Below are positions 1 to 64,000 of a DNA stretch of 64,000 nt, piece after piece. A program made the position numbers and the translations under genes. The DNA comes from a virus (taxonomy: Duplodnaviria > Heunggongvirae > Uroviricota > Caudoviricetes), in the IMG/VR virus record IMGVR_UViG_3300045993_000138; one strand, given 5' to 3'. Within the stretch, counting starts at the first letter, position 1. The number at the start of each line of letters is the position of its first letter. The notes under the pieces are model-generated. The model ran no database searches and had not been told where the DNA came from. It saw nothing but the letters and a program-made list of their open reading frames with translations.

Positions 1-24
1 CTCACCAATATGGTATTATAAATC

Positions 25-255
25 ATGAGTTACGAAAACGGTTATCTGCTGGTTGGTTCTGAGAAGTTGAGCGAAGAGTTCAATGCTCTCGGTGACTTCT
101 ACAGTGATTTCTACAAGTCTGTGAATGGTTGCCGTCCCCGTAGCATGGCACTCTGTGCCGATGAATACCATGACCACAAGAGTCTGGAAGAGGCATTCAG
201 CCACCTGCGTAGGCTGGTCGATGGTCTTTCTGATTACGTCAAGAGCGTTAAGTAA
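25..255 (+). CDS. hypothetical protein
   Basis: 76 aa ORF, ATG start, packed against next ORF. Confidence 0.6.
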   Translation: MSYENGYLLVGSEKLSEEFNALGDFYSDFYKSVNGCRPRSMALCADEYHDHKSLEEAFSHLRRLVDGLSDYVKSVK

Positions 256-256
256 A

Positions 257-502
257 ATGAGTTATTTCAACGAATTGGTCATCACTGTCGGTGAAATGAT
301 CGATAGGGGTCTTTCGGATCGTGACATTGCCGAACTGAATCATATCACGCTGGACATGGTGCGTGAGATTCAGGTCGAATGGTACCCGCATCAGGCAGAA
401 ACTTGCGACGATAGCATCGAAGTTGAGATTCTAGCCGATCAGCATTTTCTGCTGGAATGTGAGAATTATGACAATGCCGCAAGTTTCGCAGACTGCGAGT
501 AA
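257..502 (+). CDS. hypothetical acidic protein
   Basis: ATG at 257 within ORF 125..502, 1 nt after upstream stop. Confidence 0.6.
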   Translation: MSYFNELVITVGEMIDRGLSDRDIAELNHITLDMVREIQVEWYPHQAETCDDSIEVEILADQHFLLECENYDNAASFADCE

Positions 503-507
503 GAATC

Positions 508-531
508 AAGGCACTGTAATGGTGCCTTTTT
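508..531 (+). terminator. Rho-independent terminator
   Basis: aaggcac-tgtaatg-gtgcctt hairpin followed by T run. Confidence 0.65.
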
Positions 532-686
532 GATATCCACTGAGTTTACATAATATTTAATAAGTCAAATTGATATGTCAAATAGAGTATCTATTCACGT
601 ATTCTCGTAAGTCATTGATATTATTGAAGTTTCAGCAAAAGTATCTATTCACTGTAAGTATCTGATATTATTAATGTTTTTGATAC

Positions 687-714
687 TTGACTTTCACGAT
701 CCAAATGCTATAAT
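687..714 (+). promoter_or_regulatory. sigma70-type early promoter
   Basis: TTGACT-16-TATAAT with TG extension, preceded by two TAAGT-N2-(T/C)TGAT motifs. Confidence 0.7.
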
Positions 715-740
715 GAATCATAAGGTTAAGGAAATCTTTT

Positions 741-1454
741 ATGTCGATCACGTTCACCCGCAAGCCCTATGATTACAAGCTCTCTTATGAGCAGAATCAG
801 AATGCCGTGCCTGTCACAAAGACCATTGCCGAAGGCAGTGTTCTGTATTGCAATGAGGAATACCGTCGCATCATGAGTGATGAATGGGGTTCGTTCCCGT
901 TTGCGCATTTCGTGGATGACAATGGCATCCTGAGTTCGCAGGAAATCGAGAATTCTGACACGATCACGGTCGATGTTTCGGAAGATGCCTATACCCGCTA
1001 TTACGATGCACAGTATGACTATGCACTGTCCAAGATCACTGCGGACACCGAAGCCGACCTAAAGGTTATCCGTAAGGGTGACACTGCCCATGTCTATAAG
1101 GGTCGCAGTGGCAAGGGTACTATTGGTAAGGTAGTAGTAGTGATCGACGCGAACTACCCCATCAGCCCGTGGAAGAGCATCCATTGCCATAAGTTTGCCA
1201 TTGCTACCAGTGACCGTATGGGTCCGGTGGTTGCCAAGAATGGTAAGACATACAATAACTACCTTGATATCGTATGGGCATATGATCTCAATTGCGAAAA
1301 GATTGGTATTCCCGCGATTGACATGGATGCGGTACAGATTGAGGCGAAGCGTTGTGCATTGCACGCGGTTGCCTCGCTGCGCCATAATGTCAAGGCACAT
1401 GCCGATCAGGCTGCGCGTTTCGGGTATCGTTACGGCAATCAGAAGGCTGCGTGA
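741..1454 (+). CDS. hypothetical early protein
   Basis: 237 aa ORF directly after promoter and RBS (aagga). Confidence 0.8.
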   Translation: MSITFTRKPYDYKLSYEQNQNAVPVTKTIAEGSVLYCNEEYRRIMSDEWGSFPFAHFVDDNGILSSQEIENSDTITVDVSEDAYTRYYDAQYDYALSKITADTEADLKVIRKGDTAHVYKGRSGKGTIGKVVVVIDANYPISPWKSIHCHKFAIATSDRMGPVVAKNGKTYNNYLDIVWAYDLNCEKIGIPAIDMDAVQIEAKRCALHAVASLRHNVKAHADQAARFGYRYGNQKAA

Positions 1455-1455
1455 A

Positions 1456-1557
1456 ATGAGTGATTTTGAGAGAATTGTCACAATCATTGCGTGGATGGTA
1501 ATTGGAGGTCTGGTATGGGCTATCATCAGGGTACTACTAGTGTGGGGTGCCGAGTAG
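1456..1557 (+). CDS. small membrane protein
   Basis: ATG 1456, single hydrophobic segment. Confidence 0.4.
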   Translation: MSDFERIVTIIAWMVIGGLVWAIIRVLLVWGAE

Positions 1558-1721
1558 TACGGGTACCCACCGTGAGACACTAGGAAATAGAGTCTCATAT
1601 ATGTCAATGGGTTCCCATACCGACTTGCCCCACCCCCTAGTAAGCTTCCTAGTAAATTTTTTGTAATCCCAATCCTAAAAAATTCCCCGTAAAAATTTTC
1701 GCAAAAAGGTCTTTTCTAAAA

Positions 1722-1925
1722 ATGAGTCAATATTATTTCTATCAGCATTCAGATGGTACCGAACGTGCCTATGATCCTATCGATCCTACACCCGATAAGC
1801 CAGAGTGGGACAATGTTCCTCGCCTGATGCTCTATCACAATGATTTTCACGGTCCAGTTGTTTTCTGGAATACTACGGAAATGCGTTCTGGTTGGGTTAT
1901 TGGAGTTGGAGTCAGAAATTCATGA
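1722..1925 (+). CDS. hypothetical protein
   Basis: 67 aa ORF overlapping next start. Confidence 0.55.
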   Translation: MSQYYFYQHSDGTERAYDPIDPTPDKPEWDNVPRLMLYHNDFHGPVVFWNTTEMRSGWVIGVGVRNS

Positions 1926-2194
1926 GTGTTACACTGTTTCGTTCTAAGTTTCTGGTTCGCATCATCTATAAGAATGGTGTTTCGGTAGACATGTGGTTTC
2001 GTAAGTTTCATTTTGACCGAAATGTGAATCAGGAAGGTACCAAGGTCACATGGGAATCTACTGGAAATGGCAGTTGTCCTATTGTCATAAATTGTGAAGA
2101 AGTCATGGCAATCTATCAAATGAAGACATGTGTCAATGTGTTCTGGTATATTCCACAGATGGTTATTGAAATAATCAAGTATTTCAGGAAGTAA
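1922..2194 (+). CDS. hypothetical protein
   Basis: ATGA overlap with upstream ORF. Confidence 0.55.
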   Translation: MSVTLFRSKFLVRIIYKNGVSVDMWFRKFHFDRNVNQEGTKVTWESTGNGSCPIVINCEEVMAIYQMKTCVNVFWYIPQMVIEIIKYFRK

Positions 2195-2200
2195 GTTATT

Positions 2201-2383
2201 ATGAAGAGTTTTCTTGTTGTCTATGTGGTTATGCAAATTATTGCTCTGATTGTACGTCTTGGGTTGCTGGCATTTGCCGAATATCCTCGTACTGTCGAAA
2301 CTAACCGTGCCACCGATGTTTTTACATTGATTCTCACTGGCGGGTTTCTGGTGTGGGCAAGTCTTCTTCTGAACAGTCTGTAA
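2201..2383 (+). CDS. small membrane protein
   Basis: two hydrophobic helices. Confidence 0.55.
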   Translation: MKSFLVVYVVMQIIALIVRLGLLAFAEYPRTVETNRATDVFTLILTGGFLVWASLLLNSL

Positions 2384-2398
2384 AAGAGAGTTTCTATC

Positions 2399-2593
2399 AT
2401 GAAAAAGTTCTATCGTGTCACCATCATCGAATCTGAGCGTGGATGGGGTCAACGAGTCGATGAAGTTGTCGAGTTTCCTACTTTGAAGGCAGCAAAGGCA
2501 TTCCAGTTCAAGTATAACGAACAGAACAAGGAAACTCGCGTTCCTGACTGGTATATGTACGCACAGGATCCTATCGAGGTTGTTGGAGAATAA
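2399..2593 (+). CDS. hypothetical protein
   Basis: 64 aa ORF in tightly packed run. Confidence 0.6.
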   Translation: MKKFYRVTIIESERGWGQRVDEVVEFPTLKAAKAFQFKYNEQNKETRVPDWYMYAQDPIEVVGE

Positions 2594-2595
2594 TT

Positions 2596-2775
2596 ATGAA
2601 ACTGTATCAACTAGTTCTGTTTTTTGTACTGTTATTTGTATTCATCGTTTTGATGTCATACGAAGGTATCAAGGGAACTCATGCGATAATCGCGGAATGC
2701 GAAGCAAAGGGTGGTATTTCGGTTCATTCTCAGGGTTATGGTTATATTTGTGTTCGTAAGGATGCCATTCTGTGA
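2596..2775 (+). CDS. small membrane protein
   Basis: 59 aa ORF read from sequence (MKLYQLVLF...), N-terminal TM helix. Confidence 0.5.
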   Translation: MKLYQLVLFFVLLFVFIVLMSYEGIKGTHAIIAECEAKGGISVHSQGYGYICVRKDAIL

Positions 2776-2926
2776 AGACTTGGTTTATTGAATGGGCACG
2801 TAAGCCTTCGAATGTATTGAACACAATTTCGTTCATGGCTATCTTCACTGTGGGTTATTTCGTTTCTTGGTGGGTTTTTGTTCCGATGTTTGCATTTCTT
2901 ATTATTTCAATGATACTATGGTCACT

Positions 2927-3124
2927 ATGATGTATTTTCTACTCTATTGTCTCTATGCCTTTGGTCAGGCAATTTTTACCGAACGTGTTCTTGAAGAGAA
3001 CCCGAAAGATCGTGATGCCGGTGCCGTTCTGTGCATGGCATTGACGGCACCAATGGTGACTGTCATATTACTGATGGCATTATTTGTGTTTTCGCTCGAT
3101 ATGGCACTTGGAAAGAAGGAATAA
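2927..3124 (+). CDS. small membrane protein
   Basis: ATG 2927 in ORF 2867..3124, hydrophobic. Confidence 0.5.
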   Translation: MMYFLLYCLYAFGQAIFTERVLEENPKDRDAGAVLCMALTAPMVTVILLMALFVFSLDMALGKKE

Positions 3125-3450
3125 GATAACATGAATGTCAAGTGTGTTAATTGCGGCAAGTCAATGAGAGCAAGTACTGGAATTTTCCAGATTTGTAATC
3201 GATGCTCAAATGCCGGTAGGCTGCTCACCAACATTCTTCAAAAGGGTGTCGAATTGAAGTATGCCGATGGAACAAAAGAAACCGTGAGGATCAAGTGAAA
3301 TGAGTAATAGTGAACCGAGTCTTGAAGCAAAGGTCATGGCATTTGTCATGTTTGGATATACTAGCAAGCAGATTGCAAAGTTCGTGAAGGTTTCCGTGAA
3401 GGAAATCGAATTGATCATTGCCAAGTTGGAAACAGAGGGGCTTTCGGCAA

Positions 3451-3645
3451 ATGAGTAATTATCTATTACATTTTATGTTCAATTTCACAGCATTCGTCTT
3501 TGGTTCTGGCGCTACTTGGATTCTTTGGAACGATCCAACCTGTCGTGTGATTCCCAAGTTCTTTCGATATTTCATGGCAACCGTGACAGTAGGGAATGGA
3601 GTCTTTGCACTTCTGTACGGTATTGTTCTGGTGGCAGGAAAGTAA
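3451..3645 (+). CDS. small membrane protein
   Basis: ATG 3451, two TM helices. Confidence 0.5.
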   Translation: MSNYLLHFMFNFTAFVFGSGATWILWNDPTCRVIPKFFRYFMATVTVGNGVFALLYGIVLVAGK

Positions 3646-3646
3646 G

Positions 3647-3913
3647 ATGGATAACCGTGAATACATTCCAGATGTAGTTGGATTTTGGAGACGTAATCCG
3701 AACTACACGGGCAACAAGTTTCCAGTAGTATTCAAGCCCTATCCAGTGCGTCTTCTTAGAGATGTCAAGGCTGATCGAAAACATCGAAAGGGCGAGAGTG
3801 CTTGGGTTCAGCGACTGCCTTCGAATCGTCTGTATTTGTTCGAAACTGAAATGAGCATTCTAGTGATTCTGATGGATGCCGTTGAAGGTGTGGATTTTGA
3901 GGTTTTGTCATGA
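3647..3913 (+). CDS. hypothetical protein
   Basis: ATG 3647 just after upstream stop. Confidence 0.55.
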   Translation: MDNREYIPDVVGFWRRNPNYTGNKFPVVFKPYPVRLLRDVKADRKHRKGESAWVQRLPSNRLYLFETEMSILVILMDAVEGVDFEVLS

Positions 3914-4095
3914 AAGAAGAATTCATCAATAATTACGTCGCAACGTTTTTGGCATCCTATTCGGCAGCTACGTATGACGAGAATTGCATGGGAGGTTGGG
4001 AACGTAGTCCTAAGCCTCCCGTAGAAGATGCCTACTATCTTGCCAAAGAGGCATGGGAAGCATTGAAGAAGCACAAAGAGGATCAGAAACTATGA
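3910..4095 (+). CDS. hypothetical protein
   Basis: ATGA coupling with neighbours. Confidence 0.6.
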   Translation: MKEEFINNYVATFLASYSAATYDENCMGGWERSPKPPVEDAYYLAKEAWEALKKHKEDQKL

Positions 4096-4472
4096 CTTAT
4101 AATGTATATGATTTGACGGAAGAAGATGAAGGGTATTCTGATAGCTACGAACGCCTGATGCTAGGACACAATGGAACGGCATCACTTTTGGTTGAAGTGC
4201 GAAAACGTTTCTCTGAAACAGATTTCATTTTCCATGTGATCAATGGAGCATGGGATGGTCGATATGTCGATGGCAGAATCTTTCTGGATATTGATGTCAG
4301 AGTTCGTGAAATGGATCCCGTCACCTACGTCCTACAGGAAAATGCCGAGTATATTGATGGATATGAAATCGTTTCTGACGACCAGAAACTCCTGAGAGTC
4401 GGTGATAGTTACTATCGTTCACAGGACTATAACGATATCTTCAATGATTATGAAAAGAGTCGAGTGAAGTAA
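4092..4472 (+). CDS. hypothetical protein
   Basis: ATG 4092 overlapping upstream stop. Confidence 0.65.
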   Translation: MTYNVYDLTEEDEGYSDSYERLMLGHNGTASLLVEVRKRFSETDFIFHVINGAWDGRYVDGRIFLDIDVRVREMDPVTYVLQENAEYIDGYEIVSDDQKLLRVGDSYYRSQDYNDIFNDYEKSRVK

Positions 4473-4488
4473 AATGGGAGGTTTAATT

Positions 4489-4716
4489 ATGAGTGGAATT
4501 ACATATCTGACAACTTCGCATTGGCGCACTGCCCTGAATATCGGACATATGCGAGCATTTGATGATGAACTTTCGGCAGTCGAATACGCAATCCAACTGG
4601 TGGAAGATGGAGAATTCGAAGGGCGAATTTATGCTCTTTCAGAAAGCAACAAGCCCAAGTTGATTGGACAGTATCGCGAGAATGATAGAACTGGTCAAAT
4701 AGAGAGGATCAAGTAA
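4489..4716 (+). CDS. hypothetical protein
   Basis: GGAGG RBS then ATG 4489. Confidence 0.6.
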   Translation: MSGITYLTTSHWRTALNIGHMRAFDDELSAVEYAIQLVEDGEFEGRIYALSESNKPKLIGQYRENDRTGQIERIK

Positions 4717-5067
4717 ATGAGTTGGGAAGAATATCAAAAACTTTCTCTTTCAAAGAAAGTCAGAACAATCACCGTTCTTGAAATTGAGTATGCTCCGGGT
4801 TATAAGAAGACTTATCGAAAGCTAGGAGTAGCGGTAAATAACATTGTTACTCATATGGTCAATAAGCAAGCAAACAAGATGCGAGATCTGGATGCCGCTA
4901 TTCCTATTTCACCAGAATATCAAAATAGAATGGATCGTTTTGGTGCGTATATGGTTCCTGCTCCGACTCCAAATCTGACTAAGTTCTACAAGGAACGCAA
5001 GAAGTCATATGAAAAGCGTGCGAAGCGTAGAATCACCAGAGTTGTCAAGAAGATGATGGGAGTATGA
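4717..5067 (+). CDS. hypothetical basic protein
   Basis: 116 aa, K/R-rich C-terminus. Confidence 0.6.
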   Translation: MSWEEYQKLSLSKKVRTITVLEIEYAPGYKKTYRKLGVAVNNIVTHMVNKQANKMRDLDAAIPISPEYQNRMDRFGAYMVPAPTPNLTKFYKERKKSYEKRAKRRITRVVKKMMGV

Positions 5068-5068
5068 C

Positions 5069-5368
5069 ATGAAGATTGACGAATGGTGTAATAGTGGAAT
5101 TCCAAAGGGCGAAATGGTCATCATTGCATCTGGAACTAATGTGGGGAGAAGTATGGTGAGTTATTATGGAAATGCGTCGATGCGTCTGTTCGATTGGGTA
5201 GCAGCCAATCCTCCTGCCTATGACAAGTTCATGCGCGATTGGTCTGTGACTGATTCTGGTCAGTTCACTCTGCTACAGTATCTCGGACACTATTCTTATC
5301 GTCAGGATATTCTGGAACGTCTGCGTGATGCTCTAGGTGCTCCTGCCGATCTATTTGAGGGTTGCTAA
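5069..5368 (+). CDS. hypothetical protein
   Basis: 99 aa ORF in packed run. Confidence 0.55.
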   Translation: MKIDEWCNSGIPKGEMVIIASGTNVGRSMVSYYGNASMRLFDWVAANPPAYDKFMRDWSVTDSGQFTLLQYLGHYSYRQDILERLRDALGAPADLFEGC

Positions 5369-5369
5369 A

Positions 5370-5699
5370 ATGAGTAATTGGATTCTTGGTCTTTTTTTAC
5401 TTTTGGTCATTGTTCCATCTAGTTTATCATTAGGAGCATTCATTGGTCTTGCGGCTGCTAAATTTGTATGGAGATCGTATCGCACCAGTCTATGGAGAGT
5501 CATGACGTTCAGGTGGAAGCCAGAAGTTGGTGAGAAGTGGGCTTGTGTGGTTGATGATCCTTGGAGTGACATGGGACATCATGCGGTCATTGTAGAATTA
5601 AAGGATGGTTGGGTTCTTTATGATAAGCCCGATTGCCGATGGGAAAAAAGAGATTCACTGGAACTCGATACATTCATCAGTCTATACAAGAGAGCCTAA
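5370..5699 (+). CDS. hypothetical membrane-anchored protein
   Basis: ATG 5370, N-terminal TM helix. Confidence 0.6.
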   Translation: MSNWILGLFLLLVIVPSSLSLGAFIGLAAAKFVWRSYRTSLWRVMTFRWKPEVGEKWACVVDDPWSDMGHHAVIVELKDGWVLYDKPDCRWEKRDSLELDTFISLYKRA

Positions 5700-5741
5700 G
5701 AGTCGCCATTTCGCGACATATAAGTAAAGGAGTGTCCCTCT

Positions 5742-5948
5742 ATGGAAAATACTCACATGGTTAACAAAGATCTTTTTGAAGTCTACATTCCTGCCGCTGA
5801 TCGTGTCATGGGTGCCTATCGCAATTTTACAGAAGCACTCAATCTTACGAAAACAATGTTCTGTGAAGTTCATATTCGTAAGAATTTGGAACTGGAATGT
5901 ATCGTCCATGCCAGAAACAATCCGGCACTTGATATTAAGAAAGAATGA
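5742..5948 (+). CDS. hypothetical protein
   Basis: aaggag RBS, 68 aa. Confidence 0.55.
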   Translation: MENTHMVNKDLFEVYIPAADRVMGAYRNFTEALNLTKTMFCEVHIRKNLELECIVHARNNPALDIKKE

Positions 5949-6111
5949 TGGTATAATGTAGTCTATTGTTATGGAGTTTTGAATATGCGAATCGATGGAA
6001 CTAGTTTTATACTAGGTTGTGCATTCACAGCATTCTGGTGCGGCAATCCTGTCATGGCATGTGCATTTTTGGCTGGTCTGTGGATTTCTAGGTTCTGGTG
6101 AGGAATATCAA

Positions 6112-6318
6112 ATGTTTCGTAATTTAAATTTACATGTTCGAACGAGTATCATCCTTCTAGGATTTGCTGCTGGAGTAACACTCACAGTTTTCATATTGAG
6201 ATTCCATCCTATGATTTTTGTTTATTTTATCATGGCTTGTCTCGCAATCATCTTATACAATACAATTTACACTACATTAAAGATTCACGATGGTGATGAT
6301 TTTGACGATTACCCGTAA
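6112..6318 (+). CDS. small membrane protein
   Basis: gagga RBS then ATG 6112, two TM helices. Confidence 0.55.
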   Translation: MFRNLNLHVRTSIILLGFAAGVTLTVFILRFHPMIFVYFIMACLAIILYNTIYTTLKIHDGDDFDDYP

Positions 6319-6571
6319 GAAACTTGCTATCGTTTCACCTTGCATGATTGTGAACGAAAGACGATATACGAATGCTAATCATGCGGCATGGGAAATTGCA
6401 GAGTTGATAAAGATTCGACTGCGACGCAGATGGGAAAATAAGATTGGAAGAAATCCAAATGATATTTCGTGGATAGTCCTCAGACTCCACCTTGCCGAAG
6501 ATCGTGCATTTCGCAGAGTTCTTCCCATTTGTGAAAAAGTATTAGGAGAGAATTTAAATGAGTTTCTATGA
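6290..6571 (+). CDS. hypothetical protein
   Basis: 93 aa ORF; true start uncertain. Confidence 0.5.
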   Translation: MVMILTITRKKLAIVSPCMIVNERRYTNANHAAWEIAELIKIRLRRRWENKIGRNPNDISWIVLRLHLAEDRAFRRVLPICEKVLGENLNEFL

Positions 6572-6710
6572 AAAGATATGTCTCGGACTAGTATTCGGCA
6601 GTTCACTGATAGTCATAACTTGTTGCGTCCTTGATCTGATCTATAATATCTGGAAAGGCGATTAATTTACACGCATAAGTATAAGAGATACTTATTTCTG
6701 GAGATCATGG

Positions 6711-6956
6711 ATGATGGATTCTAACAACGAGGTTCAGATGGAACATACATCATACTTTGACAGAATTAAGCATTTCTTTCTAAGTACAATCCACTTGATT
6801 CATGAGGATAAGAAACGTTCATATCAGGGTGGTCACTATAAGACTCGCATTATGCACGATCCGCGCACAGATGTTACTGTCGAGGAAATTGAGTTATTCT
6901 GTAACACTCTAAAATTTGATTCTATCGTAGATAGTACTAAAAAGAATAAGGAATAG
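6711..6956 (+). CDS. hypothetical protein
   Basis: ggag RBS, 81 aa. Confidence 0.55.
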   Translation: MMDSNNEVQMEHTSYFDRIKHFFLSTIHLIHEDKKRSYQGGHYKTRIMHDPRTDVTVEEIELFCNTLKFDSIVDSTKKNKE

Positions 6957-6958
6957 CA

Positions 6959-7153
6959 ATGAAGTTATACTCTGTGAACTACGGTGCTGAAATCATTCTA
7001 AATGCCAACAACCACTGGAAATCAATGAGAGTTACTACTCCACTAATATTCGAAGAACACCAGTATCAATCAGAAGATGATCATAAGATCACATTCAAAT
7101 ACAACAATCAGACCATTCACATTGACCATCAGGATGTAAAATTATTCGCATGA
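6959..7153 (+). CDS. hypothetical protein
   Basis: 64 aa, aagga RBS. Confidence 0.55.
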   Translation: MKLYSVNYGAEIILNANNHWKSMRVTTPLIFEEHQYQSEDDHKITFKYNNQTIHIDHQDVKLFA

Positions 7154-7255
7154 AATGTCCAGTTACACACACCAAATGTTGGATGTCCTGTAAAAACAAG
7201 TGCAAGAAGACACCACCCCCTTCTAAGTGATTGATTTATATAGATTATTGGCAGT

Positions 7256-7285
7256 TTGACTTAGATCATGAAAAAATGCTATAAT
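7256..7285 (+). promoter_or_regulatory. sigma70-type promoter
   Basis: TTGACT-18-TATAAT with TG extension; TAAGTGATTGAT motif at 7224. Confidence 0.65.
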
Positions 7286-7291
7286 AATCAT

Positions 7292-7684
7292 ATGATTAAA
7301 TCTGACTACATTTTCGGTCTGTTGGAAAAGGTCGCTCTGTCCAGCGACCACGAACGTTATTTTCTGGCTGCGGCAATCACGCTGCGAAATAGCATCATTT
7401 CATTTGGTGTCAATCGAATGAAGACTGATCCGATGCAAGCCAAGTATGCGAAGAATAAGGACTGCATCTACATGCACGCTGAAATTCACGCTATCAAGAA
7501 TGCTCTCAAGAAGGTTGAAGTAGATGATCTGCGTAAGGCAGATCTTTACGTTTTGCGCGTCCGTAATGAAGATGGTAAGCGTGCAATGGCAAAGCCTTGT
7601 GATGGCTGTATGCGAGCGATTGCCGAGTTCGGTATTCGCAATGTCTATTTTACAAATGAGCGTGGAAACGCGGAGGTTATTTAA
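7292..7684 (+). CDS. zinc-dependent cytidine/deoxycytidylate deaminase family protein
   Basis: HAE(IHAIKN) and KPCDGC motifs; ATG 7292 after promoter. Confidence 0.8.
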   Translation: MIKSDYIFGLLEKVALSSDHERYFLAAAITLRNSIISFGVNRMKTDPMQAKYAKNKDCIYMHAEIHAIKNALKKVEVDDLRKADLYVLRVRNEDGKRAMAKPCDGCMRAIAEFGIRNVYFTNERGNAEVI

Positions 7685-7930
7685 ATGAATGAAAAGAAGT
7701 GTCCTAAGACCGCACGAAAGTGTGAGCGTCATTGTTCTAGTACGTGTCGTCGCAGTGACGATGAACTATTCTCAAAGTCTTCTGTAGTAGAAGACAATTC
7801 ATTTTTCAACAACAGCACATGGACTTCATCTGATGATGGGTTCACTGACACTTCCAGCGACGACAAGAGTGATTCGTTTTCTGGTGGTGGTGGCGACTTC
7901 TCTGGTGGCGGTTCAGATTCAAGTTGGTAA
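7685..7930 (+). CDS. hypothetical Ser/Gly-rich protein
   Basis: Cys-rich N-terminus, C-terminal GGGGDFSGGGSDSSW tail. Confidence 0.6.
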   Translation: MNEKKCPKTARKCERHCSSTCRRSDDELFSKSSVVEDNSFFNNSTWTSSDDGFTDTSSDDKSDSFSGGGGDFSGGGSDSSW

Positions 7931-7968
7931 AAGCCCAATAAATACTCTTAGGTCACAGGAGTATTTCA

Positions 7969-8328
7969 ATGTATAAGAAATTAATAGTTGTTGGGTTTAT
8001 GCTAGTCAGTTTATTGGCTAGCTGCGGTAAGTCGCCAAGCAGTGTAGGCGGGGATGGTTATTACTTCGAAAAGGAAACACTTACCAGAACAGATCTTGCT
8101 TTGCATGTTGTTCTTGTAAAAGATCAGGCTGAAATGACTCAGCTTCTAAAGGAACACGGAAGACAGCCAGTTGCCGGAAATGAAGTAGCCGCATTCTCCA
8201 CATATTCACCAGTTGAGCCACGATGCACGATTTATATGATAGATCCTAAGTTGAGTTATCAGCCAGAATTTATCGGACACGAACTTGTCCATTGTGTATA
8301 CGGAAACTGGCATACAGTCCAACCATAA
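7969..8328 (+). CDS. putative lipoprotein with HExxH motif
   Basis: lipobox LLASC; GHELVHC motif. Confidence 0.65.
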   Translation: MYKKLIVVGFMLVSLLASCGKSPSSVGGDGYYFEKETLTRTDLALHVVLVKDQAEMTQLLKEHGRQPVAGNEVAAFSTYSPVEPRCTIYMIDPKLSYQPEFIGHELVHCVYGNWHTVQP

Positions 8329-8336
8329 GGAATATC

Positions 8337-8918
8337 ATGGAACATTTTTATAATGCACCCCATATGGGTGAAGATTATTTTACATATGCCGCTCTGTACG
8401 AAGCTGCCGTAGAGAATTTTCCTTCTGGAAGTCATTTTGTCGAAATAGGTGCATACAAAGGAAGATCGTCCTCATATCTGGCAGTTGAAATCGTCAATTC
8501 AGGAAAGAATATCAAACTAGACTGTATTGATTCTTGGGATAACGAAGATTTCAAAAGATACTGGAATTCTCAGGAAGAAGGTCTTGGTGATGGTGTCTAT
8601 AAAAACTTCGTAAGAAACATCAGTCCAGTAAGAGATAGAATCAACGTCATCAAAGGTAACTCTTGGGAAACTGCGAATTTATATAAGGACAATTCTCTTG
8701 ACTTCGTTTTCATCGATGCGGATCATGAATATGACAGTGTGTATAAAGATATAAACGCATGGTTGCCGAAAGTGAAAAAGGGTGGATTACTGTCTGGTCA
8801 TGATTACTACTATGATGGTGCGTATTGGGTTGGTGTACGTGATGCATGTGATCAAATTTTCGGTAAAGGAAATTACTCAGACCCTTGGGGCTGTAAGTGT
8901 TGGGTTAAATACCTGTAA
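8337..8918 (+). CDS. class I SAM-dependent methyltransferase (Methyltransf_24-like)
   Basis: VEIGAYKGRSS, DFVFIDADHEY, GGLLSGHDY motifs. Confidence 0.85.
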   Translation: MEHFYNAPHMGEDYFTYAALYEAAVENFPSGSHFVEIGAYKGRSSSYLAVEIVNSGKNIKLDCIDSWDNEDFKRYWNSQEEGLGDGVYKNFVRNISPVRDRINVIKGNSWETANLYKDNSLDFVFIDADHEYDSVYKDINAWLPKVKKGGLLSGHDYYYDGAYWVGVRDACDQIFGKGNYSDPWGCKCWVKYL

Positions 8919-8929
8919 GTGTAATCATT

Positions 8930-9787
8930 ATGAATAAAGTGAATGTGCTAGTCGGCAACTGCGCGGAAGTCCTAAAAACGCTTCCGCGTAATTATTTCAA
9001 CTGCTGTGTGACTTCCCCTCCATACTTCTCACTCAGAGATTATGAAATGGAAGATCAGGTTGGAATGGAAAGTACTCCAAAAGAGTACGTAGATAAACTA
9101 GTGGAGATTTTTCGTGAGGTCCGCGAGACTCTAAGAGACAATGGAACACTCTGGCTGAATCTAGGTGATACCTATGCAGCACAACGATCTGGTACACATA
9201 TGCCAGCACAAACACTTTCAAATGGAAACCATCGTGGTACTGGTGGAACAAAGCGTAGACCGGCACACCGTAATGCTTCTGCAATCGGATTAAAGCATAA
9301 GGATCTGATTGGAATACCTTGGAAGGTGGCATTCGCACTACAGGAGGATGGTTGGTATCTACGTCAAGATATCATCTGGTCGAAGCCAAATCCAATGCCA
9401 GAATCCATAAAGGATCGTTGCACTAAGTCACATGAGTATATTTTTCTTCTTTCGAAGTCTGAAAAGTACTATTTCGATTATGAGGCTATTCGTGAACCTA
9501 CAGTAAGTGGTGGTGATCTTAAGAATAAGCGTTCCGTGTGGACTGTTCCAACTCGCTCTTCCGGTGTAGAACACTATGCGACTTATCCAGAGGAATTAGT
9601 AATATCATGTATTGCTGCTGGTTCTCCAACGGGTGGTTTTGTCCTTGATCCATTTGCTGGTTCTGGAACTACAGGCATAGTTGCACAAAATTTGTGTTGT
9701 GATGCAACTCTTATTGAACTGAATCCAGAATTTGCTGAAATTGCTCGAAAGCGAGTTAGTAACGGCTTGACAAGTCTAATGGTTTAG
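8930..9787 (+). CDS. DNA N6-adenine/N4-cytosine methyltransferase (beta class)
   Basis: TSPPY catalytic motif N-terminal, DPFAGSGTT SAM motif C-terminal. Confidence 0.92.
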   Translation: MNKVNVLVGNCAEVLKTLPRNYFNCCVTSPPYFSLRDYEMEDQVGMESTPKEYVDKLVEIFREVRETLRDNGTLWLNLGDTYAAQRSGTHMPAQTLSNGNHRGTGGTKRRPAHRNASAIGLKHKDLIGIPWKVAFALQEDGWYLRQDIIWSKPNPMPESIKDRCTKSHEYIFLLSKSEKYYFDYEAIREPTVSGGDLKNKRSVWTVPTRSSGVEHYATYPEELVISCIAAGSPTGGFVLDPFAGSGTTGIVAQNLCCDATLIELNPEFAEIARKRVSNGLTSLMV

Positions 9788-9795
9788 GTTATAAT
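9767..9795 (+). promoter_or_regulatory. sigma70-type promoter for the RLP operon
   Basis: TTGACA-17-TATAAT. Confidence 0.75.
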
Positions 9796-9840
9796 AACTG
9801 AGATAGATATTCTCATGTTATTGATTGGAGTTATTTCTAA

Positions 9841-10560
9841 ATGAATGTAATTATTCCTATGGCTGGATTAGGTTCGCGATTCTTCACGGACCATTACAAA
9901 TTACCAAAGCCTCTGATTGATATTGGCGGCAAACCAATGATTCAAAGGGCAATAGAAACCCTAGATGTCGATGGTCATTATCATTTTCTATTAAGAGACA
10001 GTGAATACTTAAAAGACATAGAGTATGCTATTAAGGGAACAGTTCCATTTGCAAATATCAAAGTTATCGATTACATAACAGAAGGTCCAGCATGTTCTGC
10101 ATTACTCTTTGCGGATGAAATCGCTAATGATGAAGAATTGATCATTGCCAATTGTGACCAAATTATGTCATGGGATTCCAGTTTGTTTCTTTATAACGTG
10201 CGCCTCTATGACGGTGCAGTAGTCACATATCATTCTGATACTGAAAAGAACAGTTATGCCAGATTGGACAAACATGGTTACGTAGCCGAGATTCGTGAGA
10301 AGGAAGTCATTAGCAATGTTTCATTGAATGGCATTCACTATTGGGCTAAGGGAAAGCATTTCGTTCACAGTGCCAATAGAATGATCGAAAATAATGATCG
10401 TGCATATAATGGCGAGTTCTATATCGGACCATCGTTTAATTACATGATTGATGAAGGTAAGAATGTTGGAATCTTTCATATTCCAAATGAGCAGCATCAT
10501 CCAGTTGGCGTTCCAGCAGATCTAGAACGTTACATCAAGGAATACCATGCAGACCTATAA
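9841..10560 (+). CDS. sugar-phosphate nucleotidyltransferase (NTP_transferase/GT-A fold)
   Basis: IIPMAGLGSRF...PKPLIDIGGKPMI signature, NCDQ, GEFY motifs. Confidence 0.85.
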   Translation: MNVIIPMAGLGSRFFTDHYKLPKPLIDIGGKPMIQRAIETLDVDGHYHFLLRDSEYLKDIEYAIKGTVPFANIKVIDYITEGPACSALLFADEIANDEELIIANCDQIMSWDSSLFLYNVRLYDGAVVTYHSDTEKNSYARLDKHGYVAEIREKEVISNVSLNGIHYWAKGKHFVHSANRMIENNDRAYNGEFYIGPSFNYMIDEGKNVGIFHIPNEQHHPVGVPADLERYIKEYHADL

Positions 10561-10870
10561 AGGAAGCGACTTTGTTCGCGGCTGGTTCATAGGCGACTTT
10601 GAACCCTCCATATATAAAACAGCAGACTTTGAAGTTGGGTACCTGAGACACGCGAAAGGTGAATATTGGGCACCACACTTCCATAAAGAAAGCGTGGAAA
10701 TGAATTACCTCATTAGAGGCAAGATGGTTATTCAGAATGTCGAGTTGAATGCTGGTGATGTTTTCGTGTTTGAAAAAGGCGAAATTGCAAATCCAGAATT
10801 CCTTGAAGATTGTGAATTGATTGTGGTCAAGGTACCATCCTTGCCAAAAGACAAATACAATGTGGAGTAA
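10547..10870 (+). CDS. cupin-fold protein (putative sugar epimerase/isomerase)
   Basis: HFH..SVE cupin motif 1, GDVFVF motif 2; overlaps upstream stop. Confidence 0.75.
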   Translation: MQTYKGSDFVRGWFIGDFEPSIYKTADFEVGYLRHAKGEYWAPHFHKESVEMNYLIRGKMVIQNVELNAGDVFVFEKGEIANPEFLEDCELIVVKVPSLPKDKYNVE

Positions 10871-10873
10871 ACT

Positions 10874-12070
10874 ATGAATTTATTTAGAAACCTGAGTGAT
10901 ATAGACAAGAGCAAATACTTCATAGCAGAATACAAAGTCAAGAGTACAACTACTCTGAGAGACGCTGCATGGAATATTGCTATTGGTCAGAGCGTAGGAA
11001 ATCCTAACGTCAGAAACGAATGGGAATCTGATGAACTCTTTGAAAACTATAGCTGCAAGATCATTGGTGATGAAGCCAAGCTTAGTACAGTCAAGAATGG
11101 TAAGGTAAAGATTGCCTTTCCAGTGATCAATACTGATTGGCAGACTGATGGCATTAGTCATCTACTTTGCCAGCTAATGGGTGGACATGTAGACATCGAA
11201 ATTATTAAGTCCTGTAGACTTGTAGGATTGAAGCTTCCAAAGAGTGTTACCAAGAATTTCCTCGGACCAAAGTACGGTATCTCAGGATTCCGTAAGTATA
11301 CTGGTCAGTATGACAAACCACTATTCGGAAGTATCGTAAAACCAAAGATTGGTCTTACACCAGATAAACTTTTGGATATGGTAAAGCAGATGGTAGACGG
11401 TGGTGTGGATTTTATTAAAGAAGACGAGATTATGAGTAATCCTGTTTTCTGCCCACTAGAAAAGCGCGTTGGTATGATTTCAAACTATCTCGCAAATCAA
11501 AGTCGCAAGGTTGTATTCTGTCACACAATTAATGCGGATCCACATGTAATAGTAGATCGTGTCAAGTCTGTATATAATGCTGGTGGCACAGGAGTACACA
11601 TCAACGTCTGGTCTGGTCTTGGAGTCTATAACAGCATTCGCAAGCTAGATCTTCCAATGTTCCTACACTTTCAGAAGAGTGGTGATAGAGTCTTTACGGA
11701 TAAGAAGAATAAGTACAGTATTTCATGGTCAGTAGTCTGTATGCTCGCGGGGCTGATGGGCGTAGATACAATCCAGACTGGAATGATTGGTGGTGGCTAT
11801 AGTGATGATGATGAAGTAGAACTTAAGAAGGCAATGAAGATTCTATTGAAGCATAACGTAACACCAGTACTCAGTTGTGGATTTCACCCCGGATTAGTCG
11901 ATAAGGTTACGGGTCTAGTAGGAAAGAATTATATGGCAAATGTTGGTGGAGCAGTTCACGGACATCCAATGGGAACAATCGGTGGTGCCAGAGCAATGCG
12001 ACAGGCAATCGACGGCACGCACGGGATAGAATATCAACAAGCAATTCAAAAATGGGGTTTAGCACAATGA
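10874..12070 (+). CDS. RuBisCO-like protein (form IV RLP)
   Basis: KPKIGL, GGVDFIKEDE (carbamylation Lys/Mg motif), SCG and GGAVHGHPMG motifs; lacks residues equivalent to E60, N123, H294, K334. Confidence 0.9.
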   Translation: MNLFRNLSDIDKSKYFIAEYKVKSTTTLRDAAWNIAIGQSVGNPNVRNEWESDELFENYSCKIIGDEAKLSTVKNGKVKIAFPVINTDWQTDGISHLLCQLMGGHVDIEIIKSCRLVGLKLPKSVTKNFLGPKYGISGFRKYTGQYDKPLFGSIVKPKIGLTPDKLLDMVKQMVDGGVDFIKEDEIMSNPVFCPLEKRVGMISNYLANQSRKVVFCHTINADPHVIVDRVKSVYNAGGTGVHINVWSGLGVYNSIRKLDLPMFLHFQKSGDRVFTDKKNKYSISWSVVCMLAGLMGVDTIQTGMIGGGYSDDDEVELKKAMKILLKHNVTPVLSCGFHPGLVDKVTGLVGKNYMANVGGAVHGHPMGTIGGARAMRQAIDGTHGIEYQQAIQKWGLAQ

Positions 12071-12663
12071 AGAAGTGGCAACAGGATTTAGTGGAAGACA
12101 TTCGTAGCTTCACGACACATGACGATCAAGATCATCCAGATCAGGGTCTTTATTGCACATGGGATGAAGTGACTTACTGCAACTACTATGGTGTAGATAA
12201 TAAGTTTCATGAAATGAAGGATCGCGCAAAGGCAATTCTTGAAATCGGTATTTCACGTAATGGTGATCGTTCCATTACACAGGCATTCTTAAAGGGTAAG
12301 CTAGACTCTACAATCTATGTCGGTATTGACATCGATGATAAGACCTATCTGGACAACAAGGAAAAGAACGTTTTCACAATTAAAAATTCTTCCTCGGATT
12401 ACGAGAAGAATGTGGGGCTTATCAAGTCTTTTGGTGTCGAGAAGTTTGACTTTATTTTCATTGACGGTTGGCATTCGATAAATCAGGTTCTGGATGATTG
12501 GGAATACACAAACTTACTTGCAGATGGTGGAGTTGTGGGCTTGCATGATATCAATCATCATCCGGGTCCAAAGGATTTCATTGCTGCCTTGGATAGTGAA
12601 AAGTGGGTAATAGACAAGCGTTGCCCTGACGATTGGGGTGTTGGATTTGTGTGGAAGAAATAA
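12067..12663 (+). CDS. class I SAM-dependent methyltransferase (Methyltransf_24-like)
   Basis: ILEIG, DFIFIDGWHS, GGVVGLHD; ATGA overlap with RLP stop. Confidence 0.75.
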   Translation: MKKWQQDLVEDIRSFTTHDDQDHPDQGLYCTWDEVTYCNYYGVDNKFHEMKDRAKAILEIGISRNGDRSITQAFLKGKLDSTIYVGIDIDDKTYLDNKEKNVFTIKNSSSDYEKNVGLIKSFGVEKFDFIFIDGWHSINQVLDDWEYTNLLADGGVVGLHDINHHPGPKDFIAALDSEKWVIDKRCPDDWGVGFVWKK

Positions 12664-12665
12664 AA

Positions 12666-13100
12666 ATGGTCATTTCGCATCGTGGAAATATGGGTGGAAG
12701 AAATAAGGAAACTGAAAATTCACCCGAGCAGATTGATAAAGCATTAGCTGCTGGCTACGATGTTGAAATTGATGTGTGGTATATTGACGATGGATTGTTT
12801 CTTGGGCATGATGGTCCAGACTATCTAGTAGATTTTGAATTCTTCAATAAGAGAAAGCAGAATCTCTGGATTCATTGTAAGAACGTTGCCGCACTTCTTT
12901 ACTTCTATCAATTCCCATTTGTCTTCAATTACTTCTGGCATGAGGCTGATACAGTCACATTTACGTCTCTAAGATATATGTGGGTGTTTCCGGGGAATCA
13001 GCCGATTCGCAATAGCATTGCGGTCATGCCAGAATTGTATGATGATGATGTAAGCCAAGCATTAGGTGTCTGCACTGACTTTCCAGAAAATTACGAATGA
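12666..13100 (+). CDS. glycerophosphodiester phosphodiesterase/PLC-like protein
   Basis: ISHRG, ENS, DVEIDVW, LGHD motifs. Confidence 0.8.
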   Translation: MVISHRGNMGGRNKETENSPEQIDKALAAGYDVEIDVWYIDDGLFLGHDGPDYLVDFEFFNKRKQNLWIHCKNVAALLYFYQFPFVFNYFWHEADTVTFTSLRYMWVFPGNQPIRNSIAVMPELYDDDVSQALGVCTDFPENYE

Positions 13101-13828
13101 GAACAGCATTAATATTGAGTGGGCAGATTCGCAGCGCAAGAGATTGCTACGCGAACACAAAAAAGTATTTAATAGATCAGTATAATGCTGATGTATTCAT
13201 TTCCACATGGACTCCAACATCGAATGTCGTTGCTGCATTGGGTAATGCATTTACCAATGACATTTCTATGGATGAAATGTTTGATATGTACAGACCAAAG
13301 GCATGTATCATAGAAGAATTCGACACACTGCCAATGCTTAGAAAGCTGCGACTGAATATCGATGTTTACAATAACAAAACTGCGTATGATGGAACTTGGG
13401 TAGAAGAGACGAACATAGAGAATGTGTTCTTACAGAATTTCAGAAGGGCACAAGGGTTTGAACTTTTACACAATTACTCCAATGATAATGATGTGTGCTA
13501 TGAGCGTGTTATTCTGAGCAGGTTTGATTTAGACATTCATACATTTCCAATCATAGAACCAGAGAATAATGAAATTTGGATTCCAACAGGTCCAAATGTG
13601 GATAGTCCAGAATACCACTATGGCGGCATTCGCGACTTGATGGCAATAGGAGGACAGAATGAAATGTCATACTATTGTGACCTATACAATCATCTGAACT
13701 TTTATGTTCGCCAATGTGAATTTGGACTTCATCCAGAATCGATCATCAGAAGGCATTTAGAAAGATATGGATTCAAGATCAAGCGTTTTCCAATGGAATC
13801 CAGCCTACGCGGAAATCCGGTTCTTTAA
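13097..13828 (+). CDS. putative glycosyltransferase-like protein
   Basis: ALILSGQIRS, DVFISTW, SRFDL, HPE pattern resembling glycan-locus proteins (recognised from memory). Confidence 0.55.
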   Translation: MRTALILSGQIRSARDCYANTKKYLIDQYNADVFISTWTPTSNVVAALGNAFTNDISMDEMFDMYRPKACIIEEFDTLPMLRKLRLNIDVYNNKTAYDGTWVEETNIENVFLQNFRRAQGFELLHNYSNDNDVCYERVILSRFDLDIHTFPIIEPENNEIWIPTGPNVDSPEYHYGGIRDLMAIGGQNEMSYYCDLYNHLNFYVRQCEFGLHPESIIRRHLERYGFKIKRFPMESSLRGNPVL

Positions 13829-13832
13829 TAGC

Positions 13833-13861
13833 TTGCTATTAAGAAACTAGTATGGTATACT
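13833..13861 (+). promoter_or_regulatory. sigma70-type promoter
   Basis: TTGCTA-17-TATACT. Confidence 0.55.
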
Positions 13862-13991
13862 GTTACACAGAGAGGTAGATAATGTTTCATTACAAAGAGA
13901 AGTATCAGAAGCATCTGGACGTAATATTGGGATTCGCAATGCTTGTTGCGGTAATTATATTGATTTATGGATTCTTTAAGAGGATTTGATT

Positions 13992-14225
13992 ATGAATTGT
14001 GTAAGTGAGTTTGTAGAGATCATTGAATCTAAGAATCGTAAGTACGATAGTCTTTCTAAGTCGTATGATGAACTCTACGATAGATTCCAGTGGCTTTTGA
14101 AGAATGTTGTCGAAAGCGAAGATGGTGTATTTACCTTTCCAGATGGTGAATTTTACGTTTGCAAGGAAAGGATTGTACAGAAGTACAGAGAAGCGTCCGA
14201 TATTGGATTTGGAGTAAAGTCATGA
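13992..14225 (+). CDS. hypothetical protein
   Basis: aagagga RBS, ATG 13992. Confidence 0.55.
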   Translation: MNCVSEFVEIIESKNRKYDSLSKSYDELYDRFQWLLKNVVESEDGVFTFPDGEFYVCKERIVQKYREASDIGFGVKS

Positions 14226-14575
14226 GTGATGAAGAAAGCATGAAGCAATTTGATCTTGAGCAATCTATCATGGATTGTTGGGACATTACAGAAGATCTTG
14301 ATACTCTATTAGAGGCAGTCATCGAACATCCAGATTTTGACAAGGATAAGATTTCGAATGTCCTGATGGGTGTGACAGAACTATACAATCTAAAGTTCGA
14401 CAAGTGTTTCCGTAATTTCGAAGCGTTCCTAAAGGACTACTACGAATTAAGAAACAGACTGGAAGAGATTGAGAGTGATAAGGGTGGATACATTCGCGGG
14501 TATAGAGCGAGTGGTGAAAATCGTCCACCAGTGAATTTTGATGATGATCTGGACGATATCGATCTAGAACAGTAA
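14222..14575 (+). CDS. hypothetical acidic protein
   Basis: ATG 14222 overlapping upstream stop. Confidence 0.65.
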   Translation: MSDEESMKQFDLEQSIMDCWDITEDLDTLLEAVIEHPDFDKDKISNVLMGVTELYNLKFDKCFRNFEAFLKDYYELRNRLEEIESDKGGYIRGYRASGENRPPVNFDDDLDDIDLEQ

Positions 14576-14639
14576 CGCTAAGTACTTGATAGAAAAGGGT
14601 GGTCCTGTAAGTGCTTGAAATATTAAGGATTTTTGGCAC

Positions 14640-14668
14640 TTGACTTTTAAGGTAGGATCACGTAGAAT
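14640..14668 (+). promoter_or_regulatory. sigma70-type promoter
   Basis: TTGACT-17-TAGAAT preceded by two TAAGT-N2-TTGA motifs (14579, 14608). Confidence 0.65.
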
Positions 14669-14693
14669 GATTCTTGTCGGTTGAGGAAATCGA

Positions 14694-14915
14694 ATGAAGG
14701 TTGAAGAACTGAAAGAGGTTTTAGAAGAGAACGAGATACTGTATAGATTCAACGATACGCTTCGCCTATGGCAAGTAATGATTGACGATGTGATTGTCTA
14801 CATTGCACCAAAGACGCTGGAGTTATTGAACATCGATGAATTCGGTGTCTACCTATCTACACAGATGATGTTAGGAATTGCAAATATTTCACAAAAAGAG
14901 ATAACTCTTCACTGA
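14694..14915 (+). CDS. hypothetical protein
   Basis: gagga RBS, 73 aa. Confidence 0.6.
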   Translation: MKVEELKEVLEENEILYRFNDTLRLWQVMIDDVIVYIAPKTLELLNIDEFGVYLSTQMMLGIANISQKEITLH

Positions 14916-14922
14916 AATTTGC

Positions 14923-14951
14923 TTGACTTTTACAAAAGTTTGCTATATAAT
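14923..14951 (+). promoter_or_regulatory. sigma70-type promoter for the RNA island
   Basis: TTGACT-17-TATAAT upstream of the hammerhead and tRNA array. Confidence 0.75.
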
Positions 14952-15252
14952 GTATAGACTGAGTAATTTTTAGGTTCAAACTGTTAGGAAATGATTAGGA
15001 AAATGTTCAAACGAGATACACATAGTTATTTTATTCCCGCCATACAAGGAGGGAATAGTTATCCCTACCTGATGGGATTAAAATATCAGGTATCTGCGAA
15101 CTAGTTTTCCAGATCAGCTTTTTAACAACATAACGTATAATTCGGCTAACTAGCCGCCAGTCTATCAGCATTCTGCTACAGACTAGATCATGCCCATCGG
15201 GTGTGTTCTCCAAGACGCATAGCGACTTGGTAAGTGCTAGTCATTATTTAAA

Positions 15253-15335
15253 CGTCTCTGACGAGCCAGTGAAATTCTGGCGAAACATGCGGCTGTGCTG
15301 AGAGTCAAAGTATTCTCGCCAGTCGGTGTCAGACG
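15253..15335 (+). ncRNA. type I hammerhead ribozyme
   Basis: stem I CGTCT/AGACG, core CTGACGA 15258-64, stem II GCCAG/CTGGC, GAAAC 15282-86, long stem III hairpin, GTC cleavage triplet 15328-30. Confidence 0.85.
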
Positions 15336-15503
15336 CCAATACTACCTAGTGGTGCGGTATTGGGAGTTGGTCGAGTTGTTGGAAACTTCACGATGCGAAT
15401 CGCAGAGTAACCGAAAATCGACGGTGTTCCGAGGTTAGACATATCCGATAGCATTGGTACCAAGTGCGTGTAGGCATCCAACGAACGAACCACGCATTTT
15501 AAT

Positions 15504-15578
15504 GCGTCCATAGTATAAAGGCTATTATGAGTGCCTTCCAAGCACATGATGCGAGTTCGATTCTCGCTGGACGCTCCA
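15504..15578 (+). tRNA. tRNA-Gly(TCC)
   Basis: cloverleaf, loop CTTCCAA, TTCG T-loop, CCA. Confidence 0.9.
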
Positions 15579-15585
15579 AGTTTAT

Positions 15586-15661
15586 TGGTAGGTGACTAGA
15601 GTGGTAATAGCCGCGACTGTTAATCGCGTATTCACAGGTTCGATCCCTGTCCTACCAGCCA
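15586..15661 (+). tRNA. tRNA-Asn(GTT)
   Basis: loop CTGTTAA, CCA. Confidence 0.9.
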
Positions 15662-15667
15662 ATTTAA

Positions 15668-16040
15668 CGTGATGGAAATGTGGGTTAAAATCCCGCAAGG
15701 GCAACTATACTGCTTGATGGTCTAAAGACTAAGACTCCATCCATTTATTCGACTACGCTGAGTAATCGCGAGTCAAACGATATCCCACTGATTACACTAA
15801 ATTGTGGGGCGTGTATGATGGAGGAAGGGCATTCCATCAATAAAAAAGCAACCCGTCCGTGCGATAGCAATGACCCACGGCGCAGAAGATACATAAGGTA
15901 GTGATACGAGGGAAATCCCCTATCACAATGAGAAATGTATCGATTGACTCGCTGCGAAATGAACGAGAGTCTAACCATGATCGTAGTTGCCTACGGAAGA
16001 GGGACTGATCCAGTCAGTTCAAAACGGCATCAACTGGAAG
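15668..16040 (+). ncRNA. unassigned large structured RNA
   Basis: long-range helices 15700-07/15984-91, 15768-76/15944-52, 15714-20/15834-40, 15735-41/15817-23, 15888-94/15935-41; no plausible + strand ORF. Confidence 0.6.
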
Positions 16041-16045
16041 TTTTC

Positions 16046-16120
16046 GGGGAATTAGTATAATGGCTATTACTGTGCGTTTGCAACGCATTGACGAGGGTTC
16101 GACTCCCTCATTCTCCACCA
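16046..16120 (+). tRNA. tRNA-Ala(TGC)
   Basis: loop TTTGCAA, G3:U70, CCA. Confidence 0.9.
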
Positions 16121-16126
16121 ATTTTC

Positions 16127-16212
16127 GGGTGAACGGTAACGACGGCGAGTTACACCAGACTGTAAATCTGATGCCTCCGGCTCAGTAGGTTCGAATCCTA
16201 CTTCACCCACCA
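16127..16212 (+). tRNA. tRNA-Tyr(GTA)
   Basis: loop CTGTAAA, long V arm, CCA. Confidence 0.88.
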
Positions 16213-16314
16213 ATATGAAAAACAGGGCTTGCCCTGCTGTGTAAGGAAGTGTCTCTTGTAGAATTACTCCAAGTCAGCCGTTTGAGAGGGCACCGATACC
16301 CTTCTCGCCTTTTC

Positions 16315-16389
16315 GGGGAATGTGCTAGGAACACGGATTTGCCTTGCAAGCAGATTGCCAGATCGGAGCGTAACCGATATTCTCCACCA
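16315..16389 (+). tRNA. atypical tRNA-Ala(TGC)
   Basis: GGGGAAT/ATTCTCC-ACCA, loop CTTGCAA, T-loop AGCGTAA. Confidence 0.7.
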
Positions 16390-16397
16390 ATTTACTT

Positions 16398-16474
16398 GGG
16401 TCCGTAGCTCAAATGGACAGAGCAGCAGACTTTTAATCTGAAGGCTGTGGGATCGTACCCCACTGGACCCACCA
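16398..16474 (+). tRNA. tRNA-Lys(TTT)
   Basis: loop CTTTTAA, T-loop ATCGTAC, CCA. Confidence 0.85.
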
Positions 16475-16662
16475 AGTTTTGTTGAGAGTAGATGTCGAGA
16501 AATCTGTCGCCTAATTAGCGGCAAGAAAGATGAGGTTTCCCAGTGGGATCGGCTGCATCAAGTATTGACTATTACTGCGTACCACTAACCCTGCGCGCTT
16601 TATTACAAGGGAAAAATGGTTTCGAATATAGGTGGCGAAACGTCTCAACAAATTTATTTTAT

Positions 16663-16741
16663 CTGAGTGTGGGCTAATTGGCAAAGCTACCTGATTTGGA
16701 GTCAGGACATCATGTAGGTTCAAGTCCTACCATTCAGACCA
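16663..16741 (+). tRNA. tRNA-Pro(TGG)
   Basis: loop TTTGGAG, CCA. Confidence 0.9.
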
Positions 16742-16746
16742 ATTTT

Positions 16747-16849
16747 GCGTCGGCAAGTGAGAGGGCAATTTAGGTGTGCTCAAACCAAGTAACATGGATC
16801 CAATGTGAAAGGTATCTTTCTGTAGGTTCAAATCCTACCTGATGCTCCA
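16747..16849 (+). tRNA. tRNA-like RNA, anticodon undetermined
   Basis: acceptor GCGTCGG/CTGATGC-TCCA and canonical T arm, irregular middle. Confidence 0.5.
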
Positions 16850-16857
16850 AGTTTTAT

Positions 16858-16952
16858 CCCCGATAGCACAGGCGTGCGGGTGGGTTTTATAAACCCGCGA
16901 GAGTTGCCAGATTAGCGACAACGGGAAGGATCGTTACCTTCATCGGGGACCA
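16858..16952 (+). tRNA. tRNA with UAU anticodon and long variable arm
   Basis: CCCCGAT/ATCGGGG-ACCA, loop TTTATAA, ~26 nt V region, T-loop ATCGTTA. Confidence 0.7.
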
Positions 16953-16958
16953 AATTAT

Positions 16959-16987
16959 TTGACATTTAAAGAAATGTCCTATATAAT
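16959..16987 (+). promoter_or_regulatory. sigma70-type internal promoter
   Basis: TTGACA-17-TATAAT just before tRNA-Pro(GGG). Confidence 0.7.
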
Positions 16988-16996
16988 AGATCATAT

Positions 16997-17072
16997 CAGG
17001 GTGTAGCTCAATTGGTAGAGCGCAACGTTTGGGGCGTTGATGTTAAGAGTTCGAGTCCCTTCATCCTGACCA
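16997..17072 (+). tRNA. tRNA-Pro(GGG)
   Basis: loop TTGGGGC, CCA. Confidence 0.88.
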
Positions 17073-17089
17073 ATTTAAAGTGAGAAATT

Positions 17090-17761
17090 ATGTTTGTATA
17101 TAAAAGTGGTATGAACAATACTGAAAGAACATTCACAGACATTTTTAATCACGGTACTTGGGGACCAGTGAAGAGTGGAGACGGATCCACGATCAGATAC
17201 ACTGAAAACCTAAGGAAAGAACTTCCGCTTGTATTTGGAAAGTTCGGTGTGCAGACATTTCTAGATGCGCCTTGTGGCGACATGACATGGATGCCACTAG
17301 TATTGAAAGAATCAAACATCAATTATATTGGTGGAGATATTGTCGGAAACATGATTGAACAGCATACCGCACAGTATGCAAATGAAAGAACTAAGTTCCA
17401 ACATTTGGATATTTGTCGCGACGCTCTTCCATCAGCAGATCTTTGGATGTGTCGAGATTGTTTGTTTCATCTGTGTGAAGAAGAAATCTTCATGGCACTG
17501 AACAACTTTGTGAAGTCAGATATCAAATATATTCTAACTTCGACACACTTCAGTGATTCGATAAACAATATCACTGGCGGTAGTTACAATGGGAATTTTG
17601 ATATTGTAACTGGTGGATTCAGGCTTCTCAATTTGTTTGATAAGCCATACAATTTTCCAGAACCGCTTTATAGAATTGCTGATGCTCTTGTAGGGTTTCC
17701 GAGACGCGAAATGTGCGTCTGGTCTAGAGAGCAGATTGCAAATGTTTTAATGGGTGGATAG
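17090..17761 (+). CDS. class I SAM-dependent methyltransferase
   Basis: FLDAPCGD motif I, GGDIV, RDCLFHL. Confidence 0.8.
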   Translation: MFVYKSGMNNTERTFTDIFNHGTWGPVKSGDGSTIRYTENLRKELPLVFGKFGVQTFLDAPCGDMTWMPLVLKESNINYIGGDIVGNMIEQHTAQYANERTKFQHLDICRDALPSADLWMCRDCLFHLCEEEIFMALNNFVKSDIKYILTSTHFSDSINNITGGSYNGNFDIVTGGFRLLNLFDKPYNFPEPLYRIADALVGFPRREMCVWSREQIANVLMGG

Positions 17762-17826
17762 TATAATGGTAGTACAGCAGCCTCCAAATCTGCACGGTCA
17801 GGGTTCGAATCCTTGTCTGCCCGCCA
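17752..17826 (+). tRNA. tRNA-Trp(CCA)
   Basis: loop CTCCAAA, CCA; overlaps last codons of upstream CDS. Confidence 0.85.
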
Positions 17827-17957
17827 AATGATAGTATCGCTGTCTGGTCTGTATTAAATTACGGGATGGCACCGAAGGGTGTAAATCGACTACAGTGATA
17901 GTGGATCAAGCTTCCACCGTTTTGTGGTGTTTCGAAAAACCACACATAGTTTTCAAT

Positions 17958-18035
17958 GCGTTTGTCGTATAACTGGCAAATTATACCTGACTCTTACTCA
18001 GGCTGATCAGGGTTCGAATCCCTGCGAACGCACCA
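17958..18035 (+). tRNA. tRNA-Lys(CTT)
   Basis: loop CTCTTAC, CCA. Confidence 0.82.
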
Positions 18036-18042
18036 ATTTTAT

Positions 18043-18119
18043 GCGCCTATAGTGAAATGGAATTATCACAAGAGTCTACGAAACTCTTATTACAGGTTCG
18101 AATCCTGTTAGGCGTGCCA
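18043..18119 (+). tRNA. tRNA-Arg(ACG)
   Basis: loop CTACGAA, CCA. Confidence 0.88.
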
Positions 18120-18150
18120 AACATCGTCGGTTTCAACATCGACGTATCGA

Positions 18151-18281
18151 TTAGTAGGAAGACGTTGGTTCGAATCCAACTGGCATAGTGATCAAACCTC
18201 TGTGGACGCACAGTGTAAGCGGAAGCGCGAGTTGATCGACAAAACTATGCTGTAGCTTAGTGGAAGAGCGTCCTGCGCTAA
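18151..18281 (+). ncRNA. circularly permuted tRNA mimic (YrlA Y-RNA-like architecture)
   Basis: T arm 18164-80, acceptor-like helix 18181-89/18244-52 closed by a branched insert, D arm 18253-69, terminal helix GTAGGA/TCCTGC. Confidence 0.7.
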
Positions 18282-18285
18282 ATTT

Positions 18286-18360
18286 GCTCTCAAAGCATTG
18301 ACGGCGATGCGCGGGTTTTGTAAGCCTGATAACTCAGTTCGACTCCGAGTGAGAGCACCA
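18286..18360 (+). tRNA. tRNA-Thr(TGT)
   Basis: loop TTTGTAA, CCA. Confidence 0.88.
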
Positions 18361-18363
18361 AAT

Positions 18364-18462
18364 TTGAGTCAGAAGTGTAGTGGTTGCACGGGAAGTCCGA
18401 GACGCATAATCTGCGGAGTAGGCATCCAAATGCCAAGAGTGGTTCGATTCCACATGACTCAA
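18364..18462 (+). ncRNA. tRNA-like RNA with branched anticodon domain, no CCA
   Basis: TTGAGTCA/TGACTCAA stem, D-like arm, GTGG-TTCGATT-CCAC T arm. Confidence 0.5.
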
Positions 18463-18472
18463 TGTTTTATAT

Positions 18473-18547
18473 GGTCCCATCGTCTAGCGGTAAGGATAAG
18501 AGACTTTCAATCTTTTGACAGGGGTTCGATTCCCCTTGGGACTACCA
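18473..18547 (+). tRNA. tRNA-Glu(TTC)
   Basis: loop CTTTCAA, CCA. Confidence 0.9.
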
Positions 18548-18552
18548 ATTTC

Positions 18553-18630
18553 GGATACGTAGCATAAATGGCTTGTGCGTCACTCTCATAAAGTGAAATG
18601 GTATTGGTTCAATTCCAATCGTATCCTCCA
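18553..18630 (+). tRNA. tRNA(CAT), Met or Ile2
   Basis: loop CTCATAA, CCA. Confidence 0.82.
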
Positions 18631-18637
18631 GTTTTAT

Positions 18638-18711
18638 GCGCCCTTCGTATAGAAGCATTACCTTGGTTTTACATACCAAAGAAGGCGGAGCATTACCGTC
18701 AGGGCGTACCA
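18638..18711 (+). tRNA. tRNA-Val(TAC)
   Basis: loop TTTACAT, T-loop AGCATTA, CCA. Confidence 0.75.
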
Positions 18712-18788
18712 AATTGCCATTGAAAAGATGGATAGAGAAAGTCGGTCGAATCTAGACTTGACAGGGGGAGAGTCTCCACCAATTTTAT

Positions 18789-18861
18789 AGCGGGTAAGTA
18801 GACGATTGCTACGCTGCGTTCATACCGCAGAGAGGATGTGAGACTCATCATCCCGCTACCA
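18789..18861 (+). tRNA. atypical tRNA-Met(CAT)
   Basis: CTGCG-TTCATAC-CGCAG arm, T-loop TGAGACT, CCA. Confidence 0.6.
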
Positions 18862-18868
18862 ATTTTAA

Positions 18869-18943
18869 CGCCTGATAAGTTAACGATATAGACTAGTCAC
18901 CTGATCAGTGAACAGTGTGGTATGAAATCCACAAAGGCGACCA
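18869..18943 (+). tRNA. degenerate tRNA-Ile(GAT)-like
   Basis: CGCCT/AGGCG-ACCA, loop CTGATCA, irregular D and T arms. Confidence 0.45.
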
Positions 18944-19136
18944 TTTTTGTAGTCTTGCGCGAGGCAAGGTAAAAGGCACTGCGGGTAGAAATACCGATAA
19001 ACATCGAAGCGCAGTTTAAATAGATTGTGTTCAGCCTACTACAATTTTACAACACTGAGCGGAGAGATCACCGCACGGAGGACGGCGCAAACACTCACCT
19101 TAAAAATGAGAACAATTAGCCATCCCAACTTTTTAT

Positions 19137-19210
19137 AGGACCGTAGCTCAAAAGTAGAGCAATGTACTGATAATGCATAGACGAAGGAGCGTTACCTTCT
19201 GGTCCTACCA
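19137..19210 (+). tRNA. tRNA-Ile(GAT)
   Basis: loop CTGATAA, T-loop AGCGTTA, CCA. Confidence 0.8.
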
Positions 19211-19216
19211 ATTTTT

Positions 19217-19291
19217 GCTTGTATCGTATAACGGCTAATACGATCTCCCGATTAGAGATTTATCAGGGTTCGAATCCTTGTACAAGCACCA
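19217..19291 (+). tRNA. tRNA with non-canonical anticodon loop (CCGATTA)
   Basis: good acceptor, D and T arms and CCA; C33 and U37 instead of U33 and purine 37. Confidence 0.65.
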
Positions 19292-19621
19292 AGTTTTGAT
19301 GTGGCTCGCGTAAGTCTTAGCGGACATGACGCTTTGTTGTGATGCTCTGAATGTATACTAGTACTTTCATTCAGGCTAAACTTCGTAAATTCGGGGAACA
19401 GAGGCTTCAACGAGTTCTTTGTTCAATAGCAAACCACATCAAATTTAACGTTCCGTTGTTAGCGGATAGTGTGCCCACACGATGAGAAGTAGAGTGACAT
19501 CTACGGGACGGTTCTAGTCAAGCCTTACTAGCGTTAGCAGCACGATAGTCTTTCTGTGTCGTGAAGTGGGGTGACGGTTCAAGCCGAATTACCACCGATA
19601 GAAAGAATGCACCTAATTTAT

Positions 19622-19698
19622 GGCTGGTTAGAATAGTGGCTTAATTCACTACCCTGTCACGGTAGATATCACGGGTTCGAATCCCGTACCAGTCGCCA
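19622..19698 (+). tRNA. tRNA-Asp(GTC)
   Basis: loop CTGTCAC, CCA. Confidence 0.9.
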
Positions 19699-19767
19699 AC
19701 AACAGACAAAGTATTAAACAAAAACGTACTTTGTCTACCTAAATACCTTTTGTTTAAGAAGGTATTC

Positions 19768-20256
19768 ATGAGAAGAATCAACACACTCATAGTAGCAGTT
19801 ATCGCATTAGTGTTATTTACGATTGGTTGGTTTCTTCCTCTGCATAGTTACATCACTCCAAGAGAGGGTGTAGGTTACGCACTAGGATGGATCGGTGCAA
19901 TTGGAATGATGCTGGCATCTTCTTATGCACTGAGAAAAAGGTTTCATAGATTGTTTGATTGGATTGGAAACCATAGAATGGTTTTCGATGTCCACATAAT
20001 CTTCGGAATCTTTGGACCGATAATGATTATGTATCACTGTGGTTACAGGCTTGGAGCAACGAATAGCAATGTCGCATTGTATTCAATGATCGCCGTGGTC
20101 GCAAGTGGTGTAATTGGAAGGTATCTATATATTAGAGTGGATAGAAGTGCGCTAATTAAGAAACTGTTTTCTTGGTGGCACGCAGTTCACCTTCCGTTTC
20201 TAGGTATGTTAATTGTAACGACAATCTTTCATGTCCTAGCATCGTTTTTATACTGA
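19768..20256 (+). CDS. membrane protein with ferric-reductase-like His motifs
   Basis: several TM helices; H-IIFGIFGP-IMIMYH and WWHAVHLPF...FHV. Confidence 0.7.
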   Translation: MRRINTLIVAVIALVLFTIGWFLPLHSYITPREGVGYALGWIGAIGMMLASSYALRKRFHRLFDWIGNHRMVFDVHIIFGIFGPIMIMYHCGYRLGATNSNVALYSMIAVVASGVIGRYLYIRVDRSALIKKLFSWWHAVHLPFLGMLIVTTIFHVLASFLY

Positions 20257-20259
20257 TTC

Positions 20260-20334
20260 GCCCTTATAGTACAATGGCAAGTACGCATCATTGGTAATGA
20301 TGAAATCAAAGTTCAATTCTTTGTTGGGGCACCA
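20260..20334 (+). tRNA. tRNA-Thr(GGT)
   Basis: loop TTGGTAA, CCA. Confidence 0.85.
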
Positions 20335-20352
20335 AAATTTGAGGATAAGATT

Positions 20353-20730
20353 ATGGTTAAAAGATTTACAATGCCTTGTCATGTTTCTCACCGACATGGA
20401 CTTCTAGAACAAGCCAACGGCTATATAATTCAGGCGAGTGATTATGATGTTCTATTTGGAGAGAAGACAAAGTTAGAAGAAAGAAATGCTCTTCTTCAAA
20501 AGCAACTAAATGAACTTCAAAAGAAATACGAAGTTTTGGAAAAGCAAAAAAATCCAAAGGTTGCTAAAAAGAAGAAAGGTGGTTGGATTGTTAAAGTGCC
20601 AGTAGATGAAGATGAATGGATCTATCTAACTGATCTTGCAACCAACGAAAGAATGATTTTTGAAACCGAAGAAGAAGCCGTCAAGTATGGAACTCTTCAA
20701 GGTGTTCATAAGGTAGAGAAGATTAAATAG
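20353..20730 (+). CDS. hypothetical coiled-coil protein
   Basis: gagga RBS, 125 aa. Confidence 0.7.
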   Translation: MVKRFTMPCHVSHRHGLLEQANGYIIQASDYDVLFGEKTKLEERNALLQKQLNELQKKYEVLEKQKNPKVAKKKKGGWIVKVPVDEDEWIYLTDLATNERMIFETEEEAVKYGTLQGVHKVEKIK

Positions 20731-20736
20731 TTTTAT

Positions 20737-20811
20737 GCGGGGATCGCATAATGGTAGTGCCAATGCTTGCCAAGCATTTGTTCGTGGGTTCGATTCCCAT
20801 TCCCCGCTCCA
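20737..20811 (+). tRNA. tRNA-Gly(GCC)
   Basis: loop TTGCCAA, CCA. Confidence 0.9.
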
Positions 20812-20815
20812 ATTT

Positions 20816-20894
20816 GCAAAGTGAGCTAGTGTGGTCATTTCAGCGCACGCCTGAAGAGCGTGATAACCAAGTTCGATTCTTGGACTTTGCACCA
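20816..20894 (+). tRNA. tRNA-Phe(GAA)
   Basis: loop CTGAAGA, CCA. Confidence 0.88.
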
Positions 20895-20900
20895 ATCAAC

Positions 20901-20972
20901 GGGGTCGGGGTTTTGCAGCAGATGCTCCTGCGAAATTAAACCTTAGAGTATTAGGTTACTCCGATTCCACCA
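20901..20972 (+). ncRNA. D-armless tRNA-like RNA with G3:U70
   Basis: GGGGTCG/CGATTCC-ACCA, GAGTA/TACTC T-like arm, one long internal hairpin. Confidence 0.5.
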
Positions 20973-20977
20973 AATTT

Positions 20978-21052
20978 CGCGAAGCTGCTCGGTGAAAGGG
21001 CGTCTACCATTTAAGTAGTTGGTCGGTGGTTAAATTCCATCCTTCGCGACCA
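20978..21052 (+). tRNA. atypical tRNA-Lys(TTT)-like
   Basis: CGCGAAG/CTTCGCG-ACCA, loop CATTTAA (A33), T-loop TTAAATT. Confidence 0.5.
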
Positions 21053-21123
21053 GAGTACTCCACTTAAGATACTGTATCTTCGTCTTTTGTGGGAAGGGGT
21101 GAATACAGCACCCCGAGAGTTTT

Positions 21124-21200
21124 GCTAGTGTGGCGCAATTGGCAGTCGCGTGTGCCTTAGAAGCACAATGTTGTAGGTTCGACTCCTATCACTAGCACCA
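21124..21200 (+). tRNA. tRNA-Leu(TAG), short V arm
   Basis: loop CTTAGAA, CCA. Confidence 0.85.
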
Positions 21201-21207
21201 ATTTTAT

Positions 21208-21285
21208 GCTCCTATCGTCTAGATAGGCTCAGGACACAAGGTTCTCAACCTTGGTACGTGGGTTCGAATCCCGCTAGGAGCGCCA
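21208..21285 (+). tRNA. tRNA-Glu(CTC)
   Basis: loop TTCTCAA, CCA. Confidence 0.88.
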
Positions 21286-21289
21286 GTTT

Positions 21290-21394
21290 AGGATGATTAC
21301 AGCAACTCAATTTAACTCGCCAAACTTGAGTGGGAGTCCAATGGGGACGGTGCGCTAGGGTTCGAATCCCTCCTTAATAGCACTATTCATCCTG
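21290..21394 (+). ncRNA. unassigned RNA of the stem-WCAGCAA family (copy A)
   Basis: AGGATGA/TCATCCT closing stem, ACAGCAA, internal D-like and T-like hairpins. Confidence 0.5.
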
Positions 21395-21406
21395 TTTAGT
21401 TTCTAT

Positions 21407-21484
21407 GGTGATTGTATCATAATTGGTTAATGACCCCGACTGTGAATCGGGATTATGCGAGTTCAACTCTCGTCAATCACCCCA
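21407..21484 (+). tRNA. tRNA-His(GTG)
   Basis: loop CTGTGAA, G-1:C73, CCA. Confidence 0.9.
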
Positions 21485-21493
21485 AGTTTTTAT

Positions 21494-21567
21494 TCTTCCC
21501 TCGTCTAACGGCAGGACGCAATCCTCTGAAGTTTGCTATCGTGGTTCGAATCCACGGGGAAGATCCA
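21494..21567 (+). tRNA. tRNA-Gln(CTG)
   Basis: loop CTCTGAA, CCA. Confidence 0.82.
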
Positions 21568-21642
21568 ATTATCAGTCAACGGTGTAATGACTGCCATTCG
21601 TTAAGAAATGGTGCTGTATGACAGTAGTGAAAAACCGTCTAT

Positions 21643-21717
21643 TCTCCCTTCGTCTAACTGGCAGGACATCTGACTTTGAATCAGCGAATTGAGGTTCGAA
21701 TCCTTGAGGGAGAGCCA
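21643..21717 (+). tRNA. tRNA-Gln(TTG)
   Basis: loop CTTTGAA, CCA. Confidence 0.88.
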
Positions 21718-21747
21718 ATTTACATGTAACCGAAAAAGGAGGTTATT

Positions 21748-22251
21748 ATGGGAGCTACATGGCTCATAAGTGACACTCATTTCGGTCACGAAAATTGCTG
21801 CACTAGGTTCAAGAGAGAAGATGGTTCTCCCCTGCGACCTTTCAAGAATGCAGAAGAAATGAATGCGGAAATGATCAAGCGTTGGAATGCAAGAGTGCGT
21901 CCTGACGACAAGGTTTACCATCTTGGGGATGTCGTAATCAACAAGAAGTATCTTTGGATCGTTTCTCAACTAAACGGTAACAAGAGACTTGTCCGTGGCA
22001 ATCACGATATATTCAAGACGAAGGAATACATCGATGCTGGATTCAAGGAAGTGTATGGAGTTCGTGTCCTAGAGGATATGATTCTTTCTCACATTCCACT
22101 ACATCCAGAATGTATCACGGAAAGATTCTTTCATAACGTTCACGGACACCTTCACGCAAATACGTTGAAGGATAAGAGATATATAAATGTAAGTGTGGAG
22201 CAAATTGATTACGCTCCTATCAGCATTGAAGAAGTTCGTGCAAGATTTTAA
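21748..22251 (+). CDS. calcineurin-like metallophosphoesterase
   Basis: DTHFGH, GD, GNHD, SHIP, HGHLH motifs. Confidence 0.9.
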   Translation: MGATWLISDTHFGHENCCTRFKREDGSPLRPFKNAEEMNAEMIKRWNARVRPDDKVYHLGDVVINKKYLWIVSQLNGNKRLVRGNHDIFKTKEYIDAGFKEVYGVRVLEDMILSHIPLHPECITERFFHNVHGHLHANTLKDKRYINVSVEQIDYAPISIEEVRARF

Positions 22252-22252
22252 C

Positions 22253-22343
22253 GGAAGATGATCCAGTGAGGCACTGGACCTGTTTTGAACGCAGTGGGAC
22301 TGGTGATGAGCCAGTTGGGGATCGATACCTCCGTCTTCCGCCA
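22253..22343 (+). tRNA. tRNA-Ser(TGA)
   Basis: loop TTTGAAC, long V arm, G73, T-loop ATCGATA. Confidence 0.8.
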
Positions 22344-22347
22344 TTTT

Positions 22348-22440
22348 TGTTTCTATGTTTGCATAACGTGAGGAATTGGTATACTTAGCACCGATTCTAT
22401 TGATCGGCGCAATGTCTAGGTTCGAATCCTAGTAGAAACA
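22348..22440 (+). ncRNA. tRNA-like RNA without CCA
   Basis: TGTTTCTA/TAGAAACA stem, Leu-like D arm, 8 bp anticodon-like stem, canonical T arm. Confidence 0.45.
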
Positions 22441-22446
22441 TTTTAT

Positions 22447-22536
22447 AGAGAGTTGCCAGAGTGGTCTATTGGCGCATCTTGGAAAGGTGATGGTGGCGAA
22501 AGCTACACAAGGGTTCAAATCCCTTACTCTCTGCCA
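22447..22536 (+). tRNA. tRNA-Ser(GGA)
   Basis: loop TTGGAAA, long V arm, CCA. Confidence 0.88.
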
Positions 22537-22638
22537 CTACCTCGGTTGGACATATGTGCTGATCGAATGCATGTATCATAGAGGATACATTGCTTGGAAT
22601 GCGACAAATAAACAAACTGCAATCCATTTTTAGTTTTT

Positions 22639-22715
22639 GCCCGTGTGACGGAATTGGCATACCTTGCTCGCTTAGAACGAGTAGCCTAAGAGTTTGAATC
22701 TCTTCATTCGCACCA
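22639..22715 (+). tRNA. degenerate tRNA-Leu(TAG)
   Basis: loop CTTAGAA but mismatched acceptor stem, T-loop TTTGAAT. Confidence 0.55.
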
Positions 22716-22830
22716 AATAGTCTGAGTCGCACTCAGAATGATAAGAGACGATGGTGAGCCTAAAGCGGTGGGGCTTATAAAATCCATTACAAACGTCTAG
22801 GGTAAAACTCCATACGCCGCGCCCAATTTT

Positions 22831-23057
22831 ATATCAAGTCGAGCAATCGCTGTTATACTAGGTTCAATAATACCTTAGTATAATGGAGGTAAGTTCGCGA
22901 TACACCCAAGGCTGGTAGAAGTCGAAAGACGTTATACTACTGAATACGGAAAGGGGTGTACAAGCCAAACAGTCCTAGTCAAGCCTTAACGTAACGGACG
23001 GGTTGGTGCATAGACAAATGATTGCATAGAACAGAATCGCGGCTATGGACTTGATAT
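22831..23057 (+). ncRNA. rnpB: RNase P RNA, minimal form (227 nt)
   Basis: P1 22831-40/23048-57, P2 GCAATC/GATTGC, P3, CR-I GAGGTAAGTTCGCGA, P4 with bulged U pairing TCGCGGCT, P5, P6 pseudoknot AAGGCT/AGCCTT, CATAGACAAATGATTGC and ACAGAATCGCGGCTA conserved tracts. Confidence 0.88.
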
Positions 23058-23066
23058 ATCGTTTTA

Positions 23067-23280
23067 AGGAATGTTACAGCAAACCAAAAATTCCTATGAT
23101 AAAGGACTGGTTGAGGTTCGATTCCTCAAGGTTCCACCAAAAACACATTGTGAGGGGCTAGTTGCATGGCACACACGAACAAAGTGCAACCCATTGTAAT
23201 AGTGATCATAAAAGCAATGAGCAGTGTGTTTCTGATGGGGCTTTAGTGTAATGGTAGCACAGTAAATAAAAACATTCCTG
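23067..23280 (+). ncRNA. permuted (two-piece) tRNA-like RNA, WCAGCAA family copy B
   Basis: 3' tRNA part (T arm, AGGTTCC-ACCA at 23129-39) precedes 5' part (GGGGCTT + D arm at 23237-60); closed by AGGAATGTT/AACATTCCT. Confidence 0.7.
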
Positions 23281-23288
23281 TTTTCTTT

Positions 23289-23375
23289 GGGATCAATTCA
23301 GCAAATCAAACAATAGGTTCGATTCCTATATTTTCCGATTCGGAGAGTTATGACCAAAGGTTGGTCGATGATCCC
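23289..23375 (+). ncRNA. permuted tRNA mimic, WCAGCAA family copy C
   Basis: GGGATCA/TGATCCC stem; order T arm, hairpin acceptor helix, D arm. Confidence 0.7.
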
Positions 23376-23380
23376 GCTTT

Positions 23381-23457
23381 GCATCTGTGACGTAATTGGC
23401 AAACGTGTTACCTTGAGAGGGTAAATTCTGTGGGTTCAAATCCCACCAGATGCACCA
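23381..23457 (+). tRNA. tRNA-Leu(GAG), short V arm
   Basis: loop TTGAGAG, CCA. Confidence 0.85.
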
Positions 23458-23495
23458 AATTCTAAATAGTTGATACCATTCGAAAGGAATCGACT

Positions 23496-23972
23496 ATGAA
23501 CATAAAGTATCTTTGGAACAACAAATGGAGCATACTAAAGAATGCTAATGTGTGGATTAACAAAAGTCCACTAGCAGTTGTTATTGCCATAGTATTCATC
23601 ATTGAACCAGTAGTATCTGGTACAATAGGAATCATTGGAGACTATACTTGGGTTAGACAAAAATTAGATCCAAGTCAAAGACCAGTGACTGCTGCCGAGT
23701 TCAAATTGCTTGACGATCAGGTTGATGCCATTCAGGCGTCCCTTGTCGAAATCAATAGTAAACTTGTGGTGAAGAAAGTCATCACTCCTGATGCACCTAA
23801 AGCAAAAGCTAAACCAGTTGTTGTGGTTGTGGAAGCAGATGCTTCTGGTATATCAAACATACCATCAGTTGGACTTTCAGCACTTAACAAATTTGAAGTT
23901 GCTAAAGTTGAACGTGAAAAGTTATCCAAGAAATTGGATGTGGCTTATCTAGAAAAGAAACCAAAGTTTTAA
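23496..23972 (+). CDS. hypothetical membrane-anchored protein
   Basis: aagga RBS, one TM helix then coiled coil. Confidence 0.65.
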   Translation: MNIKYLWNNKWSILKNANVWINKSPLAVVIAIVFIIEPVVSGTIGIIGDYTWVRQKLDPSQRPVTAAEFKLLDDQVDAIQASLVEINSKLVVKKVITPDAPKAKAKPVVVVVEADASGISNIPSVGLSALNKFEVAKVEREKLSKKLDVAYLEKKPKF

Positions 23973-23975
23973 ATT

Positions 23976-24061
23976 GGAAGATTAACTGTACAGGGTGCAG
24001 ACTCGCTTCGAAAGCGATGGGTCGGGAAACTGATGGGGATCGATACCTCAATCTTCCTCCA
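23976..24061 (+). tRNA. tRNA-Ser(CGA)
   Basis: loop TTCGAAA, long V arm, T-loop ATCGATA. Confidence 0.8.
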
Positions 24062-24068
24062 ATTTTAT

Positions 24069-24143
24069 AGTCCATTAGTTCATCAGTAGAATGCTTCATT
24101 GACATTGAAGAGGTAACAGGGGCAGCACCTGTATGGACTACCA
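24069..24143 (+). tRNA. tRNA-Val(GAC)
   Basis: loop TTGACAT, T-loop GGCAGCA. Confidence 0.8.
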
Positions 24144-24147
24144 ATAT

Positions 24148-33062: not shown

Positions 33063-33164
33063 AACAGATTTGCTGGCACTAACCGTAAGTCACCTAATGA
33101 CATAGGGGTGGTTAGCTAAGAGAAGCCATGCGTGACTACCAGCAAACATATAAAGGATACACCA

Positions 33165-34496
33165 ATGCTTTCATTTAAAACATTCTTATCAGAAGCCGCT
33201 GAACCGAATTGGGGTGGTGAACGTAATTTCGTAGGTCATGGGGATAATGCCCGTGAGTTTATGGAAAACCTCATTATGCCATATCATGTTTATGATCCAC
33301 TTAAACATGCGGTCAATGAAGCATTGATGGCAGAAGCAGATCTAAGTCATCTTCCATCTGCACATGAATATTTACAGCAACATCCAGAACACGATAAGTC
33401 TGGTGGTAACATTCTTCATCACATGCGTAGAGGCGCGGAAGCTGCCTTTCCAGAAGGTGAACATGAACACGTTAGAGTAGCAAAGCACAAGGAAGCAGTC
33501 ACTCATTGGAACAATTTCAAGAGTAATTACGAAAAGTCTGAGAATGCTCGCCGTGCAACAATTGGTCATCCAAAGAAGCTTTCACTAGGACACGGTAGCA
33601 ACCTAATGTCATCGAATGGAAAGTATGATCCAGAGAAGCATGTTGGAGCAGAGGCACACGGTAAGAAGGTTAAGATTCTTGGTCTTGCTCTGGCACCACA
33701 CACAATCGGCGGTGGCAACAATGTTTGCCCAAAGGCAACCAAGGGATGCAAGTCCACATGTCTAGCACTTCATGCTGGTATGAACCAAGGTGAAGAGCGT
33801 AACTATCACTTGAAGGTTGCACGTACTCAGTTTCTACAGAAGCATCCAGAACACGCTGTTCGTATGCTCTCACATGAGATTCAACGTCATGGTACTGGTG
33901 CCAAGAAGAAAGGCTTCGAACCTGCTGTACGTCTGAATGCAAACTCAGATTTGAACATCGAACACATTCTTCCACATCAATATTGGAATAAGTTCGGTAA
34001 GGGTGGTCAGCACGAAGTCAAGCATTATGACTATACCAAGGTTGCCGGTCGTATGTCTTCACCTGCAAAGCGTGAGAATCTTGCAAAGAAAGGTTATCAT
34101 CTAACACTATCTTCGACTGGTACTGGTCACGCAGAGAGTAATGATAAGGATGTTTCAAAGCATCTACATGCTGGTGGAAATGCCGCAGTTGTATTCAGAA
34201 CACGCGAACATAATGAACTTCCACACACTCTAGTTGTTCACCATCCAAATGGTACTCAAACAGGTCATCCAGTTCATAATGCAAACGTTCGTGATGATCG
34301 TTATAATGATGCGGAACATCATGCTGGTGGTTCTCCAGAACATCACAAGTTCCTTGCAGCGAATCCACACATTCAACGTGGTGCAGGACATGTTTCGGGT
34401 CTTACCTTCAAGGGTAATACAAAGAAGGATCTAGAGCATACAGAATTTGCTGTGGATGCACATAAGGGCGTTGCACACATTCATGGGCACCTGTAA
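33165..34496 (+). CDS. His-rich protein with gp88-like Cys motif
   Basis: MLSFKTFLSE leader; CPKATKGCKSTC, VRLNANSD, YDYTK motifs. Confidence 0.7.
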   Translation: MLSFKTFLSEAAEPNWGGERNFVGHGDNAREFMENLIMPYHVYDPLKHAVNEALMAEADLSHLPSAHEYLQQHPEHDKSGGNILHHMRRGAEAAFPEGEHEHVRVAKHKEAVTHWNNFKSNYEKSENARRATIGHPKKLSLGHGSNLMSSNGKYDPEKHVGAEAHGKKVKILGLALAPHTIGGGNNVCPKATKGCKSTCLALHAGMNQGEERNYHLKVARTQFLQKHPEHAVRMLSHEIQRHGTGAKKKGFEPAVRLNANSDLNIEHILPHQYWNKFGKGGQHEVKHYDYTKVAGRMSSPAKRENLAKKGYHLTLSSTGTGHAESNDKDVSKHLHAGGNAAVVFRTREHNELPHTLVVHHPNGTQTGHPVHNANVRDDRYNDAEHHAGGSPEHHKFLAANPHIQRGAGHVSGLTFKGNTKKDLEHTEFAVDAHKGVAHIHGHL

Positions 34497-34524
34497 TCAA
34501 CTAATTTAAACAAAGGATAATGAA

Positions 34525-34935
34525 ATGTCACTAGTAGTAATCAAATATCTCGGAAATGAAACACGCACTGGAATCAATCAGGTCGAAGAATGGTATCTAC
34601 CAACTGATGCATATGCAACAAAGTTCTATGATGATCAGGGTCGTCGTTTATACTTGGTAGGAACAGAAGATCAGGTTCTAAGTGAAGGTTCACTTCTATC
34701 TCAGAATTCTATTGTTAACTATCATGGTTACGATTTTACTACTACAGATGCGGTCGTAGAAGCACCAGTGGTTGTTGCTCCAGTTGTAGTTCCACCAGTA
34801 GTTGAAGTTCCAGTAGTTGAAGCACCAGTGGTGGAAGTTCCTGTTGTAGAAGCACCAGTTGAAGTTCCAGTGGTAGCAGATCCAGTAGTAGAAGCACCAG
34901 TTGCTCCTGTTGCTGATCCAACAGTAACTCCATAA
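34525..34935 (+). CDS. protein with V/E/A/P low-complexity repeat tail
   Basis: repeated VEAPVV/VEVPVV units. Confidence 0.7.
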   Translation: MSLVVIKYLGNETRTGINQVEEWYLPTDAYATKFYDDQGRRLYLVGTEDQVLSEGSLLSQNSIVNYHGYDFTTTDAVVEAPVVVAPVVVPPVVEVPVVEAPVVEVPVVEAPVEVPVVADPVVEAPVAPVADPTVTP

Positions 34936-34961
34936 TAGAGGTTTGATAACTTGTTTAACGA

Positions 34962-35522
34962 TTAGGAGTTATTTGAATATGCTTTGAATAACTCCTTTAA
35001 TCCTTCTCTAAACATATTATCGTCCATGTCATTTTTGGCGTAATTTAATGACGCTGATATAAATTGTACATTTCCTTTTACATATCCTTTCGATGAATCT
35101 ATTCTGTCTAAAGATGCTAAATGTATCTGGTCTTGTCTTCCTTTATCAAAATGATAGTCTGTAATTTTTAATTCTATTCCACTATATACACACTTCCCAT
35201 TTTGTGATTCCCACAAATATTTCAAATATTCTACATCAATATTGGTTTCTATATTTTTATCTTTAGCGCGACTTTTAGCTTTTCTGATATAATATTTAAG
35301 TTTTCTATCTAACGTCCTTGGTAATTTTTCACCACCAATTCTTAAATTTCCCTTCATCTTGTTACCTTTATCTAATTTGTAGTTATTGAATGTAGCCGTA
35401 CACGATAAAGAACAAAAGAAATTAATTTTCCCATTGCGAATTTGACGATCATGTTCTCTACGATCCTTTTCAAATTCTTTATTACAGTGCATACAATTTA
35501 ACGCGATAGTTGGTCTTGACAT
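34962..35522 (-). CDS. HNH-type homing endonuclease with N-terminal Cys finger
   Basis: CMHC...FFCSLSC and ASLDRIDSSKGYVKGNVQF. Confidence 0.8.
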   Translation of the reverse strand: MSRPTIALNCMHCNKEFEKDRREHDRQIRNGKINFFCSLSCTATFNNYKLDKGNKMKGNLRIGGEKLPRTLDRKLKYYIRKAKSRAKDKNIETNIDVEYLKYLWESQNGKCVYSGIELKITDYHFDKGRQDQIHLASLDRIDSSKGYVKGNVQFISASLNYAKNDMDDNMFREGLKELFKAYSNNS

Positions 35523-35544
35523 TAAGAATTTCCTATGTTACTAT
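35516..35544 (+). promoter_or_regulatory. sigma70-type promoter for tmRNA
   Basis: TTGACA-17-TACTAT, overlapping the divergent HNH start. Confidence 0.55.
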
Positions 35545-35552
35545 ATAATAGA

Positions 35553-35822
35553 CTGGTACGTTGATAAGCAATTATCTGAATGAACTTTAGTAAGGCTTGG
35601 AACACGGGATCTGCGATGTTCCCCACCTCCACCATATTATATAGGCAACTCCACCAATGAGTTGCCATCTATGGGGGTGAATAGTTTCGACTCCGAGAGA
35701 TAGAAAGATCGTAGTGTCAGTAAATCAGTAAATGCAAACGATAATTCATTTACACCTATGGCAATTGCTGCTTAATCGCACTTTTGTACAATGAGATTAG
35801 CCCACTTGGAAACAGAACGGGC
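35553..35822 (+). ncRNA. ssrA: permuted two-piece tmRNA
   Basis: acceptor 3' end CACCTCC-ACCA (35624-34) precedes 5' end GGGGGTG (35673-79, G3:U70); tag ANDNSFTPMAIAA* at 35734-75; CTTGGAAACAGAAC tract; outer ends approximate. Confidence 0.92.
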
Positions 35823-35825
35823 AAC

Positions 35826-35859
35826 GGGGTGGGAGGGAAACCTCCCACCCCTTTCTTTT
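35826..35859 (+). terminator. Rho-independent terminator of tmRNA
   Basis: GGGGTGGGAGG-GAAA-CCTCCCACCCC + T-rich run. Confidence 0.9.
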
Positions 35860-35888
35860 AGCCGCTGCATAATGGAGGTAAAATACAC

Positions 35889-36530
35889 ATGAACGCAGTA
35901 GACAAAATAGACGCTTGGGTGAACAAACACATGACACTCATGCTTCGCGTAGGGGTGCTGGCATCAGCACTATTTCTTGGAATCTATGTTCCAGCAACCT
36001 CAGTATACCATCTGAGTACACAATTAAAACAGGAAAGAGCGACACACGCACAATTTGCAAATAATGCAAATCAAACTATTGAGGATCTATCAAAGCAGGT
36101 AGAAAGTTTCAATAAGAGATATCACAAGGAAATGGCAGCAGAATCCGAAGTCACATGTTTGGCTGAGAATATCTATTATGAAACTGGTGCAAAGGATGAA
36201 GAGGGTGCGAGAGCAGTCGCACAGGTAACTCTTAATAGAAAGCGTATGCACTTTGCAAACAGCATATGTGGTGTTGTCAAGCAAAAGAGTGGTAATACTT
36301 GCCAGTTTTCTTGGGTGTGTCAGTCACACGATCCACCAAAGGCAAATGTTTTCGTACATGCTGTAGAAATCGCTCGAAAAAGCTTGACAAAAGGTGTCGC
36401 AGATAGTACAATGAATACTGCGCTTTACTTTCATGCGGATTACGTAACCCCAAGATGGGCTGAAAGTAAGAATTATATAACGCAGATTGGACACCACATT
36501 TTTTATTCGGAGAGAACTAGTGATAATTGA
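35889..36530 (+). CDS. SleB-family cell wall hydrolase
   Basis: CLAENIYYE, CQFSW, YFHADYV.P.W, IGHHIFY; N-terminal TM helix. Confidence 0.9.
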   Translation: MNAVDKIDAWVNKHMTLMLRVGVLASALFLGIYVPATSVYHLSTQLKQERATHAQFANNANQTIEDLSKQVESFNKRYHKEMAAESEVTCLAENIYYETGAKDEEGARAVAQVTLNRKRMHFANSICGVVKQKSGNTCQFSWVCQSHDPPKANVFVHAVEIARKSLTKGVADSTMNTALYFHADYVTPRWAESKNYITQIGHHIFYSERTSDN

Positions 36531-37554
36531 TAATGAACCCAAATTGGATTTTTCTGATGTTCTGATGGTACCCAATAGATCTTCATTACGATCCAGAAGT
36601 CAAGTGTCTACCACAGTGGAATTCTTCGATAGAGAGATCACACCAATTGTGGCAGCAAATATGGATGGTGTTGGTACCTTTGAAATGGTAGAGGCATTGT
36701 CGGAATACAAGATTCTGACAGCATTGGTAAAGCATTATACCGTTCAAGAACTTTTAGACTTCTTTGATGTCAGTGCTGATGCCGCACGTTATGCCATTTA
36801 CTCTATGGGAACTTCCACCGAAGACATTGAGAAGTTCGTTCTTTTCAATGAAATGTGTGATGATAATGGTGTTACCAAACCATTTGCAGTATGCGTGGAT
36901 GTTGCTAATGGGTATACAACACACTTCGAAGATCAGTGTCTTCACATTGCCGAAGAGTTTCCAGAATATGTTTTGATTGCTGGAAACGTAGTAACACCAG
37001 AACGTGTCGAACAACTATACGAATGTGGTGTCAATGTTGTCAAGATTGGTATCGGTCCCGGCTCAGTCTGCACAACACGTAGACTTACTGGTATCGGTTA
37101 TCCACAACTTTCTGCCGTCATTGAATGTTCACAGGTCGCTCGCGATGCTGGTGGAAAGTTAATCTCTGATGGTGGTTGTACGTGTCCCGGTGATGTCGCA
37201 AAGGCATTTGGTGCTGGTGCAGATCTTGTGATGTTGGGTGGAATGCTAGCTGGACACGAAGAGGGTGGTGGGGAAAACATTCTAGTTGGACACCAACATT
37301 TCCGTAAGTTCTATGGAATGGCATCCAAGGAAGCACAGCACAAGCACAATGGTGGAGTTGCCGAATATCGTGCTTCGGAAGGAAAGGAAGTTCTAGTTCC
37401 ATATCGCGGAAACGTAGAACACACAATCAAGGATCTACTTGGGGGTATTCGTAGTGCTGCGACTTATATTGGAGCAGAATCTATCGAAGAATTCCACAGA
37501 AAATGTAAATTTATAAGAGTCAACAGACAAATAAACAATGTTTTCGGGACATGA
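36520..37554 (+). CDS. guaC: GMP reductase
   Basis: LDFSDV, ANMDGVG, DVANGY, KIGIGPGSVCTTR, SDGG, LGGMLAGH, FYGMAS, YRASEGK; GTG start inferred. Confidence 0.93.
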   Translation: MIIDNEPKLDFSDVLMVPNRSSLRSRSQVSTTVEFFDREITPIVAANMDGVGTFEMVEALSEYKILTALVKHYTVQELLDFFDVSADAARYAIYSMGTSTEDIEKFVLFNEMCDDNGVTKPFAVCVDVANGYTTHFEDQCLHIAEEFPEYVLIAGNVVTPERVEQLYECGVNVVKIGIGPGSVCTTRRLTGIGYPQLSAVIECSQVARDAGGKLISDGGCTCPGDVAKAFGAGADLVMLGGMLAGHEEGGGENILVGHQHFRKFYGMASKEAQHKHNGGVAEYRASEGKEVLVPYRGNVEHTIKDLLGGIRSAATYIGAESIEEFHRKCKFIRVNRQINNVFGT

Positions 37555-37813
37555 TTTGCCTATAGGTAAAGAGATCATGGTGGAACTACTGCTTCTTTAG
37601 ATAGAATTGATTCAAACAAAGACTATACAATAGATAACGTTCAATGGGTACATAGAGATATAAACATGATGAAAAGAGATTTTACAGAGCAATATTTTAA
37701 AGAATTGTGCCGAATGGTTGTGGAGAATAATGATGTCGCTAGCAACGTTACTTGATTGTGATACTAATGAAATCCCCAATATTCGCAAGCGCAGGAAATT
37801 AGAGAAGAAGTTC

Positions 37814-38035
37814 ATGGCTACTAAGGATGAACGTAATGCTTTCTCTATGACCATTGAAACGATGGCACTTCAATACCGTGTTTCGCACATTGAAGCTATC
37901 ACTATGCATTGTGAAGAGACTGGATTGGAAATTGAAATGGCAGCAGGATTGGTAAACGATGGTTTGAAATCCAAGATCGAAGCAGAAGCACAGGATCTTC
38001 GTTATCTTCCAAGAGGTTCAAAGTTACCACTATGA
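37814..38035 (+). CDS. gp33: late promoter transcription coactivator gp33
   Basis: SHIEAI..HCEE..LEIE...KSKIEAEAQDL..LP; synteny with gp59 and gp32. Confidence 0.8.
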   Translation: MATKDERNAFSMTIETMALQYRVSHIEAITMHCEETGLEIEMAAGLVNDGLKSKIEAEAQDLRYLPRGSKLPL

Positions 38036-38180
38036 GTAATGGTGTATTTGGCTACAATGTAGCACTATGGATTCTCAGTGGAATTGCTATTAAGGTTTTC
38101 GTACTTTCACCCGCATTCCTTATCGTAACTATTTTATTAACATCTATCCCAAAATATAGAGTGGAAGAAGAAAGCGAAGA

Positions 38181-38783
38181 ATGAACGGATACGATGCCTA
38201 CCTAGCCTATCAGGCAGTAAAGCTACATTTCACAACCGAGTCTTTTGACTACTTCAAATATGGTGGGAAAACTAAGGCTTCCGTCGATACATTTAATAAA
38301 AGAAAGGACAAATATCAGTTTCACAAGATTGGTCGCCTTTACAACGAACAGGAATTACCATACTTTCTTGCTGTTAATTTCTTAAAAGGTGATGGTAAAA
38401 CTTGGGTAGGAAATCTGATAGGAAATGACGCTGCCAACGTCTATAAAGATTGGCTCAACTGGCAACAGTCCAGAACTTACCGTCTCAAAGAAGACTTGGA
38501 TAAGTTAGCAGAAAAGGATTTTGGAAGTTTGATTGTCTGTAAAGATGGTCAGGCACCAGAGTTATTGAATCTTGTTTATCAAGAGGAAATAGGATACGAC
38601 AGTCTAGTTATACTGGATCATTTTATGAATCTAACGGACGCTTGGAATAAGAAACTGCAAGGTGACTTTATTTGGGATACGTTTTATAAAAAGTTCCAAA
38701 AGTATAGACCGTTCTTTACTAGTTACGCTGGCATCGATGACTCTTACAAAAAGATCGTTGTGGACAGCTTGACAAAGACCTAA
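38181..38783 (+). CDS. gp59: helicase loader gp59
   Basis: Y..Y.AVKLHF...FDYFKY.GK; upstream of gp32. Confidence 0.88.
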   Translation: MNGYDAYLAYQAVKLHFTTESFDYFKYGGKTKASVDTFNKRKDKYQFHKIGRLYNEQELPYFLAVNFLKGDGKTWVGNLIGNDAANVYKDWLNWQQSRTYRLKEDLDKLAEKDFGSLIVCKDGQAPELLNLVYQEEIGYDSLVILDHFMNLTDAWNKKLQGDFIWDTFYKKFQKYRPFFTSYAGIDDSYKKIVVDSLTKT

Positions 38784-38797
38784 GAATACTATATACT
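38769..38797 (+). promoter_or_regulatory. promoter for gp32
   Basis: TTGACA-17-TATACT followed by A/T-rich leader. Confidence 0.65.
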
Positions 38798-38860
38798 ATA
38801 GTTATATTATGATATGTTTCGTGGATAAATTAATACACCGTAATACAGGAAATACAAAAT

Positions 38861-39772
38861 ATGAATTTTAACAATCTAAAGAAGAAGTCATCTTTCGACA
38901 AGCTCAACAAAGAACTTGAGAAGATCAATAACAAGAGTGGTGGTGCAGATAGCCGCTTTTGGCAACCAGAAGTAGACAAGGCAGGAAACGGTCAAGCCGT
39001 TATCCGATTCCTTGATGCTCCACAAGCCGATGGTGATGATGGTTCACCTTGGGTACAAGTTTTCGGACATGGATTTCAGGGACCGGGCGGCTGGTTCATT
39101 GATACATGTTTGACCACACTTGGTCAGGGTAGCAAGTGCCCTGTCTGCGAAGAAAACACAAAACTTTGGAATAGTGGCGTAGAAGCGAACAAGGATATCG
39201 TTCGTCAGCGCAAGCGTAAGCTGAACTATATTTCAAACATCGTAGTTGTCAAGGATCCAGCACATCCAGAAAATGAAGGAAAGGTTTTCCTTTACAAGTA
39301 TGGTAAGAAGATCTTTGACAAGCTTGCGGAACGTTTTCCAAAGAAGAAGTCCGATGGTACCTATGAAACCTGCGATTCTATGGATGAAGAATTTCTAAAG
39401 TTCGATCCATTCAATCTATGGGAAGGTGCTAACTTCAAGCTCAAGATTCGTCAGGTTGAGGGATACCGCAACTATGATAAGTCAGAGTTTGTTGGAGAAA
39501 CTGGACCAATCGCCAATAGCGATGAAGAAATCGAAGTTGTCTGGAAGCAGGGTCATTCATTGAAGGCGTTTGTTGATCCAGAACTCTTCAAGTCCTACGC
39601 ACAACTCAAGGCACGCCTTGATGCTGTTCTAGGTGGTGGAAACAAGAATCGCACCAAGAGTGCGGAAGATGTTGAACTCGATGACGTACAGACAGAAGCA
39701 CCATTCGATGGTGGAACTCCTGCGTCTGACGACACACTCAACTACTTCAAGGATCTTGCAGAAGCTGAGTAA
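38861..39772 (+). CDS. gp32: single-stranded DNA binding protein gp32
   Basis: DKAGNGQAVIRFL, CPVCE, KYGKKIFDK, GANFKLKIR, NYDKSEF, acidic tail. Confidence 0.96.
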   Translation: MNFNNLKKKSSFDKLNKELEKINNKSGGADSRFWQPEVDKAGNGQAVIRFLDAPQADGDDGSPWVQVFGHGFQGPGGWFIDTCLTTLGQGSKCPVCEENTKLWNSGVEANKDIVRQRKRKLNYISNIVVVKDPAHPENEGKVFLYKYGKKIFDKLAERFPKKKSDGTYETCDSMDEEFLKFDPFNLWEGANFKLKIRQVEGYRNYDKSEFVGETGPIANSDEEIEVVWKQGHSLKAFVDPELFKSYAQLKARLDAVLGGGNKNRTKSAEDVELDDVQTEAPFDGGTPASDDTLNYFKDLAEAE

Positions 39773-39805
39773 AAATCACAGAGGGTAAATGGTTCCTTTG
39801 GGATT

Positions 39806-39837
39806 AAAGGGGAGGCAGAAATGTCCTCCCCTTTTTT
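39806..39837. terminator. bidirectional terminator between convergent genes
   Basis: AAAGGGGAGG-CAGAAATGT-CCTCCCCTTTTTT. Confidence 0.8.
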
Positions 39838-41752
39838 ACATCTTGTAGATGCCGGGATGTACCACTGGATGATCAAAGATTGATGCAACGTATGTTGCCA
39901 CAGAAGGTTCTGTGTTACGTATTATAATGATTCCACCACTATCTTTATTCGATTGAATGACATTTGGTGCCTGTTGTTTTGCAGGAACATTAACTACAGT
40001 AGTTGTATTCTTATTTCTGCTATCTGATAGTTGCTTGTTCTCTGCCGATGGTTGAGATACGGCATCTTCTTTAGCCTTAGACTGTACTTGTGTGGTTCCC
40101 TTTTGAGAATTTGCATATTCTTTTCTGGTTAATGCAGCATCCTGAGACTGGAAATCTTTGCCAGCGATTTTTTCCTGAACGTCTTTTGGAAGTTTATCGT
40201 TACTGACAATATTACCGTCTTTATCCTTGAACTTTCCCGGTCCTGCCCATGTGTATCCAGTTCCTTCAAGTTTGGCATTTTGTCTCTTTGTCATCTCTTC
40301 ATGAGAAATTTCATTTCCATGTGCAGCTTTATTTGCTTCTGCATCTTGACCAGTTAGCTTACCAAATCCACTGGCAATAGCAGCACCTGCCTTGTCTGCA
40401 CCTAAAGCTTTTGCAATCTTATATCCAGCAATACCGGCACCGACTACAGCAATTATTGGTAGTAACATTTCTGATAGAGCGGCAAGTGCAGGACCGACTA
40501 CTGCCATTAATCCTTTGATAGCAGTTCCTATAAATCCCATAATCTTACCAAGACCGTCTCTAGAAGATTTCTCTACTGTTTCTTTAATTCCGTCAAGTTC
40601 TTTCTTTAACTCTTCTTTCTTTTTTTCTTCTTTTGCATCTTGTTCTTTCTTATCATCTTCTTTTCTTGCTTCTTCAGCTTTAGCCTGATCTCCAATACCA
40701 GCAGATGCTCCACGATCTTTTGGCTTGAGAGTTTGGTATGCTTCTTCTTGTTGCTGTTTGTTACCATGCTTTTCAGCGATACTACTGGCATTCTTTTCAC
40801 CAATAAGACCAGCAGTGAATCCATATAGGAACTTTCTTCCTGCACCTTTGCCACCATATCTAAGAGTTTCTTCTGCTTCCTGCTCTTTCTTTCTCTTTTT
40901 AGAGTAGTCTGCATATGTCTTTGGAGTATCATCTTCATAACTATATCTGGATCTTCTTCCAGATTTCTGTCTTCTTGGTCTATCAAGACCTTCTTTAGCA
41001 ACCTCTGTAGCAGGAACTACTTCATCTTTATTCAGCTTGTCAACGGTGGGTTCTTGATTTGGTTGAACAGGAAGCTTTTCTAGAGTAGGACTCTCTTTTC
41101 TCTCATACTTCTTTCCACTAAGAAGATTCTTCATTCTTTCTTCTTCTGTGGAACCCCAAGATGTCTTCATTCTTTCTTCAATGTCCACACCTTTGCCACC
41201 GCGCTTCTTTAGGAAGGCAGCGAATTCTTTGTATAGTGGATCATTCTTATCCGACAATGGAGCATCTGGATCTTGTGCCACTGCCATAGAAGTCTCTATT
41301 TTCTGAACAGATGCTCCTATCTTTTCTACCTTGCTGTCAACTGAATCAACTTCACCGAGAATCTTACTAGTTCCTGTTTTTACTATCTTTTCAGTCTTAG
41401 TATCGGCTACGCCACTGACAGGTGTAGTCTTACCCATATCAGTAGACTTTCCACGTAGATTCTGATATGCCTCTTCTTGTTCATTCTTATTACCAAATCT
41501 CTCTGATAAAGAAGATGCATTCTTTTCACCAACAACACCGGCAGTGAATCCATGAAGGAATTTTCTGGCAGTGCCTTTACCACCATATTTCAATGTATCG
41601 TAAGACTCTCTTTCAGAATTCTGCTTTTTGGAATATTCTTCATAGCTTCCAGCAACAACTTTCTTATCACCTTTACCACCAAGTTTTCCTTTGGTTTGAG
41701 TGAGTTTATTGCCTACTGCCTTGAGTCCTAGTCCAGTTTTAGTCTTTTTCAT
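39836..41752 (-). CDS. baseplate hub/tape-measure-like virion protein
   Basis: 638 aa, charged coiled coils plus hydrophobic stretch, downstream of gp51/gp26; internal ~65 aa duplication. Confidence 0.6.
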   Translation of the reverse strand: MKKTKTGLGLKAVGNKLTQTKGKLGGKGDKKVVAGSYEEYSKKQNSERESYDTLKYGGKGTARKFLHGFTAGVVGEKNASSLSERFGNKNEQEEAYQNLRGKSTDMGKTTPVSGVADTKTEKIVKTGTSKILGEVDSVDSKVEKIGASVQKIETSMAVAQDPDAPLSDKNDPLYKEFAAFLKKRGGKGVDIEERMKTSWGSTEEERMKNLLSGKKYERKESPTLEKLPVQPNQEPTVDKLNKDEVVPATEVAKEGLDRPRRQKSGRRSRYSYEDDTPKTYADYSKKRKKEQEAEETLRYGGKGAGRKFLYGFTAGLIGEKNASSIAEKHGNKQQQEEAYQTLKPKDRGASAGIGDQAKAEEARKEDDKKEQDAKEEKKKEELKKELDGIKETVEKSSRDGLGKIMGFIGTAIKGLMAVVGPALAALSEMLLPIIAVVGAGIAGYKIAKALGADKAGAAIASGFGKLTGQDAEANKAAHGNEISHEEMTKRQNAKLEGTGYTWAGPGKFKDKDGNIVSNDKLPKDVQEKIAGKDFQSQDAALTRKEYANSQKGTTQVQSKAKEDAVSQPSAENKQLSDSRNKNTTTVVNVPAKQQAPNVIQSNKDSGGIIIIRNTEPSVATYVASIFDHPVVHPGIYKM

Positions 41753-41904
41753 CTTCTTCTAGTTGCTCTCTTCTGTTGATTTTCCAACTTGATTCTTTCG
41801 TTCTCTTCTCTAATCTTGCTTACGAGCATGGTAACGTACATATCTCTTTCCCAAGGTAGCATATTTTCAAGATCGGTCAATGAGTATTTGTGATCATTAA
41901 TCAT
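41749..41904 (-). CDS. gp51: baseplate hub assembly catalyst gp51
   Basis: HKYSLTDLENMLPWERDMYV motif. Confidence 0.8.
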   Translation of the reverse strand: MINDHKYSLTDLENMLPWERDMYVTMLVSKIREENERIKLENQQKRATRRR

Positions 41905-41951
41905 CGTGAACGTGGTGCTGTAATATGTCTTCAAACTATCATTACCAAAGC

Positions 41952-42665
41952 TTAGGTAAAAAAATCGTTCAGTCCCTCCAACTTGACTGTATGTTCGAAT
42001 CCACATTTTGTGCAAATGTGTTGGTTAGAATAGTGAATTGTTGGTGCGTTCTTTATGAAGTTTTGTAATTTCTCGTATACATCTTCTTTGATGTTGGTCA
42101 AGAATTCATCGACTTCTTCTGGTGTGGCATCCTTTGGATCATAGACTTCATCATCATCGAAAATCTTGTCTATACACATAGCAATCATTTTGTTGCTGAC
42201 GTTCTCTTCTGATTCTACAATCTTTAGAAACTCTAGTGTTGGGTACTTCATCATGACACCGATTTTATCAGTGAACATGATCTTGTTGGATATACCAACA
42301 TTCTTAACAGTAACATCTTTTAGAATGTCTACATTTACATCGATAACCATTCCACATTCTTGATCTTCGACCAAGTTCTTACACTTGAAGAATACATCAA
42401 TGGTTTCCCCAACAGACCTTCCTCTTAGATTGAGAAAGAATAGTTCGACATCCACCATAGAGAGTGAATCTACATCCAACTCTTCTAGAGCGCAATTGTT
42501 AATAATCTGTTTGATGGAGTCAACAACAGTATCCATGCTTTTGGATTCGACTGCCATCATGAGAAGCTTCTGTTCTTTCACCAGAAAGGGTCTAAACTTT
42601 ATAGGCTTTTCTCTGGAAAGAATCTTCGCTTCATATATCGGATACTGGATCTTTGGCAAACTCAT
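41952..42665 (-). CDS. gp26: baseplate hub subunit gp26
   Basis: MSLPKI, FRPFLVKEQKLL, LRGRSVGE, C..C motifs. Confidence 0.88.
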   Translation of the reverse strand: MSLPKIQYPIYEAKILSREKPIKFRPFLVKEQKLLMMAVESKSMDTVVDSIKQIINNCALEELDVDSLSMVDVELFFLNLRGRSVGETIDVFFKCKNLVEDQECGMVIDVNVDILKDVTVKNVGISNKIMFTDKIGVMMKYPTLEFLKIVESEENVSNKMIAMCIDKIFDDDEVYDPKDATPEEVDEFLTNIKEDVYEKLQNFIKNAPTIHYSNQHICTKCGFEHTVKLEGLNDFFT

Positions 42666-42681
42666 TATATTACCTCATTAT

Positions 42682-43590
42682 TCAAAATAGTTTATTCAGT
42701 GTTCCACTGACAACGCTTCCTGCCTTATTGGATACGTTATTGTAGAGTCTATTCTTCAAATCATTTCTCAAATCTTTCTGTAGTGGAACTCCAGGAATGT
42801 TACTGACTGCATCTGGAAAGTTGTCTGTGGCGTGTGTGGTTGTGCTGTACCACTTCTTGTATGCGAATGTGACCATCAATCTATGGATGGAATCATCCGA
42901 CCAGTTTAGTGGTAGGGAACCTATCGATACTGGAATTGCGTCTTCGATGACGCATTCGTAGATGATGTCTGGATTGAATTGGTCTGAATCCTGACGAGTA
43001 TTATCCTTCATTTTTGTCTGACTCAATAGTGCGCCGACTGGTGCAATTAACTGTTCAGCCTTGCCCATTACCGAGTTAATTGCAGCACTCTTCACGGCAC
43101 CTTCGACTCTTTCTAGAAATGTCTGAGGACCGGAGTTCACTGTAACACCATTTAGTGCCTTGGTACCATCTGCAATGTGCGAGTACTGTCTGATCGTAAG
43201 CTTGGATATGTAATCGTTAACGTTGAAATAGTTAACCAGACCATTATCAATACCGTCTGGTGTAGAAGGAATCATTGCCTGTACCCACTTATCGAAGAAG
43301 TTCTTTTCTAGCATTCTTCCATTGCAATAGAATCCTAAAGTGATTTCTGGATAACTTAGATGGTGAGGAATTCTCTTGATGAATCCATAATGACGGAATT
43401 CTGCCATGTTGATTGCAACACCAGGCAACTCGGCAGTATCGCACTGCATGATAAGTTCTTTATCACCAAAACCAAGATTTAGTTTTTGTAATTGTGCTGG
43501 TACTCCAACCAATACATCAAACTTGTCAGTCTTGGCAAATTCTCCATACTTAATGACATGACTACTGAAATCGTTGATATTAAATGCCAT
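42682..43590 (-). CDS. gp54: baseplate-tail tube initiator gp54
   Basis: C..AELPG, ITLGFY, LMVTFAYKKW; synteny. Confidence 0.75.
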   Translation of the reverse strand: MAFNINDFSSHVIKYGEFAKTDKFDVLVGVPAQLQKLNLGFGDKELIMQCDTAELPGVAINMAEFRHYGFIKRIPHHLSYPEITLGFYCNGRMLEKNFFDKWVQAMIPSTPDGIDNGLVNYFNVNDYISKLTIRQYSHIADGTKALNGVTVNSGPQTFLERVEGAVKSAAINSVMGKAEQLIAPVGALLSQTKMKDNTRQDSDQFNPDIIYECVIEDAIPVSIGSLPLNWSDDSIHRLMVTFAYKKWYSTTTHATDNFPDAVSNIPGVPLQKDLRNDLKNRLYNNVSNKAGSVVSGTLNKLF

Positions 43591-44219
43591 TACTTGTTCT
43601 CTTCGTTTTCATCGCTCTGATTGTAATGAGATATGTCTCTAACGGATTCTCTCTGTACTGCTGCCGCGCTTTTACCAACAAATCTCTCAACAGGAAGAAA
43701 TATTGCTGTCTCCCAACTATTGGGTTCGATCTCGACAAGTCTTGACTTTAGATGAGAACTCAAATAACGCTTTAGGCATGGTTGGAATTCTTTGAATCTA
43801 CTAGTCCCACTCAGTAATGTATAGTTAACTCTAAGCTTCGTAGTTTCGTCATATTTCTCATTATTTAGTGTGTTGTATAGTTTATCAAGAAGTATGATTC
43901 TATACTTGATAGGTAGATAATGTAGATTGATTCCCAGAAAACCATCTGGGTATCTTTCGATGGGTATGACTAGAGGAAATCTATCGTAGTAAGGCAGCGT
44001 TTCTTTCAATTTTGGATCGTAATTGAAGAAATACATCTTTCCTGGAAAGATTCTGGTTGCCATTCTCTTTCGGTCTTTGAGCATGGCACGCTGATCCACC
44101 ACAAGGCTCTTGAGGTTATTTCTCAGCCATAGACGAGCATCCGTAGTCCTCAGAGGCATACCAGTTGCCGATAGGTTGGCGTTTATCTTGTCCAGCAGTT
44201 TTGATTTCTTGATTGCCAT
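43590..44219 (-). CDS. gp2: DNA end protector gp2
   Basis: PGKMYFFNYDPK, YDRFPLV, GINLHYLP, KRYL. Confidence 0.92.
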   Translation of the reverse strand: MAIKKSKLLDKINANLSATGMPLRTTDARLWLRNNLKSLVVDQRAMLKDRKRMATRIFPGKMYFFNYDPKLKETLPYYDRFPLVIPIERYPDGFLGINLHYLPIKYRIILLDKLYNTLNNEKYDETTKLRVNYTLLSGTSRFKEFQPCLKRYLSSHLKSRLVEIEPNSWETAIFLPVERFVGKSAAAVQRESVRDISHYNQSDENEENK

Positions 44220-44656
44220 TATTTTTGAAATATCTCTTTTTCGGTTATAATTTTGAATTCCCACCCTCTATCTAGACAGTAATCTGTAGCTGCCTTCCAT
44301 TTGGCTTCGTTAACACCCCAAGTGGCTATTTCGGTTATGTACCCTCTGGTCACTTTCTTCTTTTTGACTGGTGGTTTAGTTTGCTTCTCGGGCTTGACTT
44401 CCACCACCATTTTCTTAATTTCTCCAGATTTGGATCGTACTTTTACAGAGAAATCAGGAAAATACCTATGTACTCTGTTATCCATTGGCGAGATATAGGG
44501 AATGACTAATTCTTCGCTAGACCATTCCAGAACATTCGGATCATCATCTAACCATGTCATCACTCTTCTTTCCCATAGGCTTCTATACCAAATAGAGGCA
44601 GGGTCGCCAGCGTATTTGGAAGGATTCTTTGGGTGGTATCTACCTGAGTATGCCAT
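44219..44656 (-). CDS. gp4: head completion nuclease gp4
   Basis: YRSLWER, WSSEE, HRYFPDF, EVKP, NEAKW. Confidence 0.93.
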   Translation of the reverse strand: MAYSGRYHPKNPSKYAGDPASIWYRSLWERRVMTWLDDDPNVLEWSSEELVIPYISPMDNRVHRYFPDFSVKVRSKSGEIKKMVVEVKPEKQTKPPVKKKKVTRGYITEIATWGVNEAKWKAATDYCLDRGWEFKIITEKEIFQK

Positions 44657-44663
44657 ATAAATA
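44656..44663 (+). promoter_or_regulatory. T4-type late promoter candidate
   Basis: TATAAATA in the divergence point before gp48. Confidence 0.5.
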
Positions 44664-44724
44664 TATTGAGCCTTTTCGTTTATTTAGTGCCCCTAAATAA
44701 ATCATTCTAATCAGGACATTCTAA

Positions 44725-45930
44725 ATGGCATCACCTTCCACAATGAATATGCAAGTAAATACGCCAACTAATCCATCTGGAACGGTGCAACGCGGTCCAT
44801 TATCTGTTCTTGGAAAGAATGATGCATATGACTTTACACACACCAAGTATCCAGCAAGCGGGTTAGGAAGCGAAGTTCCAAATTATATGATCTTCTATAT
44901 TAACCTACCAGATCCATCTAAGTATTATGTTACTGGAAATAAAGTGAGCGGTGATATAGTTTCTATTGCAAATCAGAATGCTAATATTACTGGAAAATCT
45001 GGTCTACAGACAAACAAAGCAATAACGAGTAGTGGAGTAGAACTTGGTGCTGTTGTTGCCTCAAAACAGATTCTTACTGGAATTTCTTCTTCTGTTGGTC
45101 ATGGAACAATTGTAACCGATGCAGCAGACCTTGGTGCAAAAACTGCTTCGGCTGGAATTACTGGTGCCGCTGCTGGTTTAGTTTCGGAAGTGGCACAAGA
45201 TATAGTAAAGAAACCAAGATTCAATAGAATCAAAGAGGCTGTTGCAATATACATGCCAGATACCGTTTTTCACAGATATTCACATAGCTATGAAACTGCA
45301 TCTTTAACATCGGCATTGGGTGATCTTGGTGCAGCGCAAAGAGGCGCGGGGGCACTAGAGGCTGGTTACAATAAATTAAATGGTAATGTACAAGATGGAT
45401 TTGGAGTTGGAAAGGCATTTGGCGAAGTAATGAGTAATCCTGCTGCTACCGAAGCTAAAGGAGCATTGGCAGAAGCCACTGGTACTGTTGGTGGTGGATT
45501 TACTGATTTCCTTCTAAGAAGTAAGGGAAAAACCTTAAATCCTCAAGTTGAAATGATGTATAGAATGACAGATTTTCGTTCGTTCATTTACGAGTTCAAA
45601 TTTCAACCAAGAGATAAAAGTGAAGCCGATACTATAAAGCAAATTATTAATACTTTCAGAAAATATGCTGCACCAGAAATAGCAACAGCAACTAATGGAT
45701 CATACTATATTCCACCCGGTCAATTTGATATTCAATATTGTTTCAAGGATGGAGAGAATGACTATATTGGAAAAGTCTCTACTTGTGTGTTAGAAGACAT
45801 ATCAGTAAACTATTCGGCAGCAGGACAATTTGCAACATTCACGGATGGTGCCCCAATCGACATCAGTATGCAGCTTACCTTCAAGGAAGTTGAAGTTATT
45901 ACTCGCGAAATTGTTGATAGAGGATTCTAA
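44725..45930 (+). CDS. gp48: baseplate tail tube cap gp48
   Basis: IYMPD, NPQVEMMY..FRSF.YEFKF.P, CVL.DISVNY, LTFKE. Confidence 0.88.
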   Translation: MASPSTMNMQVNTPTNPSGTVQRGPLSVLGKNDAYDFTHTKYPASGLGSEVPNYMIFYINLPDPSKYYVTGNKVSGDIVSIANQNANITGKSGLQTNKAITSSGVELGAVVASKQILTGISSSVGHGTIVTDAADLGAKTASAGITGAAAGLVSEVAQDIVKKPRFNRIKEAVAIYMPDTVFHRYSHSYETASLTSALGDLGAAQRGAGALEAGYNKLNGNVQDGFGVGKAFGEVMSNPAATEAKGALAEATGTVGGGFTDFLLRSKGKTLNPQVEMMYRMTDFRSFIYEFKFQPRDKSEADTIKQIINTFRKYAAPEIATATNGSYYIPPGQFDIQYCFKDGENDYIGKVSTCVLEDISVNYSAAGQFATFTDGAPIDISMQLTFKEVEVITREIVDRGF

Positions 45931-45932
45931 AG

Positions 45933-46610
45933 ATGAATTACTTCGAAAATTTTGGAAAGATGTTGTATACACTAGATGATAAGCTAGTAGATTTCAAAAC
46001 AGTAACCAACATATTTACCAAGGTAAAGTTCGTCAAAGAAGTATTGAATAACAGTCAATTATTTTATGCTTATGATATGAATGAAGGAGACACACCTGAA
46101 ATTATTTCTCATAAGCTATATGGTGATCCGAATCGTTATTGGATGGTGATGTTTGCCAATGAATATATTGATCCGTACTATGATGTTCCGTTAAAGTATC
46201 AGGCATTTGATAATTACTTAACTGACAAGTATGGTTCTATAGCAAATGCTCAGTCTCAGATACACCATCATGAAAAACAGGTTACTGTAACTACCAACAA
46301 GAATGGTGCTATAGACAGTCAACTTTATACAACAGAATTGACCACATCATATTATGATAATTCGACAAATTCAATACTACCAAATACACTTGCTACTCTG
46401 AATACGCCGATCATACCTATAAGTACAGAGAGTATTTTAATTCCAGATTCTGATGGAATCAATGTCGATATAACAATAACAACAAATCACGTTGCAGTTA
46501 CTGCATATGATTATGAGGTATCTGTTAATGAAGACAAGAGAAGCGTGAACGTAGTTGATGCAGATTTTGCTGGACGTATTGAAAATGAATTCGCTAATCT
46601 ACTGACATAA
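45933..46610 (+). CDS. gp53: baseplate wedge subunit gp53
   Basis: GDTPEIISHKLYGD..YW, IHHHEK, YDYE..NE.KR. Confidence 0.9.
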   Translation: MNYFENFGKMLYTLDDKLVDFKTVTNIFTKVKFVKEVLNNSQLFYAYDMNEGDTPEIISHKLYGDPNRYWMVMFANEYIDPYYDVPLKYQAFDNYLTDKYGSIANAQSQIHHHEKQVTVTTNKNGAIDSQLYTTELTTSYYDNSTNSILPNTLATLNTPIIPISTESILIPDSDGINVDITITTNHVAVTAYDYEVSVNEDKRSVNVVDADFAGRIENEFANLLT

Positions 46611-46611
46611 A

Positions 46612-47892
46612 ATGACAGAAGCCTTACATACAACATATTCTTACAAACTATCCAAAGCTAACCTCTATACTAGTGGTGGTGAAGTACTGGATATCAGTCA
46701 GACCATAATTGAACTTAATCTTTATGAAGACCTTTTTAGTCCTTGTATGACTGGAATGATCCGTCTTGGTGATGGTGCCGAACTCATTTCAACTTTTAAA
46801 CTTCATGGAAATGAATTTATAGAATTGGAATTAGATAAGCCAACTCTAAACAAACCGATGAAAAAAGTATTCAGAATTTACAAAATATCTGATAGGGATT
46901 CTGATGGTGGTGTTCAGAACTATACCTTACACCTATGTTCTGAGGAAATGATACTTTCTCCACAAATCATGATTTCTAAATCGTACAAAGGCTTGAATAT
47001 AAGTGCAATGGTGAATGATATATTACTTAACTATTTAAAAGTGGATAAAAAGAAGATTGGGCACATAACTCAGACCAGTAGCAACTATGACATTATTATC
47101 CCAAGAATGAATCCTTTCGAGGCAATTATGTGGTTGGGTACTCGCGCATATTCTCCTAAAGGGACTTTGTATTTCTTTTATGAAAATCGTGATGGATTTA
47201 ATTTCTCATCTTACGAAGACCTTCTAGCTAAACCGTCATATGCTACCTATTCCGAAAGAGATAAGACTGATGGTGATGTGATTAAAAACTCTTATACGTT
47301 TACATACTTAAAAATCATTGAAGATTTCGATATCATGAAAGCGAGTCGCTATGGTTCATTTTCATCATCGTTAAATACACTTGACATAATCACCAAGCAA
47401 TTCAAGCCATTCAAATTTAATTCAGTAGATTTAAAAAATACTGGTATCCTTAATAAAGAAGTAACCCTGAATGGATTTAAGAATCGCCTCGGAACTACAT
47501 TCTACGATAGCTATTCAAATATGATGAAGTATGTTGTAGTAAAGGATTCGGATCCAAATGTAAATCCTGCCGTTCCTCAAGATTGGATGTGTCAGACTAT
47601 ATCAAAACTTGGACAGTTACATTTGTTCAAGATGATCGGAACTGTTCCCGGTGACATTCTATTGAAAACTGGTATGGTTATCGATGTTGAAGTTCAGAAG
47701 TATAATCCACAAGAACAGGCAGTAGAGTTAAACAAAGTCAGAAGTGGAAAATATCTAGTATCGGCAGTACACCACAGATTCATTGGTGATGTGTATACCT
47801 GTTCCATAGAATTGCTATCAGATAGTATCAGCGATTATATGCCTGTTCCAGTTAACAACTCCACGAAGTTGAACGAGTTAATTAAATCATGA
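46612..47892 (+). CDS. baseplate hub protein (gp27-like position)
   Basis: LYEDLFSP..TG, FFYENRDGFNF, SGKYLVSAVHH; between gp53 and gp5. Confidence 0.7.
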   Translation: MTEALHTTYSYKLSKANLYTSGGEVLDISQTIIELNLYEDLFSPCMTGMIRLGDGAELISTFKLHGNEFIELELDKPTLNKPMKKVFRIYKISDRDSDGGVQNYTLHLCSEEMILSPQIMISKSYKGLNISAMVNDILLNYLKVDKKKIGHITQTSSNYDIIIPRMNPFEAIMWLGTRAYSPKGTLYFFYENRDGFNFSSYEDLLAKPSYATYSERDKTDGDVIKNSYTFTYLKIIEDFDIMKASRYGSFSSSLNTLDIITKQFKPFKFNSVDLKNTGILNKEVTLNGFKNRLGTTFYDSYSNMMKYVVVKDSDPNVNPAVPQDWMCQTISKLGQLHLFKMIGTVPGDILLKTGMVIDVEVQKYNPQEQAVELNKVRSGKYLVSAVHHRFIGDVYTCSIELLSDSISDYMPVPVNNSTKLNELIKS

Positions 47893-49952
47893 GTTTAGAA
47901 AAGAATTATGCTGGTCTGGATGGTTTTGTCTGGTGGATGGGTATCGTTGAAAATCGCAGCGATCCACTAGGATTAGGGCGTTGCCAAGTTCGTATCTTTG
48001 GATGGAATTCGGCAAGTCTATCTGATATTCCGTCAGAGCATCTACCTTGGGCACATCCAGTCAATGCTCTCAACACTGGTACATTTACCACTCCAAAAGA
48101 GGCTGATATGGTATTCGGTTTCTTCGCAGATGGAAGAAATGCACAGGTTCCTATTATGATGGGAATCATACCAAACTTCAATGCTGATCCTGCAACTTCT
48201 GCTGTCGGATTCAACGATATTCGTACTCCAGAAGTAATCAAGAAATCACCTAAGAAAGTAGTATCCAGAACCTATAAGACTGATGGGACTGGAATACAGA
48301 TTTCCGAGGCTAATACTGCAAACAGTGAAGTAGTCGAATCTCTGAGATATCCTCATGCGGATCAGACCAATAGACCTTCTATTACTGGTCTTTCAAGAAA
48401 TGATTTACATTCATATGATGTGATTTCCTCAAGAAAGAACAAGACATATCCATTCATCAAGACTGCGAATGACACGAAATTCAAAGAACCACCTCCAGCA
48501 TATTCACCAAAGTATCCATTCAACCAAGTTCTAGAAACAGAATCTGGTCATTCTCTGGAATTTGACGACACACCGGGTGCCGAAAGAATAACGCTGGCAC
48601 ACAGAACTGGATCCTTTCAGGAATACTATCCAACCGGCTCAAAGATTGAAGAGATAGTTAGAAACAACTTCAAGATTGTCCTTTGTGATGATCACGTTTA
48701 TATTGTTGGAAAGGCAATGTTGACTGTCGATTCTGACGTTCTTATTCATGCCAGTGGCGACATATACCTTGAAGGTGGAAACAACTTAGATGTCAAAGTT
48801 AGTGGAAAGATGAATCTTAGTGTCGGAGAAGAACTAAACATCAAGGCAAAATCTCTGAATATCGATATCACTGACGATGCCACAGTTATTGCAAAAACTC
48901 AGCATCTAACTGCATCTGATGAATTGAATATCAGTGGAGGATCAACAAAGGTTTCTTCTGATGGTGAACTGAATCTGACTGCTGGAGGATCTGGTAACTT
49001 CCAAGCTGGCGGCACGATGAACCTTAAGGGTACATCCGTCAAAATGGGTGGCGGTACAGTAGATGTCAACGGAGGAATAGTCAAGATTGATGGTGGTGAT
49101 GTTAGTATCAAGAAAGGTGCAGCTTCTCCGGGTGGTGCTTCTTCGGCAGCAACTGGATCCGCTGCTGGAATTCCAGCACCAGAAGCAAGAAACACCAAAA
49201 CAGATGCTCCTGCATATATCGATGCCGGATCGACTCATTTTGAAATCATATCAGTCAACGACGATTTTGAAATGCCAAAAGAAACATACAATAAGATACT
49301 CGCAGACGCCGGATTGCCAGCTACAGATACTGCTCCATTAACTCAAGATGGCGACGGTGTGACACCACCTGCTGGTGGAACAAATAAGGCTGTTGTTTGT
49401 GGATCTGTCACCCTAAAGGATGATTATAAGCAAGTACAGGTATCCAAGAACTTCACATTAGCAGACTATACACAAGGTGGAAGTAGAAAGCTACAGGATC
49501 AGTATGGTCTAACTCAAGCAGAACTACTATGCAATATTGTCAAGCTATCTGAGAACATTGTAGAACCAATATTGGCAGCAGGATTCACATTCACCATCAC
49601 CTCTTGCTATAGAAGAGGTGAAGCAGACCTACCATCTGGTGCTTCGCACACTACTGCTGGCGTTTATAAGCCATCTGACCACGATTTGGCAAGAGCGGTT
49701 GATTTCTCAGCAATCAAGAAAAATGGTGTTTCGATCTCGGCATTTGATGCTGCGACAGAAATATTCTCATTAGTTGGAAAGATCTCCAAACAATTCTTGT
49801 TGGAATATACTACCACTGGTGGTCCGGGTTGGATCCATATTGCCTACGCCGATGGAACATTGAAGTCTGCAATGCCATATGGAACCCTAAAAGACCATGC
49901 AACCTATGCCAGAAACCAGCTTGTAAATCTCAAGCCAACTGCGGTTGCATAG
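47889..49952 (+). CDS. gp5: baseplate central spike gp5 with C-terminal peptidase M15-like domain
   Basis: WWMGIVENRSDPLGLGRCQVRI OB fold, ESGHSLEFDDTPG, beta-helix repeats; SKNFTL/ITSCYR/SDH..AVD/WIHI. Confidence 0.9.
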   Translation: MSLEKNYAGLDGFVWWMGIVENRSDPLGLGRCQVRIFGWNSASLSDIPSEHLPWAHPVNALNTGTFTTPKEADMVFGFFADGRNAQVPIMMGIIPNFNADPATSAVGFNDIRTPEVIKKSPKKVVSRTYKTDGTGIQISEANTANSEVVESLRYPHADQTNRPSITGLSRNDLHSYDVISSRKNKTYPFIKTANDTKFKEPPPAYSPKYPFNQVLETESGHSLEFDDTPGAERITLAHRTGSFQEYYPTGSKIEEIVRNNFKIVLCDDHVYIVGKAMLTVDSDVLIHASGDIYLEGGNNLDVKVSGKMNLSVGEELNIKAKSLNIDITDDATVIAKTQHLTASDELNISGGSTKVSSDGELNLTAGGSGNFQAGGTMNLKGTSVKMGGGTVDVNGGIVKIDGGDVSIKKGAASPGGASSAATGSAAGIPAPEARNTKTDAPAYIDAGSTHFEIISVNDDFEMPKETYNKILADAGLPATDTAPLTQDGDGVTPPAGGTNKAVVCGSVTLKDDYKQVQVSKNFTLADYTQGGSRKLQDQYGLTQAELLCNIVKLSENIVEPILAAGFTFTITSCYRRGEADLPSGASHTTAGVYKPSDHDLARAVDFSAIKKNGVSISAFDAATEIFSLVGKISKQFLLEYTTTGGPGWIHIAYADGTLKSAMPYGTLKDHATYARNQLVNLKPTAVA

Positions 49953-49988
49953 CGTGATAAATAAAGAATACTGGAAGAAACAACGATA

Positions 49989-50381
49989 ATGGCACAATCA
50001 AGCAGAGTATATAAAGACTTAGACCTTAATTTTATTCCACATCCCGTCAAAAAGGATGTGAATAAGAAAGTGGGTGTAAATGCTATTATGCAGTCACTCA
50101 CGAACCTGATTCTTCTCAATCACTATGAAAAACCATTCCATCCAGAAATAGGGTCGAATGTCAGAAAAATGCTCTTCGAACCAATAGATCCGGTTGTTGC
50201 ACAGATTCTGGCGAAGGAAATAACAGATGTTATTACCAATTTCGAGCCTAGAGTCGATTTACAGAACGTCTATGTAGTGGAGAATACTGATGGAAATGGG
50301 TTTGATGTTACCATCGAATTCTTCATGTCTAATGTAGCAGAGCCAATAACAGTTACGTTCTTCCTAGAACGTTTAAGATAG
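49989..50381 (+). CDS. gp25: baseplate wedge subunit gp25
   Basis: YKDLDL.F..HP, EKPFHPEIGS, FEPRV. Confidence 0.92.
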   Translation: MAQSSRVYKDLDLNFIPHPVKKDVNKKVGVNAIMQSLTNLILLNHYEKPFHPEIGSNVRKMLFEPIDPVVAQILAKEITDVITNFEPRVDLQNVYVVENTDGNGFDVTIEFFMSNVAEPITVTFFLERLR

Positions 50382-50391
50382 GATATAGTAA

Positions 50392-52452
50392 ATGGCAACG
50401 AAACTAAATGTAGCAGATCTTGATTTCGATCTAATCAAGAGTAATCTGAAGACATATCTTAAGTCTCAATCAGAGTTCTCAGACTTTGATTTTGAAGGTG
50501 CTGGTATTAACATCCTATTGGACATTCTAGCCTACAACACCCACTACAACTCATTCTACCTCAATATGGTAGCCAATGAAATGTTCCTAGATTCATCTGC
50601 ACTAAGACAGTCTGCCGTATCACATGCAAAATTGATTGGTTATACTCCAAGATCAACTACATCGTCTCTTGCACTAGTAAACGTTGCCATAACTAAAGCC
50701 AATTCAGACCCAACAACTACATTGACTCTACCAAGATTTTCATCATTCAGCAGCCAGTCTTCCGATGGAAAGTCTTACATATTCTTATCAACTGATACCT
50801 ATGTAACTTCGAATGTCGGAAACGTATTCCAGTTCAATGATGTGAAAATCAAGGAAGGTTCATTGGCATCATACGTATTCGTAGTCGATAGCCAAACAAA
50901 TCCAAAGCAGATCTTTGAGCTTCCAGATGCAAATATCGATACATCTACATTACAAGTTATTGTCCAGAAGTCCTCGACAGAACTATCAAAAAACACATAC
51001 ACACTAGCCACCGATTCAACCGAAGTTCTTACAACCAGTCAAGTCTATTATCTTGAAGAAGGACAGAACGGGAATTACAGGATCTATTTTGGTGATGATA
51101 TCTTCGGTGCTGGATTGCAGGACGGCAATCTGGTGGCAGTCTCATACATCAATAGTCTTGGTGATGCTGCCAATGGTCTGGAAGTGTTTAAGTTATTGAC
51201 TCCACTTCTTGCTGGATCTATTTCTAATACCACAACATACGTCAAATCTGCCGGTGGTTCCATCAGAGAACTGGTAGACGACATCAAGTTTGCTGCACCA
51301 AAATCGTTCATCTCAAACAATCGTGCAGTAACCAAATACGATTACATTACCATGATCAACAAGAAGTACCCATACTTCGATGCGGTCAATGTTTGGGGTG
51401 GCGAAGAAGTGACACCACCAGTATATGGCAAGGTTTACGTTGCGGCAAAACCAAAGCTTGGCTATCAAGTAACAGAAGTAGAGAAACAATATTTGATTAC
51501 TGACGTTATCAGAAATTTCAGTGTCATGACTGTAACACCAGAATTCGTAGACGTAAACTACAACTACGTAATGATCACTGCTGACGTAACCTATGATCCT
51601 CGCCAAACAACCATGAATTCTGGACAGATACAGGCTGCGATTAAACAGTCAATCAGCAATTTTGCAGTAGACACTCTGAATAACTTCCAGTCTACCTTCA
51701 AGCTTTCGAAGTTGCTAAGATACATCGATGACACCGATCCTTCGATTCAATCATCTACGGCAGATGTCTATATTCAGAAGCGTCTAAGTCCAGTAATGGG
51801 AACCTCAGAAACCTACACACTGGATTTCAAGACTGAACTAAGAAGAGGCGCGACCGCTCTTGATAGAATATTCAGTACACCTGCATATACTCAGAATGAT
51901 TTTTCTGGTATCGAAAGAAGTATCTTCCTAGAAGAAACACCAGAATCCTTCTCTGGAATTGAAAGTGTCAGTATCGTAATTCCGGGTGCCAACTACACAA
52001 AGACTCCATCGATTGTTATTGATGGAGACGGTACTGGTGCTGCGATGACTGCTGTTATCGTCAACGGAAAACTAAAGAATGTAGTGATTACGAATCCCGG
52101 TGTCGGTTATACCACTGCCGTATTGTCTATCATTCCAGCAGTAAATGATTTCCCTACAACCACGGCACAGATTACGGCTACGATTCAAGGTCAAACTGGT
52201 ATTCTAAGAAGTTACTATTTCGATGGTAATGGTGTCAAGAAAATTCTAGATGCAAATGCTGGTACAATCGACTACGTAAATGGAAAGATGGTATTGTCAA
52301 ATTTCAATCCAATAGATATTAGTGAACCACTCAAGGTCTTGAAGATTCACTCCAAGCCAAATAAGCTGGATTTCAAGTCATCACAGTCCACCATAATCTC
52401 GTTAGATCCTTATGATACATCAGCAATTACAGTGAATATTAGGACAGTTTAA
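50392..52452 (+). CDS. gp6: baseplate wedge subunit gp6
   Basis: LDFDLIK..LK, DFDFEG, LAYNTHY, FLDSS..R, NRAVT..DY, WGGEE. Confidence 0.95.
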   Translation: MATKLNVADLDFDLIKSNLKTYLKSQSEFSDFDFEGAGINILLDILAYNTHYNSFYLNMVANEMFLDSSALRQSAVSHAKLIGYTPRSTTSSLALVNVAITKANSDPTTTLTLPRFSSFSSQSSDGKSYIFLSTDTYVTSNVGNVFQFNDVKIKEGSLASYVFVVDSQTNPKQIFELPDANIDTSTLQVIVQKSSTELSKNTYTLATDSTEVLTTSQVYYLEEGQNGNYRIYFGDDIFGAGLQDGNLVAVSYINSLGDAANGLEVFKLLTPLLAGSISNTTTYVKSAGGSIRELVDDIKFAAPKSFISNNRAVTKYDYITMINKKYPYFDAVNVWGGEEVTPPVYGKVYVAAKPKLGYQVTEVEKQYLITDVIRNFSVMTVTPEFVDVNYNYVMITADVTYDPRQTTMNSGQIQAAIKQSISNFAVDTLNNFQSTFKLSKLLRYIDDTDPSIQSSTADVYIQKRLSPVMGTSETYTLDFKTELRRGATALDRIFSTPAYTQNDFSGIERSIFLEETPESFSGIESVSIVIPGANYTKTPSIVIDGDGTGAAMTAVIVNGKLKNVVITNPGVGYTTAVLSIIPAVNDFPTTTAQITATIQGQTGILRSYYFDGNGVKKILDANAGTIDYVNGKMVLSNFNPIDISEPLKVLKIHSKPNKLDFKSSQSTIISLDPYDTSAITVNIRTV

Positions 52453-52455
52453 TAA

Positions 52456-55080
52456 ATGACAACTCCTAATAAAATATCTTTACTGATTGATAATCAGATA
52501 CCAGACTTTATCAAGTCTGATCATCCTGCATTTGTCAATTTCGTAAAGGCATATTATCAGTGGTTGGATGACGTAAACACTGGAAAGGTCTTATATCAGA
52601 CTCGAAAACTGCTGGACTATTCTGATATCGATGCGACTACGGACGAATTTATTCAGCATTTTAGAAATGAATTTCTACCATATTTTCCAGAAGATATTCT
52701 AGCAGACAAGCCAAAGCTTATCAAACAGATTCGCGAATTCTATCAGAAGAAAGGTAGTGAAGAATCTCTCAAGTTCCTATTCAGAGTCTTGTACAAGCAG
52801 GATATCGACGTTCTATATCCAAAAGAAAATATTCTAAAGGCATCGGATGGTAAGTGGAAACTTCCACTTGCATTGAGACTTACCACATCAAATACCAGTT
52901 CATCTTTCGATGTAAGCACACTAGACAAGAGATTGGCATTTGGCTCAGTATCAAGAGCAAGTTGTATTATAGAATCGGCGTACAGAACCATCGATTCTGG
53001 AACTAATGCCGATATTTTCGAACTCTATATTTCGAATCTAAATCGCACATTTAATAATGGTGAGAATCTCGAAATTAGTGTTCCTGATATTAACGGAAAT
53101 ATGGTAGTCATATTCTCAGAACAGATCATCGGATCTATTTCGAATCTAAAAATAGATCCAAGAAATAGAGGATTGAGATACAGAACTGGAGATCCAGTTG
53201 TCTTCGTGAATGGATTAGGTAATACTGCGACAGCTTCAAAGGCAGTCGCATACGTCAACAATGTAACCACAGGACAGATTCAGTCCATAGTAGTTAATGA
53301 CGGTGGATATGGATTCAGACAATGGACAAACAGCATCATCACTATCACATCACAGATAGGTGATAATGGAAGTGGTGCGAATGCAATCATATCAGAAATC
53401 GATGCAGATAATTCTGTTGCATTCCGAGTAGTCACAGATTCAATATATGCCTATGCAAATGTTCATTTAAATACCGCGTCATACCTATTTCCAAATATGT
53501 CCAGTGCAAACATCAATACTGCTTTGAGTAGAGCATTATCTACTGAAGTTTTGACTATTGCACCAATCAAATCCGTATTTTTGGAGAATGGTGGTGGTGG
53601 ATATTCACAAGTACCAACCATTACTCCAACTTCTGCGTTCAATACAGATTTGTCATATCTATATTATCCAAATATTGCAAGTAGCCCAACTAACTTTAGC
53701 AATTGGGCTAACACTCGACAATATATTCTAGATCTAGGAACGATTGCCAATATAGAAATTCTTAATGGTGGCGGTGGATACGATAACACTACAGACACAA
53801 TTTATATTAGTGGTATTGGAAATGGTCGTGGAGCAACATTTGATTTTACCACAGATGTCGATGGAGTTATAATTTCTGCTAGTGTAATTAATGGCGGAGA
53901 AGGATATAGAACTACTGATGTTGCAATAGATAGTGATATAAGTGGTGGAGGTGGTGCAATATTAGTTGCATATCGTTATGGTGAAGGTGCAAACCTAACT
54001 CCAACTGTAGACGATATTGGGAGAATCAAAGATTTCAGATTCACAAGTAGAGGATCTGGTTATATAGACACTCCAAGAGTATCTCTAAGAATTAGTGATC
54101 TTATCTTGAGTAATGTCGGTGATCAGTTCGGTATGATCAAAGGTGGAGATTTCGTATATCAAGGTGCAAACCTTAACACCTATACATACTATGCAACGGT
54201 CGAATCATACAATACTAGTAATTCTCAAATCAGACTATACGATTACTCTGGTGCTATTAATACTTCGGCTAACTTGAAGTTTGCCACATTCAATGCTGGA
54301 ATTTCCAATGCAGTTTCCTATGGAAACGGTCTTGCAAAAGCAAATGCAGAGTTCCTGAATGGATTGATTCGATATGATGGATTCTATCTGAACACAGACG
54401 GATTCTTGAGTGCGGATAAGAGACTACAGGATGCTGTCAAGTATCACAACTATTCGTATGTCGTCATTGCCGAAAAGGCATTGGAAGAATACAGACAGGC
54501 ATTGCTGGATATTATCCACCCATCTGGAATGAAACTACTCGGCTATAACCAACTTCTTAATATCGTTGAATATGAAGATGGGGTTACTTCTGATCTAGAC
54601 AAGATCATTTCCAATGGAAATGTCGGTACTATTACAACAGATTCTTTCTCTCCAACTGGAATCGTACAAGGATTCTCTGGCACTGCATTTACCAGTGCCA
54701 AAGCTAATGACTTGTTGGTTATCAGTTCGAATAATTCAAATGTACAGGTGAAGATCATATCTTCAATAGCCTCGGCTAATCAACTAGTACTAGAAAGTAA
54801 CACTAGGATTGTTGGTAGTGGTAGTTTAATTGCTTCGAATGGAGATACAACAATAGTGGTTGTAGATAGCGTAGGACAAACTGTTGTTAGCGCAACCGAT
54901 ATTATCTCATACAACGTCGGCGGAACAATATATTTTAATAGTATTATAGGTGTAACTGGGAATATATTAACGCTAGATGGTGACACACCAACGACAGTAA
55001 CATTGAATAATGTATATCCTTGGTTCATCTATCCAACCTTCAACAACGTATCTTACCAAATAGTCTCAACTGGTGGGTAA
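52456..55080 (+). CDS. gp7: baseplate wedge initiator gp7-like
   Basis: F..FVKAYY, KG..ESLKFLFR.LY, LQD..YH.YSY, HPSG; between gp6 and gp8. Confidence 0.8.
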   Translation: MTTPNKISLLIDNQIPDFIKSDHPAFVNFVKAYYQWLDDVNTGKVLYQTRKLLDYSDIDATTDEFIQHFRNEFLPYFPEDILADKPKLIKQIREFYQKKGSEESLKFLFRVLYKQDIDVLYPKENILKASDGKWKLPLALRLTTSNTSSSFDVSTLDKRLAFGSVSRASCIIESAYRTIDSGTNADIFELYISNLNRTFNNGENLEISVPDINGNMVVIFSEQIIGSISNLKIDPRNRGLRYRTGDPVVFVNGLGNTATASKAVAYVNNVTTGQIQSIVVNDGGYGFRQWTNSIITITSQIGDNGSGANAIISEIDADNSVAFRVVTDSIYAYANVHLNTASYLFPNMSSANINTALSRALSTEVLTIAPIKSVFLENGGGGYSQVPTITPTSAFNTDLSYLYYPNIASSPTNFSNWANTRQYILDLGTIANIEILNGGGGYDNTTDTIYISGIGNGRGATFDFTTDVDGVIISASVINGGEGYRTTDVAIDSDISGGGGAILVAYRYGEGANLTPTVDDIGRIKDFRFTSRGSGYIDTPRVSLRISDLILSNVGDQFGMIKGGDFVYQGANLNTYTYYATVESYNTSNSQIRLYDYSGAINTSANLKFATFNAGISNAVSYGNGLAKANAEFLNGLIRYDGFYLNTDGFLSADKRLQDAVKYHNYSYVVIAEKALEEYRQALLDIIHPSGMKLLGYNQLLNIVEYEDGVTSDLDKIISNGNVGTITTDSFSPTGIVQGFSGTAFTSAKANDLLVISSNNSNVQVKIISSIASANQLVLESNTRIVGSGSLIASNGDTTIVVVDSVGQTVVSATDIISYNVGGTIYFNSIIGVTGNILTLDGDTPTTVTLNNVYPWFIYPTFNNVSYQIVSTGG

Positions 55081-55092
55081 ATAAATAGAAAC

Positions 55093-56685
55093 ATGAAAAA
55101 CTTAAACACAATCAAAAATAGAGTTCTGTCAGCCACAGCATACAAAGAGATGCTGACTGGAAGTACATCTAATGCCTATATTGGCATTTCTAGACCATTG
55201 ACTTGGGATCTTAATGTTGCGCCACAGCCAACAGAGACTACATCTGATCTCAATTCTGCTATGTTAGACATGATTGCTTTAAAGAGAACAACCGCATCTG
55301 ATATGTCTCTTGTAATTCCAAGAGTAGATTGGAAATCCAATACAATTTATTCTGAATATACAGAAACACTAGATCTTTATGCTTACAATAGCTACTCTCC
55401 ATTGACTGGAACAGCCAATGCGAACGTAAGTTCCAATTTGATCATAGGAACCGGAACCAACTTCACATCTAACCTATCTGTAGGTGATTTTGTTACCATG
55501 TATGGAGATTCTAACACTTCTCCATTAGTAACTAAGGAAGTAGTATCGATAACTAGTAACGTTCAGCTTGTTGTGAACAGTGTATTCAGTGCCAACTATT
55601 CCTCCAATTCAATATACAAAAATCAAGGAAGCTATCCAAAATTTGCGAATAGCTTCTATGTAAGAAACACCAGAGATCAGGTATTCAAGTGCCTCTATAA
55701 TAAGTTTTCAGCGTATTCAACCAGTATGCCAGAGATTACCATCGATGGACAGCTTCCAGAAAATCCATATATCGAAACTGGAGATGGATATAAGTGGAAA
55801 TACATGTATACCATTCCATCTGGAGTGAAGGAAAAGTTCTTCACCAAAGATTGGATGCCAGTACTGTCCGAGACTGCCGTAGTAACCAATGCTGTAGACG
55901 GAAGACTTGATATTATCAAGATTATCAATGGTGGTGCGGGATATCAGGCAAACGGAAGTTGCACTTCTGCCAATATCATAACCGTAGTTGGTGATGGAGT
56001 TTCTGCAAACCTAACCGCTAATGTTGTGAATGGTGTCATTGACAAGATTCATGTTTTGAATGGTGGTTCTGGATATACCAACGCAATCATTACTATAACA
56101 GATACTGGAACCAGCAATGCAAATATCGTTGCCGTTATTGGACCACAAAATGGACATGGTTCGAACTCGGCATATGAATTGGGTGCAACAAATTTGATGA
56201 TTAGTGTGAATTTGGATGCCGATGAGAATGGAACCATTCCAACAACAACAAATCTGGATGCTTTCGATTATCGTCAGGTAATGATAATGCGAAACCCAAA
56301 GAGTTCAGTAGACGGAAGTTACTTGAACAACATTAATTACACAACCACATATATCGCAAGAATTGCTTCTCCACCAGCCAACTCAAATTTCAGATTGGAT
56401 GAAACCGTGTACCAAGGAAGTTCTTTGGCTACTGCGACATTCTCTGGAATCGTTGTAAACTGGAGAACGACAGATAACGAATTGTGGCTAACTAATGTTC
56501 AGGGAACCTTCGCCAATTCTACCCCTATAAAGGGAACTGTACAGCTAAATGCAGTAACGGCATTCACTCTCTCACCACCGGCATATAGACTATATTCGGG
56601 TGAAACCCTATATATAGAAAACAGGCTTCCAATTGTGCGTAGTCCATATCAAACAGAACAGATCAAACTGGTTCTCTCTTTTTAG
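55093..56685 (+). CDS. gp8: baseplate wedge subunit gp8
   Basis: PR.DW, VFKCL, DGYKWKYMY, YRQV, YIENR, EQIKLV. Confidence 0.88.
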   Translation: MKNLNTIKNRVLSATAYKEMLTGSTSNAYIGISRPLTWDLNVAPQPTETTSDLNSAMLDMIALKRTTASDMSLVIPRVDWKSNTIYSEYTETLDLYAYNSYSPLTGTANANVSSNLIIGTGTNFTSNLSVGDFVTMYGDSNTSPLVTKEVVSITSNVQLVVNSVFSANYSSNSIYKNQGSYPKFANSFYVRNTRDQVFKCLYNKFSAYSTSMPEITIDGQLPENPYIETGDGYKWKYMYTIPSGVKEKFFTKDWMPVLSETAVVTNAVDGRLDIIKIINGGAGYQANGSCTSANIITVVGDGVSANLTANVVNGVIDKIHVLNGGSGYTNAIITITDTGTSNANIVAVIGPQNGHGSNSAYELGATNLMISVNLDADENGTIPTTTNLDAFDYRQVMIMRNPKSSVDGSYLNNINYTTTYIARIASPPANSNFRLDETVYQGSSLATATFSGIVVNWRTTDNELWLTNVQGTFANSTPIKGTVQLNAVTAFTLSPPAYRLYSGETLYIENRLPIVRSPYQTEQIKLVLSF

Positions 56686-56695
56686 GTAACAAATA

Positions 56696-59600
56696 ATGGA
56701 TTTTAACAATAACCCATATTACGATGACTTTGAAGCCACTGGTGGTCCGAAGGATAGTAATTACATGCGAATTCTCTTCAAGCCTGGGCAAGCAGTCCAA
56801 GCCAGAGAATTGACCCAAATCCAATCTATCTTACAGAATCAGATCAAGTCATTCGGTGATCACGTTTTCCAAGATGGTTCGCCAGTTCATGGTGGTCATC
56901 TATCGATAGACACCAAAGTTAAGTCCATAAAAGTAGAACAGCAATATAACCTAAGTGATATCATTCCATCCAGCTTTAACAATCAGGTTATTACGAATGA
57001 TGGAATTGTAAATAACAAGGCAGCTTATGTCTTGGCTGTGGATGAAACACAGCAATACCCAACTCTAATGATTCGTTATTTGAGAGGAACTGAACTTGGT
57101 GATGGTGAATCAATTCAAGTTCCAGTCGATACAACGATCAAAGCAACACTAATTTCTTCTAATGCGAATACTACAGGTTCTGTTGTTTCTATTAACGAAG
57201 GTATTTTCTACGTCGGTGGCTACTTTGTCTACGTGTCTCCACAGACAATCGTGCTAGACCCATATGGATCCACCCCAACATACAGAGTCGGACTACAGAT
57301 TGACGAGACAATTATTGATGTTTCACAAGATTCATCACTATTAGATCCTGCACAGGGTTCCTTCAACTATCAGGCACCGGGTGCTGATCGATTCCAGTTC
57401 AATCTAGTTCTCTCTAAGAGAACTCTGGATTCTGTTGATGATAGCCAGTTCTTCGAGCTTCTTCGTGTTGAAAATGGGACTATCACAAAGCAAGTTGATT
57501 ACCCATTATACTCTGATATAGAAAAGACTCTTGCCAGAAGAACCTATGACCAATCTGGTGACTACACTGTAGTTGCATGGCAAGCTTCACCAGAAGCAAA
57601 TACTGCAAATACTGCCGTATTCGATCTTGCAATCGATGCTGGTAAAGGATATGTCAAAGGATTTGAATTCGAAACTATCGCAACAACCAAGATTCCAGTA
57701 GATAAGGCGAGAACAACAAGTACAAGTTCGGATTATGATTTATCCTTGGAATATGGAAATTACGTTACAGTATCTAACGTATATGCTGGATTTTTAACTT
57801 CTTTCGACATTGCGGCATTTGAAACAGTAGATTTACATACAGTACAATCTGGTATCATAAACACAGATACTCTACAAGATTATCGTTCGACTAAGATTGG
57901 TACAACAAAGATAAGAAACATTGTGAAAGCTGGAGATATTACATATTATGCATATCTTCTAGACCTAAACACTTCTCCATTGATACTTGGAGTTACAGGT
58001 ACACCTACACTGAACACAATTCAGTTTGGCAACAATGCGTATTCCAATGCCGCAAGTCAGAGTGGAGCATATGATAATATTGATATCAGCGTTATTGACG
58101 GAACTGCTATTGGTGATATCAGAAAGATTATATCATATGATGGTACCACACAAATCGCCACAGTAGATAGAAATTTCTCTGTGGTTCCAGATTCAAGTAC
58201 GATAGTATCACTCAATTTCTCTGTAAAAGATATTGATTCTGTCGTACAAACACCAATAGTATATGATGTAGCGAAACGTATATATAGTACACAATCATCA
58301 GCAGGACGACCAGACACTCTTGATGGTAAAGCGTGTATGGATATTGATGTTTCTGGTAAGAGTGTGGGTGGAAATACATTTGTTCAGGCTACAAATCTAA
58401 ACAAACTTCTATTCAGATTTCCAGAGTCATATATTGCCCAAGGCAGCATAACAAGTGCTGAATTCATGCACAAGAAGCTAATTAAGAATGTCACATTCAT
58501 AGGTGCAAACGCAACAATTAGCTCGGAATTAGGTCCATACGAATCTTTCTATTATGGTTCTGATGGACAGAATCTTTCTCCAGTCACTAGTAATCTGAAT
58601 TTTTCAGTATTTGTAACTAATAGTGCAAACTCTAACGTTGCAATCAACGGAACACCAATTGATTTTGTAAATGGACCTAGTGTTGGTGGACCAGCACAGG
58701 CAAGCATATATAGAATATCAGAAACTGAAATGAAATTATTCAGTGGTTATTCTGGAGACTTTGCTGCTGATGTATTGGTTAATGTCAGAGTAAAGAATTC
58801 GGAAATTTCTGGTAACAGAAGGTCTAAGACACTTTACGGCAATACTGCAAATACCACTTTGGCTACTACTGATTTGTACACCAATGGTGCGCCAGTAAAC
58901 GGTGATGCCAATACATATATCGATAAAGCAAATGGATATGTCTGGTTTACAAGTAACACAACAATTCAAAGAGTTCCTGGTGTTCCACAATCTCTCTATG
59001 TTCCAGATGTAATAAACATCATTGCAATCTATGATTCTGGAAATATTCTATATCCTCCAAATACTACAAATGCCATCGATATCACTTCAAATTATATGTT
59101 TGATAGTGGTCAAAATGATAATTACTATGATCATGCATTTATTACTTTAAGAGATACCGCACAACCACCAGCAGGTCAAATTGTTGTGATGGCACAATAT
59201 TTTGATCATGATGATAAGCAGGGTTATTTTAGTGCTGATTCATATTCACTGTCCGCGTATAGTAATAATCAGATTCCACTATACAGTTCAAAGACAATTG
59301 GATCGTTCTCTCTAAGAGATGCTATTGACTTTAGACCAACTAGAACAATCGGAACCGATGCAAACGTATCAAGTTTCAATATTAATGGTCTGTATATTCC
59401 AGATCAAGATGATCCTATGAATTTGAGTTATGCATTCTATCTACCAAGAATAGATAAGTTGATTGCGACTCAGGACAAAGAATTCAAGCTTCTAACTGGC
59501 ACTCCAGCTATCGTACCTCACACTCCAAGTGACTCTGATAACGGAATGACACTCTATACAATCTATATTCCACCATATACTGCTGATATTCGCGATATTA

Positions 59601-60454
59601 AGTTGTCATATTTTGAAAATCGTCGTTACACAATGCGTGATATTGGTAGCTTGGAAAAGAGAATTGAACATATCGAATACTACACATCTTTGAGCTTGCT
59701 TGAAGAAAGTGCTAGAAATCAATCAGTATTGTATCAAGATTCTGCTCTACAGAAAGAAAAGTATGGTATTCTAGTTGATCAATTCGATGGATTCAATATC
59801 GCAGATAACAAGAATCCAGATTTGATCTGCCAGTTATCTTTTAATGAACTCAAGCCATACAAGATAACAACTGCTACTGAGTTGAATCTAGTTTCGAGTA
59901 GTGGTTCTCTATATCAGGAAAATGATAAGACATTCTGCCTATCATTCACTGAAACTCCTGCGATTGTGCAGAATACTGCTACTAAGTCTATAAGTGTTCA
60001 GCCATATCTATTTGGTCAATTTGACGGCAGCGTTCGACTAACTCCAGATAGTGACTATTGGATGAGTACTACATTGGTTCCAGTTGTTGTATCTCCACCA
60101 ACAGATGTTGTGTCTGTATCGACACCACCATTGGCTGGAACCACAGCACTACCAACAACTGGTGGAATCACTTCGACTCTATCAACAAACAATCCAATTT
60201 TCAGTATTGGACATGGTGCATCGTATGTTGTCGGTGGAATTGGTATCGGTTCTGGATTGAATTATCTTGGATATGGGTTTATAAACTGGAATAAATACTG
60301 GAGTACTACGAATACTACGGCATCGTTGATTCAGACTTCTGTTCCATCTGCTGTCGTCCAGAAGACTATCACTGCACCGGCAATTTCGAATAGTTTGACT
60401 CTGGCTGCTGGCGGCGGCGCTAGAGCATCTGGTGGCTCGGTCAAGCTGCTATAA
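56696..60454 (+). CDS. large virion structural protein (VrlC/DUF4815-like), N-terminal part
   Basis: PYYDDF, F.PG.AVQARELTQIQS, APGADR, LARRTYD.SG, RRYTMRDIG. Confidence 0.85.
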   Translation: MDFNNNPYYDDFEATGGPKDSNYMRILFKPGQAVQARELTQIQSILQNQIKSFGDHVFQDGSPVHGGHLSIDTKVKSIKVEQQYNLSDIIPSSFNNQVITNDGIVNNKAAYVLAVDETQQYPTLMIRYLRGTELGDGESIQVPVDTTIKATLISSNANTTGSVVSINEGIFYVGGYFVYVSPQTIVLDPYGSTPTYRVGLQIDETIIDVSQDSSLLDPAQGSFNYQAPGADRFQFNLVLSKRTLDSVDDSQFFELLRVENGTITKQVDYPLYSDIEKTLARRTYDQSGDYTVVAWQASPEANTANTAVFDLAIDAGKGYVKGFEFETIATTKIPVDKARTTSTSSDYDLSLEYGNYVTVSNVYAGFLTSFDIAAFETVDLHTVQSGIINTDTLQDYRSTKIGTTKIRNIVKAGDITYYAYLLDLNTSPLILGVTGTPTLNTIQFGNNAYSNAASQSGAYDNIDISVIDGTAIGDIRKIISYDGTTQIATVDRNFSVVPDSSTIVSLNFSVKDIDSVVQTPIVYDVAKRIYSTQSSAGRPDTLDGKACMDIDVSGKSVGGNTFVQATNLNKLLFRFPESYIAQGSITSAEFMHKKLIKNVTFIGANATISSELGPYESFYYGSDGQNLSPVTSNLNFSVFVTNSANSNVAINGTPIDFVNGPSVGGPAQASIYRISETEMKLFSGYSGDFAADVLVNVRVKNSEISGNRRSKTLYGNTANTTLATTDLYTNGAPVNGDANTYIDKANGYVWFTSNTTIQRVPGVPQSLYVPDVINIIAIYDSGNILYPPNTTNAIDITSNYMFDSGQNDNYYDHAFITLRDTAQPPAGQIVVMAQYFDHDDKQGYFSADSYSLSAYSNNQIPLYSSKTIGSFSLRDAIDFRPTRTIGTDANVSSFNINGLYIPDQDDPMNLSYAFYLPRIDKLIATQDKEFKLLTGTPAIVPHTPSDSDNGMTLYTIYIPPYTADIRDIKLSYFENRRYTMRDIGSLEKRIEHIEYYTSLSLLEESARNQSVLYQDSALQKEKYGILVDQFDGFNIADNKNPDLICQLSFNELKPYKITTATELNLVSSSGSLYQENDKTFCLSFTETPAIVQNTATKSISVQPYLFGQFDGSVRLTPDSDYWMSTTLVPVVVSPPTDVVSVSTPPLAGTTALPTTGGITSTLSTNNPIFSIGHGASYVVGGIGIGSGLNYLGYGFINWNKYWSTTNTTASLIQTSVPSAVVQKTITAPAISNSLTLAAGGGARASGGSVKLL

Positions 60455-60467
60455 TTAAGGTAAATAA

Positions 60468-63161
60468 ATGGCAAACACTACTACTGTAATTCCATATATC
60501 AGATCCAAAGAGGTTCTGTTTGTTGCGAATAATCTAAAGCCAGATAAGGCAGCGCACTTCTTTTTTGATGACACTAATGTAGATAATTTCGTTCAGAAAT
60601 CTTCGAAGATCGTTCTTACTGCTGGTTATTTGGCAAGCGCATATACACAATCAGAAGGATTGTACTGTAGCACAACGAGAGGATATGCTACAGTAATTGC
60701 TACGTCTCCAATTTATGGACGTAATACAATTTACGTAAATGATAATTATACATCTCTGAATGTAGCAGCCATTGGTGCTAATACATTTAGTTCGACAGAC
60801 TTCAATTATGGGGATATAATCTATTCGTCTCCAAATGGTGCAATTTCGTCCAACACATTCTCGGCAAGAGTTGAATTCTTCAAGTTTAGTGATGGAATAC
60901 TTGTAGTCAAGCCTATCAATGGTACCGCAAGTAACGTAGGCACTGCGCGCTTCCTCTATAACTTAGGAAATGGAAAGTCTGCGAATATCACTAGCTTAGT
61001 GTTCAACACCAAGTTCAATAGTGGCAATATGGTAGTTTCTACCAAGACTGGTAGCTTCTTTACTGTTGCATCATATGAACACAATCATGGTGTAGTACCA
61101 AGAACAAATGCCACTTCCACAGTTCTATGTTTGGCATCACCACCACCATCTACTGCTCTAGGAAATACTGTATATGTAACATCCGGCAGTGGATTAGGTC
61201 AAAGCGCAAGAGTCAACACGATCAATGGATCTAACCTTGTATTAGATACTGCAATTACTGGAATCACTGGAAATACCACATATTCGTTGGGTGTTTCATA
61301 TGTGGATGAACAGGGAACAATTGCTGGAATATATCAACTTCCAGAAACAAATACCTACAAGTTTAGAACTGGTGAAAGAGTTTTCACAATCACAGACACT
61401 CTCAACAAGAATGATCCAGATAATCAGATGTTGGCGACGAGTAAGTTTGTTGCATCTGGAATACTAGAATCATTTGATAAGATGACTCCGGTTGTTCCAC
61501 CAGCACCAGTATCTCCACCACAGAATCGTTTTACGACTCCATCGACTCCATCTCCTATTGCTAATATTCCAAATAGTGGCAAAGGAAGACTCAGAGATCC
61601 TGTGGCACAAACATTCTTTACTCCGCAACCGAATACCAACAAGACTGATTATGGTATTTTCGTTTCATCTATAGACCTATTCTTTAAGAATAAGCCAAAT
61701 AGAGTAACCAATGACATACAACTTCCAGTAACAGTCAAAATTGTCACAACTTCTAATGGATATCCAACAGAAAGTGTACTGGCAGCTATTACAATTCCAT
61801 GTGAAAACGTAAATATCACAGATGGCATTACTACGTTTCCAAGTTCTTCTAATGCGACAACACTAACTAAGTTCTCATTCTCAAATCCAGTTTACTTGTC
61901 ACCAAATCAAGAATATGCTATAGTGGTGTACTCTGATTCTCCTTCATATGAAGTGTGGGTCGCGGAATTGGGTCAGACTGTCATTGGAGATCCGAACAAG
62001 AGAAGAGTCAGTGAACAACCATATATTGGAAGTTTCTTTAGAAGCCAGAATGCTTCTACTTGGACTCCGTTCCAAAACGAAGACATGATGTTCGTAATCA
62101 ATAAGGCAGTATTCAGCAGTGGATCTCAATCTTCATTGTTATTCAACGTTGTTCCTCCAATATCTAATGTCGGTATTCACAACATGATGCTTCACAGCAG
62201 TGACATCACGTTCCCAAATACAACATTGCAATATGCCTTCAGATCTACATTGGCAAGAACACAGGTTATGGATTCGGTATTCACTGCAATTGAAAGAGAT
62301 AAGATTTATAATTTCAGTTCAGACTTAAAGACATCTTCTGTAACCACAAATAGAAAGAGAGAGATTTTTGCTGGAAATGCAAACTCTATGTTCATCGAGG
62401 TGACTGTCGGAACAAATGATTCGGACATATCCCCTATGTTCAATAGTGAAAGACTCTCATTGATCACAGAAGAATATCTAATCAATGATTGTGGAATCTA
62501 CAATGAAAATATCACATTACTAAGTGGTGGTAACTATAGTAACGTAGCCAACGTAATTGTGACAATTTCTGCTCCACAATTGCCTCTCGGAACAACAGCA
62601 ACTGCATATGCTATCAACACCGTTCCAAATGTTGTTAGTGCAATCATTGTAACCAATCCTGGTAGTGGATATGTTGAATCTCCAACCATCACTATCAGTG
62701 GTGCTGGAACTTCTAATGCCACAGCAGTTATTATTTCGGAAGATGGTACTTCTGGCGGAAATGCATTGGCTAGATATCTAACTAAGAAAATTGTTCTAGC
62801 GGATGGATTCGATGCAGGAGATTTGAGAGTATATGTCGATGCAATCAGACCACAAGGCACTAATGTAGTAGCCTACTATAAAGTTCTTTCTGGATCTGAT
62901 CCAGATAGTTTTGATAATAAGAAGTGGAAGAGGATGTATCTACAGAGTAATAATATTTCTCCTGATACGTTGACACCAGTAGAATTGATTTTTAGACCAG
63001 ATGAGACAAGCACTAAATTGTTCTATATTGAAAATGGAGTGACATATCCTCTAGGTGGAAACTTCAAGTATTTCGCAATCAAGTTGGTTATGACTGCGGC
63101 TGACCCTAGTGTTCCACCAATCATTCAGAATATGAGAGCCACTGCTCTTCCAGCGGGATAG
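60468..63161 (+). CDS. large virion structural protein (VrlC/DUF4815-like), C-terminal part
   Basis: IPYIRS, TGERVF, DPVAQTF, SSIDLFF, GSFFRSQNASTW, FAIKLVM. Confidence 0.85.
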   Translation: MANTTTVIPYIRSKEVLFVANNLKPDKAAHFFFDDTNVDNFVQKSSKIVLTAGYLASAYTQSEGLYCSTTRGYATVIATSPIYGRNTIYVNDNYTSLNVAAIGANTFSSTDFNYGDIIYSSPNGAISSNTFSARVEFFKFSDGILVVKPINGTASNVGTARFLYNLGNGKSANITSLVFNTKFNSGNMVVSTKTGSFFTVASYEHNHGVVPRTNATSTVLCLASPPPSTALGNTVYVTSGSGLGQSARVNTINGSNLVLDTAITGITGNTTYSLGVSYVDEQGTIAGIYQLPETNTYKFRTGERVFTITDTLNKNDPDNQMLATSKFVASGILESFDKMTPVVPPAPVSPPQNRFTTPSTPSPIANIPNSGKGRLRDPVAQTFFTPQPNTNKTDYGIFVSSIDLFFKNKPNRVTNDIQLPVTVKIVTTSNGYPTESVLAAITIPCENVNITDGITTFPSSSNATTLTKFSFSNPVYLSPNQEYAIVVYSDSPSYEVWVAELGQTVIGDPNKRRVSEQPYIGSFFRSQNASTWTPFQNEDMMFVINKAVFSSGSQSSLLFNVVPPISNVGIHNMMLHSSDITFPNTTLQYAFRSTLARTQVMDSVFTAIERDKIYNFSSDLKTSSVTTNRKREIFAGNANSMFIEVTVGTNDSDISPMFNSERLSLITEEYLINDCGIYNENITLLSGGNYSNVANVIVTISAPQLPLGTTATAYAINTVPNVVSAIIVTNPGSGYVESPTITISGAGTSNATAVIISEDGTSGGNALARYLTKKIVLADGFDAGDLRVYVDAIRPQGTNVVAYYKVLSGSDPDSFDNKKWKRMYLQSNNISPDTLTPVELIFRPDETSTKLFYIENGVTYPLGGNFKYFAIKLVMTAADPSVPPIIQNMRATALPAG

Positions 63162-63162
63162 A

Positions 63163-63372
63163 ATGTACGCTAAAGTAAAAGAACATAAAGAGTTGGTCAG
63201 AGACATGGAAACGGGTGCTATATTGCACACAGATACTTCTGTCTTGAAGAAACATGAACAAATTATGTTTGAAAAGAATAAACAAGAGCGTCTACAAACA
63301 CAGATAGATAGTCTCAAGAACGATATCTCGGAAATTAAAGAAATGATTAGATCACTAGGCAGGGTCAATTAA
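63163..63372 (+). CDS. small coiled-coil virion-module protein
   Basis: LVRD..TGAI.., C-terminal coiled coil. Confidence 0.75.
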   Translation: MYAKVKEHKELVRDMETGAILHTDTSVLKKHEQIMFEKNKQERLQTQIDSLKNDISEIKEMIRSLGRVN

Positions 63373-64000
63373 TGGCATACGCAAATATACCTAATGTTAC
63401 ATTAGCAAACACCTTTGATCATTGGAGAAATGATACAAATAGTCTAATCGACCTTGCTAACCTGATAGTCAAAGGAGATTTCCATAAAGAAACTGGAGAT
63501 TTCTTTCTTGACAACGGCACTCTCCATGTAAGTAGAAGTAATGGAACTGGCATTGCAGTTTCTTCCGATATTACTGTGGCTAATACTATTTGGGCAAACA
63601 ATATTGTTGTATCAAATGATCAAATAATTAACGGTCAGTGGTTGCTAACTTCCGAATCTGTAATACTCAGAAGCACACTGCCTTCCAATGGAAATGGATC
63701 TATTGTTGTTCAACAAGGTGGTTCAAATGGAAATGCTGTTATTCAATTTGACTCTGGACATAACATTTGGCAGCTAACTTCGAATTCAAGTAACACTTCT
63801 TTATGGTCAACGATATTGACCAAATCAAATGTATCTGATTCTGTAAACTCTACAAGTTCTATTAATGTAGCATCATCTTTAGCAGTAAACACTGCATATC
63901 ATGCAGCACAAACTGCGTGGTCATTAGCAGCTAATGCAGATCAAACTGCAACAGTAACTGCAAATGGTACTAGTGCCATGACCGCAGTTAAATTGAATTT
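63372..64000 (+). CDS. tail fibre/neck-associated structural protein (runs off window end)
   Basis: ATG 63372, NTFDHWR motif, frame open to window end. Confidence 0.7.
   Translation, partial: MAYANIPNVTLANTFDHWRNDTNSLIDLANLIVKGDFHKETGDFFLDNGTLHVSRSNGTGIAVSSDITVANTIWANNIVVSNDQIINGQWLLTSESVILRSTLPSNGNGSIVVQQGGSNGNAVIQFDSGHNIWQLTSNSSNTSLWSTILTKSNVSDSVNSTSSINVASSLAVNTAYHAAQTAWSLAANADQTATVTANGTSAMTAVKLN

Follow-up and report, generated by a model that had tools for sequence, protein, structure and literature searches.

A gene cassette around a RuBisCO-like protein in a T4-like phage and its candidate role in sugar activation

'Form IV-like' RuBisCO-like proteins (RLPs) of phages and Beckwithbacteria have been described by Jaffe, Castelle, Dupont and Banfield (2019, Mol Biol Evol, PMC6389311); that paper assigns the phage proteins no function and, in its accessible part, does not mention gene neighbourhood. 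The RLP studied here falls in the same clade, comes likewise from a myovirus-type genome and diverges in its key residues in the same manner. A second described system is the MTA-isoprenoid shunt of R. rubrum and R. palustris, in which a DeepYkr RLP and then a cupin methylsulfurylase act in sequence, the RLP performing a 1,3-carbonyl shift on a ketose 1-phosphate (PMC5893883). Both that system and the phage encode a non-carboxylating RLP beside a small cupin. However, the shunt salvages sulfur, with MtnP and MtnA supplying its substrate and DXP as its end point, and it lacks a nucleotidyltransferase, a glycerophosphodiester phosphodiesterase (GDPD) and a transferase; the phage RLP belongs to a clade other than the MtnW-like group.

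Two further systems resemble the companions of the RLP. ManC/XanB is the bifunctional mannose-1-phosphate guanylyltransferase/mannose-6-phosphate isomerase of GDP-mannose synthesis, i.e., a nucleotidyltransferase joined to a cupin. As the cassette may do, it combines a sugar-phosphate nucleotidyltransferase and a metal cupin isomerase within a single route to a nucleotide sugar, but GDP-mannose synthesis proceeds without an RLP and without a GDPD. Superposition of the modelled phage cupin on the C-terminal domain of ManC/XanB, itself a cupin, gave a TM of about 0.65, a likeness at fold level only, with 14-19% identity and with other small cupins scoring equally. GDPDs of the GlpQ/UgpQ family (e.g., PDB 1V8E) have the catalytic and metal-binding motifs HRG, EN, ExD and HD in common with the small phosphodiesterase of the cassette, which comprises 144 residues instead of roughly 220-250 and in which most barrel helices are absent. 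The third metal ligand position in the small enzyme is presumably His (H70-x-K72), in place of what we take to be the canonical E-x-K motif of GDPDs.

Organization of the cassette

The window, i.e., the whole 64-kb stretch of DNA that was analysed, derives from an uncultured T4-like phage that also has genes for NAD salvage and was found in DNA sequencing runs of pond, wetland and peat metagenomes. The features of the locus are as follows.

8292..8918, + strand: second Methyltransf_24 methyltransferase, adjacent gene upstream
8930..9787, + strand: N6/N4 DNA methylase, adjacent gene upstream
9767..9795, + strand: sigma-70-type promoter TTGACA-17-TATAAT, 12/12 match, overlapping the 3' end of the DNA methylase gene
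9841..10560, + strand: sugar/polyol-phosphate nucleotidyltransferase (NT), 239 aa, with GLGSR...KPL signature and match to PDB 4EVW
10547..10870, + strand: single-domain metal cupin, 107 aa, with H44, H46 and E51; 14-nt overlap with the NT gene
10874..12070, + strand: RLP of the 'Form IV-like' clade, 398 aa, assigned by PF00016, residues and tree; 3-nt gap after the cupin gene
12067..12663, + strand: SAM-dependent methyltransferase (MT), Methyltransf_24-like; ORF opens at 12052; overlaps the RLP stop
12666..13100, + strand: mini-GDPD-like phosphodiesterase, 144 aa, with GDPD motifs; 2-nt gap after the MT gene
13097..13828, + strand: DUF7796 protein, 243 aa, putative GT-A/WavE-like transferase; ATGA overlap with the mini-GDPD gene

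The cassette spans positions 9841-13828 and consists of six genes, all on the + strand and, according to the ORF coordinates, overlapping or 2-3 nt apart. An earlier sequence-only reading had placed these six genes behind a single TTGACA-17-TATAAT promoter. The ORFs agree with this, and the site at 9767-9795 is the sole 12/12 match between 7 and 16 kb, where promoter-like sites as a class showed no enrichment (30 observed, 25.7 expected). In two relatives, whose RLP is 94% identical, both hexamers recur without change and the spacer bases vary. At least 24 contigs from close relatives retain the cassette block together with the promoter. A promoter of this type suggests early transcription by the host RNA polymerase. 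A hairpin at 12622-12640 was considered as a terminator and rejected, as it has 3 G-C pairs only and lies inside coding sequence. For the MT gene, the ATG at 12067 agrees with the gene calls of close relatives (198 aa, overlapping the RLP stop), while for the mini-GDPD a longer TTG-start ORF opens at 12633. The two genes at 8292..9787 probably lie outside the cassette and are conserved beside it in close relatives only. A dCMP-deaminase-like gene also neighbours the cassette; it and the DNA methylase gene are confined as neighbours to close relatives.

The RuBisCO-like protein and its companions

The RLP scored 134.4 bits against PF00016, the RuBisCO catalytic domain (cut-off 30.1), and PDB RuBisCO chains matched it down to E 3e-43, which places it in the RuBisCO large-subunit superfamily. 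Its residues were assigned by alignment to T. kodakarensis RuBisCO. K156-P-K158 corresponds to K175/K177 and K182-E-D184-E185 to K201/D203/E204, the Mg/carbamate site, and the P1 phosphate site is retained as S334, G336 and G358-G359. Substitutions were found at E60 (G38), N123 (G104), H294 (Q267), R295 (K268), H327 (Q301) and K334 (Y309). The residues for CO2 addition and the second phosphate site are gone, while the metal/carbamate and P1 sites remain. The residue claims of the sequence-only reading, which had listed KPK and K-x-D-E as present and equivalents of E60, N123, H294, H327 and K334 as absent, all hold in this alignment, and the loss of the CO2-addition residues supports its view that the RLP does not fix CO2.

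Several known activities were considered for the RLP and rejected. A carboxylase or bona fide RuBisCO of forms I-III was dismissed, since the catalytic set is incomplete at E60, N123, H294, H327 and K334; the best-scoring curated model was form III RuBisCO, at 193.8 bits versus an equivalog cut-off of 497. Scores for the DK-MTP-1-P enolase (MtnW/YkrW) were 155.7 bits versus 409 and 121 versus 514, and these sequences lie in another clade. In the Geobacillus enzyme the position of N123 is, as we take it, occupied by a catalytic Lys, where the RLP has Gly. The 3-oxo-isoapionate-4-phosphate decarboxylase OiaX was likewise rejected (155.8 bits versus 700), and an OiaX-like representative was placed in a separate clade. 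PHROGs contained no family for the RLP or for the MT.

In the phylogenetic tree the RLP fell within a clade of 63 rows (SH-aLRT 100), together with metagenomic phage sequences and L092 from Beckwithbacteria (50% identity). Form III-like, MtnW-like and OiaX-like sequences lie outside this clade, in a tree whose outgroup rows were labelled by their best NCBIfam model, below cut-off, and which included no labelled DeepYkr reference. Grouping with methionine-salvage enolases, which would have spoken against the sequence-only reading, was not seen, the MtnW-like sequences being in a different clade. According to monophyly in this tree, the RLP is a member of the 'Form IV-like' phage/Beckwithbacteria clade.

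The NT is a sugar-phosphate nucleotidyltransferase with a predicted RmlA/GlmU/LicC-type fold. It matched PDB 4EVW over its full length (residues 3-232, E 2e-9) and phrog_3980 at E 6e-54, and its GLGSRF...KLPKPL sequence fits the G-x-G-x-R...K signature. Fifteen NCBIfam nucleotidyltransferase models of RmlA/GlmU/HddC type matched, all far under their equivalog cut-offs, and the score against Pfam NTP_transf_3 was 26.0 versus a cut-off of 27. The small protein downstream is a cupin superfamily member: its HxH...E motif (H44, H46, E51) is conserved and matches G-x5-H-x-H-x3,4-E, and its predicted structure (pLDDT 94) gave 209 PDB matches at E <=1e-3. Proteins of similar fold include archaeal phosphomannose isomerases, KdgF and the ManC/XanB cupin domain, although such fold matches are generic.

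The MT scored 27.5 bits against Methyltransf_24 (cut-off 26.3). PDB sequence searches with the MT or the DUF7796 protein returned nothing useful. The mini-GDPD carries the HRG/EN/ExD/HD motifs, with H5, R6, E17, N18, E34, D36, H48, H70, K72, H92, D95 and C136 invariant. Its predicted structure (pLDDT 96.9) had GDPDs as top PDB fold matches, with TM by query at most 0.57, and reached TM 0.92 against a 152-aa GP-PDE protein; there was no match to the Pfam GDPD family (PF03009). The DUF7796 protein was assigned to DUF7796 clusters with an Atlas score of 0.98, and no solved relative was found in PDB. A companion protein from SAR11 is homologous to it (hhalign 98%), and the Atlas model of that homologue is similar to glycosyltransferase, WavE and GT8 clusters (TM 0.6-0.7). 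Comparison of the DUF7796 protein with WavE-type neighbours gave hhalign 43%, E 2e-4. It is therefore putatively glycosyltransferase-like, by remote profile and predicted-structure similarity only.

Co-conservation and carriers

The sequence-only reading had treated these genes as one unit, and they are indeed co-conserved well beyond the window phage. An NT was found within 6 kb of the RLP at 113 of 116 loci, in 97 of these 113 on the RLP strand and within 450 nt, and one natural RLP-NT fusion was observed (P0130). Among 53 phage loci with full flanks, 52 had an NT within 4 kb of the RLP, 44 a GDPD-like protein, 43 a cupin, 35 a DUF7796-type protein and 26 an MT. The density of DUF7796-type ORFs was 24-fold higher at up to 4 kb from the RLP than beyond that distance. 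About one fifth of the phage loci and most cellular loci lack the cupin, but almost all have the NT. A concrete problem in enzymology is posed by an RLP that is almost always paired, and once fused, with an NT and that has a cupin, a mini-GDPD and a DUF7796 protein as recurrent partners.

Many phages share the partnership, as do SAR11, CPR bacteria and DPANN archaea. The cassette is chromosomal in bacteria and archaea with tiny genomes, where it lies within glycan clusters, among GT2, GT4, WavE, SDR, DegT and sugar-methyltransferase genes. Other neighbours in phages and cells are SDR epimerase/dehydratase, DegT aminotransferase, GT2, GT4, GT11, GT17, WavE, FkbM and sugar C-methyltransferases. 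Two short 'cellular' contigs, L083 and L084, may be misbinned phage DNA. The operon and the structural region matched no DNA among 50,697 GenBank phage records, nor did a tblastn search with the RLP find anything there at E 1e-5, so all carriers found are uncultured, which has no bearing on function.

The pathway had been called undescribed, and we found no earlier description of it; the phage RLPs as such had been reported already (Jaffe et al. 2019, PMC6389311). A literature search on phage or viral RLPs, and on RLPs with nucleotidyltransferases or glycans, returned no paper tying the cassette to sugar activation. New relative to Jaffe et al. are the partnership of NT, cupin, mini-GDPD and DUF7796 protein, the RLP-NT fusion and the SAR11 and DPANN carriers. 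For phage RLPs, reported in 2019 without a proposed function (PMC6389311), the cassette context is a testable lead.

Proposed pathway and competing explanations

The cassette is most economically read as an undescribed pathway that yields a nucleotide-activated sugar or polyol. This reading rests on gene content, catalytic residues, folds, co-conservation and the glycan-cluster context in cells. We consider it probable that in this pathway enolate chemistry first rearranges a sugar monophosphate, which is then activated with a nucleotide for glycan decoration. The RLP would bind a ketose monophosphate through its P1 phosphate site, and its carbamyl-Lys/Mg2+ centre (K182, D184 and E185, with K156) would enolise it, with a carbonyl shift or epimerisation and no carboxylation as the outcome. 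The metal cupin may act before or after this step as an aldose-ketose isomerase of the phosphomannose-isomerase kind or as a tautomerase. The NT would combine the phosphate ester so formed with an NTP into an NDP- or CDP-linked donor, the methyltransferase would O-methylate the sugar, and the DUF7796 protein would pass the unit to an acceptor. The mini-GDPD may either free the phosphomonoester substrate from a diester or trim a phosphodiester-linked product. Several points count against this pathway: a classical nucleotide-sugar route offers the mini-GDPD no obvious role; mutase and kinase genes are lacking, so that the intermediate steps would fall to host enzymes; proximity to glycan genes may reflect a general clustering of accessory genes in variable islands; and the cupin fold matches are generic and the link from DUF7796 to glycosyltransferases remote. 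The sequence-only reading had proposed an activated, possibly branched or O-methylated sugar, of which the activated sugar or polyol stands, while 'branched' is pure speculation.

A salvage or catabolic route, either similar to the MTA-isoprenoid shunt or breaking down pentose phosphates or nucleosides as in the AMP pathway of form III RuBisCO, is unlikely. It would account for the phosphodiesterase as a scavenging enzyme and for an RLP followed by a cupin, a pair proven in R. rubrum and R. palustris (PMC5893883), and form III RuBisCO is the best-scoring curated model. However, neither the MtnW-like nor the form III-like sequences fall in the RLP clade, in a tree without a labelled DeepYkr reference. 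MtnP, MtnA and AMP-phosphorylase were not seen among the recurrent RLP neighbours, and it is the cupin that is often missing while the NT persists. Such a route also has no use for the NT, the methyltransferase or the DUF7796 protein.

In T-even phages hydroxymethyl-cytosine is glucosylated or arabinosylated, and a T4-like phage could use the cassette to make a sugar donor for similar DNA hypermodification. The adjoining dCMP-deaminase-like gene, DNA N6/N4 methylase and further methyltransferase would suit this, as would a sigma-70-type promoter, which may give early expression like that of T4 DNA-modification genes. Yet the deaminase and DNA methylase accompany the cassette in close relatives only, and SAR11, CPR and DPANN carry it among GT2, GT4, WavE, SDR and DegT genes. 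No thymidylate-synthase/hydroxymethylase family occurred among the window ORFs (25 of 28 families listed), nor was a T-even-type base hydroxymethylase or DNA glycosyltransferase present among ORFs of at least 90 aa within the 64-kb window, judged by the families listed. We regard hypermodification as very unlikely. Of the three targets named by the sequence-only reading it is the least likely, given the cellular glycan clusters and with no hydroxymethylase-type gene seen in the window, while virion glycosylation and host-surface remodelling are indistinguishable here.

It is highly improbable that the cassette makes or destroys a nucleotide-derived signal, e.g., in counter-defence, with NT and phosphodiesterase acting on the nucleotide and the RLP on its ribose-phosphate part: the two enzymes do share a presumably early phage operon, the phage has NAD-salvage genes and a TIR domain occurs in a fusion with a distant RLP (P0181, 31% identity), but that fusion falls outside the RLP clade, the NT fold is that of a sugar-1-phosphate nucleotidyltransferase and neither CD-NTase nor Pol-beta, and the cassette is chromosomal within glycan clusters of tiny-genome bacteria and archaea.

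Returning to the activated-sugar pathway, a wider proposal can be offered tentatively, at slightly less than even confidence. The RLP clade may catalyse the committed step to a hitherto unknown nucleotide-activated ketose, rearranged sugar or polyol phosphate, as the first anabolic, glycan-building role of the superfamily, in a pathway shared horizontally among aquatic phages, SAR11, CPR and DPANN, with a new, minimal 144-aa GDPD-type barrel as a dedicated enzyme. If true, a superfamily whose other known roles are CO2 fixation, methionine salvage and the catabolism of sugar acids would gain a biosynthetic one, and SAR11 and its phages would have a new surface-glycan building block, with a bearing on phage-host recognition. 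SAR11 are among the most abundant organisms of the ocean, and in their genomes the genes form a compact island, GDPD-NT-RLP-NT-DUF7796 homologue, flanked by housekeeping genes.

Operon layout and encoded proteins

The window is part of the genome of an uncultured T4-like myophage, which encodes gp32-, gp59-, gp25-, gp53- and gp6-like proteins as well as a coactivator of late transcription and 29 tRNAs. No near relative was found among the GenBank phages (50,697 records). The operon (9841-13828) consists of six plus-strand ORFs, overlapping or 2-3 nt apart. It is listed here with the genes upstream of it:

7268-7684, +, dCMP-deaminase-like gene, directly upstream of the operon
8292-8918, +, strong Methyltransf_24/O-methyltransferase, upstream of the operon
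8930-9787, +, N6/N4 DNA methylase, directly upstream of the operon
9841-10560, +, sugar/polyol-phosphate nucleotidyltransferase (NT, P0001); full-length match to PDB 4EVW, E 2e-9
10547-10870, +, cupin (P0002), 107 aa; metal triad H44/H46/E51 conserved
10874-12070, +, RuBisCO-like protein (RLP, P0003), homologous to the large subunit of RuBisCO; PF00016, 134 bits
12052/12067-12663, +, methyltransferase (P0004); Methyltransf_24 cut-off narrowly passed
from conserved ATG start 12666, +, short GDPD-like phosphodiesterase (mini-GDPD, P0005), 144 aa; GDPD motifs HRG, EN, ExD, HD
13097-13828, +, protein assigned to DUF7796 (P0006)

A perfect TTGACA-17-TATAAT upstream of the operon (9767-9795) is the sole 12/12 match in 7-16 kb, a region where promoter-like sites as a class were not enriched. 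It is situated within the last codons of the DNA methylase. Both hexamers are kept in two relatives with 94% identical RLP, with variation in the spacer and flanking bases. The whole gene block is kept in these two relatives and in at least 24 contigs, and DNA carrying the operon stretch came from pond, wetland and peat metagenomes. We infer that the operon is co-transcribed.

The NT also matches RmlA-, GlmU- and HddC-type models, every score being far under the equivalog cut-off. The predicted cupin model (pLDDT 94) has small cupins as fold neighbours, among them KdgF, phosphomannose isomerases of archaea and putative sugar-phosphate isomerases. The ManC/XanB cupin domain is also among them, a likeness at fold level only. 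For the mini-GDPD (model pLDDT 96.9) the top PDB matches were GDPDs of 217-254 aa, so that its length is about 60% of theirs. The four motifs together with H70, K72, H92, D95 and C136 are invariant across 61 homologues, and AlphaFold DB holds a cellular counterpart of 152 aa (TM 0.92). Residues 1-212 of another AlphaFold DB entry, A0A6C0IUS3 (353 aa, annotated as ethanolamine-phosphate cytidylyltransferase), align weakly with the mini-GDPD model (E 0.02); this protein may be a GDPD-cytidylyltransferase fusion.

Active site and phylogeny of the RuBisCO-like protein

Active-site residues were assigned by alignment with the T. kodakarensis RuBisCO and textbook motifs. The RLP retains K156/K158 (RuBisCO K175, K177) and K182/D184/E185 (K201, D203, E204), the K175-K201 spacing of 26, and the P1 phosphate site (S334, G336, G358-G359). 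Substituted are E60 (G38), T65 (N43), N123 (G104), H294 (Q267), R295 (K268), H327 (Q301) and K334 (Y309). The sequence-only reading, which had the lysine and carbamylation motifs kept and E60, N123, H294, H327 and K334 lost, was correct in every statement on these residues. Taken with established RuBisCO and RLP enzymology, the residue pattern predicts a protein which would still bind Mg2+ via a carbamate and could enolise a 2-keto-3-hydroxy monophosphate, and which would be unable to add CO2 or hold a second phosphate.

The RLP reached no curated equivalog (form III 194 bits vs. 497, MtnW 156 vs. 409, OiaX 156 vs. 700). In an arbitrarily rooted tree of 146 sequences, none of them a labelled DeepYkr sequence, it formed one clade (SH-aLRT 100) with eight close relatives from metagenomes, 18 cluster representatives and 35 homologues from cells. 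Form III-like, MtnW-like and OiaX-like sequences, which represent 50%-identity clusters and are labelled by best model alone, fell outside this clade. A grouping with the methionine-salvage enolases, which would have spoken against the sugar pathway, was not observed, the RLP standing apart from the MtnW-like representatives. A Beckwithbacteria protein (L092) falls inside the clade. Jaffe et al. (PMC6389311) reported a "Form IV-like" clade of "unclear" function in Beckwithbacteria and in about 80 sequences of putative phages; the window RLP clade, holding L092, is therefore the same one.

Fusions with other domains were seen among the representative homologues. P0181 (583 aa), found outside the window, carries a TIR domain N-terminal to a full RLP, which is 31% identical to the window RLP and is not in its clade; such a fusion may hint at a NAD/ADP-ribose-derived molecule as RLP substrate in a defence setting. 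P0162 and P0169 (726-742 aa) have an IF-2B-family domain, of the ribose-1,5-bisphosphate isomerase family, fused to a RuBisCO whose N- and C-domains both match strongly, an arrangement that brings two successive AMP/pentose-bisphosphate pathway steps into one chain.

Gene neighbourhoods in phages and cells

Loci were taken from IMG/VR (82 of 228 matches) and from bacterial and archaeal genomes (37), and ORFs were called and then clustered. An NT was found within 6 kb of the RLP in 113/116 loci, on the same strand and at most 450 nt apart in 97 of the 113, and in one representative (P0130) RLP and NT are naturally fused.

Partner genes within 4 kb of the RLP, in loci with at least 4 kb of flank on both sides (phage; cellular)
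NT: 52/53; 19/20
Mini-GDPD: 44/53; 10/20
Cupin: 43/53; 6/20
DUF7796-type: 35/53; 5/20
Methyltransferase: 26/53; 0/20

The density of DUF7796-type ORFs within 4 kb of the RLP was 24 times that in the rest of the same loci (65 vs. 2). Common in phage loci was also a cupin-less order, in which GDPD-NT-RLP precede a DUF7796-like gene and an FkbM methyltransferase. The gene set recurs beyond the window phage, the NT almost always and the other partners repeatedly. Diversification of the putative transferase step is suggested by one phage locus (L024, 3854-10606), where five DUF7796 paralogues surround the RLP cassette.

Cellular carriers include Pelagibacter, with one locus on a complete chromosome (L087) and several on contigs >160 kb, Patescibacteria/Beckwithbacteria/Saccharibacteria, Planctomycetes, Verrucomicrobia, Elusimicrobia and Bacteroidota, and among archaea Woese-, Pace-, Micr- and Nanoarchaeota. 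Legionella was not among the matches. Misbinned phage DNA may account for some very short "cellular" contigs (L083, L084). In several SAR11 genomes GDPD-NT-RLP-NT-c44 form a compact island, with thyX on one side and a ParA/Mrp-type gene on the other. By hhalign (98%, E 8e-14) the c44 protein is homologous to DUF7796, and the Atlas model of c44 is similar to clusters of glycosyltransferases, WavE and GT8. Neighbours in CPR/DPANN were GT2 (several copies), GT4, WavE, SDR epimerase/dehydratases, DegT aminotransferases, sugar C-methyltransferases, B12-radical SAM enzymes and small cytidylyltransferases; in phage loci GT11, GT17 and FkbM methyltransferases occurred as well. Because of these neighbours we read the cassette as glycan-related.

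Proposed pathway and alternatives

In the general scheme, which we consider probable, a sugar monophosphate is reshaped, nucleotide-activated and passed to an acceptor; any single step is held with much less confidence. The RLP would enolise a common sugar monophosphate, leading to carbonyl shift or epimerisation, and the cupin could perform metal-dependent aldose-ketose isomerisation of a sugar phosphate, cf. the NT+cupin enzymes ManC/XanB. The NT would activate the reshaped sugar phosphate, O-methylation of the activated sugar might follow, and the DUF7796 protein would transfer the unit to the acceptor. The mini-GDPD, the least explained part of the pathway, might either act on a diester to release the phosphomonoester substrate or work on a product linked by a phosphodiester; the weak match to A0A6C0IUS3 hints at the former and is not counted as evidence.

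A salvage route similar to the MTA-isoprenoid shunt has a precedent in the proven RLP+cupin pair of R. rubrum and R. palustris (PMC5893883), but seems unlikely, as it leaves the near-universal NT, the DUF7796 protein and the methyltransferase without a role, and the shunt partner genes are absent from the recurrent neighbours. Local neighbours alone (dCMP-deaminase-like gene, DNA methylase, second methyltransferase) suggest DNA hypermodification; however, these neighbours are conserved in close relatives only and the cellular distribution of the cassette speaks against this use, which we regard as quite improbable. A signalling or anti-defence role, for which support is circumstantial only, is considered very unlikely.

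Phage RLPs are already published. No publication on the RLP cassette or its glycan context was found in the literature, and these are new as far as the searches show. Added here are also the statistical enrichment beside the RLP of DUF7796-type proteins, homologous to the fifth gene of the SAR11 island, the fold-level likeness of the cupin to the ManC/XanB domain, and the defined set of invariant mini-GDPD residues.

Elsewhere in the window, an NMNAT-like cytidylyltransferase-NUDIX fusion (26455-27540, +) adjoins NAMPT (27586-28962, +), the two together being the two-enzyme NAD+ salvage pair known from large vibriophages; this pair has recently been linked to countering NAD-depleting defences. 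Also present are PhoH (31456-32193, +) and an IMP dehydrogenase/GMP reductase-family protein (36487-37554, +). The 29 tRNA genes form an array (15504-25197, +) located 3' of TTGACT-17-TATAAT at 14923-14951, with two homing-endonuclease-like genes (HNH, NUMOD3) at its end (25244-26364).

Follow-up and report, generated by a model that had tools for sequence, protein, structure and literature searches.

We identified a complete type I hammerhead at positions 15253-15335 (+ strand) of a 64,000-nt stretch of viral DNA (IMG/VR record IMGVR_UViG_3300045993_000138), referred to below as the window. On the evidence of its sequence, the element is probably an active ribozyme of a large phage-borne class, which has a 5-bp stem II and the loop UGAAAUU, and lies in the non-coding leader of a tRNA operon. 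The ribozyme type is well known; its context ahead of a phage tRNA array is absent from the papers that we found, yet hammerheads in or at such arrays recur (loci L032 and L110, and genome G002).

The window is part of an uncultured freshwater T4-like myovirus, whose baseplate wedge protein shares 27-34% identity with its counterparts in Stenotrophomonas, Rhizobium and cyanophage T4-likes. The GC content is ~40%, and a sequencing-run look-up found the window sequence in pond, wetland, peat and lake metagenomes. The tRNA array (15504-25197, + strand) comprises 29-32 genes co-oriented with the hammerhead. We searched the region 14900-25300 for other families of small self-cleaving RNAs, HDV-like ribozymes included, and found none at E ≤ 1. 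Within the array, the segment 22831-23057 matches RNase P RNA over its full length, though below threshold (RF00373, 27 bits vs 84, E 1.1e-4, model positions 1-288). Elsewhere in the window, a permuted tmRNA can be found at 35582-35775 (+ strand; RF04321, 62.6 bits against an Rfam cut-off of 47), and the ORF at 10874-12070 encodes a RuBisCO large-chain catalytic domain (PF00016, E 6e-39). This ORF is neighboured by methyltransferase and nucleotidyl-transferase-like genes in an operon that is syntenic in loci L001-L005 and L110-L113.

Architecture and class of the hammerhead

A first-pass annotation made from the sequence had proposed a full type I hammerhead with intact stems at this site, and every element that it named is in place. 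The 5′ strand of stem I, CGUCU (15253-15257), pairs with AGACG (15331-15335), both in the sequence itself and in the alignment to our covariance model R1 (described below). It is followed by C3-A9 of the catalytic core, CUGACGA (15258-15264), which is invariant across the class with the exception of position 7. Stem II (15265-15281) consists of five base pairs, including G10.1-C11.1, formed by GCCAG (15265-15269) and CUGGC (15277-15281) around the loop UGAAAUU. The second part of the core, G12 A13 A14 A15.1 (GAAA, 15282-15285; again supported by the R1 alignment), leads into stem III, a 45-nt imperfect hairpin in the predicted fold (15285-15329), which opens with the pairs A15.1-U16.1 (A15285-U15329) and C15.2-G16.2 (C15286-G15328) and whose apex varies in locus L107 and in L110 and sequencing run X9. 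Since the cleavage triplet GUC occupies 15328-15330, hammerhead geometry makes C15330 the H17 residue and predicts a cut (GUC^A) between C15330 and A15331, the same position as in the first-pass annotation. The 3′ strand of stem I (15331-15335) would accordingly form the 5′-OH end of the downstream product.

The element is assigned to type I because stem I is open while stems II and III are capped by loops. CUGACGA (15258-15264) and GAA (15282-15284) match the invariant columns of 41 class members, stems I and II are 5 bp each, an NUH triplet is directly followed by stem I, and the R1 alignment contains no non-canonical pair. Pair-keeping changes were found in the helices of the class as a whole, in stem III of L107 and in stem II of L032. 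Stem I is invariant in the window lineage and is therefore uninformative on covariation; its sequence, CGUCU/AGACG, deviates from the class consensus RCCNN/NNGGU. Only 4 nt (AUUU) stand 5′ of stem I in the window. We set aside a pseudoknot between loop II and the flanks of stem I, complements to loop II being no commoner there than in the reversed sequence used as a control, and could identify no tertiary contact of the kind that fast cleavage at physiological Mg2+ calls for.

Shuffled 64-kb windows contain the bare core (CUGANGA, a hairpin of 4 bp or more, and GAAA) ~0.18 times each, which makes the motif weak evidence when taken by itself. We searched IMG/VR with a degenerate pattern in which the core and loop II were fixed and stem II was left free (CTGANGAG-N4-TGAAATT-N4-CGAAAC), which gave 101 matches against ~0.2 expected by chance by our estimate; an exact 29-mer of the core had no match in IMG/VR. 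Among the 108 pattern occurrences in the fetched loci (window included), 101 can be parsed as type I hammerheads that possess stem I, U16.1, H17 and a stem III hairpin. The length of stem III ranges from 11 to 93 nt in the class, compared with 45 nt in the window.

R1 was built from a MAFFT alignment of 41 independent IMG/VR hammerheads, with the window left out. In this alignment 97.4% of cells are paired and 12 of the 15 pairs show changes on both sides, including four of the five pairs of stem II, whereas sliding the partner columns by 1-3 positions lowers pairing to 24-39%. The invariant pairs are those expected of a hammerhead, namely G10.1-C11.1, A15.1-U16.1 and C15.2-G16.2. Against the window, R1 matches 15249-15339 with 52.2 bits (E 5.8e-13) and no non-canonical pairs; the next-best hit scores 12.7 bits, which leaves the hammerhead as the sole R1 match in the 64 kb. 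This score is partly circular, as the pattern that selected the training set came from the window's own core and loop II; stem I, the closure of stem III and the GUC triplet lie outside that pattern. The default filters cause members with a long stem III, the window element among them, to be mis-parsed, and R1 has to be run with filters off.

A check with Infernal and the Rfam hammerhead models, as the first-pass annotation had advised, proved uninformative. At gathering score, none of the hammerhead families (RF00163, RF00008, RF02275-7) matched at the window, and under the Rfam 15 gathering thresholds none matched in nine control loci of the same class (L094, L033, L011, L099, L032, L107, L028, L022 and L016), each of which holds from 1 to 11 R1 matches with a best score per locus of 44-75 bits. 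The miss therefore reflects the models and not the element, and the phage type I class with the loop UGAAAUU is in effect unannotated by Rfam. In E-value mode, the best match to the 621-nt leader was RF00008 (21.2 bits against a cut-off of 48.5, E 0.071). We rejected the type III register implied by this match, which is without a stem I helix and has two mismatches in stem III.

Competing fold and metatranscriptome contigs

The minimum free energy fold of the element is not that of a hammerhead: CUGACG of the catalytic core (15258-15263) pairs with UGUCAG (15327-15332), the strand that contains the cleavage site. Adopting a hammerhead-compatible fold costs 2.5 kcal/mol relative to the full ensemble, which ranks 60th of 63 in the class (fourth-worst), and such folds make up ~1.7% of the nearest-neighbour ensemble. 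All three relatives carry the competing helix unchanged. With this helix and an atypical stem I, and with no contact identified between loop II and stem I, the ribozyme may cleave slowly or only under certain conditions.

Carried further, the same observations would describe a hammerhead that is conserved but held mostly in an inactive fold, serving as a slow or conditional switch (set by Mg2+, a factor or the speed of transcription) or mainly as a structural element within the leader RNA, and not as a constitutive cutter. We consider this unlikely. Nearest-neighbour energies omit the non-canonical core pairs and tertiary pairs that stabilise a hammerhead, and four class members bear a similar or higher cost. 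Folding during transcription would favour stems II and III, as these can form while the competitor strand has yet to be made. The catalytic nucleotides, moreover, are all 100% kept, as selection for catalysis predicts. We continue to favour an active ribozyme, with the competing helix as a possible brake on its rate.

Among the assembled contigs of public runs, two from metatranscriptomes of separate studies extend over 15342-15661 and 15354-15648. Both begin 11-23 nt past the predicted cut and stop where tRNA-Asn ends on its 3′ side, and neither has a loose end upstream. A DNA contig runs across the cut site, whereas neither RNA contig spans 15330/15331. The depth of these contigs is 2.6-4.5 and they may contain DNA, and their absent cover upstream of 15342 is uninformative on the 5′ product. 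Their start positions can be taken as a weak hint of cleavage in vivo.

The leader RNA and its relatives

A sigma-70-type promoter (TTGACT, 17-nt spacer, TATAAT; 11 of 12 consensus positions) can be found at 14923-14951 on the same strand as the hammerhead. It is the best site within 13800-16100, and both hexamers are kept in L107 and L110. The end of its -10 hexamer (14951) lies 302 nt upstream of the hammerhead, and the first tRNA gene, tRNA-Gly (UCC), starts at 15504, 169 nt downstream, in line with the ~300 and 170 nt given in the first-pass annotation. No terminator-like site was found between the promoter and the tRNAs.

Between the promoter and the ribozyme lies a structured 5′ leader RNA of ~295 nt (14958-15252, + strand), its start being placed from the promoter. 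Its minimum free energy is -84.6 kcal/mol (z -4.47), and none of 200 shuffled sequences folds as well. The leader returned no Rfam family at E ≤ 10 and no blastn match among 50,697 phage records. A small ORF of 37 aa within it (14991-15104) is unlikely to be coding, since the stretch is substitution-free against L110 and the Shine-Dalgarno spacing is poor. The spacer between the ribozyme and tRNA-Gly (15336-15503, + strand) has an unexceptional fold (z -1.37); it is conserved at 15336-15372 and 15418-15503 and indel-variable at 15373-15417. This 45-nt hairpin segment gives way to a replacement of 14 nt in L110 and in runs X9 and X19, and of 1 nt in X20.

One relative, L107, is a 2.3-kb JGI contig that is ~99.7% identical to the window over 14685-15400. 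Its stem III apex (2216-2253, corresponding to 15292-15325 of the window) carries about 12 substitutions and a 4-nt insertion with pairing kept throughout. Two of the pairs have changed on both sides (U15294-A15321 to A-U and G15295-C15320 to A-U), and four show single pair-keeping changes (G15292-U to A-U, C15298-G to U-G, G-C15315 to G-U, and G15304-U15313 to G-C). The apex thus forms an island of local hypervariation, or of hairpin swap, within ~700 nt that are otherwise ~99.7% identical. We used only the stem III pairs for this comparison; RNAalifold on four sequences picked the competing helix, and MAFFT misaligned the 3′ end of L032.

A second set of relatives, L110-L113 (longest contig 210.8 kb), was reached through a 73-aa ORF just upstream of the leader (74% amino-acid identity). 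They carry a hammerhead at the same position (52.3 bits with R1), ahead of an array of 27 tRNAs, and share with the window the order ORF, leader, hammerhead and tRNAs. Between the window and L110, the flanking ORFs are 73-77% identical and the first two tRNAs 53-59% identical, whereas the leader (14958-15252) is 97.3% identical. All eight of its changes fall in the hairpin at 15188-15205 and are compensatory, and the remaining 277 of 277 leader positions are identical. The hammerhead is 96.4% identical as a whole and 100% identical outside the stem III apex. Identity then runs at 97% over 15336-15372, the segment 15373-15417 is replaced, and 15418-15503 is 92% identical. A lake-water run (X9) carries a variant of the L110 type, with the change in the hammerhead likewise confined to the stem III apex.

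For the upstream 243-aa gene, IMG/VR contained no relatives. In L001-L005 (38-51% identity in this gene), it is followed by a DNA polymerase region and no tRNA array, so these loci say nothing on the ribozyme; the contig of a 96% relative in the same gene stops before the hammerhead site.

These comparisons support the suggestion in the first-pass annotation that the hammerhead parts the tRNA transcript from a structured RNA on its 5′ side, in that the upstream RNA is structured, conserved and, in the hairpin at 15188-15205, altered by compensatory changes. The stretch 14958-15372 looks like a functional RNA outside the known Rfam families. The same pattern of identity could be read differently, as a mobile or recombining cassette of leader and hammerhead that spreads among related phages, for which the site before the tRNAs is a landing place without a role in the operon. 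The ~415-nt block 14958-15372 is essentially identical while its genome neighbours differ by ~25%, and its left borders differ, as the block includes the ORF at 14694-14915 in L107 and excludes it in L110. Hammerheads of the class also occur in many unrelated phages and contexts, among them the single copy of genome G004, which stands away from tRNAs. We regard a cassette as quite improbable, however, as the locus has no flanking repeats, integrase or homing gene, and the order of ORF, leader, hammerhead and tRNAs is kept in L110-L113. Neither the leader nor the spacer (15336-15503) nor the gap at 15662-16045 has homology (blastn, nhmmer) to the flanks of ~100 other hammerhead loci, and we found no sign of a cassette RNA common to these loci. 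Such changes as have occurred are compensatory and lie in hairpins, which fits long-term purifying selection on the RNA.

Chance resemblance without ribozyme function would accord with the frequency of the bare core in shuffled sequence and with the absence of an Rfam family at its cut-off, but we regard it as already refuted by the E-value of 5.8e-13 against R1, the conservation with compensatory changes in L107, L110-L113 and run X9, the near-twin in L032, and the equal failure of Rfam on class control members.

Comparable loci, known systems and the proposed role

The near-twin, L032 (IMGVR_UViG_3300047547_000041; genome G001), belongs to a complete 144.8-kb genome with terminal repeats and exactly one R1 match. 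Its phage has no relation to that of the window that could be detected from the neighbouring ORFs. The two hammerheads are near-identical from stem I through the core and stem II into the beginning of stem III, and stem II shows a single compensatory change (window pair A15268-U15278 to G-C). In L032, the hammerhead begins right after the stop codon of an ORF, and the 3′ strand of its stem I abuts tRNA-Leu (CAA), the first of six co-oriented tRNAs, so that the predicted cut leaves a leader of 6 nt and would nearly replace RNase P. The window and L032 elements are alike in being single copies in large phage DNA at the head of a co-oriented tRNA array, with nearly the same core, stem II and loop II, and they differ in that L032 has neither a long leader RNA nor a spacer. 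We found no paper describing the L032 hammerhead. The six-tRNA array of this region (L109, 8515-9983; G001) includes a tRNA with anticodon CUA that ARAGORN calls tRNA-Pyl, which is possibly an amber suppressor, as in recoded phages.

Two further complete genomes each carry one R1 copy, located inside the tRNA region in G002 (L029) and away from tRNAs in G004 (L076). L008, L009, L010, L018 and L020, together with ~20 further IMG/VR loci, form a near-identical group in which a minimal class hammerhead (stem III of 11 nt) lies ~13 nt after a promoter of the form TTGACA-17-TATACT and directly 3′ of a permuted tmRNA gene (in L010, tmRNA at 1278-1764 and core at 1232-1260, minus strand). The ribozyme in this group would remove the extreme 5′ end of the transcript. 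In L099 (5974-12700) there are 11 R1 matches in ~7 kb, and in L093 (5949-9171) there are six; a hammerhead occurs between nearly every gene at these two loci, matching the layout of multi-hammerhead prophages (PMC3088659).

Hammerheads located beside genes have been described by the hundred in bacteria and prophages, and it was proposed that they process long phage transcripts, cutting polycistronic RNA into units (Perreault et al., 2011; PMC3088659); that paper makes no mention of a tRNA context. Like the phage and prophage type I hammerheads (PMC3088659; Rfam clan CL00010, RF00163/RF00008), the window element has the conserved core, the three-helix junction, an open stem I and a GUC triplet, and is intergenic on the sense strand of a long phage transcript. 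Unlike them, it is a single copy in a wholly non-coding leader before tRNAs, not between protein genes, its stem III is long (45 nt), its stem I is off the class consensus, and its class lies below the Rfam threshold.

A connection between self-cleaving RNAs and phage tRNAs is known from HDV-like theta ribozymes, which occur 3′ of tRNAs in gut Caudoviricetes (Kienbeck et al., 2024; PMC10879173); the first-pass annotation had cited such ribozymes as trimmers of 3′ trailers beside phage tRNAs, which agrees with that work. Hammerheads go unmentioned there. The theta ribozymes and the window element have in common that a small self-cleaving RNA sits in a phage tRNA cluster and is proposed to make RNA ends without host nucleases. 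Theta ribozymes, however, fold as an HDV-like double pseudoknot, stand 3′ of tRNAs, trim trailers and cut at their own 5′ edge, whereas the window element has the hammerhead fold, stands 5′ of the array and has its predicted cut near its own 3′ edge, 173 nt before the first tRNA; it is thus not a theta or HDV-like ribozyme. A full-text literature search found no paper linking natural hammerheads with phage tRNA arrays.

The tRNA cluster of phage T4 offers another point of comparison: small stable non-tRNA structured RNAs (species 1 and 2, rnaC/rnaD) share the tRNA transcript, and they are freed by host RNases, not by a ribozyme.

For the window, we infer cleavage in vivo, the stability of the products and the purpose of the hammerhead from this layout. 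Transcription would start at the sigma-70-type promoter (14923-14951) and pass through the structured leader, the ribozyme and a 173-nt spacer before reaching the tRNA genes. The ribozyme would cut after C15330 as soon as the polymerase has completed stem III and the 3′ strand of stem I. The upstream product would be an RNA of ~370 nt ending in the compact ribozyme fold with a 2′,3′-cyclic phosphate, and the downstream product a pre-tRNA transcript beginning with 5′-OH AGACG. Because a type I hammerhead cuts near its own 3′ edge, the ribozyme would stay on the upstream product and leave five stem I bases downstream. As 173 nt remain upstream of tRNA-Gly, the 5′ ends of the tRNAs would still be made by RNase P, and it is doubtful that the ribozyme contributes to tRNA maturation itself. 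The hammerhead may serve as an insulator and end-maker that frees the conserved leader RNA, with a protected 3′ end, without a host endonuclease.

In general, cyclic-phosphate and 5′-OH ends slow exonucleolytic or 5′-end-dependent decay. Such ends might do the same for the window RNA, which is conjecture on our part, and they may alter the access of RNase E or of defence nucleases, as the first-pass annotation had supposed.

A broader proposal would make the ribozyme the 3′-end maker of a new and very strongly conserved phage regulatory RNA of ~370 nt and, at the same time, an instance of a general, so far undescribed phage habit. Hammerheads and a mini RNase P RNA, the latter encoded by the phage further along the array, would then mature the tRNA island independently of host endonucleases, and the cut would be tuned or protected by the hypervariable stem III and the competing helix. 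We put this forward tentatively, as a possibility that is less likely than not.

Hammerheads are common in phages, and their biological roles are still mostly guesswork. The window offers a testable setting, with one ribozyme per 64 kb, in a non-coding transcript, between an extremely conserved leader and ~30 tRNAs, and the natural variants with compensatory changes and the independent case of L032 add to its testability. Also relevant to annotation is the finding that a class represented by 100 copies or more in IMG/VR escapes the current hammerhead models of Rfam. The position of this hammerhead extends the link between phage ribozymes and tRNAs from the 3′ side, where theta ribozymes are found, to the 5′ side.

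Follow-up and report, generated by a model that had tools for sequence, protein, structure and literature searches.

Can a bacteriophage carry its own RNase P RNA? This RNA is among the few universal ribozymes and, to our knowledge, it is treated as a cellular housekeeping gene. The question is raised by a 227-nt stretch in the DNA of an uncultured freshwater T4-like phage, where it lies within an array of about 30 tRNA genes. The DNA that we analysed, hereafter the window, is 64,000 nt long. It is phage DNA, with genes for a lysozyme-bearing T4-type baseplate hub, for wedge proteins, for HNH endonucleases and for NAD salvage; by a wedge protein, its nearest cultured relatives are Synechococcus, Methylophilales, Pelagibacter and Sinorhizobium myophages, at less than 40% identity. 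A preliminary description made from the sequence had assigned positions 22831-23057 to an RNase P RNA of the phage whose catalytic domain (C-domain) is intact and whose specificity domain (S-domain) is cut to a remnant. A full-text literature search turned up no paper on an RNase P RNA encoded by a phage.

A permissive Rfam scan of 22700-23250 matched RNaseP_arch (RF00373) to 22831-23057 on the + strand, over model positions 1-288 of 288 and with exact ends, at 27 bits (E 6e-6, or about 7e-4 when scaled to the whole 64-kb window). The model search suggested at the outset thus gave an end-to-end match, at a score below the 84-bit gathering score of RNaseP_arch, and a scan of the window at gathering thresholds returned 31 tRNA matches and a permuted tmRNA and no RNase P RNA. 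The score is low because 66 nt, which extend past the stub described below, replace 148 S-domain positions of the model. In the competition within Rfam clan CL00002, RNaseP_arch was retained over type T as the best model for this RNA, and the minimum free energy fold of the 227-nt gene has a z of -3.2 against shuffles. A blastn search of 22700-23200 against 50,697 phage records gave no match at E 1e-5, and the RNA alone, at E 1, gave a sole match, from its CR-IV/V end to the cultured phage DLP6.

The elements of the gene and of the array around it are listed here, each with the evidence on which it was placed.

15504-25197, + strand: co-oriented phage tRNA array with 31 tRNA-model matches, the presumed substrates (Rfam scan)
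22831-23057, + strand: whole mini RNase P RNA gene, a molecule closed by P1 (global RNaseP_arch match)
22831-22840 with 23048-23057, + strand: P1 5' strand, 10 bp (pairing; sequence differs in almost every family member)
22843-22848 with GAUUGC at 23020-23025, + strand: P2 5' strand GCAAUC, 6 bp (pairing; family covariation)
22850-22886, + strand: P3 hairpin, 14 bp, one bulged U, 8-nt loop (pairing)
22885-22900, + strand: CR-I, GGAGGUAAGUUCGCGA, comprising J3/4 and the P4 5' strand with its bulged U (model and family alignment)
22892-22900 with 23037-23044, + strand: P4, 8 bp plus one bulged U, formed from CR-I and CR-V (pairing; 100% paired in the family)
22901-22907 with 22954-22960, + strand: P5 5' strand, 7 bp (pairing; strain and family covariation)
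22908-22913 with 22982-22987 in the P17 loop, + strand: P6 pseudoknot, AAGGCU/AGCCUU (pairing; strain compensatory changes)
22914-22941, + strand: S-domain stub, 28 nt, with a 5-bp stem at the P7 position, an asymmetric internal loop AA / GUUAUA and a 3-bp GAAA hairpin (pairing; family covariation)
22942-22953, + strand: 12-nt linker GAAUACGGAAAG from the stub to the P5 3' strand (kept in the sub-clade, by alignment with L106, L080 and L050)
22961-23007, + strand: J5/15 (CAA), P15, P16, P17 and L15 (pairing; family alignment)
22964-22966 with 23005-23007, + strand: P15 (canonical pairs; 95% paired in the family)
22972-22975 with 22996-22999, + strand: P16 (canonical pairs; 95% paired in the family)
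23000-23004, + strand: L15 loop GGGUU (GGU invariant in the family alignment)
23011-23020, + strand: CR-IV (UAGACAAAUG), the junction from P15 to P2 (model and family alignment)
23030-23046, + strand: CR-V (AACAGAAUCGCGGCUAU), including the P4 3' strand at 23037-23044 (model and family alignment)

P1-P5, the P6 pseudoknot, P15/16 and CR-I, CR-IV and CR-V had all been proposed to fit within the 227 nt; each could be located, and the pairs listed for P1-P6, P15 and P16 are all canonical. The conserved regions CR-I (GGAGGUAAGUUC), CR-IV (UAGACAAAUGA) and CR-V (AACAGAAUCGCGGCUA) align to the RNaseP_arch consensus and to E. coli-like relatives, and every core position that is invariant in the family, the L15 GGU included, is present. 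P3 is unusually long for the family, in which its length depends on the member. We found no P18 helix in this RNA: P15 runs directly via CR-IV to P2.

The bulged U that had been assigned to P4 is present as a single bulge, but it may not be the base first named. Two pyrimidines follow AAG; across the aligned family the first varies between U and C, whereas the second is always U and may thus be the conserved P4 bulge. The bulge may accordingly be U65 (22895), with U64 then pairing with G212, rather than U64 (22894). A further peculiarity is the U at 22890, an extra base in the universally conserved CR-I/J3/4 that is absent from all 41 aligned relatives. A strain variant from metagenome run X6 is without it and carries the usual family GAGGAAGU where the RNA at 22831-23057 has GAGGUAAGU. 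This U is the one feature of the present copy that could compromise it. The addition may be tolerated, since bacterial RNase P RNAs carry three bases here (GAGGAAAGU).

Contigs from lake-water and peat metagenomes (runs X5 and X6) hold the same phage region at roughly 95% identity. Strain differences fall at 18 sites within the gene, and none breaks a pair. Double changes convert U71-A130 to C-G, A72-U129 to U-A and C73-G128 to G-C in P5, and A78-U157 to G-C and G81-C154 to A-U in P6; three changes (G84A, C93U and A191G) keep or improve a wobble, and five lie at unpaired positions. As judged from these substitutions, the fold is under purifying selection. One strain variant has a different P3.

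The same reduced architecture recurs in at least 109 distinct family sequences in IMG/VR, a count made after duplicate removal and requiring a 5/5 complementary P4 together with the CR-IV motif. Scanning IMG/VR with a CR-IV/CR-V pattern yielded 31 loci, about 25 of them with the same 3' half, and CR-I...CR-V patterns gave 86 loci with a gap of 125-155 nt, 79 with 156-186 nt, 3 with 95-124 nt and 4 with 64-94 nt. The span from CR-I to CR-V ranges from 110 to 219 nt in the 109 sequences; at 159 nt, the RNA studied here lies in the main peak. Some letters of CR-I and CR-V were specified in the search patterns, and their conservation is in part a product of the search; the helices and the stub were not set by the patterns. 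Patterns beginning GGAGGTAAGT and GAGGNAAGTTC, built on this RNA's own CR-I, returned only chance matches in coding DNA (L001-L003, L102 and L103) and were set aside.

For covariation, 42 members including the RNA at 22831-23057 were aligned with MAFFT, and helix counts were made with our own scripts. MAFFT mis-registers P1, P6 and the P3 of this RNA, and those three were analysed per sequence. RNAalifold recovered P4, the stub, P15 and P16 from the alignment, with compensatory changes in 16 of 24 pairs. Across the 42 sequences, 94% of cells are paired in P2, 93% at the base of P3, 100% in P4, 96% in P5, 95% in both P15 and P16, and 87% in each of the stub stem and the stub hairpin, both of which covary. 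Shifting the partners by one or two columns lowers pairing to 12-51% (0.66 for one P3-base shift). Cells in which both sides have changed number 24-69 per helix, including 69 compensatory cells in P2, where shifted partners are 23-37% paired, and 46 in P4.

In the per-sequence tests, P1 is a strong helix whose sequence is different in nearly every member, and in the median member no other member's 3' strand equals its own in pairing strength. P6, of 5-8 bp, has a different sequence in every member, and the cognate duplexes of the 42 members average -9.35 kcal/mol, against -5.08 (sd 2.56) for non-cognate ones. The closest relatives of our RNA in the alignment are L106, L080 and L050; RNaseP_arch scores are 43.8 bits for L080 and 42.2 bits for L106, and the P2 and P6 of L106 differ from those of the RNA at 22831-23057 yet stay complementary. 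With its bacterial-type C-domain, its P7-like stub with the kept loop, its phage contig and its co-orientation with tRNA genes, this RNA is a well-supported member of a phage-borne family of mini RNase P RNAs.

Because the Rfam match, the family covariation (P6 included), the compensatory changes between strains and the phage and tRNA-array context agree, the sequence evidence identifies 22831-23057 as a bona fide RNase P RNA homologue, and the central claim of the preliminary description stands. Chance as the origin of the likeness is excluded.

What has become of the S-domain, which in bacterial RNase P RNAs grips the tRNA elbow, is the next part of the question. Only the 28-nt stub and the 12-nt linker (22914-22953) lie between the P5 strands, in line with the remnant of about 40 nt with one GAAA hairpin (22921-22930) that had been described. 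In this RNA we found no CR-II, CR-III or P8-P14, and no S-domain helix past the stub. The internal loop is kept across the family in a GA / GUUAAUA-like form in which G88, A106 and C107 are invariant. Because the stem covaries and the loop is kept family-wide, the stub is, on comparative grounds, not junk. The 3' side of the loop loosely resembles the E. coli GGUAAACUCC stretch, which holds the T-loop-binding residues A232 and A233 (PMC11143913). Given that likeness and the conservation of the stub, some elbow contact or docking role may exist; the stub may contact the tRNA elbow, dock on the C-domain or bind protein. An enzyme that matures 5' ends and does not read the T-loop, as first proposed, is plausible in view of the missing CR-II, CR-III and P8-P14.

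Other phages carry RNase P RNAs of several sizes. A 249-nt copy that is not annotated lies in the genome of the cultured Stenotrophomonas phage DLP6 (KU682439.2, 105774-106022; L104 2303-2551); it scores 54.7 bits with RNaseP_bact_a, its best model, and ends 3 nt before a tRNA-Arg gene. It has an extra hairpin at the position of P18, where L025 and L028 also have an insert. A cmscan of a 291-nt DLP6 stretch gave no match, against 54.7 bits in the whole-locus search, which we attribute to a stretch shorter than the model. Two IMG/VR contigs hold full-size bacterial type A RNase P RNAs above the gathering score, one of 368 nt and 247.5 bits on a 433-kb contig (L026 3057-3424) and one of 330 nt and 191 bits on a 168-kb contig (L008 12987-13316), the latter among same-strand tRNAs and beside a tmRNA. 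The phage-borne RNAs thus run from 368 nt down to about 185 nt, a size series that is consistent with descent from a bacterial gene.

The phage-type mini RNA also occurs on five short, tRNA-rich contigs of metagenome-assembled genomes (MAGs) labelled Roizmanbacteria, Actinomycetes, Saccharofermentanales, Flavobacteriales and Planctomycetia (L105, L106, L118, L122 and L124), which are probably phage contigs mis-binned into bacterial genomes. Separately, seven MAG contigs from Micrarchaeota or unclassified archaea (DPANN-type) carry RNase P RNAs of 200-230 nt with RNaseP_arch scores of 82-92 bits and small S-domains (L113 4580-4779, L123 3959-4186 and L108 5713-5920; also L109-L112). The L123 RNA lies about 320 nt from a 23S rRNA gene, and the archaeal MAG RNAs therefore appear cellular. 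The L123 stub, a stem with GAG and a GAAA hairpin, is much like that of the phage RNA, whereas these RNAs differ in being archaeal, in their cellular context without tRNA arrays (L123) and in scoring at or near the gathering threshold.

Bacterial RNase P RNAs are roughly 350-400 nt long. The phage RNA shares with the bacterial type A RNA (E. coli M1 RNA, rnpB; RF00010) P1-P5, P15-P17, P6, CR-I, CR-IV and CR-V, as well as the bulged U of P4 and the L15 GGU for the 3' CCA. It differs in its length of 227 nt, in being virus-encoded and below the gathering threshold, in lacking P18, and in having only a P7-like stem and one hairpin in place of P8-P14 with CR-II and CR-III. These features are consistent with an RNA that works like bacterial type A and descends from it.

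The preliminary description had also pointed to archaeal type T (RF02357; PMC3579882). The likeness holds as an analogy: in both, the catalytic domain is kept, the S-domain is mostly lost, a short P7-based stub remains and standard covariance models miss the RNA. However, the marks that define type T are a P2 of only 3 bp, a P15 shortened by one pair and a linker of 2 nt between P5 and P15 (Chan, Brown and Lowe 2012, PMC3579882), and the phage RNA departs from this definition with a P2 of 6 bp and a 3-nt linker, CAA; it also comes from a bacteriophage, whereas type T uses archaeal proteins. The likeness looks like convergent reduction rather than membership.

A ribozyme of this build has precedents from the laboratory. 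Bacterial C-domains without an S-domain cleave pre-tRNA with or without protein, and in such constructs a P6-type interaction matters while P18 is dispensable (PMC5839562, PMC11143913). The engineered Eco CP RPR and Pfu C-domain (Mao et al. 2018, PMC5839562), which like the phage RNA consist of a catalytic domain alone, act on both pre-tRNA and model substrates whether or not the C5 protein is present; they are laboratory truncations of much reduced efficiency, whereas the phage RNA is encoded by a conserved natural gene and has a stub that is itself conserved. The only viral RNase P-like RNA that our literature search found is the inactive one of camelpox virus (PMC3001073). This orthopoxvirus RNA is likewise virus-encoded with an RNase P-like secondary structure, but it belongs to a eukaryotic virus, is only loosely similar in structure and does not cleave pre-tRNA in vitro (PMC3001073), whereas the phage RNA keeps all the universal core sequences. 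Among ribozymes in phage tRNA clusters, the search found only theta (minimal HDV-like) ribozymes (Kienbeck et al. 2024, PMC10879173), which are also implicated in tRNA end maturation; in contrast to the trans-acting RNase P, these are small and self-cleave in cis at tRNA 3' trailers, with an unrelated fold and chemistry.

What would such an RNA do in this phage? The surrounding tRNA genes offer a clue. Of the 31 tRNA-model matches, 30 encode the 3' CCA, which fits the retained CCA-binding L15 GGU, and most have a U-rich leader such as AUUUUAU. The bases directly 5' of P1 are CCAAUUUUAU (22817-22830: CGCCCAAUUUUAU), the same CCA-plus-AUUUUAU junction that separates tandem tRNAs, and the 5' end of the ribozyme itself may be made like a tRNA 5' end. 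The 118-nt spacer upstream (22713-22830) contains no recognised tRNA and folds no better than shuffles. Promoter- and terminator-like matches near 22262-22385, which are consensus matches only, are compatible with a transcription unit that begins before the tRNA at 22447. The association extends to the family: at 46 of 59 loci a tRNA gene lies no more than 3 kb away, at 40 there are at least three, and all 399 tRNAs near the family RNAs at these 59 loci are on the strand of the RNA. No more than 40 nt separate GGCU from the start of the next tRNA at 16 of 40 loci.

Directly 3' of the RNA, 23058-23145 contains a T-arm and an acceptor 3' strand with a CCA end (half-element at about 23098-23145), and a weak tmRNA_permuted match of 18 bits covers 23112-23245. 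At 23237-23337 lies a tRNA-model match with an insert of roughly 30 nt, which alone among the 31 lacks an encoded CCA. Taken as a pair, 23058-23145 and 23237-23337 look like a permuted or split tRNA-like gene. A calcineurin-like metallophosphoesterase gene (21748-22251) also sits inside the array, and at 5 of 59 family loci homologues lie no more than 3 kb from the mini RNase P RNA; it may be a tRNA-repair or end-processing enzyme, or a coincidence.

The search for a protein cofactor that had been suggested alongside the RNA gave no RnpA-like gene within the window or in the 3-kb flanks of the relatives. Pfam found no Ribonuclease_P domain in the eight neighbouring ORFs, and a six-frame search of the window for the RNR-type motif of RnpA gave one match, which was spurious. 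Clustering of ORFs within 3 kb of 59 family members revealed no consistently linked protein; the best clustered neighbour is an HNH-like ORF, at 10 of 59 loci. Ribozymes that lack the S-domain show weak pre-tRNA binding in vitro (PMC11143913). The phage RNA therefore probably needs a protein, and we infer that the partner is most likely host RnpA.

Taken together, the comparative evidence suggests that 22831-23057 is probably a functional mini RNase P RNA gene of a T4-like phage, transcribed with the array and trimming the 5' leaders of phage pre-tRNAs. In the proposed mechanism, the gene would be transcribed together with the surrounding tRNA genes and the transcript would fold into a bacterial-type catalytic domain, with CR-I, CR-IV and CR-V forming the P4 active site; the folded RNA would then cut the 5' leaders from the phage's own tRNA precursors. 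With only a stub left of the S-domain, the enzyme would bind its substrate through catalytic-domain contacts: the acceptor stem and the -1 position would lie at the active site, the encoded 3' CCA would pair with the L15 GGU, and the leader would be held by a protein, most likely host RnpA. In known enzymes, the L15 GGU base-pairs with the 3' RCCA of the substrate, while leader positions -8 to -3 are contacted by the protein (PMC11143913). The CCA on 30 of 31 tRNAs and the uniform U-rich leaders match an enzyme that depends on both CCA and leader. The benefit to the phage could be more, or host-independent, tRNA-processing capacity during infection. Most of the phage tRNAs score in Rfam as ordinary tRNAs, however, and the host RNase P presumably could process them, so a selective advantage is not thereby accounted for.

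The same features bear on three other readings. The RNA could be an active ribozyme whose main substrates are not ordinary tRNAs but the permuted tRNA-like element just downstream, the permuted tmRNA at 35582-35775 or mRNA leader-like sites. Such RNAs might have no normal elbow, and the host enzyme might cleave them poorly, while an S-domain-less enzyme should tolerate a missing T/D elbow; pre-4.5S RNA, for one, is cleaved without need for an intact S-domain (PMC11143913). The window does hold both a T-arm/acceptor/CCA half-element (about 23098-23145) and the permuted tmRNA. In many phages, however, the family adjoins ordinary tRNA genes, and we saw nothing that ties its presence to permuted RNAs; we regard this reading as unlikely. 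Decay of a captured bacterial rnpB into a functionless remnant would account for the sub-threshold Rfam score, the loss of P18 and most of the S-domain and the insertion in CR-I, but a relic would gather disruptive substitutions, whereas the strain differences break no pair, every helix shows compensatory change and at least 109 distinct sequences keep the reduced architecture; we consider it highly improbable.

Bacterial RNase P protein binds at CR-IV, CR-V, P2 and P3, and this face is kept in the phage RNA, as it would be in a decoy that soaks up host RnpA or competes for pre-tRNA and so depresses host tRNA maturation without cutting. The extra U in CR-I, which might impair catalysis, and the precedent of an inactive viral RNase P-like RNA in camelpox virus (PMC3001073) lean the same way. 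Against such a role, the L15 GGU, the bulged U, J5/15 and P6 are also kept, though they are needed for substrate or catalysis rather than for protein binding, and the phage's own roughly 30 tRNAs need RNase P, so that blocking the enzyme would hurt the phage. A decoy thus seems quite unlikely, and a phage ribozyme that trims phage pre-tRNAs remains the reading that we favour.

We offer, more tentatively, a broader possibility: that large phages own a minimal RNase P ribozyme and with it a route to tRNA maturation that is free of the host rnpB RNA, whether working with hijacked host RnpA or, at the most radical, protein-free or with a phage cofactor that escaped recognition. If this is true, the phage series from 368 to about 185 nt would be an evolutionary experiment on the shrinkage of RNase P RNA in vivo, and the conserved stub would stand in for the S-domain in a new, compact form. 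It would also provide a natural minimal bacterial-type RNase P, beside archaeal type T, for studies of substrate recognition by the C-domain alone, with the cultured phage DLP6 as a system for a direct test. Such genes would explain ORF-free gaps in phage tRNA islands, which annotation pipelines leave blank because the RNA scores fall below Rfam thresholds. Finally, a catalytic RNA would join the translation-related functions that large phages bring into the cell.
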